From positions 1 through 64,000 of the forward strand of contig NIVC01000760.1 of the NCBI GenBank assembly GCA_002269645.1: a stretch of DNA of 64,000 nt, read 5' to 3'. The position numbers and the translations under genes were made by a program. Under the pieces are notes generated by a model, which did not search any database, was not told where the DNA came from, and saw nothing but the letters and a program-made list of their open reading frames with translations. Of the stretch, positions 1 to 64,000 are shown piece by piece (position 1 is the stretch's first letter; the number at the start of each line of letters is the position of its first letter). Source of the DNA: Macrostomum lignano. Taxonomy: Eukaryota.

Positions 1-2233
1 CATCAACAGCAGCAGCAGCAACAGCACGAACTGTACGATTACAATACGACCATGGCTAGACCAGCTTATCCACAGCACAGCCAGTATCAGCCGCAGAGTC
101 CATTATCTGCATCAGAATCAGCATCAGAATCAGCAGCAGCATCAGCAACCTCCGCAACTGCTGCAGCAGCAGCAACAGCAGCCAGTGCGGCGACGAATGC
201 AGCTCAACGAGTCCAATCAGTCTGAGCGAACTCTCAGTTGGCTGTCTTACCAGCCTCTCGCAGGCCTCTGGGCCCTCCGTCGAGCTCGGTATCCGCAGCT
301 TACATCTCCGATGATGGTATCGCTCATCTTCGACTCAATAAGCATATCGCACTGGAGGTGTCAGACTATGCTATTCGGATTATTAACAACGGAACAATTC
401 GGCTCTGCTGTGAGCAGCGCCGCCTCCATTGGCTCGCTGTTCATTACAATTGTCGGCTGGTTCGACACCGGAGCTCAACGAGTTGCTCTGGCATTCGACC
501 GCGACTGCGAACTGATGCTCCGGGCCGCCTAACCGCGCCTTCGGTGGTGCGCAAGGTCGCGAGTATTACCGGTGTGACTCAATCGGGCCATCAACTGCGC
601 CAAAGAGGAAACCATCTACATCGCGCACGAGGATCTCACCCATCAGCGTCTGTTCCGACGGAATAGCGACGAGAATTTTCCATTACAGGTGCAGGAAATG
701 GTTAAGGGTTCCAAGGTGTGTCGCGACGCCAGCGGAGCAATTAATCGTGAGTAATCTTCTTTCTTACGGTTGCTTCATGCATAACTATTCTATGGCGTCA
801 TGAACAACCAAAACTACATTTTTATCAGTCGACTTGCTGCTCCGTTCGAGCTGAACTTCAAGCAGCTGGCGAGCTCAGAGTTTGGTGGACAGGACCGGAC
901 CGTTTCGTCAATCAAATGATTGTGTCGCCAACGTCTGGTGCGTTCACGCTGATTACTAATTCGTTAGAGATTGTTAATACGCCTAAGTGCGAGGTCACCG
1001 TGAAATTCGGCTGCGTCTCCATTCTACTCGGGTGAGACTTGGGGTTTGGAGGTTTTTAAGCACGATAGCCATGGGGTGTTGAGTCTTGGAGTTTTATTAG
1101 ACACTAATAAGCAATGGGGTGTTGGCTTGGGGCTTGGAGTTTTATTAGGCACTGATAAGCAATGGGGTGTTCGGGCTTGGAGTTTTATTAGGCACTGATA
1201 AGCAATGGGGTCTTCGGGCTTGGAGTTTTATTAGACACTGATATGCAATGGGGTGTTGGGGCTTGGAGTTTTATTAGGCACCAATAGCAATGGTTGTTGG
1301 GCTTGGAGTTTTATTAGGCACCAATAGCAATGGGGTGTTGGGGCTTGGAGTTTTATTAGGCACCAATAGCAATGGGTTGTTGGGGCTTGGAGTTTTATTA
1401 GGCACCAATAGCAATGGGGTGTTGGGGCTTGGAGTTTATTAGGCACCAATAGCAATGGGTGTTGGGGCTTGGAGTTTTATTAGGCACCAATAGCAATGGG
1501 TGTTGGGGCTTGGAGTTTTATTAGGCACCAATAGCAATGGGTGTTGGGGCTTGGAGTTTTATCGACACTGCAAACCATAGTGTGGTTGTTTATAGGGGCG
1601 CTATTAAGTAAAAATTGAATTTATTTCTTATATACATTAGACTGCGCCAACTACAAATGTCAAATGGCGTGAAGAACTGCCTGCTAGACCTCTATCCAAT
1701 GGACGTTTTCGGCTGGAGCTGCCTCCCTCCAGATTATTACACAATGGCTAACGCCTGTCTTCCCCAGCATCATCAGCAGCCGCATCAGCAGCATCATCAT
1801 TCGTCGGTTGGCAAGCAGCAACACACCAGCATCAGTATCATTATCCGCATCATCAGCACCAGCAGCATCACCAGGTGCAAGACCATTTTTAGCTTTCACG
1901 GGGATTTGTCTTAAATTTTGTCTCGAAAATCTGATTAACTAATCCAACTGACTAAATCACCTTTGCCAACAGTACCAGCTTAGCAATCCGAGTGGCTATT
2001 CCACCTACGACGATGGTGAGGACGATGCGCCAGCTTGGTTTATCAGGCAGCAGCAGGCGAGGCGGTTTGAGCAGCACCACCGATCTCAGCAGCAGCAACA
2101 GCAGCAACAGCAGCAACAACAACTTGAAGCAGCAAGTCTCGACGACGCCAAGACTGCTACCATGACAACAGCAACGGCTACATGCGAGTCAGCCGAAGAC
2201 AACGACGAGGAAGCAACGTCGGAGCTCTGCTGA
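1..2233 (+). CDS. 3' part of an unidentified multi-exon gene (poly-Q/His tracts around a beta-strand-rich domain). Exons approx. <1-746, 829-1031, 1641-1874, 1973-2233; several apparent 1-nt frameshifts
   Basis: GT-AG introns at 747-828 (GTGAGT..ATCAG), 1032-1640 (GTGAGA..ATTAG) and 1875-1972 (GTGCAA..AACAG). The exon 2/3 junction reads through in frame (KFGCVSILLG-LRQLQMSNG). Protein-like segments are AAYISDDGIAHLRLNKHIALEVSDYAIRIINNG, KEETIYIAHEDLTHQRLF and IVSPTSGAFTLITNSLEIV. The last exon reads YQLSNPSGY..QQQQ..EEATSELC*. The frame must be switched several times to keep the protein-like reading. Confidence 0.6.
1070..1570. repeat. Minisatellite, about 41-42-bp unit (GCAATGGGGTGTTGGGGCTTGGAGTTTTATTAGGCACCAATA), intronic
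   Basis: About 12 tandem copies inside intron 1032-1640. Confidence 0.95.
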
Positions 2234-2494
2234 CCGCCGACTTGCCGCGCTGTGGACGCGAAGGTAAAATAAACGCGCACAAATAGAACGAACGCTCGAT
2301 TCTTGTCATCTGATTTTTTAGTATTATTGAAATTGATTGACTGAAACGGACTGGTTGATTTTAAACGCTGATTGAATCCGACGATTGAAGAGGGACAGAT
2401 GAGAGATCTGGCTTAGCAATGAAATGCGTTGTGCCATTTCACTGACTTGCCGTTTCCTTAAACTCCATCACTCATAACTCAATCCTCACCCCTC

Positions 2495-3400
2495 TCTCCG
2501 CCCCTGACTCTTCTCTATCTCCGCCCCTGACTCTTATCTATCTCCGCCCCTGACTCTTCTCTATCTCCGCCCCTGACTCTTCTCTATCTCCGCCCCTGAC
2601 TCTTCTCTATCTCCGCCCCTGACTCTTCTCTATCTCCGCCCCTGACTCTTCTCTATCTCCGCCCCTGACTCTTCTCTATCTCCGCCCCTGACTCTTCTCT
2701 ATCTCCGCCCCTGACTCTTCTCTATCTCCGCCTCTGACTCTTCTCTATCTCCGCCCCTGACTCTTCTCTATCTCCGCCCTGACTCCTCTTTTTTCTCCGC
2801 CCCTGACTCTTCTCTATCTCCGCCCCTGACTCTTCTCTATCTCCGCCCCTGACTCCTCTTTTTTTCTCCGCCCCTGACTCTTCTCTATCTCCGCCCCTGA
2901 CTCTTCTCTATCTCCGTCCCTGACTCCTCTTTTTTTCTCCGCCCCTGACTCTTCTCTATCTCCGCCCCTGACTCCTCTTTTCTCTCCGCCCCTGACTCCT
3001 CTCTATATCCGCCTCTGAATCCTCTCTGTCTCCGCCTCTGACTCCTCTATACCTCCGCCCCTGACTCCTCTCTATATCCGTCTGAATCCTCTCTATCTCC
3101 GCCTCTGACTCCTCTATACCTCCGCCCCTGACTCCTCTCTATATCCGCCTCTGACTCCTCTCTATCTTCGCCCCTGACTCCTCTCTATCTCCGCCCTGAC
3201 TCCTCTCTATCTCCGCCCCTGACTCCTCTCTATCTCTGCCCCTGACTCCTTTTTCTCCGCTCCTTATCTCTCTCACTATCCGCCCCTTATCCTATTCACT
3301 ATCAGCCCCTTATCCCTCTCACTATCCGCTCCTTATCCCTCTCACTATCCGCCCCTTATCCTATTCACTATCCGCCCCTTACCCCTCTCACTATCCGCCC
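2495..3400. repeat. Minisatellite, 23-bp unit (CTCCGCCCCTGACTCTTCTCTAT), degenerating to CACTATCCGCCCCTTATC
   Basis: Direct inspection. Confidence 0.95.
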
Positions 3401-4711
3401 TTTCAACAGCAAATATCTTTGTAAGCAGTTAGTAGAAAAATTAATTGCAAACTCTTTCAATTGCCTCTGGTCGGGCTGTCCATTGCTCACAAAATGCCTA
3501 TTTGTTAGAACAAAGTGCTTTAATATTTGTTTACATATCAAAATGTGTGCCCACTGTAAATTCATACCCAGTACAAGTACTTATGAGTGACAGCTCTCTC
3601 CCCGATGCTAAATATTTAATCTGTCTGTGATTTTAATTAGCAAGTACATACCTACACGTATTTGCGAGCTAGAAGTTTGTGCGAATTCAATTATAAATAT
3701 AATGATTGTTTCTATTATGGTTAAATAGCCGCGTCTTTGACCTTCTAGTGTCCTTGTTTCGATAAAAGATTACGATGTACTTTGAGATTAGACTGGGTTG
3801 CTAATCTAGCCAATAACTCTCTAGAAATGAAAAATATCTTAACACACTTGTTTATCTTCAACAGTTCAAATTATCAACGATGATTGCAGCAGTAATCACA
3901 ACGCGATAGAAAATTTTCGAATTTGAACTTTTAGATTATAACAAAATTTAAATGATCGTTTTCACATAATTCATAATCACAATTCAGCGAAGTTTACTAC
4001 GCTCATGGAAGGATGGAAGTGTCATTTTGAATTTTTGCTTCGAACTAACAAATCGCCATTAAAATATTCGAGCTTGCATTTTAGATAAACGAAAATAATG
4101 TCCTTTTTGAATAGACAGTGTCTCTGATTGAGCTTTTTAACAAATTATTAAACACTTTAAAAGAGAATATCATATTTAAAAAGTTAATATTCTCGTCATT
4201 AAATAAAACAATCAATTAATCTATCCAGCATCGTGGCCACTCGTTCAAGTGGACGCAAACGGGCATGTTATAACAAAAAATGTTATTATAATCTTTGTTA
4301 AAATCGATAATAAGAATGAATTAAAAAATTACACGACAGAAAATATTTACTCTGTACTCGCAGAATAAGTTAATTAACTAAAACACACAAGCTAGCATGA
4401 ACAAAATCTTTGAGTTTTGCTAAGATTTGCTACTAAAACAGTAGTAAGTAGCGAGTATGACTAATTATGAATATGGATAGCTGAATTTGTGGCGGCGCCT
4501 AAATGTGTTTAAATGGAAGCTGCTGTGTAATGTGTAGCAAACAGCAACAGTATATAGATGTAATAATCCGTATAAATAGGCAGAATTAGTATTGAATCCG
4601 ATATTATTTTTCAAATTTGCAAATTTACATGGCTGACTCTTATCGAGCAATGTGCTGCGAACAGAGAGACATGCTGACATTGGAATTGTGCGCACATGCA
4701 GATGTGAATAT

Positions 4712-5460
4712 CCTATCTATCCCATCTATATCCCATTTATCCCATCTATATCCCATTTATCCCATCTATATCCCATTTATCACATCTATATCCCATTTAT
4801 CACATCTATATCTAATTTATCACATCTACAACCCATTTATCACATCTATATCCCATTTATCACATCTATATCCCCTTTATCACATCTATATCCCATTTAC
4901 CACATCTATATCCCGTCTATCTTATCAATTTAATCTATCAATCCCAATTTTCCCATCTATCCCACCTATCCAATATACCCATCTATCCCATTTATCTTAT
5001 GTATCCCATCTATATCCCATCTATATCACCTATCCCACCTATCCAATATATCCCATCTATCCAATCTATCCCATCATCTATCCCATCTATCCCATTTATC
5101 CCAACTATCCCATCTATTCCCTTTATCCCATTTATCCCATTTATTCCATTTATCCCACTTATCCCATTTATCCCATTTATCCCATTAATCCCAACTATTC
5201 TATACCCCATTTATCCCATCTATTGCATTTATCCCATCTATTGCATTTATCCCATCTATCCCATTTATCCCACCTATCCCACCTATCCAATGTATCCCAT
5301 CTATCCAATCTATCCCATCATCTATCCCATCTATCCCATTTATCCCATCTATCCCATCTATCCCATTTATCCCATCTATCCCATTTATTCCAACTATTTT
5401 ATCTATCCCATCTATCCCACCTACGAAGGATATCCCATCTATCCCATCTATCCCATCTAT
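4712..5460. repeat. Degenerate about 9-bp TATCCCATC/T repeat
   Basis: Direct inspection; source of the IYPIYP/SHL ORFs. Confidence 0.9.
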
Positions 5461-5565
5461 TGTTTGGGAATTTAACAATCAAAACTGATTATGCAGACAA
5501 TATTTAAAAAAATATCCAATTGACTGACAGGGGTTGGTGAGGGCTTCACAAGTCTCAGGACGCGG

Positions 5566-8036
5566 TTATCTACGTCGAAGATCCAGCCGAAAGATTCTAA
5601 GGAAGGTCTTCTTAAACTGAGCGTTAGCCAAGGCGTAGCAGAACGGATTGATGGGGCTGTTCATGTAGCACAGCCAGTAGCCCAGGTTGTACAGATGAGG
5701 ATTGAGGCAGGTGCCTTTGCAGATGCTCCTGATGAGAATGAACACGTGGTAGGGCGTCCAGCAGGCCACGAAGGCGCCGAGGATCAAACTGATTGTCTTC
5801 AATGCCTTCCGGGCTCGATTCTCCGTTCGCGACTGTTTCTTGGCCAGCTTCAGCGTCTTGCCAGCGGCTCGGCTGCCCACCTGGCGTCGGATGCGACGAG
5901 TTGCGTCGCGAAGATACCGCGTGACTTGTGACACCGCGGCCACCCGACGGCTGGCTGAGGTTCGAGCCCGGGGTGCCTCCTCATCTGTCTGATCCAAGAT
6001 GGTGAGCTCGCAGCTGTTCCGCTGGCTGGCAGCTCCACTACCGAAGTCACAATCCGATCGGTCAGGAACGCATCCTCCGTGGTGGCCGTTGGTGTCGCTG
6101 CCGCGGTTGTTTTCGTTGTCTCGGAGTTTCTCCGACAATCGGACGATCGCTGGAAGGACGTTCGACGTTTCCACACCGGCGAAGAGCCGCCGCGACCGCC
6201 CTCCCGTTCACCCGAGTTGAGCTGCTGACGCCACCAACGCTTAGGCAGCAGCTCCACCAGAAGGCGCATCGAGTCGATTGACGGATTTGACCGGATGCTG
6301 TCCTCGTCGATGTAGCGCAGGCCTTCAAACTGGTCAGACGGGGCGCAGAGCGAGTACGGCGGCGGCGGCTGCTGTTGCTGCTGCTGCTGTTTCTGCTGTT
6401 GTCCGCCCTGACTGTCATCTGGTAGCATCTGGTGCACTGGCACAGCAAAGTGCACCATAGCCAGGCTGCCATTGACGTCTAGGGCCGGGTTCTCGTAGCT
6501 CAGTCCGCTGGCTGTGTGGTAGTCTGAGTCACTGGATGCGTTCATTGGCAACGCCCTGCGCTGTTGCTGTTTTTGCGGCTGCTGCTGCTGCTGCTGGTCT
6601 CCATGAAGCTGCTCAGACACCTGCGGTGGAGGCGGCAGAGGCGGAAGCGGCGGCGGCGGTGTCTCCACTAGCACCGGGCTCTGGATCGCCGAGAGCGGCG
6701 GCGCTGTCCTTCCAGTTTTTGCCTGTTGCTGCTTCTGATAATGATGATGTTGCTGTTGTTGCTGCTTCTTCTGCTTTCGGTGCTGCTTCTGATTGTTCGA
6801 AGCCTGGGCCGCGTCTTGGCCGTTGTCCGAGTCGGAAGGCAGCACCGGGGAGCTCGACCGGTCCTCGTCGCCCGAACTGTTGACGCCTCGGCCAGCGCCG
6901 GCGCCTCGCTGCTGCCGCTGCCTCAGCTGCTGCTGCTGCTGCTGGTGCAGCTTCTTGCGCTCCCGTTTCGACATCTTCCTGTCGCTGCCGGAGAAGCCCG
7001 TAGCGCCGGTCGCTTCATCTTTTCTGCTCGACACTGCCGCCTTCCGATTTGACGGCATCAACGGATCGTGCGGGCCGCCGTCGTCCCCGACGTCGCCGCC
7101 ACCGACGCCTGCGTGTCCACCGGTGGCACCGGAGGTTGCTGCCGACTCGGACGCGGCTGGCCGACCCGCTGCTCCGCCGGCACCGCCACCTCCGCCTCTG
7201 CCGCCGTTGCCTCCAGCGCCGCCGCCTCCAGTGGAGGACAAATTAATCAAATTGTTCACCTTCTGGCGTTTGGCCTCGGACTTTCTGGCCAGCTGGAGCG
7301 CTACGCGGTAGATGCCGATGTACAGCCCGATCATCACGGCCAGGGTCACCCAGAAGTAGCAGATGGTCAGCACAGTGTTGTACACAGGATCCTCCGAGAA
7401 CTCGGCGAAGCACTCGTTGTCGTTCCGTTGGCTGCTGGCAACGTACGGCCAGGCAAAAATCGGCGGCACAAAGAGCAGAGCGGGCAGGACCCAAGTGGCC
7501 GCCACCATGACTTGCACCTTTCGCTCTGTTCTCCATTTTCTATACTTGGCGGGTATTTTCACCGAGCAGAATCGGTCAACCGTGATGCAGAACACTGTGT
7601 ACTGCGAGGTCAGACAGGCCGTGTAGTCCAGAGACAGCCACAGGTCGCAGACAATTCTGCCTAGTGGCCACTGGCCCAGCAACAGGTACAGAGTGTACAG
7701 GTTCATGCTGAACATGCCAATTAATAAGTCTGTAATTGCCAACGACGCAATAAAATAATTTGTTGCGCTGCGAAGCTGGCGTTCAACGAAGAATGCCGTT
7801 ACCACTAGAAGGTTTCCAACAACGGTAACGAAACTGGCGATAGAGGCTAGCAGGCCCAGAAGTACCATGACAGGTGGAGAATAGTCCGGCTCTCTGGCAG
7901 CTCCGGGAGAAGCGATAGTCGTGTTGTTTGCCATCGTAGTTGACATTATCGTTGCTGTTGTTGTCATTGTTGTTGCTGTTGTTGCGGCTTCGCTAAACGC
8001 CAAGTCGATGGCTAGTTTAGCTAATTGCGCTGTCAT
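5566..8036 (-). CDS. mAChR-B: Muscarinic acetylcholine receptor, invertebrate B-type (class A GPCR), apparently single-exon. TM1-5 lie in ORF 5850-8036 and TM6-7 in ORF 5566-6174, with a frame break in ICL3
   Basis: TM1 GNLLV, TM2 LAITDL, and TM3 with the amine-binding Asp (WLSLDYTACLTSQYTVFCITVDRFCSVKIPAKYRKWRT). TM6 is ENRARKALKTISLILGAFVACWTPYHV and TM7 is WLCYMNSPINPFCYAL. The DRFCSVKI and WTPYH motifs fit protostome B-type receptors rather than A-type/vertebrate ones (DRYFSV, WTPYN). Confidence 0.88.
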
Positions 8037-8224
8037 GTTGGCTGCTGTGCTGTTAGCTTGTTGTTGAAGTGTCGTTTCGAGTTTTAACTCTGCGGGTTCG
8101 CGGAGTTTGAGTTGATTGAAGATGCCCGAGCTTGGGCCTGTGCTTCCAGACCTTGATACGGCTCACTAATTAGAGCAGGAGTTGGTAAACTATTTTTTTA
8201 ACTTAAGGGCCAGACGTAGAATCT

Positions 8225-8790
8225 AGGGTAAGAAGAGAGGAGAAAGGAGAGAAGAGGGGAGAGCGAAGGAGAGAGAGGAGAGAGAGGGAGAGAAGGAGAG
8301 AGGAGGGGAGAAGGAGAGAGGAGGGAGAAGGAGAGAGGAGGGGAGAGGGAGAGAGGAGGGGAGAAGGAGAGAGGAGAGAGGAGGGTAGAGAGGAGAGTGG
8401 AGAGAGAAGGGGAGAGAGGAGAGAAGGGATAGTAGGAGAGATGGGAGAGGAGGGAGAGAGGAGAGAGGAAGGGAGATAGGAGAGAGGAGGGGAGAGAAGA
8501 GAGAGGAGGGGAGAGGAGGGGAGAGAAGAGAGAGGAGGGGAAAGGAGGGGAGAGAGGAGAGAGGAAGGGAGAGAGGAGAGAGGAGGAGAGAGGAGAGGGG
8601 AGGAGAGAAGAGAGGAGGGTGAGAAGAGAGAGGAGGGGAGAGGAGGGGAGAGAGGAGAGATGAAGGGAGAGAGGAGAGGAGGGGAGAGGGGAGAGGAGGG
8701 GAGAGGAGGGGAGAGAGGAGAGATGAAGGGAGAGAGGAGAGGAGGGAGAGGGGAGAGGAGGGGAGAGGGGAAGCGAGAAAGGAGAGCTGA
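8225..8790. repeat. GA-rich polypurine low-complexity tract
   Basis: GGAGAGAGGAGGG-type repeats just upstream of the mAChR ORF. Confidence 0.9.
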
Positions 8791-9847
8791 GAAGAGACAC
8801 AAACCCTGAGCGGGCCGGATTGCTATTGTGAAGTTTCAAAGCACCCGAGAGCCGGATAGAGAGGCTTCGCGGGCCGGAGTTGGCCGACTCTTAAATTAGA
8901 AGGACGTTATGCGCTTACAAGAGCATTTATTATTTACATTCATAGTGTAAATCATAGTGTAGATCATTGTGTAGATCAATATGTAAATTACAAGTAGCCA
9001 TGAAATTCTGGTGTGGTCAAAGTACTACTAAAGTCAGATTGTTAAGTTGCATTCTGATAGCTCATACTGACTATTTTTTATACAATCTTTAGCTACTCAA
9101 ACGTCCTACCCTACTCAGCAGTAGCAGTAATAATAGTAAGTATTATATCACCAAATTTTGCAAACCAAAAAACGGCAAAATTTTCAGCTATAAATAATTC
9201 CAGTAGACAGCATCGAGGTCTGCATACGGAAGCCCCTGATTGATCCCCCCATTTTCCCTCTGAAAAGAGAAAAATGGAAGAGCACTTTGTTTAATTAAAA
9301 CAGTATTTTTTTCGACTGGCATTTACATTCAGTCGGACAGTCAATGCTCCACATTGAATATTGTGGCGCAGGAATGGCCCAATTTAGTTCGTGCGTCTGC
9401 ATTCGGAGAGAGATTTACAGCATGCACCGTTGTTTATTTTATTGGCGTATTCAGGGCTAGAGGCTTGTGTCTAACGACATGATGGATGCTTACTAATGTA
9501 TGGGGGGAGTGGGATCAGGGATAGCTAACTGCAAGAGCACAGGTGTACAAGCTTGTTTGTGCAGAATCAGATAAAACAAAATCTATAATAGCTAACTGAT
9601 TATCAAATTTTCGTTTTCAAAAAAAATAATTGTTTTAAAGTACTTGTTGCCCTATTGTTCACAAGCTTAAAAGTGAGTTGGAATGCTAGTTTAGTTAAAG
9701 GCAACCAGCACTATAGGCGACATTGTCACCAAACTTCGAGATTTATTAATGCCCATTCCGCCGACTCCCCTGAGCAGGCACACAAGCGCGCGGATATGTA
9801 CGCAGTCATACGCACAGGCACACACTCACACAGAAGTGTAAGTCCAT

Positions 9848-10110
9848 AGAGGCTTCAAAATATCAAAATCTCAAAATCTCACCTGACCAGAGTGAGCTGG
9901 AGGCTTCAAAATCTCAAAATCTCAAAATCTCACCTCTGACCAGAGTGAGATAGAGGCTTCAAAATCTTAAAATCTCAAAATCTCACCTGAACAGAGGGAG
10001 ATGGAGGCTTCAAAATCTCAAAATCTCAAAGTCTCACCTGACCAGAGTGAGGTAGAGGCTTCAAAATCTTAAAATCTCAAAATCTCACCTGACCAGAGTG
10101 AGATGGAGGC
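9848..10110. repeat. 51-bp tandem repeat (about 5 copies) with internal AAAATCTCA subrepeats
   Basis: GAGGCTTCAAAA recurs at 9849, 9900, 9953, 10004 and 10055. Confidence 0.9.
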
Positions 10111-10741
10111 TATAAGTCTCATCATGAAGCAGCAGAAAATGATCTTTTAATCCAAGTCGCTGATGACATGACAGCAAAGGCAGCCGCAAAAATTCTGAGT
10201 CCTCCTGGCCGACCTCCCTAATTAGCTCAACCGAAGCCTTAGCAACTCGACCATTGGCTTGAAACATCTCTTCATTTCCCTCTCTACCAGCAGGTGATAC
10301 GAAAGCCACTTGAAAAAATGCTAATTAAAACTCTTTGAGTCAGCTCTTTCGAAATTGAGGAGGGCGACTCGTGTTGAACTCTTTGACAGCTGAATTCGGT
10401 TAAGCGATTAATTATTATTTTAAATTGGAAAGTTCTGTCAACCAGTCTGTCTGTCTGTCTGTCTGTCTGTCAATTTCGCTGATGAAATTATGGCCAATAT
10501 TAAATTGCTTCAACTAAGAGGATTAATTCACTTTTTCTAAAACCAGAAAAATGAATTGAAAATGTTTTCTATAGATGCACTCAGCGTTATGAAATCTCAT
10601 AATTGTGTTTTCAAATGAAACCGCTAAATTTGGTTTTGGCTGGCTTGTGGCGCCCTTGTCTGTGAGCTGCAGTGCGCCGTGTCACACTAAATATAGCTCC
10701 ACACATGCAATGAAACGTTCTTCTCTGTTTCACATACTTCA

Positions 10742-13700
10742 CTTCATTCACGCTATTCCCTGTGTTTCACAGTGTCACTGATTTACACTATCCCCCTGTG
10801 TTTCACAGTGTCACTGACTCACACTATCCCCCTGTGTTTCACAGTGTCACTGATTCACACTATCCCCCTGTGTTTCACAGTGTCACTGATTCACGCTATT
10901 TCCTGTGTTTCACAGTGTCACTGATTCACACTATCCCCCTGTGTTTCACAGTGTCACTGACTCACACTATCCCCCTGTGTTTCACAGTGTCACTGATTCA
11001 CACTATCCCCCTGTGTTTCACAGTGTCACTGACTCACACTATCCCCCTGTGTTTCACAGTGTCACTGATTCACACTATCCCCCTGTGTTTCAAAGTGTCA
11101 CTGATTTAAACTATCCCCCTGTGTTTCACAGTGTCACTGATTCACACTATCCCCCTGTGTTTCACAGTGTCACTGATTCACACTATCCCCCTGTGTTTCA
11201 CAGTGTCACTGATTCACACTATCCCCCTGTGTTTCACAGTGTCACTGATTCACACTATCCCCCTGTGTTTCACAGTGTCACTGATTCACACTATCCCCTG
11301 TGTTTCACAGTGTCACTGATTCACACTATCCCCCTGTGTTTCACAGTGTCACTGACTCACACTATCCCCCTGTGTTTCACAGTGTCACTGATTCACACTA
11401 TCCCCCTGTGTTTCACAGTGTCACTGATTCACACTATCCCCCTGTGTTTCACAGTGTCACTGATTCACACTATCCCCCTGTGTTTCACAGTGTCACTGAT
11501 TCACACTATCCCCCTGTGTTTCACAGTGTCACTGATTTAAACTATCCCCCTGTGTTTCACAGTGTCACTGACTCACACTATCCCCCTGTGTTTCACAGTG
11601 TCACTGACTCACACTATCCCCCTGTGTTTCACAGTGTCACTGATTCACACTATCCCCCTGTGTTTCACAGTGTCACTGATTCACACTATCCCCCTGTGTT
11701 TCACAGTGTCACTGATTCACACTATCCCCCTGTGTTTCACAGTGTCACTGATTCACACTATCCCCCTGTGTTTCACAGTGTCACTGATTCACACTATCCC
11801 CCTGTGTTTCACAGTGTCACTGACTCACACTATCCCCCTGTGTTTCACAGTGTCACTGACTCACACTATCCCCCTGTGTTTCACAGTGTCACTGATTCAC
11901 ACTATCCCCCTGTGTTTCACAGTGTCACTGATTCACACTATCCCCCTGTGTTTCACAGTGTCACTGATTCACACTATCCCCCTGTGTTTCACAGTGTCAC
12001 TGATTCACACTATCCCCCTGTGTTTCACAGTGTCACTGATTCACACTATCCCCCTGTGTTTCACAGTGTCACTGACTCACACTATCCCCCTGTGTTTTAC
12101 AGTGTCACTGACTCACACTATCCCCCTGTGTTTCACAGTGTCACTGATTCACACTATCCCCCTGTGTTTCACAGTGTCACTGATTCACACTATCCCCCTG
12201 TGTTTCACAGTGTCACTGATTCACACTATCCCCCTGTGTTTCACAGTGTCACTGATTCACACTATCCCCCTGTGTTTCACAGTGTCACTGATTCACACTA
12301 TCCCCCTGTGTTTCACAGTGTCACTGATTTAAACTATCCCCCTGTGTTTCACAGTGTCACTGACTCACACTATCCCCCTGTGTTTCACAGTGTCACTGAT
12401 TCACACTATCCCCCTGTGTTTCACAGTGTCACTGATTCACACTATCCCCCTGTGTTTCACAGTGTCACTGATTCACGCTATTCCCTGTGTTTCACAGTGT
12501 CACTGATTCACACTATCCCCCTGTGTTTCACAGTGTCACTGATTCACACTATCCCCTGTGTTTCACAGTGTCACTGATTCACGCTATTCCCTGTGTTTCA
12601 CAGTGTCACTGATTCACACTATCTCCGTGTGTTTCACAGTGTCACTGATTCACACTATCTCCCTGTGTTTCACAGTGTCACTGATTCACGCTATTCCCTG
12701 TGTTTCACAGTGTCACTGATTCACACTATCTCCGTGTGTTTCACAGTGTCACTGATTCACACTATCTCCCTGTGTTTCACAGTGTCACTGATTCACACTA
12801 TCCCCCTGTGTTTCACAGTGTCACTGATTCACACTATCCCCCTGTGTTTCACAGTGTCACTGATTCACACTATCCCCCTGTGTTTCACAGTGTCACTGAT
12901 TTAAACTATCCCCCTGTGTTTCACAGTGTCACTGACTCACACTATCCCCCTGTGTTTCACAGTGTCACTGATTCACACTATCCCCCTGTGTTTCACAGTG
13001 TCACTGATTCACACTATCCCCCTGTGTTTCACAGTGTCACTGATTCACACTATCCCCCTGTGTTTCACAGTGTCACTGATTCACACTATCCCCCTGTGTT
13101 TCACAGTGTCACTGATTTAAACTATCCCCCTGTGTTTCACAGTGTCACTGACTCACACTATCCCCCTGTGTTTCACAGTGTCACTGACTCACACTATCCC
13201 CTGTGTTTCACAGTGTCACTGATTCACACTATCCCCTGTGTTTCACAGTGTCACTGATTCACACTATCCCCCTGTGTTTCACAGTGTCACTGATTTAAAC
13301 TATCCCCCTGTGTTTCACAGTGTCACTGACTCACACTATCCCCTGTGTTTCACAGTGTCACTGATTCACACTATCCCCCTGTGTTTCACAGTGTCACTGA
13401 TTCACACTATCCCCCTGTGTTTCACAGTGTCACTGATTCACGCTATTCCCTGTGTTTCACAGTGTCACTGATTCACACTATCCCCCTGTGTTTCACAGTG
13501 TCACTGATTCACACTATCCCCCTGTGTTTCACAGTGTCACTGATTCACGCTATTCCCTGTGTTTCACAGTGTCACTGATTCACACTATCTCCGTGTGTTT
13601 CACAGTGTCACTGATTCACACTATCTCCCTGTGTTTCACAGTGTCACTGATTCACGCTATTCCCTGTGTTTCACAGTGTCACTGATTCACACTATCTCCG

Positions 13701-14848
13701 TGTGTTTCACAGTGTCACTGATTCACACTATCTCCCTGTGTTTCACAGTGTCACTGATTCACACTATCCCCCTGTGTTTCACAGTGTCACTGATTCACAC
13801 TATCCCCCTGTGTTTCACAGTGTCACTGATTCACACTATCCCCCTGTGTTTCACAGTGTCACTGATTTAAACTATCCCCCTGTGTTTCACAGTGTCACTG
13901 ACTCACACTATCCCCCTGTGTTTCACAGTGTCACTGATTCACACTATCCCCCTGTGTTTCACAGTGTCACTGATTCACACTATCCCCCTGTGTTTCACAG
14001 TGTCACTGATTCACACTATCCCCCTGTGTTTCACAGTGTCACTGATTCACACTATCCCCCTGTGTTTCACAGTGTCACTGATTTAAACTATCCCCCTGTG
14101 TTTCACAGTGTCACTGACTCACACTATCCCCCTGTGTTTCACAGTGTCACTGACTCACACTATCCCCCTGTGTTTCACAGTGTCACTGATTCACACTATC
14201 CCCCTGTGTTTCACAGTGTCACTGATTCACACTATCCCCCTGTGTTTCACAGTGTCACTGATTCACACTATCCCCCTGTGTTTCACAGTGTCACTGATTC
14301 ACACTATCCCCCTGTGTTTCACAGTGTCACTGATTCACGCTATTCCCTGTGTTTCACAGTGTCACTGATTTAAACTATCCCCCTGTGTTTCACAGTGTCA
14401 CTGACTCACACTATCCCCCTGTGTTTCACAGTGTCACTGACTCACACTATCCCCTGTGTTTCACAGTGTCACTGATTCACACTATCCCCTGTGTTTCACA
14501 GTGTCACTGATTCACACTATCCCCCTGTGTTTCACAGTGTCACTGATTCACACTATCCCCCTGTGTTTCACAGTGTCACTGATTCACACTATCCCCCTGT
14601 GTTTCACAGTGTCACTGATTCACACTATCCCCTGTGTTTCACAGTGTCACTGATTCACACTATCCCCCTGTGTTTCACAGTGTCACTGATTCACACTATC
14701 CCCCTGTGTTTCACAGTGTCACTGATTCACACTATCCCCCTGTGTTTCACAGTGTCACTGATTCACACTATCCCCCTGTGTTTCACAGTGTCACTGATTC
14801 ACACTATCCCCCTGTGTTTCACAGTGTCACTGATTCACACTATCCCCC
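10742..14848. repeat. 36-bp satellite (CACTATCCCCCTGTGTTTCACAGTGTCACTGATTCA), about 114 copies
   Basis: Highly homogeneous head-to-tail array with no spacers. Confidence 0.98.
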
Positions 14849-15599
14849 ATTCACACATTTACACCATTTCCATAATAAAACGTTCACGTCATTCATACTC
14901 AGGCGCGTTCACTATTCACAATAATTTTCTTGTTCACGGTATTTCCACTCAAATAGATCACTATTTTATGGGTTCCCATTAGTTCTCCTCATTAACTAAT
15001 TTTACCTGCACTAATGCTATAGTATTTATTTACAAAGGGGGCATAAATGGTTTACAATGATTAAAAGTGGCAAGCCATGAGGTCTTCATCAATAATTCTA
15101 TATTCGACTTGACCGTTTTATCCAGAACTTCTATAATAATTCATAACTACAATAAAGCTTCAAGATAAGAGCCTAAAAATACACAGACTGCCTTTAATCT
15201 GATCTGAGAGATGTACAAGGGGAGAAAGTGAATTAAGAGGGGAAAAGTTTGGAAGATAGGAAAATGAAGTAATGACCTCTCTTCAGAGGGTTAAAAACAA
15301 CCTTTCCAAAAGGGCGAATGACTGCCATAGTTGTCTTTTATGCCTTATATGCCTTTGAACACACCTGTTGGTGCAGCGGCTGCTATGCATTCTTTGTTTT
15401 TCTAATTACCTTTCGAATATGACCTGTTTAGTCTCTTACAGATGGTTGAAGGTTGTTATCATAGTTAGTTTGCATATTTTATAAGCTTTTATGACTTGCT
15501 TGGCTGGCCTCTCTCGAAAAAAAATTATGGCTGAAGAGAAAGCATTCGTTTATGGAATTAACACTCAATTAGGGAGGATTCACTGAAACTCTATGAGAT

Positions 15600-16385
15600 T
15601 AAGATAATGAGATTGACTAAAGAGACTGTGAGATTGATTGGATAGATAGTGAGATTGATCGCATATGGGTGTGAGATGATTGGGATACAGTGAGGTTAAT
15701 CAGAGAGACTGTGAGATTGATAGGAGAGACTGTGAGATTGATTGGATTAACTGTGAGATTGATTGGGAGAGTGTGACATTGGTTGAGAGACTGTGAGATT
15801 GATCGTAGAGACTGTGGGATTGATCGTAGAGACTCTGAGATTGATTGGAGAGACTGTGAGATTGATTGGATAGACTGTGAGCTTAATCGGAGAGACTGTG
15901 AGATTGATCGGATAGACTGTGAGATTGATTGGATTAACTGTGAGATTGATTGGGAGACTATGAGATTGATTGAGAGACTGTGAGATTGATCGGATAGACT
16001 GTGAGATTGATCGGATAGACTGTGAGATTGATTGGATAGACTGTGAGATTGAGCAGAGAGACTGTGAGATTGAGCAGAGAGACTGTGAGATTGAGCAGAG
16101 AGACTGTGAGATTGATCGGAGAGACTGTGAGATTGATTGAGAGACTGTGAGATTGATTGGAGAGACTGTGAGATTGATTGGAGAGACTGTGAGATTGATC
16201 GGAGAGACTGTGAGATTGATTGGAAAGACTGTGAGATTGATTGGATTAACTGTGAGATTGATTGGGAGACTTTGAGATTGATTGGAGAGACTGTGAGATT
16301 GATTGGAGAGACTGTGAGATTGATTGGAGAGACTGTGAGATTGATCGGAGAGTCTGTGAGATTGATTGGATAGACGGTGAGATGG
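15600..16385. repeat. 21-bp minisatellite (GAGACTGTGAGATTGATTGGA)
   Basis: About 37 copies. Confidence 0.95.
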
Positions 16386-16799
16386 TGAAACAGGTGCTCA
16401 TTGTAAGATAGTGAAGAGCAAATCGCAAATTACGCTCGTAAAAGTAAATCGCAATCTATTCACAGTTAATTGCGCCATTTTTGTAGCGTCTTAGTAGCAA
16501 AAAATTGAATGGAAATTTCGCAACAAGTTTTTTTCGATCAATTAATAGAATGTAGCAGTCAATTTTAATTTCAAGAAAAGCCGACAATTTTAATTGACTG
16601 TATCTCGAATATTTTCTAACCGATTTCTTCAGTGAAAGAAATTTGATTTCCCTAATTGCGCTGCATCACCTGTTAAAACAGATTAAATGAATTTGAAAAT
16701 TGTGAAGAAATTTATTAGTTGCAAAGCCCTAATTAAGTTTATTATGGTCTTTACTTGAGGTTTGGATGCTGAGATCTGTGCTTTGATGCAAGATAAGGA

Positions 16800-17505
16800 A
16801 AAGAGACAACCAGGGACAAGAGATAAGAGACAACCAGAGACAACCAGAGACAACCAGAGACAACCAGAGACAACCAGAGACAACCAGAGACAACCAGAGA
16901 CAACCAGAGACAACAAGAGGCAACCAGAGACAACCAGAGACAACCAGAGACAACCAGAGACAACAAGAGGCAACCAGAGACAATCAGTCACAACTTGAGA
17001 CAATCAGTCACAACTTGAGACAACCAGAGGCAACCAGAGACAACCAGAGACTACAAGAGGCAACCAGAGACAACAAGAGGCAACCAGAGACAATCAGTCA
17101 CAACTTGAGACAATCAGTCACAACTTGAGACAACCAGAGACAACCAGAGACAACCAGAGACTACAAGAGGCAACCAGAGACAACCAGAGACTACAAGAGG
17201 CAACCAGAGACAACCAGTGACAACTTGAGACAATCAGAGTTAAGAGACAACCAGAGACAACCAGAGACAACCAGAGACAACCAGAGACAACCAGAGACAA
17301 CCAGAGACAACCAGAGGCAACCAGAGACAACCAGAGACAACCAGAGACAACCAGAGACAACCAGAAGCAACAAGAACAAGAGACAACCAGAGACAACCAG
17401 AGACAACCAGAGACAACCAGAGACAACCAGAGACAACCAGAGACAACCAGAGACAACCAGAGACAACCAGAAGCAACAAGAACAAGAGACAACCAGAGAC
17501 AAGAG
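16800..17505. repeat. 10-bp repeat (AGACAACCAG)n with variants
   Basis: Direct inspection. Confidence 0.95.
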
Positions 17506-18138
17506 GCCACCAAAAATGGACTGCACAATCGAGCAGAACGCGGACTTATCAGGTGAACTACCAGAAGAAGGCTGCATCATACACAGAGGCATCGCTAAAT
17601 ACGGCCATAAGAGAGAAGTTCGAACTTACTGACCAAACAAAAAGAATGAAAAATGAACCAGAATTGATAAAAGTAGACATAATGGTTGGAGCAGCCACGC
17701 CGCTACGAACTCGAGAGAAAAGTTGCCGTCATTTTACATTGCCTGTTTGGCGCCAGACACCTGGAGTGCGCCCACTTCCCGACTTCGAGTGCCGCCCCCC
17801 CCCCCCGGTCGTTGCGCTGTCGAATTTTCGCTAAAAAAGGCTTGGAAGATTCGAAGTAACGGGACTTGGGAGGGGAAGAGAAAGAGACGCAACGAGGCGG
17901 GCGAAACAGTTTGGCCCCATCATTTATCGCGCATGCAGGTTCAAGGTCGAATTATCTCTCTTGGGAAGCTGCGGCGGCAAACAATTTTTGGCGCATTTTT
18001 CTGCATTTTTGCCTTTGTTTTTCTTCTGCTTTCGATATTTGGGGTGTTCAAGCGAAAACCACTGGATCTTTCAGGCAGAAATTAATTGAATCTATTCTAT
18101 AGATCCTCCCTCTATGGATATTCTATAGATATGGATCT

Positions 18139-18864
<726 letters not shown>

Positions 18865-20097
18865 TGCATGCTGCAGCTCCTCATACTGCCAAGGAATCAA
18901 ATGCTTGATGCCATGCTTAAAAACCGTCAAGAACAGCTTTTCGACGGCAGGCAGCTTTCCAAACCAGGCATCTTGGTGCGGTGTGGGGGTGGCCTTCCAT
19001 CTCCCGACCAGGGGGGGGGGCTTGTCTTATTCCCCTCTCCATCAAGATACCAAACTGCGGTGGGCTGCATCCACGCAGACGAGGGATATCAGCATGTGTG
19101 CCTGCGTACGGATATGTTTGTGTGCGCATCACCCAGCGTTCCATTTCTCTCCTCTCCTCCCTCCCTGTTTTGCATTCTCGCAGCGCGTTGGACCGATCCA
19201 GTTTTATCCCAAAAATCGCCAATGCCCGTGCTTGAATAAATTGCAATTCTATCTCGGGGGCGGCGGCTTAGGCAGCCTCTGTCCCTCTCCAGCTTCCCCT
19301 CCCCATCATCAGCATCATCTGAGAAGTTGCCGCTCGACTTTGACTTGCCTAGCCTATATAGCCTGGCGTTGGTTATTTTTTTATTGTAAATTCGACAAGC
19401 CAAAGGCGGAGATGATCGCGGGACAGGAGGGGAGGCCCTGGGATAAGAGGAGCCTGAGATGCTCGATGGATAGAACGAGAGCGGGCTGGGATTAGGGATC
19501 TAGATGCGTGTGATGGGGTGTCCGAGAGGAGCCTGCATCAGACTCCCATCTCCCTCTCACTCTCGCTCGCATCGCTCTCAGCAGCTCCTTGGGGCCATTA
19601 CGGGATGAGGGCAGTTGAGTTCTGCACCGACTACGCTGTGGCGGCAGCACAGCGGTGGCCACTTTTATCCCAGCGGCCGACCCACGAGGCCCCCGGGGCC
19701 ACTTTGCTGCTTCCAGCGTCCTCCTGCCCCATCTCCACTCCCCTTAATTCTAGCTCAGCCTCCGTGGCTCTCTCCCTCCCTCTATCAGCTCTTCTCTTCT
19801 CTAGGGTGCTCATTTATTTAACGTCAAAATTGCCTTTACTCTCCCACCATCCCATCTCTCAGGGCTCATCTCATAGCGCTCAGTTCTTTTGAGGCTACTC
19901 CTCCTCCTCCATCTCTCTCCATCGCTGCGGACTTCTCACTTTTTGGACTCAACTCTTTTTCTAACGTGGGTGGTTTCAGTGCCTATCAGTTCGACTCGGC
20001 TGACTTTGTTATAGTTTGTCCTACCGTATGCATGCAGTTTGCGGGGAGACCGCCGACTAGAGCTGGGTCTGGATTCATGCACTCGGCGGGGATCGGC

Positions 20098-20705
20098 TGG
20101 GCGCGCCAAACATGGAATTCGGGGGCGCCAAACTGGGAATTCGGGGGGCGCCAAACTGTGAATTGAGGGGGCGCCAAACTGTGAATTGAGAAGGCGCCAA
20201 ACTTCGAATTAAGGGGGCGCCAAACTGTGTATTGAGGGGGCGCCAAACTGTGAATTGAGGGGGCGCCAAACTGGGGATTGAGGGGGCGCCAAACTGTGAA
20301 TTGAGGGGGCGCCAAACTGGGAATTGAGGGGGCGCCAAACTGGGAATTGAGGGGGCGCCAAACTTCGAATTGAGGGGGCGCCAAACTTCGAATTGAGGGG
20401 GCGCTAAACTGAGAATTGAGAGGGCGCTAAACTGGGAATCGGGAGGCGCCAAACTTCGAATTGAGGGGGCGCTAAACTGGGAATCTGGAGGCGCCAAACT
20501 TCGAATTGAGGGGGCGCTAAACTGGGAATCGGGAGGCGCCAAACTGGGAACTGAGGGGGCGCCAAACTTCGAATTGAGGGGGCGCCAAACTGGGAATCGG
20601 GTGAGGGCGCCAAACTGGGAATTGTGGGGGCGCCAAACTTCAAATTGAGGGGGCGCCAAACTTCGAATTGAGGGGGCGCCAAACTGGGAATTGGGTGGGG
20701 GCGCT
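20098..20705. repeat. 23-bp minisatellite (GGGGGCGCCAAACTGTGAATTGA)
   Basis: About 26 copies. Confidence 0.95.
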
Positions 20706-20744
20706 TATTTAAGCAACTCAACTCAAGCTTAGTATATAAGTAAC

Positions 20745-20978
20745 TCTGAGTAACTCAGGCGCCAATTCTGAGTAACTCAGGCGCCAATTCTGAGTAACTC
20801 AGGCGCCAATTCTGAGTAACTCAGGCGCCAATTCTGAGTAACTCAGTCGCCAATTCTGAGTAACTCAGGCGCCAATTCTGAGTAACTCAGTCGCCAATTC
20901 TGAGTAACTCAGGCGCCAATTCTGAGTAACTCAGGCGCCAATTCTGAGTAACTCAGGCGCCAATTCTGAGTAACTGAG
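20745..20978. repeat. 22-bp minisatellite (GCGCCAATTCTGAGTAACTCAG) with an internal CTGAG-TAA-CTCAG inverted repeat
   Basis: About 10 copies. Confidence 0.95.
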
Positions 20979-22044
20979 TCTTCAGCAGCTCAAACTGCAT
21001 TGAAATTCTCCCAAAACTACTCCTAATCCAGCAGCAAAAAAGTACTTCCACTTGGGCGCTTGAAGCGTCACTTTTTCTATTGGATTGCCACTTGAAATTT
21101 TTTAATTAACGTGCTTAACACTTATGGCGATCCCACTCAATATTATAATAGCGCTGATCTTTTCTTAACATGGATCCTTGACAAAAGAATTGGGCTCATT
21201 ATGAGCTCACGCGCGCACAGTGTTGTCAATGGAGGGAGGCTAGGGAGAGAGAGAGAGGGGAGGCTGGATGGATGGGGATTGTTCGCACCCCACCCCCGGT
21301 GCGTCTCCAAGCGGACTAAAAAAGAAGATTCAAAATAAGGGGGGCGCAACTCTATACCAAGGAGACCCCAGACTAAGAAACTGGATTTACAACTACATGT
21401 TATTACTCCATCTGTAGGCTGGTGCAGGCTCACCGCAGAGCATCCCACCCATTCCACTGACTTCCGAGCACATGCATGTACAAGCGCAACAATACTGTAC
21501 ATGTACTGCGGCTCTGACTTTCTAATCATTTCTCTGTGACTTGGAGGCTGGCTAAGTAACTCACGGGTGTGAATCACACACGTCAAACAATCAGAAATAA
21601 TACAATCAGCCTACAATGGCGTCTGTTAGTTAGGCGGTTTCGCTGTTAGAGTCCAGCATCTGGGTGTCCGGGTTGTTATTAAATGCTTACGATTTATTTT
21701 AAGCGGTACTCAAAAGCATTCATTTAAGACGCCGATAGTTTATGGCTCAGGCAGTTAATGTACCCGCGAAGGCTTTAAAAAAACCATTTTAAAAGCAACG
21801 ACCATCTTTGTGGCGGAGCGGTCGGGTTATAATTATGAAGTTATGTGAATTGTAGGTGTTCTCACAGCAAACTATTAAAGTCTGTTTCTTAACTGCCCGC
21901 ATTGTTATTTTTGTCTTAATGGTTGAAATATTGAGACATTCCTTTAGGTTAAAGTTTATTCATTTTTTATTGCCGCGTATTGCGATTCAAAAAAGTTTTT
22001 TTTAGTTTAAGCCATTTCCAAGTTATTGAATTATGAAAAACTTA

Positions 22045-22655
22045 AGTTGTTGCTAAGTGGATTAAGAGTTGTTGCTAAGTGGATTGAGAGTTGTTGCTAA
22101 GTGGATTGGGAGTTGTTGTTGCTAAGTGGATTGAGAGTTGTTGCTAAGTGGATTGAGAGTTGTTGCTAAGTAGATTGAGAGTTGTTGCTAAGTGGATTGA
22201 GAGTTGTTGCTAAGTGGATTGGGAGTTGTTGCTAAGTAGATTGAGAGTTTTTGCTTAGTGGATTGGGAGTTGTTGTTGCTAAGTGGATTGGGAGTTGTTG
22301 CTAAGTGGATTGAGAGTTGTTGCTAAGTAGATTGAGAGTTGTTGCTTTTGAGTTGTTGTTGCTTAGTGGATTGGGAGTTGTTGTTGCTAAGTGGATTGGG
22401 AGTTGTTGCTAAGTGGATTGGGAGTTGTTGCTTAGTGGATTGGGAGTTGTTGTTGCTAAGTGGATTGGGAGTTGTTGTTGCTTAGTGGATTGGGAGTTGT
22501 TGTTGATAAGTGGATTGAGAGTTGTTGTTGATAAGTGGATTGGGAGTTGTTGTTGCTTAGTGGATTGGGAGTTGTTGTTGCTAAGTGGATTGGGAGTTGT
22601 TGTTGCTTAGTGGATTGGGAGTTGTTGTTGCTAAGTGGATTGGGAGTTGTTGCTA
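22045..22655. repeat. 22/25-bp minisatellite (GTTGTTGCTAAGTGGATTGRGA)
   Basis: About 26 copies. Confidence 0.95.
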
Positions 22656-23124
22656 AAGAATTTTTAAAGATAATCTTACCCAAAAGTGAATGAAATTGCT
22701 CTAAAAGTTCTCTGCCTTTGTGTATCATTAACAGGTAAGCAAGTTCCCATTTGTGCCGTAGTAAATTAATAAAGAAATTCGAGTAATTCTAGTGTCGAAA
22801 TAGCAGCATAAATTTGTCCAATCGATTTACACTAAACAATGTTTCTCTAAGTCGTTTGTGAAAGTCTAACTAACTGACTTTAAAGGTTATTGAACACTTA
22901 CCAAGTCAGATAATGTTTAATAAGTAAGTTAAGTCGGGACAGATACTCTGGATTAAGTTGACAACAGCAGGTAGCACTTTGCCGGATCGATCGCTCGACC
23001 ATTTAATTGTTAATTTTTTCGAGCCTGTGGTCTGCTCGGCTGAAATATCAACGTGGGTTGATTTTATTTGTATGATGCATTGCTGCTTAGGCTGTTATGA
23101 TTGATAGTTTTTTGGGGTCAGTGT

Positions 23125-23715
23125 GTGCGGCTTTTTTACCGCCTAATGTACATGGGTGTGAGAGAGGCGTGCGTGGCTTTTATACCGACTAATGTACATG
23201 GGTGTGAGAGAGGCGTGCGTGGCTTTTATTACCGCCTATGTACATGGGTGTGAGAGAGGCGTGCGTGGCTTTTATTACCGCCTATGTACATGGGTGTGAG
23301 AGAGGCGTGCGTGGCTTTTATTACCGCCTATGTACATGGGTGTGAGAGAGGCGTGCGTGGCTTTTATTACCGCCTATGTACATGGGTGGGAGAGAGGCGT
23401 GCGTGGCTTTTATTACCGCCTATGTACATGGGTGTGAGAGAGGCGTGCGTGGCTTTTATTACCGACTAATGTACATGGGTGTGAGAGAGGCGTGCATGGC
23501 TTTTATTACCGCCTAATATACATGGGTGTGAAGGATGCGTGCGTGGCTTTTATTACCGACTAATGTACATGGGTGTGAGAGAGGCGTGCGTGGCTTTTAT
23601 TACCGACTAATGTACATGGGTGTGAGAGAGGCGTGCGTGGCTTTTATTACCGACTAATGTACATGGGTGTGAGAGAGGCGTGCGTGGCTTTTATTACTGC
23701 CTAATGTACATGGGT
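23125..23715. repeat. 46/47-bp minisatellite (GTACATGGGTGTGAGAGAGGCGTGCGTGGCTTTTATTACCGCCTAT)
   Basis: About 12 copies. Confidence 0.95.
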
Positions 23716-24384
23716 CAGAGAAGGTTATCAATGCCCCGCGGAGTGTGCTGAATGCCATGCTACTCGCACAGAGTGCAAACAAGCCATCTAGATCGGGCAT
23801 GAATTTTTACTTTATCTTATTTCTCAGGAAAACAAGCAAGCAGCAAGCCAGTCAGGTCAGTTCTCAGCCACAAATTCTTTTCCTCACTCATCTGGCTGCG
23901 TCTCTATTCCCTCCTCTCTCTCTCATCTCTCTCATCTCTCCCAGTCGCCCGACCCCTCCCATTTTGCTTCATCCGGCCTGGCGACTCATCAAGTTCGGAC
24001 GACTCAACCAACGTGTTTTGATGGAATTAGGCGGCCTAGGTCTCCGGGCCTCGTTAGAAGGGAAGAAAAGGAAGAAGCAGACGCGAGAGCCAAGCCGAAA
24101 CTTCGCTGGCTCCCTGCCGAACTGTCCACCCCTCCGAGCCTTGCGCGCCCAAATGCGACTTTGGCGGCGGCAGCTACGCGCCTCTGTCTTCTTCTTTTTC
24201 TCTCCTCTACGGCCTGAAAACTCTTCTGCTCCTCTCTGTGAGGCCTGTGCCGACAGGCCCCATTACACCATTCATCCTTGTACGAGGGAAAATGACACAC
24301 ATTCCTCAATGCCATGGCTTTGTGGGGGCCTGTAAAGGGGCCTGCTGTCCACTTTTCTGGTTGGGACCATGGGATCCTAGGCTG

Positions 24385-25372
24385 ATTCACTCACTCACTC
24401 ACTCACTTGTTCACTCACTCACTCAGTCATCTGTTCACTCACCAACTTTCTCTCTTGTTGAATCACTCAATCATCTGTTCACTCACCAACTTTCTCACTT
24501 GTTGAATCACTCAATCATCTGTTCACTCACCAACTTTCTCACTTGTTGAATCACTCAGTCATTTGTTCACTCACCAACTTTCTTACTTGTTGAATCACTC
24601 AATCATCTGTTCACTCACCAACTTTCTCACTTGTTGAATCACTCAATCATCTGTTCACTCACCAACTTTCTTACTTGTTGAATCACTCAATCATCTGTTC
24701 ACTCACCAACTTTCTTACTTGTTGAATCACTCAGTCATCTGTTCACTCACCAACTTTCTTACTTGTTGAATCACTCAATCATCTGTTCACTCACCAACTT
24801 TCTCACTTGTTGAATCACTCAATCATCTGTTCACTCACCAACTTTCTCTCTTGTTGAATCACTCAATCATCTGTTCACTCACCAACTTTCTCTCTTGTTG
24901 AATCACTCAGTCATCTGTTCACTCACCAACTTTCTCTCTTGTTGAATCACTCAGTCATCTGTTCACTCACCAACTTTCTCTCTTGTTGAATCACTCAATC
25001 ATCTGTTCACTCACCAACTTTCTCTCTTGTTGAATCACTCAATCATCTGTTCACTCACCAACTTTCTCTCTTGTTGAATCACTCAGTCATCTGTTCACTC
25101 ACCAACTTTCTCACTTGTTGAATCACTCAGTCATCTGTTCACTCACCAACTTTCTCACTTGTTGAATCACTCAATCATCTGTTCACTCACCAACTTTCTC
25201 ACTTGTTGAATCACTCAGTCATCTGTTCACTCACCAACTTTCTCACTTGTTGAATCACTCAGTCATCTGTTCACTCACCAACTTTCTCACTTGTTGAATC
25301 ACTCAGTCATCTGTTCACTCACCAACTTTCTCTCTCACTCACTTGCTCATTCACACACTCACTCACTCACTC
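24385..25372. repeat. 44-bp minisatellite (TTGTTGAATCACTCAATCATCTGTTCACTCACCAACTTTCTCAC) with (CACT)n edges
   Basis: About 21 copies. Confidence 0.96.
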
Positions 25373-25904
25373 ACAAAAAGCGGATGCAAACGTTTTCTCC
25401 AGAAAAATCCAAATGCTGTTCAACAATAGCAAAAAAGGCAGAAATTGCGCGCAAAAGTTTCGGCATAAACAAAGCGGCTTATTGGCTTTCAAGTCTGTTT
25501 TAGAGGGCAAAATTTCTTATTTTTCCAACAGAAGCCAAACTATCCAGCGAATGGCGTTCATATTGTCAGAGAGGTTGATACGAAGTTTCGCAATACTGCA
25601 GCTACAGTAATCACCCGTCTGTACAATTTTTTGTTTGAGTAAACAATTATAAAATTATAGAAATTCTGTTGCAATGAATTTATCTGATCATTTTTTCAGA
25701 TTCTGAATTTTTTATTTTCCGTCTTCCAGCTATTTTTGTAGACTAAACTGTCTATCGTAATTTTTTTCTGTAGCTTTAGTAATCTCTTTGAGAGATAATT
25801 TCGAAAGTGTGTTGACTATTGAAAAGTACTTTGTAATGGAAGGTTGCTGAAGCAATGGCAGTTGAAGGGATGAAGTGTTGATTGGGGAATCGAAAAATTT
25901 GGGG

Positions 25905-26745
25905 TAGATGGGAGATGAGAGGTAAAATGGAAAGCAGGTGGGAGATGAGAGGGAAATTAGGGAGTAGTAGGGAGATAAGAGGAAGACTGGAAAGTAGATG
26001 GGAGATGAGAGGGAGATTAGGAAGTTGAATGGGAGATCAGAAGTAGACTGGGAAGTAGATGGGAGGTGAGAAGTAAACAGGGAAGTAGCTGGGAGATGAG
26101 AAGTAGACTGGGAAGTAGATGGGAGACGAGAAGTCGACAAGGAAATAGATGGAAGGTTAGAAGTAGACAGAGAAGTAGATGGGGATAAGAATTAGACTGG
26201 GAAGTAGATGGGAGATGAGAAGTAGACAAGGAAATAGATGGAAGGTTAGAAGTAGACAGGGAAGTAGATGGGAGATGAGAAGTAGACAGGGAAGTAGCTG
26301 GGAGATGAGAAGTGGACAGGGAAGTAGATGGAAGGTTATAGGTAGACAGGGAAGTAGATTGGAGATGAGAAGTAGACTGGAAAGTAGATGGAAGGTTATA
26401 AGTAGACAGGGAAGTAGATGGGAGATGAGAAGTGGACAGGGAAGTAGATGGGAGATGAGAAGTAGACAGGGAAGTAGATTGGAGATAAGAATTAGACTGG
26501 GAAGTAGATGGGAGATGAGAAGTAGACTGGGAAGTAGATGGGAGATGAGAAGTAGACAGGGAAGTAGATGGGAGATGAGAAGTAGACTGGAAAGTAGATG
26601 GAAGGTTATAAGTAGACAGGGAAGTAGATGGGAGATGAGAAGTAGACAGGGAAGTAGATGGGAGATGAGAAGTAGACTAGGAAGTAGATGGAAGGTGATA
26701 AGTAGACAGGGAAGTAGATGGGAGATGAGAAGTAGACAGGGAAGT
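25905..26745. repeat. 30-bp minisatellite (GGGAAGTAGATGGGAGATGAGAAGTAGACA)
   Basis: About 27 copies. Confidence 0.95.
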
Positions 26746-27274
26746 ATAAGAGAAATGATATTTTTGTTCAGTTTTAAAAATAGCCGAAACAGATGCAGAA
26801 AAAATCTAACGAAACAAAAATGGACTGAGTGCATCAGGGATTCGATGCTCGGCTTCCTCGAACGCTATACCTCGAACTAGTCGTGAGCAGCAACATGAAA
26901 CTTTCTAATAAAAAGCATCTCAGACTCTCTGCTTCGCTCGCCCACGCATCATCTCAGCAGGAAGCCATTATCAGCTTTATCTTTGTAACACTTTCAAAAT
27001 GTCTAACCCTCCTTCTCATTAGCGCTGGATCCAGCTGCCTTGGAGGGAAAACTTCGCATCCTTACTTGGCTTCCCTTTTTTAGAGCTTAGTCTCGGGCCA
27101 AAATGTTCTGCCTTGCTCATAACCATTGCCAGCTTTGTCAGCCTTGGATTCTCGATCTTTTTATTGAGCCAATCTTCTTGGCTCAAGAGGCTAATCGTAA
27201 TCCCTGGTAAATGACGGACTTGAGAAATAAAAGCTCTGATCTTGAACACCAAGAGCGAGACGAATTAAACCTCA

Positions 27275-29370
27275 CTGTCTCTCTCCCTGTCTCTCTCCCT
27301 GTCTCTCCCTGTCTCTCCCTGTCTCTCTCCCTGTCTCTCTCCCTGTCTCTCCCTGTCTCTCCCTGTCTCTCTCCCTGTCTCTCTCCCTGTCTCTCTCCCT
27401 GTCTCTCCCTGTCTCTCCCTGTCTCTCTCCCTGTCTCTCTCCCTGTCTCTCCCCCTGTCTCTCTCCCTGTCTCTCTCCCTTTCTCCCCCTGTCTCTCTCC
27501 CTGTCTCTCTCCCTGTCTCTCTCCCTGTCTCTCTCCCTATCTCTCTCCCTGTCTCTCTCCCTGTCTCTCCCTGTCTCTCCCTGTCTCTCTCCCTGTCTCT
27601 CTCCCTGTCTCTCCCTGTCTCTCCCTGTCTCTCTCCCTGTCTCTCTCCCTGTCTCTCTCCCTGTCTCTCTCCCTGTCTCTCTCCCTGTCTCTCTCCCTGT
27701 CTCTCCCTGTCTCTCCCTGTCTCTCTCCCTGTCTCTCTCCCTGTCTCTCCCTGTCTCTCTCCCTGTCTCTCTCCCTGTCTCTCTCCCTGTCTCTCCCTGT
27801 CTCTCTCCCTGTCTCTCTCCCTGTCTCTCTCCCTGTCTCTCCCTGTCTCTCCCTGTCTCTCTCCCTGTCTCTCTCCCTGTCTCTCTCCCTGTCTCTCCCT
27901 GTCTCTCCCTGTCTCTCTCCGTGTCTCTCTCCCTGTCTCTCCCTGTCTCTCCCTGTCTCTCTCCCTGTCTCTCCCTGTCTCTCTCCCTGTCTCTCTCCCT
28001 GTCTCTCTCCCTGTCTCTCTCCCTGTCTCTCCCTGTCTCTCCCTGTCTCTCTCCCTGTCTCTCTCCCTGTCTCTCCCTGTCTCTCTCCCTGTCTCTCCCT
28101 GTCTCTCTCCCTGTCTCTCTCCCTGTCTCTCTCCCTGTCTCTCTCCGTGTCTCTCTCCCTGTCTCTCCCTGTCTCTCTCCGTGTCTCTCCCTGTCTCTCC
28201 CTGTCTCTCTCCCTGTCTCTCTCCCTGTCTCTCTCCCTGTCTCTCTCCCTGTCTCTCTCCCTGTCTCTCTCCCTATCTCTCTCCCTGTCTCTCTCCCTGT
28301 CTCTCCCTGTCTCTCTCCCTGTCTCTCTCCCTGTCTCTCTCCGTGTCTCTCTCCCTGTCTCTCTCCCTGTCTCTCTCCCTGTCTCTCTCCCTGTCTCTCT
28401 CCCTGTCTCTCTCCCGTCTCTCTCCCGTCTCTCTCCCTGTCTCTCCCTGTCTCTCTCCCTTTCTCCCCCTATCTCTCTCCCTGTCTCTCCCTGTCTCTCT
28501 CCCTATCTCTCTCCCTGTCTCTCTCCCTGTCTCTCCCTGTCTCTCCCTGTCTCTCTCCCTGTCTCTCTCCCTGTCTCTCCCTGTCTCTCCCTGTCTCTCT
28601 CCCTGTCTCTCTCCCTGTCTCTCTCCCTGTCTCTCTCCCTGTCTCTCTCCCTGTCTCTCTCCCTGTCTCTCCCTGTCTCTCTCCCTGTCTCTCCCTGTCT
28701 CTCTCCCTGTCTCTCCCTGTCTCTCCCTGTCTCTCTCCCTGTCTCTCTCCCTGTCTCTCCCTGTCTCTTCCTGTCTCTCTCCCTGTCTCTCTCCCTGTCT
28801 CTCCCTGTCTCTCCCTGTCTCTCTCCCTGTCTCTCTTCCTGTCTCTCTCCCTGTCTCTCCCTGTCCCTCTCCCTGTCTCTCCCTGTCTCTCTCCCTGTCT
28901 CTCTCCCTGTCTCTCCCTGTCTCTCTCCCTGTCTCTCTCCCTGTCCCTCTCCCTGTCCCTCTCCCTGTCTCTCCCTGTCTCTCCCTGTCTCTCTCCCTGT
29001 CTCTCTCCCTGTCTCTCCCTGTCTCTCCCTGTCTCTCTCCCTGTCTCTCTTCCTGTCTCTCTCCCTGTCTCTCCCTGTCCCTCTCCCTGTCTCTCCCTGT
29101 CTCTCTCCCTGTCTCTCTCCCTGTCTCTCCCTGTCTCTCTCCCTGTCTCTCTCCCTGTCTCTCTCTCCCTGTCTCTCTCCCTGCATCTCTCCCTGTCTCT
29201 CTCCCTGCATCTCTCCCTGTCTCTCTCCCTGTCTCTCTCCCTGTCTCTCTCCCTGTCTCTCCCTGTCTCTCTCCCGTCTTTCTCCCTGTCTCTCTCCCTG
29301 TCTCTCTCCCTGTCTCTCTCCCTGTCTCTCTCCCTGCCTCTCCCTGTCTGTCTCTTTCTCTATCTGTTTG
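27275..29370. repeat. Mixed 10/12-bp pyrimidine-rich array (CCCTGTCTCT/CCCTGTCTCTCT)
   Basis: 2.1 kb; source of the LSPCLS/ERQG ORFs. Confidence 0.97.
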
Positions 29371-30003
29371 TCTGTCTCGCCACGTGCCTCTCTCCCTCAC
29401 AGTGTCTCTGTCTCTCCTCGCTTTTTTTGATGCAAAGGTTTCATTTCATTAGGCTTTTTTGCTCGACCAATCACCGATTCAAAAATGAGTTCGTGACTGA
29501 AATCAGCTTATAGAAGAAAGTCTGCAGTCAATTTTTTGAGATTACGATTTTTTTCGTTTGAATTTAGTTGCTAAGGCTATTCGAATGCCGAGGAAATAAC
29601 TAGTCGCAGAGTCGGCCTCCAGATGCGTTCGAGTACTCTAGAATCACCTAGAGTAGATTGAGATAGGGGAGAACACTCATGGAATCCCGGGGATAAAAAA
29701 ATAAATTTCTGGTAGAATTCGAGTCTCAGTAGCAAGTTTTGGCTGCGGGCTACAGCGCGGGCTCAGAGAAGCGGAGATGGAGTATACAGCGGCTGCACAA
29801 TCAATGAGTCAATCAATCAATTTATCTGGCTTCCGAGCACCGAAAATAGAAAATTCAGAGAGACAGAAAGCGGGCTAGATCCATCCAGTGCAGGAGAGAA
29901 GATCAAAGAGTAGGTAACTTCCTCAGCCACCACAAAGTATGCCGCAGTTCGAGGCGGGAGGGTCTTGGTGGGTATATTTAGGGCTTTAGGATTGCCCTAA
30001 AGC

Positions 30004-30450
<447 letters not shown>

Positions 30451-31111
30451 TTTAAAAGAGGTGGCCATCTAAAAGGCAACAGTCAGTAAGCAGAGGCAAT
30501 GGGTAGCGGCCACCGAGACAAACCCGCAGGCACTGAGGTAGCCGGCTCCCGTGGGCAGAGGGCGGTCTATCTCTCTAGCCCTGCTCCGATGCGCGGCTGG
30601 GCACTAAAATGCCAACCCTCTGTCCACCCCCCAAACGGTAGTCGACTCCAGTTGATAAATAATTAAAGAGAAGCAGGAGGGCAACGCGGCCTGTCCGGCT
30701 CCTCAGATTGGGGGTGTGGGTGGATCAAGGCAGCTGGGTTGAGCCCCTCCCCCGCCCGCCTCCCTACTGATAGATTGCTACCACAGACATTGCAGTTGAG
30801 CAGGTTCTGTGCCGGTGCATAGTCCATGCTGGCGCATGGGTGCATTGTTATGCCAGCTCTATAGAGAGGCATACACCAATGCTCAGGGTTCCAAGCTTTC
30901 AGTTTAACAGGGGCATTAAGCTCAATTCGCTAAGAGAGAGAGAGAGAGAGAGAGAGTGGGATGTCGGCGCCGTATTGTCAAAAAATATCGTGAGAAATTG
31001 ACTTTTAACAATGGTCCATAAATCTTCTTTGTTTGGCTACTTTTAGAATTTTCATCGCGCTTTTCTTGTCTGAATTGGTTTCCAGCAAGCTGGTTTTGTG
31101 AGTCTGAGGGG

Positions 31112-32330
31112 TCTGGTCACTCCACCAGCTTTCAGAATACTCTCTCTGGTCACTCCACCAGCTTTCAGAATACTTTCTCTGGTCACTCCGACTCTCTCTG
31201 GTCACTCCGCCAGCTTTCAGAATACTTTCTCTGGTCACTCCGACTCTCTCTGGTCACTCCGCCAGCTTTCAGAATACTCTCTCTGGTCACTCCGACTCTC
31301 TCTGGTCACTCCGCCAGCTTTCAGAATACTCTCTCTGGTCACTCCGACTCTCTCTGGTCACTCCACCAGCTTTCAGAATACTTTCTCTGGTCACTCCGAC
31401 TCTCTCTGGTCACTCCGCCAGCTTTCAGAATACTCTCTCTGGTCACTCCGACTCTCTCTGGACACTCCGCCAGCTTTCAGAATACTCTCTCTGGTCACTC
31501 CGACTCTCTCTGGTCACTCCGCCAGCTTTCAGAATACTCTCTCTGGTCACTCCGACTCTCTCTGGTCACTCCGCCAGCTTTCGGAATACTCTCTCTGGTC
31601 ACTCCGACTCTCTCTGGTCACTCCGCCAGCTTTCGGAATACTCTCTCTGGTCACTCCGCCTCTCTCTGGTCACTCCGCCAGCTTTCGGAATACTCTCTCT
31701 GGTCACTCCGACTCTCTCTGGTCACTCCGCCATCTTTCAGAATACTCTCTCTGGTCACTCCGACTCTCTCTGGTCAATCCGCCAGCTTTCAGAATACTCT
31801 CTCTGGTCACTCCGCCAGCTTTCAGAATACTCTCTCTGGTCACTCCGACTCTCTCTCTGGTCACTCCGCCAGCTTTCAGAATACTCTCTCTGGTCACTCC
31901 GACTCTCTCTCTGGTCACTCCGCCAGCTTTCAGAATACTCTCTCTGGTCACTCCGACTCTCTTTGGTCACTCCGCCAGCTTTCAGAATACTCTCTCTGGT
32001 CACTCCGACTCTCTTTGGTCACTCCGAGTCTTTCTTTGGTCACCCCGATTTTATCTGGTCACTCCGACTCTCTCTGGTCACCCCGATTCTCTCTGGTCAC
32101 TCCGACTCTCTCTGGTCACTTCGACTCTCTCTGGTCACTTCGACTCTCTCTGGTCACCCTGATTCTCTCTGGTCACCCCGATTCTCTCTGGTCACCCCGA
32201 TTCTCTCTGGTCACCCCGATTTTCTCTGGTCACCCCGATTCTCTCTGGTCACCCAGATTCTCTCTGGTCACTCAGATTCTCTCTGGTCACTCAGATTCTC
32301 TCTGGTCACTCCGATTCCCTCTGGTCACTC
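31112..32330. repeat. Composite 33+19-bp (52-bp) repeat sharing GGTCACTCCG, turning into a 19-bp-only array
   Basis: Period 52 (31201 to 31253); after about 32000 only GGTCACYCCGAYTCTCTCT remains. Confidence 0.95.
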
Positions 32331-32344
32331 CAAATAATCACCCT

Positions 32345-33590
32345 AAGCACACTGATGTTTCACTCAATAACCACTTTGATCACACTAATGATTCACTCAA
32401 TAGCCCCTTTGATCACACTATTGATTCACACAATAGCCACTTTGATCACACTAATGATTCACTCAATAGCCACTTTGATCACACTAATGTTTCACTCAAT
32501 AACCACTTTGATCACACTATTGATTCACTCAATAGCCACTTTGATCACACTATTGATTCACTCAATAGCCACTTTGATCACACTAATGATTCACTCAATA
32601 GCCACTTTGATCACACTAATGTTTCACTCAATAACCACTTTGATCACACTATTGATTCACTCAATAGCCACTTTGATCACACTATTGATTCACTCAATAG
32701 CCACTTTGATCACACTAATGATTCACTCAATAGCCACTTTGATCACACTATTGATTCACTCAATAACCACTTTGATCAAACTATTAATTCACTCAATAGC
32801 CACCTTGATCACACTATTGATTCACTCAATAGCCACTTTGATCACACTATTGATTCACTCAATAGCCACTTTGATCACACTAATGATTCACTCAATAGCC
32901 ACTTTGATCACACTAATGATTCACTCAATAGCCACTTTGATCACACTATTGATTCACTTAATAGCCACTTTGATCACACTAATGATTCACTCAATAGCCA
33001 CTTTGATCACACTATTGATTCACTTAATAGCCACTTTGATCACACTATTGATTCACTCAATAGCCACTTTGATCACACTAATGTTTCACTCAATAGCCAC
33101 TTTGATCGCACTAATGATTCACTCAATAGCCACTTTGATCACACTATTGATTTACTTAATAGCCACTTTGATCACACTAATGATTCACTCAATAGCCACT
33201 TTGATCACACTTTTGATTCACTCAATAGCCACTTTGATCACACTAATGATTCACTCAATAGCCACTTTGATCACACTAATGATTCACTCAATAGCCACTT
33301 TGATCACACTATTGATTCACTCAATAGCCACTTTGATCACACTAATGATTCACTCAATAGCCACTTTGATCACACTAATGATTCACTTAATAGCCACTTT
33401 GATCACACTATTGATTCACTCAATAGCCACTTTGATCACACTAATGTTTCACTCAATAGCCACTTTGATCACACTAATGATTCACTCAATAGCCACTTTG
33501 ATCACACTATTGATTCACTTAATAGCCACTTTGATCACACTAATGATTCACTCAATAGCCACTTTGATCACACTATCACACTAATGATTC
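32345..33590. repeat. 33-bp minisatellite (CACTTTGATCACACTATTGATTCACTCAATAGC)
   Basis: About 38 copies. Confidence 0.97.
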
Positions 33591-34289
33591 ACTGTCATTT
33601 AGGCTGTTATTTAAGCTTCTGTCATTTATTTAAGCTGTTATTTAAGCTTATGAAATTCTGTCAATTTCATAACAAGCACAAAAAACAGTTACCTGTCACT
33701 GAAATGCTGTCCACCTATATTAGCCTCGATCAGTTCATGCTGATTAACAAAACAAGCGATCACCAAGACCAATAATGTGTCATTAATTTTTTCTCAATTG
33801 AGACTTCATGGACGATTATCTAATCCGCTGCCAAGTCCTTGACCCTGAATGATAAACTGATGAGACTGAAACCACTCTGCTTCTGACTATCTGTAAAATT
33901 ATAGCTGCTTTTTCAACCCAGCAACCAATCAGAAGGTCTCAACCAATCAGGGTTGAGCCAGTTTTCTGTAAGGTTGGCTGACGAAAAGAACGCAACGAAA
34001 AACCGATCCCATTGAACCGCTGTTCAGCTTTTTTGGTACGCTAACTTGTCATTTACTCGTAGGAATAGATGTCAATTAATATTATTGATAACCTTGAAAC
34101 ACTAATCGATCTGGGCGTGATTTTTGGCTCTCTGTTTGTGAGAATTGACCTTGAATCACGTGATCCTTGTGTGTCTTTCGCCACGCACCGTGTGAAAAGT
34201 GACCTTAAATCACGTGATTTGGTGTGCAGCTGGTATATCTTCACTATCTAAATATACATTGTGCCCATCTCTCCCTTTTTTGTCTTTCG

Positions 34290-34576
<287 letters not shown>

Positions 34577-35614
34577 CTTCTCCATCTCGCCAATAGCAAA
34601 TTAAATATTTGTCCCAGATAACTGCAATTTTGTTGCTCATGCATGAGTTCTTTCGTTCCGAGTAAAAATTAAATTATCACACTCCAGTGAAAGCAAAAAA
34701 AACAAAAATATAGGAACAAGGTACGAGCTAGAAGCGCAATGAGACATGATTGATGAATGATTGTCAAATTAGGAAAAACAAAAATTACTACTAATTGCAT
34801 AATATAAATTGGGTCAAATTGAAAAAAAATGAAAACCATCACGGAAGGTCATTGAACCTCCAGCTTGAAGGTGTCTGTTTCCATTTTTATAATCTAATTT
34901 TGCCTGAACTTGCTGCTTTTTTTCTTCAGAATGGTTATAGAGTCTGGTTATAAGATTTTTCTTGGTGCCTTTATCCTATCTCATCATGGAAACTCTTGTC
35001 GGGTCACGGAGATCCCTGTTTGGTCATAAGATCCCATGTCTGATCATAGGGATCCTTGTCTAGTCATAGTGATCCCTGTCTGGTCATGATCCCTGTATTT
35101 GGTCATATTGATCCTTGTCTGGTCATAGAGATGGTCATATGATCCTGGTCAAAAAGACTCTGCTCTATAATCTCACCAGAACTTTCTTACGCACTTACAA
35201 GGTGCATTTCCGCAATTTAATTTTTTGAGAAAAAAGGGACGCCTCATTAGAAAAAGGACATGGAATATAATTTGCTCTGGCAATGGCAGGATTTCCTCTG
35301 CTAATTTCTGGGGATTTAGGGAATTTTCTCTGTCCTATTCCTTCCTTGGAGACGGGCCCTAGCTTATAAGCCGATTTTAAACAGATTAAGCTGTTCCAAA
35401 ACTGCCAAACAGACATACGCCTGCTTCTCAATGCGGAATTTGAGTCTACTTTTTAGGACTATTCGGACCAGATTAAAAGGGCTTCTTCTTTCTCTAGGGG
35501 GGGGGGGGATTTCCATGACGAATTTCGAATCTGGAAGTTTTGGGAATCTCTCTTTGGAACTTTTCTAAATTAATCTATCTGACAGCTCTTTGCCGCTGTC
35601 GCGTAGAGTTCAAG

Positions 35615-36862
35615 GACCTCCCTATCTGGTTATTGACTATCTGATCATAGGGTTTGACCTCCCCATCTGGTCATTGACTATCTGATCATAGGGTCTGACC
35701 TCCCCATCTGGTCATTGACTATCTGATCATAGGCTTTGACTTCCCCATCTGGTCATTGACTATCTGATCATAGGCTCTGACTTCCCCATCTGGTCATTGA
35801 CTATCTGATCATAGGGTCTGACCTCCCCATCTGGTCATTGACTATCTGATCATAGGCTCTGACCTCCCCATCTGGTCATTGACTATCTGAACATAGGCTC
35901 TGACCTCCCCATCTGGTCATTGACTATCTGATCATAGCTAGGCTCTGACCTCCCCATCTGGTCATTGACTATCTGAACATAGGCTCTGACCTCCCCATCT
36001 GGTCATTGACTATCTGATCATAGGCTTTGACTTCCCCATCTGGTCATTGACTATCTGATCATAGGCTCTGACTTCCCCATCTGGTCATTGACTATCTGAT
36101 CATAGGCTTTGACTTCCCCATCTGGTCATTGACTATCTGATCATAGGCTCTGACTTCCCCATCTGGTCATTGACTATCTGATCATAGGCTCTGAACCTCC
36201 CCATCTGGTCATTGATTATCTGATCATAGGCTCTGACTTCCCCATCTGGTCATTGACTATCTGAACATAGGCTCTGACCTCCCCATCTGGTCATTGACTA
36301 TCTGATCATAGCTAGGCTCTGACCTCCCCATCTGGTCATTGACTATCTGATCATAGGGTCTGACCTCCCCATCTGGTCATTGACTATCTGATCATAGGGT
36401 TTGACCTCCCCATCTGGTCATTGACTATCTGATCATAGGGTCTGACCTCCCCATCTGGTCATTGACTATCTGATCATAGGCTCTGACTTCCCCATCTGGT
36501 CATTGACTATCTGATCATAGGGTTTGACCTCCCCATCTGGTCATTGACTATCTGATCATAGGGTCTGACCTCCCCATCTGGTCATTGACTATCTGATCAT
36601 AGGCTCTGAACCTCCCCATCTGGTCATTGACTATCTGATCATAGCTAGGCTCTGACCTCCCCATCTGGTCATTGACTATCTGAACATAGGCTCTGACCTC
36701 CCCATCTGGTCATTGACTATCTGATCATAGCTAGGCTCTGACCTCCCCATCTGGTCATTGACTATCTGAACATAGGCTCTGACCTCCCCATCTGGTCATT
36801 GACTATCTGATCATAGCTAGGCTCTGACCTCCCCATCTGGTCATTGAATATCTGATCATAGG
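35615..36862. repeat. 41-bp minisatellite (GACCTCCCCATCTGGTCATTGACTATCTGATCATAGGCTCT)
   Basis: About 30 copies, some with a 4-bp CTAG insertion. Confidence 0.97.
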
Positions 36863-38393
36863 GGTTTCCTACTGTTGTAATTCAATGCATACAAACTGAT
36901 CTTAAATAACGTATATAAAGCTATTTTCGTTACGTGTCGGCAACAACAACAAATCAAGTGCCGCATCAAGTGCCGTTCAAGTTCAGTGCCACACGCTATC
37001 GGCTTCTCTGCCCACTGACTGACAGAAGATTAACAAGTTTCTTCATTTCCTTCTGCAACAACAAGCATCGATGCCTGAGAAATCAAGAGAATTCTTCCCG
37101 AAAGCAGAAAAGAGAAATATTTCCCTTCTTAAGACAAGGATCGGGAGAGTTATCCTGTTGTACTATACAAGTGTGGGGGGATTAACAAGAATCGGAAGAG
37201 AAAGAGGAGAAAAAGGGATTAACAATCTGGCAGAGATAGATAGATAGATAGGCGTAAAGTAAAGCTAACCAACTCCGAATGCATTTCTTAATCTCGCAGC
37301 ATCCACGGTTTTTGGCTTTTGACAGTATTGGATTAGATCGAGTGGGTTGAGCTTGCATGGATATATACATGTAGTTAAAGCAGACTTTCGAGGGTGGGCT
37401 ATTGGATATCGGCTATTGGATAATTTCACTCGCTCTTAAAATCGACGCGTGCTGTTCTGCAGTTGCTCTTGGGTCGGATTGTTGATTGGGGAACGACCCC
37501 TTGCAAATCTGTGAAATATTCTTTCAGAAAAATTAGTTCCCATCAGTTGAGTCGGATTGCAGGTCCCCAAAGAGAATTTTTTAACTGATTGCTTTGACAT
37601 ACGCGCATAGTTTGTAAAAAGTTGCGCCGAGATTTTCAGTTCAGTTCGTTTACGAGAATTTTCATCCGATTTCATTGCCTATTAGACTGCAGAGATGATA
37701 AAAAGAGAAAAAATGCTTTTTATACTACTTACAAAAAAGAGTAGCATCTGATTTTCGTCTATACATACAGCGAGGAAGCCAATCTCGACGGCTGTGAATG
37801 GAGAACGCGAAGTTCGCGAACTTAAAGTTGCAACGTTTGCAAACAATTGGTACAGCTGTAACCTACAATGTACTCGTAACTCAGCAAAATGTTAATTAGT
37901 AATTCCACCCCGAAACCATGAGGCAAACTTTTCCCAAATCTTCATGCAGCCCCAGAAGTGACGCAATTCAGACCAACGCCAGAGGTTCTCGCAAGGACGC
38001 TGGCGTAAAAATACTAAATACTACTAAATACTAACTTACGCCACGTTAATGGTTGGAAATTCTAGAAAAGACCGGCCCTTGCTTTAGCTAAATTAAATGT
38101 ATATGTTATGGCAATGAAGCCTTTTCGATCAAATAAAGAAGTGAATGTTTATTAATTGTTGTTGTTATGTATAGTCCTTGGGTTCTCGTCTACCAGGTAC
38201 TTCGGGTGATGCAAGTGCAAAGCAAGTTTGATATTTTGGTGACGATGCATGCACCTGTTTCGGTGTGGAAATTCTAACATATTGCTGAGTGTATATGCCC
38301 TGCGTAGATCGAGTGCTACTATATCGCGTCGTGATACAGTATTACGTCCATTGTGAGATCTACATTTAACCACTTCTGCCCCTCAAGCCTATG

Positions 38394-38589
38394 CACTCTC
38401 TCTGAGAAAAACCGTTGGCTGCAGAGCAGCCATAGACATCTGCATCTACCCACAAGCAGCCACAGCATTCACTCTTTGAAAATCCGCTGGCTGCAGAGTA
38501 GCCATAGATTCACTAAAGAGCTGTGTAATATGGGTGCTGTTTTTTATGGCTGCTCTGCAAGCCACAAAAGTGTTTTCTCAGAGTGAGTG
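38394..38589. repeat. Short foldback element with about 45-bp imperfect inverted repeats
   Basis: CACTCTCTCTGAGAAAA..GGCTGCAGAGCAGCCATA versus TATGGCTGCTCTGCAAGCC..TTTTCTCAGAGTGAGTG. Confidence 0.55.
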
Positions 38590-39867
38590 GCAGGGTGCCG
38601 CTGGTGCTGGTCATAGACAGCTGTGGCTGCGGGCATTCAGCAGATGGCAGATGGCTGCAGAGCAGCCAGCGGGTTTGAAGGTGTTAATTAGAGCACTGCC
38701 AGTATATGTACTGAAGACTTTATTCCTCTTATTCATATGTGGATTCATCATTCATACATACATTCATACATTCATATATGTACAATAAACTCTCAGTATG
38801 CATCTCAAAACTACTCAATTCTTCACAAAACCAATTATTCAACTGCGGAAAACCCTAATTATTAGCTTACTAGAATCTGACCGAAATATGAATACTCGAA
38901 AAATTTAATCCTTACAAACTACGTTATAAATCTTATTAAAGCTCAATCTTTCTACAGGCACATATGCATACAAAATGCATGTGGTACATGTAGATTGTCT
39001 ACTTTGTGCCTGTGGGCCTTGTCTGAGCAGGCCCACAGGCACAAAGTAATGCGTTATTAATTGGTCTATTGCAAAAAAGATGTTTTTCCATACTGTTTTC
39101 CTTGTTTAATGCAACATACGTGTATTTAAACTTTTTTTCAATATGCAATATTCAATATTTAATAGAATTTTTATTTAAAAAGCAATTAACATTATTCGTT
39201 TTGCTATGTTCGTAAAGCAAGAGAGCGTTTTTGTTTATATGTAGGCTTGTTGTTTTGATTTGTCAGTTTCTATGAACGCCAGAAACGCCAGAAAGTAAGG
39301 GTTAAAACGCGAAGCGAAGGCCACCCACTCGTCGACCAGACGTCAATATGAGAGATTGCGTTAACGCAAGCTTGCTAACACCAAACCTGACCAATAAAAA
39401 ACGTGCAATGTATCACAACTGCGCACTTATTTCATCAGACTTCTAGTCAGTTGCGTGTCTGTTTGATTAGGCTACCAGTTTATGCTTTTATATAGGCCTA
39501 ATACAGCTAATAATAGCATTTCAATCAGGGTGTTTTTGCGATTTATGGCATATGCCATTCTATATATATTTGGGTAGTTTATTGGCTATCCTACTTTGTC
39601 ACTTTCTCACTCACTTTATATCTCACTGTGACTTCATAAGTGATATAAATTACTGTATAAATTGTTATTGGTAAAAAATTTTACAGAACCAAATTAGGCT
39701 ACTTTATATTTTTCTATACTTTAATTTGAAAAATTGATTCAAAATTCAAAACTACTCAGCAATTGTCAAACAAATTCCAATCAAGTACTTGACATTAATT
39801 TTTACTTGTCCAAAATCAAAGCTTCATTGAACTATAGGCCCTAACTTTCAATTTTAATAGTCAAATG

Positions 39868-40465
39868 CCATAGTCTGGATCATGTTGGACTTATGCCGGA
39901 GGAAAAATCCAACATTTTTTGGCACTTATGCCAGACTTACGCCAACCAAAAAAGTCCCTCTGACTTACGCCACCCAAAAAAGGTCCCTCACAATTCTTGT
40001 GAATAGAATAAAATAGAATAGAATAGATGATTTACAATTAATTGGTGATTAATTAACTTCAGAAGTTGCAACTGCTTAAAAATCTCACAAGTTGCAAATT
40101 CTGAATCAAGAATCAAAGTAAGCATCTTAAAGCTAAAAAAACTTTTGCTTTCCTATAATAGATATTCTGCTAGGCCTATCTCATTTATACAAACTGCAAT
40201 ATTTTAATGAACTTTGTTTTAATGCTGCTCTTTAACATCATAATCAATGCAAATGTGTAATGTTCTATAGTGATACATTTGATTGTGAATGATCTCATTT
40301 GTGCCAACATTTATGCCACTTGATTTATGCCATGTACTTACGCCAAGCACTTATGCCAAGGTACATTTTGGCCTATACTTACGCCAAGCACTTACACCAG
40401 CCTCCGATCCCAAACCAGATTTACGCCGGAGATCTCTGGCGTAAATGACATGATCCAGACTGTGG
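39868..40465. mobile_element. Non-autonomous DNA transposon/MITE A (598 bp): 18-bp TIR, 8-bp TSD GTCAAATG
   Basis: Left end CCATAGTCTGGATCATGT; right end reverse-complements to CCACAGTCTGGATCATGT (17/18). GTCAAATG lies at 39860-39867 and 40466-40473. About 12 subterminal ACTTACGCC-type motifs surround an AT-rich core. Confidence 0.85.
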
Positions 40466-40613
40466 GTCAAATGTAAAAGAGCAATCAGCAATGTAGCATA
40501 AAACTAACAATAATAGGGCCTACTTATACTAAGGCCTAATATATTTAGCATTGTCAATACTGGAGATGAGAGAGATTTTGTGATTTTTAGTTCAATAGGA
40601 ATAGAAACAATAT

Positions 40614-41797
40614 TGAGGTGGGGCGGAGAAAGTTTTTAGGGAGATTTGGTAGTTGTTGGGATTGTCCGGTGGTCGCTTGATTTAATGTTGAGTATGAGCG
40701 GCTCAGGCCTTCGAATCGGTGCCATCGTTAATTTGCACAGATTAAATCCGGAAAATTCGTGTGGACAAATCCCAGTTGAAATGTCTCATAGATACTCCAA
40801 CTGCCGGGGTCCTCAATCCCAGGGGGAGGGTAGTTTTAGTTGTAGGCGAGCAGTCTTCGTTGGCACGAGCATTCAGAGTGGGTCCTCAGATACCAAATTT
40901 ATTGTATCTCGTATGTTTGACTTAACTTGTTACTAACAGTGGAGTAGCGCTGCCACCACCATAATTCGCGTATTATGGAACGTTTGGGTCTCAGAGCTTG
41001 CTTCGAGATGAGACTGGGTTGTTTTATGCCCCACGGGCAAATGACTCAAAATAAGCTAGGCTTTGGGTTATTAATGAGAAAATTAATGTTAGATCAACTG
41101 TTTTATTAAGAGTTCAGCGACAGGATACTAAGTTAATAAGTTCAATGGAGAAAATAGCTTGGCGTGTGTGCGAAATCAACTAAGAGTAGCAAATAGTAGA
41201 GGGGACCAAACCCTACTCCGGCAGCTAATTGGCTGGTGCCGCGGTGCACGACTGGATAAAATAAATGACTTAATGCTAGTTGTAAATAAGTTGGGCGGAT
41301 TAAATATTAGTAGTTAAATTGAATGGGGAGAGAGAGAGCGAGGGCGGGCAAAAGAAGGGGGCAAGAAGAAAGAAAAAAAACACAAAAAAACCTTAAAGAA
41401 TTGAAGAAAAAACTAGGCAGCTCCAGGGGCACCATTATATAGAGATTGAAAATGCAAAAGATGGACAAATGGGGTCAAACATTGGTGGCAAAAGGTGGTC
41501 ACGGGGTCCAAGCAACAAACAGACAAAATTAACACAGAAAGATAGGGCGATAAACAAATTTTCCAAAGGAAGGATGCAAAAGACCAGAAAAAGGAGTGGG
41601 AAAACCATCGCAAGAATGGGGAAAACTGACAGAATAAACCAACAACTGGGGCACAGGGTGGACACAGAGGACCAAAAACTGCGGACAGTGGGAATGGGTC
41701 AAAAGGTGGTTTAATAAGTCACGTAAAATAATATTAAATTTAGAAACTAAAATAATAAAGTTCATTGGATTGTTAGTGGCAGCCCCCAACTGCCACA
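40614..41797 (-). repeat. 3' LTR (1184 bp)
   Basis: Direct repeat of 49059-50263; about 96-97% identical by manual comparison. Confidence 0.95.
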
Positions 41798-41845
41798 GTC
41801 TCAGGGGAGCCGTACCTTTTTCAAAATCTTTGGACCTCCCGGTCC

Positions 41846-42493
41846 TCATTGGTAGCATCCTCGATGGGCGACAGCGTGTCCTCTGCGATTGACCGGCCGG
41901 GTGCCACGGGGCGGGCCTCCGTTCGCAGCGGCCAAGTCGGCAGTCGGCAGGGCCGGGGCCGGCTGCGCACTGTTCGAGGCCAAGGTCGATGGGGCTGGGT
42001 GCAACAGCCAGCCCACGAGCTGCACTTGGCCATCGACGTACAGCAGCCGCTCAGAGCGCTTGGCCACGGCCACGTCCCAAAAGATACATAGACGGGGAAT
42101 CCATCCGTCGGCGAGATGGCCTGCCTCCCAATAGGCAATGGCTAGAAAGAGTGCCAGGGCTGGACGCTTGGTTCCTCCGCACTGTAACAAGCAGATCTCA
42201 GCTTGGCGCAGTTGTTCATCAAGCAGATCGTTGGTGTGCTCAGGCCGCATCAGCTTCAGTAAGATGTGCCAGGGTGCATCGAGCTGAATTCGCCCTCGCC
42301 GGGATGCCTGTCTCCGGGCTTCATTGAGTTCTGTTTTTAGCCATTGACGGATGGGAGCTGCGCCAGTCAGAGCGGCTGATAAAGTCCGCAGCTCCTCGGG
42401 TTCTCCTATGCGGAGCCAGGGTGCTCGAGCAGATGGGGTTTTGGGTGCCAGCGTTGGGTGGCTAGCAGCTCCCAGGTTGACATTGTTGTTCAT
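41846..42493 (-). CDS. Additional 215-aa ORF of unknown function between pol and the 3' LTR
   Basis: ATG-initiated, GC-rich and uninterrupted, in the element's sense orientation, preceded by about 1.3 kb of AT-richer noncoding DNA. Protein-like composition with no recognisable motif. Confidence 0.6.
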   Translation of the reverse strand: MNNNVNLGAASHPTLAPKTPSARAPWLRIGEPEELRTLSAALTGAAPIRQWLKTELNEARRQASRRGRIQLDAPWHILLKLMRPEHTNDLLDEQLRQAEICLLQCGGTKRPALALFLAIAYWEAGHLADGWIPRLCIFWDVAVAKRSERLLYVDGQVQLVGWLLHPAPSTLASNSAQPAPALPTADLAAANGGPPRGTRPVNRRGHAVAHRGCYQ

Positions 42494-43836
42494 ATCAATA
42501 GCAGACTTGCAGCTGATAGTCGGCAGATAAATAAGCAGTGGATAATAAGCAAAAGGGATTAATATACAGTGGGGATATTTATGTACAAAGAGTTTGCAAT
42601 TTATAGCGAAACAAATGAAAATAGCTTAGAAATTGTGGCACAAAGGCAGAATCAAAGTTAACCGATTTAGGGCCTGAGAAAATGAAATGCATCCTCAAAT
42701 ACTTTTCAACAGGCCAGGTTTTGGCCAGCAAGGCCAAAAGCTGGGTAATAACAGATTCACCACCCCCCGCTGCGCACTCCAATTGAGGTTACGCAGAGAA
42801 ACTGGGGGGAAGGGGAGGAGTCATAAAAATTGGTAAACCACGAGATAGGGGTGCGGTGCCGCCTTGTCTAAAAAATCTTAGGCTGGGCTTCGGATCGATG
42901 AAAACGAGAAGGCCCCAATTGGGCTCACAAGAACAAAGGTCGCTTGTGAAACTATAGAGTCGCAAACACAAGTTTTAGAATTACACAAATGGCGGCAAAA
43001 GAACAAAATCGAGGTGCCTAACCAACATTTATATAGAAATAGCAGAATAAGAGATAATAACTGAAAAAAAGGCATGCAGGTCTCCATAAGGAGCTATACA
43101 AACAGAGGGGAGAAAAGGCACTGGGAAGATTTTCCCAGGCTTGGCTCGATCGGAACAGAAAATGGGAGCCTTGATTCACCACGGCCTTGAACAAAGAGGG
43201 CCTGATCCGGGTGCAGCAGGACAGAGAGTTAAACCCACTGGTTGAAAAGTACCTTTAGTTTGAAAACTGAGCTGAAAAGGTTTTACAAAGAAATTTAAAA
43301 ATTGTTACGCGATTATGTTACAAAGATGAGCAAAAATTTCAGCACTTTGGGCGTGTGCGAAGAAATTATAGCTAATTTCACAGAACAGCAAGGGGAAATT
43401 CATGCAAAGCTGCGGTATCACAGGTGGATAAATAGAGGCGCATTAGTGCGGGCTTTTACCGGAAAGCCTAAGGCTAAATATGAGGGTGCAGGCTTATCAT
43501 AACGCATCGCATAAGCATGAGCACGTAGAAACATAGCTTATAGCTTTTATCCGGAAAGCTTAAGGAGAGGGGAATGAAACCGCTTTGACAGGAAGCAAAG
43601 GTTACATTAAAGAATCTGCTTTTACCCTCAAGCATAAGGTTTACAGTAGAGAAATTGCTTTTTCCCTCAAGCATAAGGTTTACAGTAGAGAAATTTGAAA
43701 TAACCTTCAGCACATTAGTGGGTGCAGAGAAGGTTTTACAGTGGCAGGGAAAATAATGCATTCGCAAACGTGACTATTGACAGTAGTGCGCAGAATAAAA
43801 TTCGCAGAAAAAGGCGCACACGGAGAAATTTCGCGG

Positions 43837-45201
43837 TTAATTACCTTGAATTTTGACCTCCATTCCAATGTCTGGCAGGTCCGGATCGTCTTCTTCTAGC
43901 ACTTCGGGATGGCGCAGGCTCGACTCAAAGAGCTGGCTGCCTCGCAGATCAGGCTGAGCAGCGGTCTGCGGCTCCGGTGCGGGCTGATTAACTGAATCTG
44001 TTTCGCTTTCCTTGCTGGACTCGTAGGGCAACATTGGCCATTCAGTTTGTTGCGGCGGCTCCTGCGGTTGTTCAGCCATTGTTTGCGGCACTTTGATAAT
44101 ATTGTTCCAGTGTACAAGCACTTCAGTTGGGCATCCTCGTCGTGCTGTGGCAGGTCTGATCCAATAGGCAACTTTGCCAACTTTCTTCACAACTTTATAC
44201 ATGCTCTTATATGGCCAGTGAAACTTGGGCAACTCTCCCAGCTCAAGCTTCGGGTTGGCCAGGCAGACCAGATCTCCGGGCTGCAGTTCCACAGGTTTTG
44301 GCCGGTTCTCATAGTACTCTTCTTGGCGTTGGATTTCTGCTCTCAGTCGCTGTCTCACAATACATTCAGTTTTGGCCAGTCTACGCTGATGTTTGGCAAT
44401 GTACTCCGGGAGGTCAGCTGATATGTCTAGGCGGTCCAGGGTGTTGTCGATAGGATATCGGTAGGGCACTCCATAAACAACATAGTGCGGCGAGAACCCG
44501 GTAGTACAATTGACAGCAGATCTTAGTGCAGTCAAAGTGGCTAGCAGCATCTTGTCCCACTGTTGATGATCTTCTAGGAGACAGGTGAGCACCTTCTTAA
44601 TATTCTTATTACACGATTCAGCTTGTCCGTTTGCCCAGGGCGAGTATGGTGGCGTCGTTGTCTGCCTGATGCCGTAGACTTTGCAGAAGTGTCGGAACTC
44701 ATGCCCTGTAAACTGCTTGCCTTGATCTGAATGAATCCAAGCAGGGATTCTGGTGATTGGAAAGACTTGCTCTTGCAGGAGCGTGATTATTGTTTTGGCG
44801 CGCTGGTTCTTCATGGCGAAGGTGAAGGGGTACTTCGAGGTGGTGTCGACATAGGTGAAGATGTACTTATTGCCTCGATTTGTCGGATCTCCAGTGGGGC
44901 CCAGGATGTCGATCGCGCATCGCCCATAGATTTCGCAGACCAGGAACGATTGTACATGTGCCGGAATTCGTTGCCGTCCTTTGCTTAAAGTGCAGGTCTG
45001 GCAGGAAGCAACGTAGTCAGACACTGCTTTGGCCAAGGCAGGTCGCCAGAATCTTTCGCGCACTTTAGCGATGGTAAGGTCTTGGCCCATGTGTCTGCAG
45101 TAGGGCGAACCATGCAAGTTGGCAAACACGGTGGCATCGAGACTCTTTGGCAGGATGATTTGCGCTTTGTCCTCTTCTCTGATATTGTCGAGATAGTCCA
45201 T
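43837..45201 (-). CDS. pol: pol: integrase domain (HHCC, DDE, GPY/F-like), open but frameshifted from upstream pol
   Basis: LHGSPYCRHMG...SCQTC zinc finger; IDILGP (D), SDQGKQF (D), GQAESCNK (E); GDLVCL...FHWPY. No chromodomain seen. Confidence 0.93.
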   Translation of the reverse strand: MDYLDNIREEDKAQIILPKSLDATVFANLHGSPYCRHMGQDLTIAKVRERFWRPALAKAVSDYVASCQTCTLSKGRQRIPAHVQSFLVCEIYGRCAIDILGPTGDPTNRGNKYIFTYVDTTSKYPFTFAMKNQRAKTIITLLQEQVFPITRIPAWIHSDQGKQFTGHEFRHFCKVYGIRQTTTPPYSPWANGQAESCNKNIKKVLTCLLEDHQQWDKMLLATLTALRSAVNCTTGFSPHYVVYGVPYRYPIDNTLDRLDISADLPEYIAKHQRRLAKTECIVRQRLRAEIQRQEEYYENRPKPVELQPGDLVCLANPKLELGELPKFHWPYKSMYKVVKKVGKVAYWIRPATARRGCPTEVLVHWNNIIKVPQTMAEQPQEPPQQTEWPMLPYESSKESETDSVNQPAPEPQTAAQPDLRGSQLFESSLRHPEVLEEDDPDLPDIGMEVKIQGN

Positions 45202-46089
45202 CGTCTCGGACTTCTAATTGCTCATAAAACGCTAACAGATTTCGCTCGTCTCTTGTCATGTTCAGACGTTGGTTTATTGGCAGTTTCGGTTGTCGGGTTT
45301 CCAATAGATTGATCACCATGGCGATGGAAGAGTCAGCACGCTGATAGGTCTGGAGCTCCTTGCGAGTGACTGGCCTCGGGATATGATCTGTTAGATTCAG
45401 AGTACGGCGTCTGTCTATAGGATTTGCTGGCGCGGCATCGGCTGTGGCGGCATGGTTCGGGGTCGGGAGCTCCCTATGCATGGTTGCTACTTGGACCAGT
45501 GGCCGGGCTGTTGCTGTATTTGAAGGCCGATCCATGTCGGTGGCTTCGGCGTCACTGTTGTTGGAGTTTGAATCGTCAGCAGATAATGATGAGTCAGTGG
45601 AGCTGTCGGCGTCACTGCTGAATCTCACCTTCTTGAACTTAGGGCAGCAAGCGGGTTGGCAGCAGTCATTTCTGGCTGCACTGTGGTCGCTGTCCTCGTC
45701 ACCTTTAGCTAGTAATCGGCGGCTCCTAGTGGGGCAACATGTCGAACTGCTAAAGCTGGTGGGCGACCTCTGAGTCCCGATAACAACTGGCAGTTGGCCT
45801 CGGCTTCGTCGCCGGCAGTTGCAGCTCTGTCAGCGGCTTGCTGTCAGCTGTCGGTGTTGCTGGTGGCGTAGCCTCGCCATTGGACTCATTTGATTTCATC
45901 GGTAGCTTTCGTCGGTGACGGCGGGTCGGTCGCTTCTTGCTCGGTGGAAGACTAGGGTGGTTGCTATCATGGACCTTTGGCGCCGCTGCACCAGTTATCG
46001 CGGCTGGCTGCTTACTTTGGTCCTCGACTGCGGCCTTACGCTGGGCCTCCTCCATGCATTTGGCGTTGTCCTCGGGCTGTCTAGAAAGG

Positions 46090-47587
46090 CCGTCGGCATT
46101 CTGATACTGACTCAATTTTCGGTGCTGGATCTCGAACTCTAATTTGCTCAGGCGTTATAGCCATCTTCCAAAGATTCCTATTTGTTGAGTTTGCCTTAAG
46201 ATCCAGGTTAATGCGGCATGGTCGGTTTGGCAGATGAACTTCTTGGCTAGCAGGTAGAAGCGGAAATGTCGCATTCCGTCTATGACTGCCAATAGTTCCT
46301 GCTTTGTAATTGGATAGCGGGCTTCGGCTGGCTTGAGTCGCCGGGAGAAATAGCCAATTGGGTGCTCGATTCCATCAGCTTGGCTTTGGCTCAGGCAGGC
46401 TCCAATCCTGGTCGCAGAAGCATCCGTGTCCAAGATAAACGTTACTTCAGGATCCTCGCTGAACTGCAGATATGCGAGCACTGATGTCGAAGTCATAGCG
46501 GCCTTGAGCTGGTCAAACGCATCTTGTTGGGCTTTTCCCCATAGACAATTGAAATTCCAAATTTTCTTTTCTTTGATCAAATCATGGAGCGGAGCTGCAA
46601 GTTCTGCGTAGCCGGGTACGAATTTAGCATAATAAGCGCACGCGCAGACAAAGCTTTTGAGTTGGCGGGCTGTTCTTGGTCTTGGCCAAGTTTTGATTGC
46701 TTCAATTTTTGCTAGGTCGGTCTTGATGCCGTCCTTAGTTACTAGGTGTCCCAAATAATTTAGACTTTCCCGAAATAAATGGCACTTCTTGCCTTTGAAC
46801 TTTAAGTTGGCATCTTGCACTCATTTGAAAACCTCTTCCATATGTTGAAGATGGTCGTTGAACTTCTTGGAGTAGACAATGACATCATCTAAATAGGCAA
46901 TTGCACTTTTGTAGGCTATCCCGTTGAGCACAGCATTCATAAGTCTCATGAAGCTGGCTGGAGCTGAGCTGAGTCCCATGGGTATAACATTATAGGCGAA
47001 TTGTCCGCAGTGCAGCGTGGCGAAGGCAGTCAGATCTTGATCTTCTGGACGCAGTGGAATCTGATAGTAGCCACTGTTTAAATCAAATGTACTAAACAGC
47101 TGGCTTCCTTCGAGGCTGGCGAATGCTTCTTGAATGTTAGGAATCGGGTAAGGAAAGTACTCACATTTCTAGTTTAAGCTCCAAAAGTCTTGTACAATCC
47201 TCAGGCTGCCGTCCTTCTTTGGGATGATCACCAGTGGGGTGTTGTAGCTGGAAAAACTTGGTCTGATCACACCTTTGGCAAGAAGATCATCTAGCAGCTG
47301 ATCCACCTTTGGTAACAGATGTGGAAGAATCCTTTGCATTGGCAGGTATACCGGATACTTGTCCTTTAGTACGATGTTATGGGTGACCAGATGAGTTTGG
47401 CCGAGATCATGTGGCCCTTGGGAAAAGATGTTCTTATACTTCTTTAGCAGCTCAATGACTTGAGCGTGCTGGTCACTGGACAGGTCCTCGCCGATATCGA
47501 TCTCCTTGATCCAAGTGTCCGGATCTTCATCTTGGATTTGCTTGACGGAATCTTCTGACTTCAGTAGTGGGACTTTCAGCGGGGACT
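46090..47587 (-). pseudogene. pol: pol: reverse transcriptase + RNase H, with in-frame stops
   Basis: SSYNTPLVIIPKKDGSLRIVQDF, FDLNSGYYQIPL, PMGLSSAPASF, AYLDDVIVYS, YLGHLV, LDTDASATRIGACL, ELLAV, TDHAAL, QNADGLSR. Stops at about 47169, 46821 and 46155. Confidence 0.95.
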
Positions 47588-48988
47588 TTAGTGCTGGCGC
47601 GGCTGCTGGATGGCGCTGCCCCCAATGGCGCGTCCAGCCCTCGTGTTTCCCGAGCTGCCGTTGTGCTGGGACGCGGTGCTGGCCGACCATCGGTGTGGGC
47701 ACTCGACGGCGTGGTGCTCACGGTTGCACCTGTAACACATTGCACTCTGCCGCCGCAACTGATAAGGCGGCTGGCACGAAGTCAACTGTTGCTGCGGCTG
47801 CTGCTGCAGCTGCCGACGTTGACCTCCTGCTGGCGGCGTTCTTGGCGGCGGGTTGCTATTGCGCGGGGTTGCTGAAGTTGATGGAACTGCTGATGCTGCA
47901 CATGGTGTGTGCCGGGTGTCGTAAATTGTGCGCTTCCGTTGGCGCTGCGGCGAGGAGTTGTAGGTACCAAACATCTGGAGCGTTGGCCCCACAAGTCCCG
48001 CGGCTGATGGCAAGCTGGTTTCTATGGCTCCGGGGTGTCGTTGTCGCGCGATCCCCACGAGTAGAACTCTCGCATTTCATTGCTTAGCGTTTCAAGAATT
48101 CGTTGCTGCTCCTGCAGAGTCTCAGTTTGTTGTTCCATCACTTCACACAACCAGTTTTCCTTGGGTCAAGATGACTTGGCGTCGTGTTGCGCCACAGTGG
48201 GTGTCTGACTGTTGTCATTCTCGAGAACTCGTACATGTCTTACTGCTGGCAGCGGTGCTACTCGCTGAGCCAAGCTAGCTGCTGTCTCTAGGCATAGCAC
48301 AGCCCTTCTCGCAGCAGTCAGATTCTGCAGTCTCACCAGGATTAGCTGTTCTCGAGCCGACTGGGCGATTCGCACTCCTACCGTGAACTGGTCCACCAGC
48401 TCAGCTTGCTTTTGCACCAGAGTAAAGTGCAGGAACGCTTTGTCGGCCAGAGCAATTAATCAATCGCCATAGTCATCTACGCTCTCATTCTTGCCTTGCT
48501 GGCAGCTTCGGAATTGCTCGGGATACTCCAGCGTGTCGGCCACGTGCGTGAACTGCTCAGACAACCGCTGTTTGAACTTACTCACCAAACGTTAGGTTGT
48601 CTGGCAGCTCCATCCTGACGACTGCGGGATAGGTTGTGGCGATGTCCAAATTCACAAGGACCTCCGCCTTCTTACGTCTGTTGTCTGTGATCCCATTGAG
48701 CTTGCATCGCTCCTCCAGGGCCTGGATCCAGACATCAAATTCCTGGTTCTGAGTGTACCATTGAATCTTGACCAGTTTTGGCGCTGGAGCTCGATCCTGT
48801 TGCTGGGGCTGCTAGTACACGTGGTGATGGTGTTGTGGCTGGCCTAGGCTGTTCTGCTCCAAGCACCGGCGCACCTCGTCGGTCACCGCGCGAATCATCT
48901 CGTTGTAGGTCGGTCTGGTTGCTGAATTGTCTGAGCCCGCGGCGTTGGCTGTCGCGTCCGCGGCCGTTGAATTAGTTGCTGAAGCCAT
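47588..48988 (-). pseudogene. gag: gag (disrupted by stops and frameshifts), with a C-terminal zinc knuckle
   Basis: ATG at 48988; reads MASATNS...QEFDVWIQALEERCKLNG...QQGKNESVDDYG...CYRCNREHHAVEC. In-frame TAG/TGA stops and frameshifts are present. Confidence 0.8.
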
Positions 48989-49037
48989 AGCATTGTAGTT
49001 TCTAAACGACTCGTCAAATGGATTGTGGTGTTTCGAT

Positions 49038-49057
49038 ATCCCACTTAGCTGACACCA
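49038..49057 (-). promoter_or_regulatory. Primer-binding site, tRNA-Leu-like
   Basis: TGGTGTCAGCTAAGTGGGAT, 1 nt after the 5' LTR. It matches the complement of the animal tRNA-Leu 3' end (TGGTGTCAGAAGTGGGAT) with a 2-nt insertion. Confidence 0.8.
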
Positions 49058-49058
49058 A

Positions 49059-50263
49059 TGAGGTGGGGCGGAGAAAGTTTTTAGGGAGATTTGGTAGTTG
49101 GTAGGATTGTCCGGTGGTCGCTTGATTTAATGTCGAGTATGAGCGGCTCAGGCCTTCGAATCGGCACCATTGTTAATTCGCACAGATTAAATCCGGAAAA
49201 TTCGTGTGGACGAATCCCAGTTAAAATGTCTCGTAGATACTCCGACTGCCGGGGTCCTCAATCCCGGGGGGAGGGTAGTTTTAGTCGTAGGCGAGCAGTC
49301 TTCGTTGGCGCGAGCAGTCTTCGTTGGCGCAAGCATTCAGAGTGGGTCCTCAGATACCAAATTTATTGTATCTCGTATGTTTGACTTAACTTGTTACTAA
49401 CAGTGGAGTAGCGCTGCCACCACCATAATTCGCGTATTATGGAACGTTTGGGTCTCAGAGCTTGCTTCGAGATGAGACTGGGTTGCTTTATGCCCCACGG
49501 GCAAATGACTCAAAATAAGCTAGGCTTTGGGTTATTAATGAGAAAATTAATGTTAGATCAACTGTTTTATTAAGAGTTCAGCGACAGGATACTAAGTTAA
49601 TAAGTTCAACGGAGAAAATAGCTTGGCGTGTGTGCGAAATCAACTAAGAGTAGCAAATAGTAGAGGGGACCAAACTCTACTCCAGCGGATGATTGGCTAG
49701 TACCGCAGTGCACGACTGGATAAAATAAACGACTTAACGCTAGTTGTAAATAAGTTGGGCGGATTAAATATTAGTAGTTAAATTGAATGGGGAGAGAGAG
49801 AGCGAGGGCGGGCAAAAGAAGGGGGCAAGGAGAAAGAAAAGAAAACACAAAAAAAACCTTAAAGAATTAAAGAAAAAATTGGGCAGCTCCAGGGGCACCA
49901 TTATATAGAGATTGAAAATGCAAAAGATGGACAAATGAGGTCAAACATTGGTGGCAAAAGGTGGTCACGGGGTCCAAGCAATGAACAGACAAAATTAACA
50001 TGGAAAGATAGGGCGATAAACAAAGTTTCCAAAGGAGGGACGCAAAAGACCAGAAAAAGGAGTGGGAAAACCATCGCAAGAATGGGGAAAACTGACGGAA
50101 TAAACCAACAACTGGGGCACAGGGTGGACACAGAGGACCAAAAACTGGGGACAGCGGGAATGGGTCAAAAGGTGGTTTAATAAGTCACGTAAAATAATAT
50201 TAAATTTAGAAACTAAAATAATAAAGTTCATTGGATTGTTAGTGGCAGCCCCCAACTGCCACA
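49059..50263 (-). repeat. 5' LTR (1205 bp)
   Basis: Direct repeat of 40614-41797; begins TGTGGCAG and ends CCCCACCTCA on the minus strand; contains a TATATAA candidate TATA box and AATAAA. Confidence 0.95.
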
Positions 50264-50356
50264 ATATGATTATAAAATAGGCTTATAAGAATAACTATAT
50301 TATCTGTAAAATTATCAAGACTATGGCTATGCCTATATTAGAACATTGCTTTGCCA

Positions 50357-50943
50357 CCAGGTTGCGGATAGTATGCATGTACCCTGGAACTTTTCAGCAT
50401 ACAAAACCGCCACCCTAAGTCCTTGGCGTACACAATTGGCATATACAACCCCTGGCAAACTTTGTTGGTGTACACTATTGGCATACACAAGTAACACAGC
50501 CACGCATACTTTTTGGTGTACAAATTTTGGTGAATAAATTCATGCCATGCATGAAAATTATAATGTAAATTAACGTTTTTACGTAAACTAACAAAAAATT
50601 TGTATTGTCAGTGATAAAATTTTTGCTTCTTTGAAATTAACAATGAATAAATTTAGTGTAAACTTTTGCTAAGAGTATCAATTTTGCATTATATTTTTTG
50701 TTTTTTGTAGGTTTTTTGTATTTTTAAGTTTGTTTAAATTGAAAATATTCATAATATTTTAAAAACACTTTTAATACAAAAGCCTTTCTAAAAAAACTCT
50801 ACTTGTGAAAAACCATATTACCTTTGTTAGGAATTTTTGGTGTATATTTTAGTGCAACATTTTGTTTTTGGCATACATTGGCGTACAAAGTCCTTGACGC
50901 CCGAATTTGTCTAGCGTACACGGATACATGATCTGCACACTGG
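50357..50943. mobile_element. Non-autonomous DNA transposon/MITE B (587 bp): imperfect CCAG..TGC.GAT TIR, 8-bp TSD CTTTGCCA
   Basis: CTTTGCCA lies at 50349-50356 and 50944-50951. Ends are CCAGGTTGCGGAT and (reverse complement) CCAGTGTGCAGAT. About 10 subterminal TGGCGTACA-type motifs surround an AT-rich core. Confidence 0.72.
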
Positions 50944-51031
50944 CTTTGCCATAATACTTTGCTTTAATTTTTATAATGTATTTAAGGCCTTTTCTCAGAA
51001 ACTCAAACTTGTTTGCCCTATCACGTCTGAG

Positions 51032-52217
51032 ATGCAATCTCTAAATGAAGAGCAGCGGCATAGACTAGTTATAAAATATAAAATTAAGCACCTTGGGCTA
51101 AGCAACAATGCAATTGCAAAATATTTTGCTGAGCTCAATGTCCCAAGATCAACCATTTATATAATTCTAGATTGCTACTCAGTAACTGGAGAAGATACTG
51201 TGTTATGAAAAAAGGGGTCAAGACAACCAGCTACCAAGGTCACTGCCACTTTGATAGAAAAGATGTCGAATGATGTTAGGATGGGTCTGTCCTAGCGCAA
51301 AATTGCATGCAAATATGACATCAGCCAGCTGTAAGTCAATGAGATTCTCAAGAAGCAGGGACTGATTGCATACAAGAAAAAAAGTGCTATTTGTGTTGTT
51401 GGAGCAGAAAGACTGCCAGCGTGTGAGGATTGATAGGTTCTACTGTGCTATGCTAATAGGAGATGACGGCAGACTGGACATTGTAATAGACAGTGAATCA
51501 TACTTCTCTTTGTCATCCAATGTCATCCCTAGTAACAGGTTCTATTATGCAACAGCTCAAGGTGATGCACCATTGCACCTGATAAGGTCAGGTGTTCACC
51601 CAGCAAGAAATTTGAGGCCAAGTCTTGGTCTGGCTGGCCATCAGCAAGAAGGGCATGTCCAAGGTCTTCTTCTGCCATGGTAGCTCAATGAACAAAGAGA
51701 TCTATATAAGAGAGTGCATTCACAAGCGTCTATTGCCATTTATTAAAGAGCAGCATGCTGATAGCAACTACCTGTTCTGGCCTGACCTGGCAAGCTATCA
51801 CTATGCTTGTGATGTTATTGACACATTTCAAAAGGAAGGTGTCAATTTTGTCAGCAAGGAGCTCAATCCTCTCAATGTACCATAGCTGTGACCACTTGAG
51901 AACTTCTGGGAGATGTTGAAGCAAAAGGTTTGCCATCACAATTGGATGGCAGACAGTCTGGAATAGCTGGAAAATTGCATTCGCTACTGCCTCCGCCAGG
52001 TGGATCTGCACTGTGTACAGGAGATAATGACCAATGTCAAGTCCCAGATTCGCCAAGCTCAGGCTAATGGTGTCAAAGCTGTTTGGCAATGAGCCAGACA
52101 ATCCCTTCTATATTTAACTAAATCCAAGTTAAAAAACATGCATTCAATTTGTTAATTGTTGTCTTACTAAAACAAATAAAAATTAAAAATGTCCAGATTT
52201 TTACTAATCACCCTGTA
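51032..52217 (+). mobile_element. IS630-Tc1-mariner DD37E transposon, transposase pseudogene (51032-52092), with only the putative right TIR seen
   Basis: N-terminal HTH (IAKYFAELNVPRSTIY), VIDSESYF, VMVWLAISKKG, FWPDLASYHY...NPLNVP*LCPLENFW with 37 residues between the second D and the E. Several stops and frameshifts. The end ATCACCCTG-TA is typical of a TA-inserting element. Confidence 0.85.
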
Positions 52218-52317
52218 AAAATATCACTATTTAAATTATGATCTTAAACTAGACCCTAGGCAAGGCCTAATATTAACTATTATATCGATTATTAAAGAAT
52301 ATATCTGAATATCTATT

Positions 52318-52740
52318 CATAGCCATAGCCACATTTTTAATGCCACAGCCATATTAATATCTATAGCCATATTCATATCTATAGCCATATATCTATATCC
52401 ATATTCATATATATAGCCATATTCATATCTATAGCCATATATTCATATCTATAGCCATATTCATATATATAGCCATATTCATATATATAGCCATATTCAT
52501 ATCTATAGCCATATTCATATCTATAGCCATATTCATATCTATAGCCATATTCATATGTATAGCCATATTCATATATATAGCCATATTCATATATATAGCC
52601 ATATTCATATCTATATCCAGATTCATATATATAGCCATATTCATATCTATAGCCATATTCATATATATAGCCATATTCATATCTATAGCCATATTCATAA
52701 CCATAGCCAAATTCATAACCATAGCCATATTCATAGCCAA
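52318..52740. repeat. 18-bp minisatellite (ATAGCCATATTCATATCT) just upstream of RABGAP1
   Basis: About 23 copies. Confidence 0.95.
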
Positions 52741-52800
52741 TCCCTAGTTAAGCCTGACCACACTACTTCAAGTAGACTAATTAGCAACATTCGCCCATAG

Positions 52801-52807
52801 TTTTCAG
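52801..52807 (+). promoter_or_regulatory. Splice acceptor TTTTCAG 7 nt upstream of the RABGAP1 ATG (cis or SL trans-splice)
   Basis: The sequence reads TTTTCAG|TCAATGAATGGATGAC; no upstream donor was identified. Confidence 0.45.
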
Positions 52808-52814
52808 TCAATGA

Positions 52815-53083
52815 ATGGATGACGTCAGCTCGATTGGCTCTGCTTCTACGGCGGACGAATTTTGTGTTGTAAACGCGGATCCAACTGTGAGGCGGCACTG
52901 CGATTCCGGTAACTTTCAGTCCAGCATGACCGAAGCCATGGCTGATACGAACTCTGCTGCCGCCGCCGCTGCTGCCGCCCCAGTTGTCAAGGACAACCCA
53001 TTTAACAATAGCGCTCTTGACGATGACGGAGATAACATTGGCGATCGAGATGCTGGAGGTGCTGCGTTTTCATCGAAAGAGCA
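52815..53083 (+). CDS. RABGAP1: RABGAP1-like coding exon 1
   Basis: ATG at 52815, MDDVSSIGSASTADEFCVV...; donor GTGAGT at 53084, phase 2. Confidence 0.8.
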
Positions 53084-56000
53084 GTGAGTTTCGGGTGTTT
53101 TTTTTGCTACATTTGCTTAACGTCTCTTAGAGCAAAGATGCTATATTACTGTAATGTATGTAGAGGTAACTACATGTATGTAATGTATGCTGTAATGTAG
53201 GCGTCACTCAATCTGGATTTATCCCACTCCTACAGATAAGTATCTAGATTTATCCCACTACTATAGGGATGAGGATCTAGATTTATCCCACTACTATAGG
53301 GATGAGGATCTAGATTCATCCCACTTCTATAAGGATGAGGGCCTAGATTTATCCCACTCCTATAAAGGTTGAGGATCTAGATTTATCCCAGTCCTATAGA
53401 GATGAGGATCTATATTTATCCCACTCCTATAGAGATGAAGATCTAGATTTATCCTACTCCTATAGCGACGAGGATCTAGATTTAATTATCCCACTCCTAT
53501 AGTGATGGGTATCAGCCTCATTAATTGCTGTTCGTGTATAAAAATTGGCCTATTGTGGCTTGCTGCTGCAATTCTCGCCCATGTAGGGCCAACCCCCAAA
53601 CTCACAGAGGTTTATAAACTACTTGCGATAAAAATAAGCCAGAGCCGCTGATAATGTACACCCTGTGTGAGCGCCTGTACCTGAGTACTTTTTTGAGCTA
53701 TCTATGTGCCTTATCTATCTATATAATATGAAATATCGTGGCGGTGTACAGAGATATCGAAGAAGCTCCGGACGGTGCCAGAACTCCGACTGCTTCTTCG
53801 TTGAACCTGGACAGCGGCGGCCAGGAGGGCATCAGCTATTGCGACATGCTCTACCTCGGCTCTGTGTCGGTGTCTCGCGCTCGTGACGAAGACGAAATCC
53901 AGCGCTATTTGAGCCAGTGCGACACTGCCCAGGCTAAACCGGCTAGCATATTTGTGCCGTACACTAACCGGGGCAGCGTGCGGGTGCTGGACCAGTCCGA
54001 TAAGCGGCTGCTATTAGAAGAGCACCCGGTCACGTCTATAGCTTACTGTTGCGTTGGCCGTGGCCACGGCTTGATTAAACGTTTCGCTTTCACTGTTAGC
54101 GAGGCTATGAAATCTGGCGAACTGCAGCAGCAGCAACAGCAGCGAGTTGTGATGCTGTACGCTCCATCCGATGCAGCAGCTTTGTCTGTTGTTAACCAGA
54201 TGGCTCAAGCGTTTCGGTTAGTTGCTTAACTATTAATATTTGTTTATGTATATGCCCAAGGAATTGGGATAATTGAGGATTATGGAGTTTTTTGGGAATT
54301 GGGATAATCGAGATTATAAATTTGTTAGGGAAATTGGGATAATGTAGGATTATGGATTTTTTGAGAATTGGGGATTATTGAAGATTATAAATTTCTTAGG
54401 GGAATGTGGATAATTGAGGATTATGTATTTTTTGCGAATTGGGATAATTGAGGATTATAAATTTCTTAGGGAAATTGGGATAATGTAGGATTATGGATTT
54501 TAAGGAATTGAGATCATTGAGGATTATCGAGTTTTTAGGGAATTGAGATAATTGAGGATTATTGATCTTTTGGGAATTGGGATAACTGAGGATTACGGAT
54601 TTTTGAGAATTGGGATAATTCAGGATTAAGGACTTTTGTGAATTATGGAATTATCATAATTAGGGATTATGAATTTTGGGCAAAGGGATTATTAAGAATT
54701 TTGGATTATGAGAAAAGTTTATATTGTTTGTTTAATTTTATACTTGTTTTATATTTCTTCAAGGTCCTATGATTTACCGGATTCTGGTACACAGCTGCAT
54801 CAGCAGCAGCAGGATCAGCAGCCCGATCTGCGGCCTTGCCTCGGCCTTCGCCTCCTAGTTGACATCCAAGAGCAGGACGGCAAAGGCGCTTGGAGCTCTG
54901 TGCCGGTGGATGATAAATATGATTTTAAGGTAACTATTTTAACTAGATAAAAAGTTGAATTGCTTTCAGGTCTTGGCATTGTTGGGTTATAAATAGAGAA
55001 AGTGTCAAGAAAAGCGCCAAAATCAAGCTAGACAAGCGCCAACCAATATCAAGCTAGACATGCGCTAGAATCAAGCTAAAATCACGTAGCCAAAATCAAG
55101 CTAAATAGGAGAGCGCCAAAATCAAGCTAAAGAAGAGCGCCAAAATCAAGCTAGACAGCGCCAAAATCAAGCTAAAGAAGAGCGCCAAAATCAAGCTAAA
55201 GAAGAGCGCCAAAATCAAGCTAAAGAAGAGCGCCAAAATCAAGCTAAAAAAGAGCGCAAAAATCAAGCTAGACAGCGCCAAAATCAAGCTAGACAAGCGC
55301 CAAAATCAAGCTAAACAAGCGCCAAAATCAAGCTAGACAAGCGCCAAAATCAAGCTAGACAAGCGCCAAAATCAAGCTAAAGAAAAGCGCCAAAATCCAG
55401 CCAATACCGAATGAGTCTCCATCTCCCCTCTATCTCTGTCTCCCCCCCCTCACTGCCATTACTCAGGTGCGCCAGTCTCACCCTAAGCGACTGCACCTGA
55501 CTGTACAACAGACCGCCGGCAGAAAAGTGAACATCAGCCGTTGCTTTGGTCTGCTATTAAGAGTTGGCAGTCAGCCAGACGCCGTCTGCCTGCCGCTGTC
55601 TATGGGCCCAGATTCCGACGGATATTCCGTGTGCGCCGTGTGGCCAGGCGCCGAGGCGCTGGTCGCTTCGGATCAGCTGATCTCATTAAGACTGTGCGTC
55701 GACCTCGTGTTGGAAGCTATCTCGGACCCGTTGAGGCTAAAGTGAGTACGGAGTGTTTATTACGGATGTTGGTCTGACTTCTGAACTAAGTGGGATAAAT
55801 TATTTATCTCACTCCTATTGGGATGAGGATCTAGATTTATCCCACTCCTATAGGGATAAGGATCTAGATTTATCCCACTCCTATAGAGATGAGGATCTAG
55901 ATTTATCCCTCTGCTATAGGGATGAGGATCTAGATTTATCCCACTCCCCTATAGGGATGAGGATCTATATTTATCCAACTCCTATAAGGATGAGGATCTA

Positions 56001-59000
56001 TATATAGATCCTCATCCTCAGGGGTATATAGGGATATAACATCCCTATCCTCACCCCTCATCCAGATAAATATATATTTATCCCACTGCTTATAGGAATG
56101 AGGATCTATGTTTATCCCACTCCTATAGGGATGAGGATCTATATTTATCTCACTCCTATAGGGATGAGGATCTATATTTATCTCACTCCTATAGGGATGA
56201 GGATCTAGATTTATCCCACTCCTATAGGGATGAGGATCTATATTTATCCCACTCCCCTATAGGGATGAGGATCTATATTTATCCCACTGCTATCGGGATG
56301 AGGATCTATGTTTATCCAACTCCTATAAGGATGAGGATCTAGATTCATTTCGAATCCTAAAATCTCAGAATCCAGATCCACCCGGCCACTGCCCCATCAG
56401 GTACGACGCCCTGATCAGAGTGTACCGGCCGGAGGAGCGATTCTGGCTGGCCTCGCTGACCAGCAATCTGCAGCAACGCCGCCTGCCGGGCCGCAGCTTC
56501 GTGTTCCGGCACCAGAACAGCGCCCTGGTGAATGAGAACAGCGCTTCGGACACTGACTCGGATGATAATGACCCTTTACCGTCCGGTTCCGGCCAGGTGT
56601 CCAAGGAGATCACGGATGCCGAGCTCACAGACGAATGGGTGGCTGTTATCAACCGATGGCAACGTGAGCAGACTGCTCAAGCTCCGTCTAGCGTTAGACG
56701 ATTAGTTCGACGCGGCGTGCCTGAGTCGCTTCGGCCTCAGGTGTGGAGTCTGTTGGGCAGATCGCAACAGGCCAGCCCTGTCACTGCCGACTACAGCGAT
56801 CTGAGCTGCAAGGATGCGCCTGAGATTGAGGCCGCTATTGCCAGGTTTGGAAATAGTAGTATTGGAGTAACTGTTGCGTGAGATTCTCATTGAGGTAGGC
56901 GTGAGATTCTCATTGAGGTAGGCGTGAGATTCTCATTGAGGTAGGCGTGAGATTCTCATTGAGGTAGGCGTGAGATTCTCATTGAGGTAGGCGTGAGATT
57001 CTCATTGAGGTAGGCGTGAGATTCTCATTGAGGTAGGCGTGAGATTCTCATTGAGGTAGGCGTGAGATTCTCATTGAGGTAGGCGTGAGATTCTCATTGA
57101 GGTAGGCGTGAGATTCTCATTGAAATAGATGTGAGATTCTCCTTCAGATAGATGTGAGATTCTCATTGAGATAGATGTGAGATTCTCATTGAGGTAGGCG
57201 TGAGATTCTCATTGAAATAGATGTGGGATTCTCCTTCAGATAGATGTGAGATTCTCATTGAGATAGATGTGAGATTCTCATTGAGGTAGGCGTGAGATTC
57301 TCATTGAAATAGATGTGGGATTCTCCTTCAGATAGATGTGAGATTCTCATTGAGATAGATGTGAGATTCTCATTGAGATGGACGTAAGATTCTCATTGAG
57401 ATAGATGTGAGATTCTCATTGAGGTGGGCGTGAGATTCTCATTGAGATAGATGTGAGATTCTCCTTCAGATAGATGTGAGATTCTCATTGAGATAGATGT
57501 GAGATTCTCATTGAGATAGATGTGAGATTCTCATTGAGATAGATGTGAGATTCTCATTAAGATAGATGTTAGATTCTAATTGAGATAAATATGAGATTCT
57601 CATTGAGATAAATGTTAGATTCTCATTGAGATAGATGTTAGATTCTCATTGAGATAGATGTGAGATTCTCATTAAGATAGATTTTAGATTCCCATTAGGA
57701 TAGATGTTAGATTCTAATTGAGATAGATGTGAGATTCTCTTTGAGATAGATGTGAAATTCTCTTTGAGATAGATGTGAGGTTCTCATTCTAATAGATGTG
57801 AGATTCTCTTTGAGATAGATGTGAGATTCTCATTAGGATAGATGTTAGATTCTTATTGAGATAGCTTTTAAATAATTATTGAGCTAGCTGTTAGATTCTC
57901 ATTGAGATGGACGTGAGATTCTCATTAAGATAGATGTGAGATTCTCATTGAGATAGATGTGATTCTAATTGGGATAGACGTGGTTGTTATTATTTTTTAT
58001 TCTAATAAAGAGTGCGATAGTCATGAATACTCTAGCATGAAACCTCGAATAAATCCCTGCAGAGACATCAGTCGAACGTACACAGCCTGCCCAGACTTTG
58101 CCGAGGGCGGAGCTAAACGGGAAGATCTGGCGCGATTGAGCAAAGCATACGCTCTGTATGACCCAGCTGTGGGCTACTGCCAGGTAGGGTGTGCGTTTCT
58201 TGTGCTCTGACTACTCAATCGTGTTTACTCGACCCAATCTACTCAATCCTGTCCTGCCTGCTCAATCCTGTCTACTCAATCTTTTCTGCTCAATCCTGTC
58301 TACTCAATCGCGTCTACTCAATCGTGTCTGCTCAATCCTGTCTACTCAATCGTGTCTGCTCAATCGTGTCTGCTCAATCCTGTCTACTCAATCGTGTCTG
58401 CTCAATCCTGTCTACTCAATCGTGTCTACTCAATCGTGTCTGCTCAATCCTGTCTACTCAATCGCGTCTACTCAATCGTGTCTGCTCAATCCTGTCTACT
58501 CAATCGCGTCTACTCAATCGTGTCTGCTCAATCCTGTCTACTCAATCGTGTCTGCTCAATCGTGTCTGCTCAATCCTGTCTACTCAATCGTGTCTGCTCA
58601 ATCCTGTCTACTCAATCGTGTCTGCTCAATCCTGTCTACTCAATCGCGTCTACTCAATCGTGTCTGCTCAATCCTGTCTACTCAATCGTGTCTGCTCAAT
58701 CCTGTCTACTTAATCCTGTCTACCTAATCTTGTCTACTCAATCCTGACTACTCAATCCTGTCTGCTCAATCCTGTCTGCTCAAGCATGTCTACCTAATCT
58801 TGTCTACTCAATCCTGTCTACTTAAGCATGTCTACTCAATCCTGTCTACTCAATCGTGTCTGCTCAATCCTGTCTACTTAATCCTGTCTACCTAATCTTG
58901 TCTACTCAATCCTGACTGCTCAATCCTGTCTACTCAAGCATGTCTACCTAATCCTGTCTACTCAATCCTGTCTACTCAATCCTGTCTGCTCAATCCTGTC

Positions 59001-62000
59001 TACTCAATCCTGTCTGCTCAATCCTGTCTACTCAATCCTGTCTACTCAATCCTGTCTACTTAATCCTGACTACTCAATCCTGTCTGCTCAATCCTGACTA
59101 CTCAATCCTGTCTGCTCAATCCTGACTACTCAATCCTGTCTGCTCAATCCTGTCTACTCAAGCATGTCTACCTAATCTTGTCTACTCAAGCATGTCTACT
59201 CAATCCTGTCTGCTCAATCCTGTCTACTCAATCCTGTCTACCTAATCTTGTCTACTCAATCCTGTCTACTCAATCCTGTCTGCTCAATCGTGTCTACTCA
59301 AGCATGTCTACTCAATCCTGTCTGCTCAATCGTGTCTACTCAAGCATGTCTACTCAATCCTGTCTGCTCAATCGTGTCTACTTAAGCATGTCTACTCAAT
59401 CCTGTCTGCTCAATCCTGTCTACTCAATCCTGTCTACTCAATCCTGTCTGCTCAATCGTGTCTACTCAAGCATGTCTACTCAATCCTGTCTGCTCAATCG
59501 TGTCTACTCAAGCATGTCTACTCAATCCTGTCTACTCAAGCATGTCTACCTAATCTTGTCTACTCAATCCTGTCTACTCAATCCTGTCTGCTCAATCCTG
59601 TCTACTCAATCCTGTCTGCTCAATCCTGTCTACTCAATCCTGTCTACTCAATCCTGTCTACTTAATCCTGACTACTCAATCCTGTCTGCTCAATCCTGAC
59701 TACTCAATCCTGTCTGCTCAATCCTGACTACTCAATCCTGTCTGCTCAATCCTGTCTACTCAAACATGTCTACCTAATCTTGTCTACTCAAGCATGTCTA
59801 CTCAATCCTGTCTGCTCAATCCTGTCTACTCAATCCTGTCTACCTAATCTTGTCTACTCAATCCTGTCTACTCAATCCTGTCTGCTCAATCGTGTCTACT
59901 CAAGCATGTCTACTCAATCCTGTCTGCTCAATCGTGTCTACTCAAGCATGTCTACTCAATCCTGTCTGCTCAATCGTGTCTACTTAAGCATGTCTACTCA
60001 ATCCTGTCTGCTCAATCCTGTCTACTCAATCCTGTCTACTCAATCCTGTCTGCTCAATCGTGTCTACTCAAGCATGTCTACTCAATCCTGTCTGCTCAAT
60101 CGTGTCTACTCAAGCATGTCTACTCAATCCTGTCTACTCAAGCATGTCTACCTAATCTTGTCTACTCAATCCTGTCTACTCAATCCTGTCTGCTCAATCG
60201 TGTCTACTCAAGCATGTCTACTCAATCCTGTCTGCTCAATCGTGTCTGCTCAAGCATGTCTACTCAATCCTGTCTACTCAATCGTGTCTGCTCAATCCTG
60301 TCTACTTAATCCTGTCTACCTAATCTTGTCTACTCAATCCTGACTGCTCAATCCTGTCTACTCAAGCATGTCTACCTAATCCTGTCTACTCAATCCTGTC
60401 TACTCAATCCTGTCTGCTCAATCCTGTCTACTCAATCCTGTCTGCTCAATCCTGTCTACTCAATCCTGTCTACTCAATCCTGTCTACTTAATCCTGACTA
60501 CTCAATCCTGTCTGCTCAATCCTGACTACTCAATCCTGTCTGCTCAATCCTGACTACTCAATCCTGTCTGCTCAATCCTGTCTACTCAAACATGTCTACC
60601 TAATCTTGTCTACTCAAGCATGTCTACTCAATCCTGTCTGCTCAATCCTGTCTACTCAATCCTGTCTACTCAATCCTGTCTACTCAATCCTGACTACTCA
60701 ATCCTGTCTGCTCAATCCTGTCTACTTAATTCTGTCTGCTCAATCCTGTCTACTCAAGCATGTCTACCTAATCTTGTCTACTCAATCCTGTCTACTCAAT
60801 CCTGTCTGCTCAATCGTGTCTACTCAAGCATGTCTACTCAATCCTGTCTGCTCAATCGTGTCTACTCAAGCATGTCTACTCAATCCTGTCTGCTCAATCG
60901 TGTCTACTTAAGCATGTCTACTCAATCCTGTCTACTCAATCCTGTCTACTCAATCCTGTCTACTCAATCCTGTCTGCTCAATCCTGTCTACTTAAGCATG
61001 TCTACTCAATCCTGTCTGCTCAATCCTGTCTACTCAAGCATGTCTACCTAATCCTGTCTACTCAATCCTGTCTGCTCAATCGAGTCTACTCAAGCATGTA
61101 TACCCAACGGTGCCCAGCAAATGACGCAGTCCAGTCTAGCCTATATGTACTTCAATAATGCAGCCACTTTCCTCCCATCCGCAGGGCATGTCATTCCTAG
61201 GCGCGGCCCTGCTACTCCAACTACCCGAGGAGGAGGCATTCGAACTGCTAGTACAAATCATGTACGATTACGGAGTACGAAAAATGTTCACGGCCGGTTT
61301 CGAAGGCCTACAACTGAGATTTTATCAGTTGGACGCCCTGCTGAAGCAGCACTGTCCGGAGGTTTTTTCGCATTTCAAACGGCTGGGCTGCGAGCCGCAC
61401 ATGTACGCCAGCCAATGGTTTCTAACGTTGTTTACTTCCAAGTTTCCGCTGACCGCTGTCAACCGGGTTCTGGACGTGTTCCTGTCTGAGGGCGACTCAG
61501 CTCTGCTCAAATTGGCCGTGGCGCTGCTCACGAAAGCTAGGCCGGATCTGCTTGGCAAAGATTTTGAAAGTGTTATGCGATACTTCCGCGTCAGCCTGCC
61601 TAAGGCTTATAGGTAGGTTTTGGGAAGGGGTCAGATTGATCAGTTTCTAGTGGTAGAAGTACTCTTAGGTTTGATAAAGTAGGTCAGGGTAGATAAAGTG
61701 GGTCAGGGTAAATAAAGTAGGTCAGGGTAGATAAAGTAAATCAGGGTAGATAAAGTAGGTCAGGGTAGATAAAGTAAATCAGGGTAGATAAAGTAGGTCA
61801 GGGTAGATAAAGTAGGTGAGGGTTGAGGGTAGATAAAGTAGGTCGGGGTAGATAAAGTAGGTCGGGGTAGATAAAGTAGGTCAGGGTAGGTAAAGTAGGT
61901 CAGGGTAGATAAATTAGGTCGGGGTAGATAAAGTAGGTCGGGGTAGATAAAGTAGGTCGGGGTAGATAAAGTAGGTCAATGGTAGATAAAGTAGGTCAAT

Positions 62001-63289
62001 GGTAGATAAAGTAGGTCAGGGTAGATAAAGTAGGTCAGGGTAGATAAAGTAGGTCGGGCTAGATAAAGTAGGTTAAAGGTAGATAAAGTAGGTCAAAGGT
62101 AGATAAAGTAGGTCGAGCTAGATAAAGTAGGTTAAAGGTAGATAAAGTAGGTCAAAGGTAGATAAAGTAGGTCAGGGTAGATAAAGTGGGTCAGGGTAGA
62201 TAAAGTAGGTCAGGGTAGATAAAGTAGGTCAGGGTAGATAAAGTAGGTCGGGCTAGATAAAGTAGGTTAAAGGTAGATAAAGTAGGTCAAAGGTAGATAA
62301 AGTAGGTCAGGGTAGATAAAGTAGGTCAGGGTAGATAAAGTAAATCAGGGTAGATAAAGTAGGTCAGGGTAGATAAAGTAGGTGAGGGTTGAGGGTAGAT
62401 AAAGTAGGTCAGGGTAGATAAAGTAGGTGAGGGTTGAGGGTAGATAAAGTAGGTCGGGGTAGATAAAGTAGGTCAGGGTAGGTAAAGTAGGTCAGAGTAG
62501 ATAAAGTAGGTCAGGGTAGATAAATTAGGTCGGGGTAGATAAAGTAGGTCAGGGTAGATAAAGTAGGTCGGGGTAGATAAAGTAGGTCAATGGTAGATAA
62601 AGTAGGTCAATGGTAGATAAAGTAGGTTAAGGTAGATATAGTAGTTCAGGGTAGATAAAGGTCAGGGTAGATAAAATAGGTCAAGGGGAGATAAAGTAGG
62701 TCAGGGTAGATGAAGTAGATCGGGCTAGATAAAGTAGGTCAAGGTAGATATAGTAGTTCAGGGTAGATAAGGAAGGTCAGGGTAGATAAAGTAGGTTAGA
62801 TAAATAAGTAGTTTAGGGTAGATAAAGTAGGTCAGGTTAGATATAGTAGGTCAGTGTAGATATAGTAGGTCAAGGTAGATAAAGTAGGTTTGGGTACATG
62901 TAGACAAAGTAGGTCAGGGTAGATAAAGTAGATCTGGGTAGATAAAGTAGGTCTGAATAATCTTAGTGCTCTGTAAGGTAGGTCATTATTAATGTAAGAT
63001 CGCAATTACAGCCTCGCACATTCCCAGTTAATTAATTATACTAATAAAAAAAATCACATTTAGATCGACAGAGGCCGTAGAAGACCTGGTGAGTCGGGCC
63101 CTCAGTCTGAAAGGCATTTCAACTAAACGCCTGGACAAACTGTCTAAAGAATTTCAAGCCGAACAGGAGGCTGGCAAGGAGAGAACCAGAGATTACCGAT
63201 CGGATTGCATGCGACTGCAAGAGGAGAATGACTGTCTGGCTAGGGAGCTGCTGCACTCGCAGACCCAGAATCGGATGCAGCAAGATTTG
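52815..63289 (+). CDS. RABGAP1: RABGAP1/RABGAP1L (TBC1D11/GAPCenA)-like Rab GTPase-activating protein with PTB, linker, TBC and coiled-coil regions. Eight coding exons lie in the window and the gene continues beyond it
   Basis: All seven complete introns are GT-AG and phase-compatible, with no frameshift. PTB motif DMLYLGSVSV; IRVYRPEERFW; TBC motifs GVPESLRPQVW, IARDISRT (Arg finger), GYCQGMSFL (Gln finger) and MYASQWFLTLFTSKFPL. Confidence 0.92.
53212..53505. repeat. 33-bp minisatellite (GATCTAGATTTATCCCACTCCTATAGGGATGAG), RABGAP1 intron 1
   Basis: About 9 copies; same family as 55790-56345. Confidence 0.92.
53752..54216 (+). CDS. RABGAP1: RABGAP1-like exon 2 (PTB domain)
   Basis: Acceptor GTACAG at 53751; YCDMLYLGSVSV...FAFTVSE...QMAQAFR; donor GTTAGT. 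Confidence 0.9.
54258..54708. repeat. Degenerate about 33-bp repeat (GGAATTGGGATAATTGAGGATTAT...), intron 2
   Basis: Direct inspection. Confidence 0.85.
54764..54929 (+). CDS. RABGAP1: RABGAP1-like exon 3
   Basis: Acceptor TTCAAG; SYDLPD...VDIQEQDGKGAWSSVPVDDKYDFK; donor GTAACT, phase 0. Confidence 0.85.
55010..55400. repeat. 21-24-bp repeat (GCGCCAAAATCAAGCTAGACA), intron 3
   Basis: About 17 copies. Confidence 0.93.
55467..55741 (+). CDS. RABGAP1: RABGAP1-like exon 4
   Basis: Acceptor ACTCAG; VRQSHPKRLHLTVQQT...CFGLLL...LCVDLVLEAISDPLRL; donor GTGAGT. Confidence 0.87.
55790..56345. repeat. 33-bp minisatellite (same family as intron 1), intron 4
   Basis: About 15 copies, partly degenerate. 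Confidence 0.92.
56401..56844 (+). CDS. RABGAP1: RABGAP1-like exon 5 (start of TBC domain)
   Basis: Acceptor CATCAG; YDALIRVYRPEERFW...LPSGSGQVSKE...RGVPESLRPQVW...IEAAIAR; donor GTTTGG. Confidence 0.9.
56878..57972. repeat. 23-bp minisatellite (GTGAGATTCTCATTGAGGTAGGC grading to ...GAGATAGAT), intron 5
   Basis: About 47 copies. Confidence 0.96.
58063..58183 (+). CDS. RABGAP1: RABGAP1-like exon 6 (TBC catalytic motifs)
   Basis: Acceptor CTGCAG; DISRTYTACPDF...KAYALYDPAVGYCQ; donor GTAGGG. Confidence 0.92.
58208..61100. repeat. 14-bp satellite (TCTACTCAATCCTG and variants), intron 6
   Basis: About 205 copies. Confidence 0.97.
61185..61612 (+). CDS. RABGAP1: RABGAP1-like exon 7 (TBC domain)
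   Basis: Acceptor CCGCAG; GMSFLGAALLLQLPEEEAF...MYASQWFLTLF...FRVSLPKAYR; donor GTAGGT. Confidence 0.93.
61675..62955. repeat. 20-bp minisatellite (GTAGATAAAGTAGGTCAGGG), intron 7
   Basis: About 62 copies. Confidence 0.96.
63064..63289 (+). CDS. RABGAP1: RABGAP1-like exon 8 (coiled coil)
   Basis: Acceptor ATTTAG; STEAVEDLVSRAL...CMRLQEENDCLARELL; donor GTAAGC at 63290. Confidence 0.85.
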
Positions 63290-63479
63290 GTAAGCTGCAC
63301 TGCCTGTGTGCTTCTTAGTTGTTTTTTTCAATATTACGCATTTTTAGCATATTTGTCGCGCGTTTGACTTGCTTCTGCTGGTGTGTATGTAGCAAATGTC
63401 ATAGCATTTTTGTTTTAGTTTTAGCTTTTTGCTTTGATTTAAATATGCTTTGATATTTTGTTACTGGGATGTCTGGAAT

Positions 63480-63940
63480 GAATGTGAGATTAAGGGTGGG
63501 ATAAATGTGAGATTAAGGGTGGGATGGATGTGAGATTAAGGGTGGGATGGATGTGAGATTAAGGGTGGGATAGATGTGAGATTAAGGGTGAGATAGATGT
63601 GAGAATTAGGGCGGGATAGATGTTTGCTTAAGGGTGAGATAGATGTGGGATTAAGGGTGAGATAGGTGTGAGATTAAGGGTCCAATAGATATGGCATTAA
63701 GGATGAGATCGATATGATATAAATGTGAGATTAACTGTGAGATAGATATGAGATACATGCGAGATTAAGGCTGGTGTAGATTGAGATTTAGGTGGGATAT
63801 ATATGAGATTTAGGCTGAGATAGATGTAAGATTAAGGGTGGGGTATATTGAGATTTAAGGTAAGATAGCTATGAGATTAAGGGGGTATATGAGACTAAGG
63901 GTTGGATAGATGTGAGATTAAGGGTGAGATAAGAGAAAAG
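63480..63940. repeat. 23-bp minisatellite (GTGAGATTAAGGGTGGGATAGAT), intron 8
   Basis: About 20 copies, degenerating rightwards. Confidence 0.92.
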
Positions 63941-64000
63941 AGCAGATAAGAGATATCGGTGGAATTGATATGAGAACTAGATTTAAGCATTTTTTGCTTA

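Follow-up and report, generated by a model that had tools for sequence, protein, structure and literature searches.

The stretch of Macrostomum lignano DNA analysed here (64,000 nucleotides; the window) contains, on its minus strand, an old and broken, otherwise complete Gypsy element. Between the integrase gene and the 3′ LTR, this element carries an additional open reading frame, ORF3, which occurs within the family in two alternative forms, A and B. The window copy holds form A. The features of the element, in its direction of transcription, are as follows.

50264-50267 and 40610-40613, target-site duplication ATAT (from the sequence)
49059..50263, minus strand, 5′ LTR with TG...CA ends (self-BLAST; 94.8% identical to the 3′ LTR)
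49040..49057, minus strand, primer-binding site immediately after the 5′ LTR (from position and sequence)
43837..48988, minus strand, gag-pol, comprising gag, RT, RNase H and integrase (Pfam RVT_1, RT_RNaseH, rve, Integrase_H2C2)
43593..43695, 39-bp tandem repeat, 2.7 copies (Tandem Repeats Finder)
42494..43836, minus strand, non-coding spacer, common to the A and B forms of the same sub-lineage
42597..42606, minus strand, TATA-like box, candidate internal promoter, ~112 nt before the ORF3 ATG
41989..42526, minus strand, exchanged module, present in A-form copies only, with a non-homologous B module in their partners (BLAST of the window copy and the young A copy L033 against the B copy L109)
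41846..42493, minus strand, ORF3 form A, 215 aa
42005..42427, minus strand, conserved core of ORF3-A, residues 23-163 (alignment, dN/dS, AlphaFold2)
41846..41926, minus strand, basic Arg/Gly (RGG-like) tail, common to the A and B forms of a lineage
40614..41797, minus strand, 3′ LTR (self-BLAST; the same identity to the 5′ LTR)

The element displays the hallmarks of the Ty3/Gypsy group, namely TG...CA LTRs, a primer-binding site, gag followed by the order RT-RNase H-integrase, and a short target-site duplication. Its closest reverse transcriptases are 61% identical within M. lignano and at most 49% identical elsewhere. The gag-pol region is interrupted by four stops in gag, three in RT/RNase H (seven in 1,695 aligned gag-pol codons) and several frameshifts; the integrase is open. 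The primer-binding site, which we take to be tRNA-Leu-like, differs in its middle part among lineages. The 5′ LTR begins with a TGTGG...CCAC hairpin, and in the window (41798-41845) as in most other lineages a C- or GC-rich stretch precedes this hairpin, despite an unrelated remainder of U3. No polypurine tract lies directly before the 3′ LTR in the 12 lineages with a readable LTR start, the sequence there being GC- or C-rich, and plus-strand priming may be unusual in this family.

The spacer of the window copy is 90% identical to that of its B counterpart, while the spacers of a young A copy and the B copy are 97% identical. Its 39-bp repeat, present in 2.7 copies in the window, reaches 7-8 copies in young members of the same lineage, with related repeats in other lineages. 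Across lineages, spacers contain tandem repeats of 39-63 bp just past the pol stop, which share a common core and are lineage-specific in unit and copy number. These repeats are a candidate binding or packaging signal. Two young A copies, L051 (C2067) and L055 (C1811), have almost no spacer; in L051 the ORF3 ATG lies 13 nt past the pol stop.

The element is flanked by satellite and minisatellite arrays (35615-36866, 52379-52800, 53211-53513, 55802-56348 and ~58100-61200) built of 41-bp, short AT-rich, 66-bp-like and 14-bp units. On the plus strand, a 165-aa frame at 53732-54229 resembles an exon of a host gene and is presumably PTB-domain-like. Fragments at 50915-51885, also on the plus strand, are presumably remains of a decayed DDE-like DNA transposase.

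A preliminary description of this DNA had pointed to an uninterrupted, GC-rich extra ORF downstream of the integrase. This ORF is indeed present. It runs on the minus strand from the ATG at 42493 to the TGA at 41846, encodes 215 aa at 61% GC without a stop and includes all the peptides quoted earlier; 1,343 nt separate its start from the integrase stop (43837), and 48 nt its end from the 3′ LTR. The contrast with the broken gag-pol, to which the description had also drawn attention, exists, but the openness of this one copy is no more than chance would give, as a 215-codon frame stays open 41% of the time at the copy's own stop rate (P ~0.41). Form A is recognised as a real gene from sequence because other copies keep it, not because the window copy is free of stops. 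The genome holds 109 matches to ORF3-A, at 32-100% identity, and a divergent member used as query recovers nearly the same set (107 matches). Co-occurrence with Gypsy genes is equally clear: gag, RT, RNase H or integrase lies upstream on the same strand in 68 of 78 loci, these being the ORF3-A profile matches whose context DNA was inspected. Intact ORF3s in internally deleted copies were left out of the evidence, such loci having been located by means of ORF3 itself. In an alignment of twenty members, a 140-residue core contains 14 invariant columns, with a methionine 10-40 residues ahead of the core and a basic tail after it; over the whole family, ORF3 spans 190-280 aa and has its own ATG. 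All 14 between-sublineage pairs that give a value have dN/dS of 0.06-0.23, indicative of purifying selection. One further pair is saturated, and three near-identical pairs lie at 0.26-0.55 with intervals reaching 1, as is expected for drift after insertion. For the core of the window copy against L033, dN is 0.040 and dS 0.37. Apart from the ORF3-A frame, only its antisense counterpart carries the selection signal; as this counterpart holds stops and just mirrors third positions, an antisense gene was rejected.

The protein predicted from form A differs from a retroviral envelope. Env proteins are typified by a signal peptide and a C-terminal membrane anchor flanking the ectodomain (PMC13524379). 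As previously suggested, neither these elements nor a furin motif occurs in the window protein, whose best 19-residue hydropathy is 1.14. Among the other family members, judged by hydropathy only, no Env anchor or hydrophobic N-terminus is found either (best 19-residue values 0.63-1.62 in 20 A and 0.88-1.73 in 12 B proteins). The RxK/RR motif occurs in 3 of 20 A proteins and is therefore not a conserved furin site, and no cysteine is invariant among A proteins. AlphaFold2 models ORF3-A as a helical bundle with a small C-terminal hairpin and disordered ends (core pLDDT 79.9, pTM 0.70). Because signal peptide, membrane anchor, conserved furin site and invariant cysteine are all lacking, ORF3-A, with its predicted helical core and Arg/Gly tail, is by these sequence features not an Env. 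The earlier proposal of a family-specific, non-env accessory protein under purifying selection is thus supported by the copies and their dN/dS.

Searches for relatives of the protein returned almost nothing. A single-sequence search of 5.8 billion proteins with ORF3-A found no relatives, and a profile search found only two M. lignano hypothetical proteins (2 of 7,999 scored candidates; 2 of 1.84 billion representatives). No relative of A was found outside Macrostomum, an absence that weighs little since transposon ORFs usually go unannotated. Neither A nor B matches Pfam, PHROG or PDB sequences; with 20 A and 13 B or fusion proteins, Pfam gave nothing below E 0.06, including no GDSL or DEDDy domain, and Atlas gave no usable match. 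With no host homologue or family found in these searches, the idea of a captured host gene, raised in the preliminary description, is not supported. At the level of structure, Foldseek yielded no match of the A model at E≤0.001 in PDB and viral libraries, and the best VIA Z scores (7.5-7.7) lie inside the helical background. The similarities to the CUL3 N-terminus (Z 7.5, rmsd 3.8, 102 aligned) and the Seb1 CID (Z 6.8, rmsd 4.1, 91 aligned) likewise fall within the helical-bundle background. No homologue or fold from these searches indicates a function for ORF3-A.

An integrase search identified 104 family copies at ≥74% identity among 150 scored. Downstream DNA was inspected for 37 integrase copies without an A match and for three copies of a sister family. 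Many of the A-less copies carry another ORF of 200-280 aa, form B, which has 89 matches in the genome. Within 10 kb, by coordinates, the 104 integrase copies comprise 53 with A, 35 with B, none with both and 16 with neither; among the 37 best-scoring copies, the numbers are 17 with A, 19 with B and one with neither. Form B consists of an acidic, proline-rich N-terminal half (pI 4.1-4.7 and 12-23 prolines in 12 of 12 proteins), a core of 103 residues and an RG tail like that of A. Its core is also under constraint, with dN/dS of 0.08-0.34 in 13 of 14 pairs and 0.59 in the closest pair. Profile comparison detects no relation between A and B (probability 0.4%, E 0.14). An apparent A-B match at a probability of 77% was rejected: the B alignment contained a fusion protein, and the match vanished without it.

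Both forms have transposed recently, and B copies are as young as A copies. Young A copies have near-identical LTRs (99-100%). Of 18 B copies examined, 14 have a detectable LTR pair, which is 99.4-100% identical in ten, and several carry an open pol of ~1,550 aa. Copies of the two forms occupy different insertion sites, each with its own target-site duplication and near-identical LTR pairs. Open gag-pol copies occur in both forms, and neither is visibly defective.

When grouped by U3, 8 of 32 clusters contain both forms, and a ninth A-B pair is tied by spacer and tail. The remaining 24 clusters contain a single form; they mostly consist of 1-3 copies, and several pair up at lower thresholds. 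The nine A-B pairs share spacer, tail and LTR (identity 89-98% upstream, 82-97% downstream) and differ only in a module that begins ~30 nt ahead of the ATG and ends with the core (~540-nt core). In the lineage of the window, the B partner is L109 (C1081). Compared with it, both the window copy and L033 lose homology ~33 nt before the ATG and regain it past the core; L033 is 96.7% identical to L109 upstream and 96.9% downstream, with the same tail peptide. Between lineages, A proteins are 42-67% identical (one pair 86%) and B proteins 27-66% (one pair 82%). The core distances of A and B correlate, with Mantel r=0.71 and p=0.0006 for nine pairs, and r=0.51 and p=0.0004 for 14 pairs, the pairs having been picked by us from flank identity. 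Three well-supported pairs are common to the A and B trees, whose deep nodes are weak. In the integrase tree, copies group by lineage, not by form, and the A copy of the window is more distant from L033 (A) and from L109 (B) than these two are from one another. Shared flanks, co-divergence and the integrase tree together indicate that A and B predate the lineages, that both have been kept in each and that their flanks are still being exchanged.

Exchange also acts on the larger 3′ cassette. Elements with ~97% identical RTs carry ORF3s that are only 44-50% identical. In L051 versus L056, the swap of a 3′ cassette onto a common pol is directly seen: homology covers the inner half of the LTR through pol and ends at the pol end, pol dS is 0.02-0.05, and the synonymous sites of ORF3 are saturated. 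The upstream part (U3) of the 3′ LTR is lineage-specific and moves with the ORF3 cassette.

Two routes of expression were compared. The preliminary description had noted an acceptor-like string just upstream of the ATG and suggested a spliced subgenomic mRNA. The string is present at 42513-42531, but its use in splicing is not supported, as it lies inside the A-specific module, is limited to the window's lineage and belongs to a pattern that is not enriched before the ATG (1 of 18 versus 34 of 288 windows of the background). In that lineage the B partner lacks any AG over the 45 nt preceding its ATG, and several A lineages have no acceptor in the 75 nt before theirs. Contigs from four sequencing runs, which we guess to be of RNA, span portions of ORF3-A; of the 15 joints listed among 20, not one enters near 42513, but such contigs cannot show absence and speak neither for nor against splicing. 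The motif TATAWAW occurs at -50 to -170 in 9 of 18 lineages and in 6 of 144 other spacer windows (p ~1e-6, for an interval chosen after viewing the sequences). The spacer contains 17 upstream ATGs, matching chance expectation. As the acceptor pattern is not enriched, TATAWAW is, and 17 ATGs precede the ORF, we infer that an internal promoter is the likelier route of ORF3 expression.

At the C-terminus, an acidic tail in another frame, extending to 41821, had been read as the remnant of an ancestral C-terminus lost to a frameshift. The acidic frame is there, but this origin is contradicted by conservation of the in-frame RG tail, which is found in 14 of 14 lineages versus 0 and 2 of 14 in the other two frames. 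Its RGG codons vary synonymously, which points to a tail conserved as protein. Within the window's lineage, the tail has no third-position bias, and in the window copy it is partly decayed (NRRGH versus NRGGR).

Two intact ORFs reside in the remains of elements. P0002, present in three copies (L062-L064; C616, C1020, C2108), joins A core, B core and RG tail, in this order, in one intact frame of 291 codons. The gag and pol of its host element are full of stops and frameshifts, and the copies of P0002 show 6-9 differences over 873 nt and vary less than the DNA around them. P0001 (L065, L070; C292, C4115; also C1863) is an intact A-only ORF with a TATA box and only an integrase remnant nearby. 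Both are annotated as M. lignano genes. By their sequences, P0001 and P0002 may be kept by the host and are candidate domesticated genes, and the P0002 fusion may reflect later host co-option rather than the ancestral state.

We postulate that this Gypsy family has a two-form accessory locus, in which a copy carries either A or the non-homologous B and the two forms complement each other in trans from different copies; we give this reading a probability of roughly 0.4. It builds on the observed locus, selection on both forms, mutual exclusion, common flanks, co-divergence, recent transposition and the fusion gene. ORF3 would be transcribed from the TATA-box promoter in the spacer, with the transcript ending in the 3′ LTR. 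Both proteins would bind RNA or reach the nucleus via their common RGG tail; B would contribute its acidic, proline-rich N-terminal half, of the activation-domain kind, and A a helical partner domain, so that together they promote expression or export of the RNA of their own lineage. By analogy with CERV, a regulator of the RNA of the Caenorhabditis elegans element Cer1, the RGG tail and the acidic region suggest that the element's own RNA is what these proteins regulate. A and B genomes would be packaged together, and template switching would keep pol, spacer, tail and LTR alike, leaving unmixed the non-homologous cores. Finally, with the rarer form limiting, every lineage would retain both at similar frequency.

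Template switching between co-packaged RNAs is established retroelement biology and would account for the common flanks. A recombinant clade related to HERV-K(HML-2) serves as an example of it, as far as covered in PMC11379458. Template switching does not explain why both forms were retained against drift over times that saturate synonymous sites; this needs selection favouring the rarer form. At least nine sub-lineages have retained both versions alongside each other, which makes mutual dependence of A and B copies likely. Complementation is the favoured form of this dependence because a single pathway is suggested by the promoters they have in common, by co-divergence and by the fusion. Several observations weigh against it. 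If many copies shared a trans-acting product, selection on any one of them should be relaxed, a point for which the model gives no full explanation. Moreover, the 24 of 32 U3 clusters hold one form, the fusion sits in a decayed element, the Mantel pairs were chosen by us and the deep nodes of the trees are weak. Open gag-pol in both forms, the choice of the TATA interval after inspection and the lack of third-position bias in the tail of the window's lineage count against it too. A bolder version of the complementation reading likens the forms to mating types: a bipartite Gypsy in which two genome forms each supply part of an accessory function and have to come together in a single cell or particle, with balancing selection having kept both while at least nine promoter lineages radiated and with host-domesticated A and A-B genes acting on the system. 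We regard this version as somewhat less likely than not.

Alternatively, A and B could be antagonists, an activator and a repressor or a poison and its antidote, each gaining when rare. The acidic N-terminal half found in B and not in A would suit such opposed roles, as would the near 1:1 ratio among young copies; the fusion and the A-only ORF, which have no acidic half and stay intact in decayed elements, look as host-kept inhibitors would. Opposition of this kind is known for the foamy virus proteins Tas and Bet, in the portion of PMC13220597 considered here. A pure repressor or antidote form should, however, vanish or share a genome with its target, and purifying selection on the two cores is similar. 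Antagonism is unlikely on this balance.

Independent action of the two forms, each directed against a host pathway or adapted to a tissue (male germ line, female germ line or stem cells) under diversifying selection, would agree with cores that have no detectable homology and with an ORF3 that diverges far faster than pol (42-67% versus ~97% for RT). M. lignano is a hermaphrodite, which also suits specialisation by tissue. The same promoter regions, spacer and U3, lead one to expect expression of both forms in the same cell, flank homogenisation needs co-packaging, and the fusion suggests one pathway; we consider independent action improbable as well.

Co-divergence, selection on both forms and the near 1:1 ratio would be covered at once by a rare two-gene source element in each lineage, with A then B between direct repeats, from which single-form copies arise as reverse-transcription deletions. 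Tandem A-A duplicates of ORF3 do arise (C4905, C50) and a fusion exists, but not one of the 104 integrase copies has both forms within 10 kb, where nine lineages would each need a source; copies of this type could be missing from the assembly or collapsed in it. A and B are joined only in the fusion, which sits in a decayed element, and a two-gene source is quite improbable. Least probable by far is a neutral dimorphism or an artefact of assembly or of a hybrid genome: the main text of PMC12801592 calls the species a hidden allotetraploid and its assembly redundant, but each form has insertion sites of its own, with separate target-site duplications and LTR pairs that are near-identical, purifying selection acts on both, and the pattern is repeated in nine lineages with synonymous-saturated cores.

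Several known systems resemble the complementation reading in part. The proviruses of HERV-K(HML-2) come in two structural types, 1 and 2, whose accessory products differ; type 1 is a deletion derivative. As there, one family exists here in two forms with 3′ modules that would be swapped by recombination of co-packaged RNAs; in contrast, A and B are both full and selected, their cores are non-homologous, and nine old lineages each show the split. The idiomorphs of fungal mating-type and het loci are dissimilar sequences at one locus with homologous flanks, under balancing selection. They offer an analogy only, being host loci rather than mobile elements and having no genes in common with the family.

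Among third ORFs, CERV of Cer1, described in parts of PMC10309623 as an export factor for genomic RNA, is likewise an orphan ORF that sits after pol and ahead of the 3′ LTR. It has 517 aa, a spliced mRNA and H, M and G-protein-like domains, whereas ORF3 has 190-280 aa, its own ATG, a likely internal promoter, a predicted helical core and two alternative forms. Bdelloid non-env ORF3s (PMC5408684) and plant sense aORFs (PMC7264820) are modular third ORFs at the env position as well, and in Adineta sp. 11 two ORF3 types, DEDDy plus GDSL, are fused in one ORF. In the sections of these two papers that deal with them, such ORFs are family-specific and often recognisable enzymes or membrane proteins, whereas here two orphan forms alternate per sub-lineage between near-identical flanks. 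Foamy virus Tas and Bet, as presented in part of PMC13220597, are two accessory regulators beside the 3′ LTR with an internal promoter, which in our family is a candidate. Both are spliced from one genome that also has env, and no sequence relation was found. The sORF2/FAST-like fusogen of MDG1 elements, of ~70 aa in the portion of bioRxiv 2025.03.14.642691 concerned, has a transmembrane helix and lies upstream of gag; ORF3-A, with 215 aa, has no membrane helix and lies downstream of pol.

Orphan and non-env third ORFs are thus already known in Gypsy elements, and what appears new is the two-form locus. A literature search of titles and abstract openings found no either/or accessory pair within one retroelement family. 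The word 'ORF' is absent from the main text of an M. lignano LTR survey (PMC12801592), and its supplements 2-5, the predecessor paper or Repbase could list these ORFs. The locus would be of a new kind if mutual dependence were shown. If the forms complement each other, it would show a retroelement with one genome moving towards a divided one by use of two RNAs that are packaged anyway, as well as cooperation among selfish copies over long times. The family also adds two new protein families and two candidate domesticated genes. Its host is a laboratory animal with RNAi and transgenesis, in which the proposal is testable; an LTR has been used in a reporter in M. lignano (main text of PMC12801592).

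Further arrangements were observed in and around the family. Units consisting of the spacer end, form A of ORF3 and part of the LTR are duplicated in tandem with a period of ~1.4 kb in L002/L003 (C4905:11217-13253) and L006/L010 (C50:77846-79869). L109 and L224 (C1081:316764-336700) are two tandem B-form elements, 99.95% identical, with a period of 9.5 kb and apparently one common LTR. A third, 'class C' ORF was rejected, as it is a C-terminal extension of the pol of another Gypsy family. In that family (L138, L144, L226-L235), a conserved orphan domain with 55 matches is fused to the pol end, and in two loci this domain follows the integrase of the A/B family.
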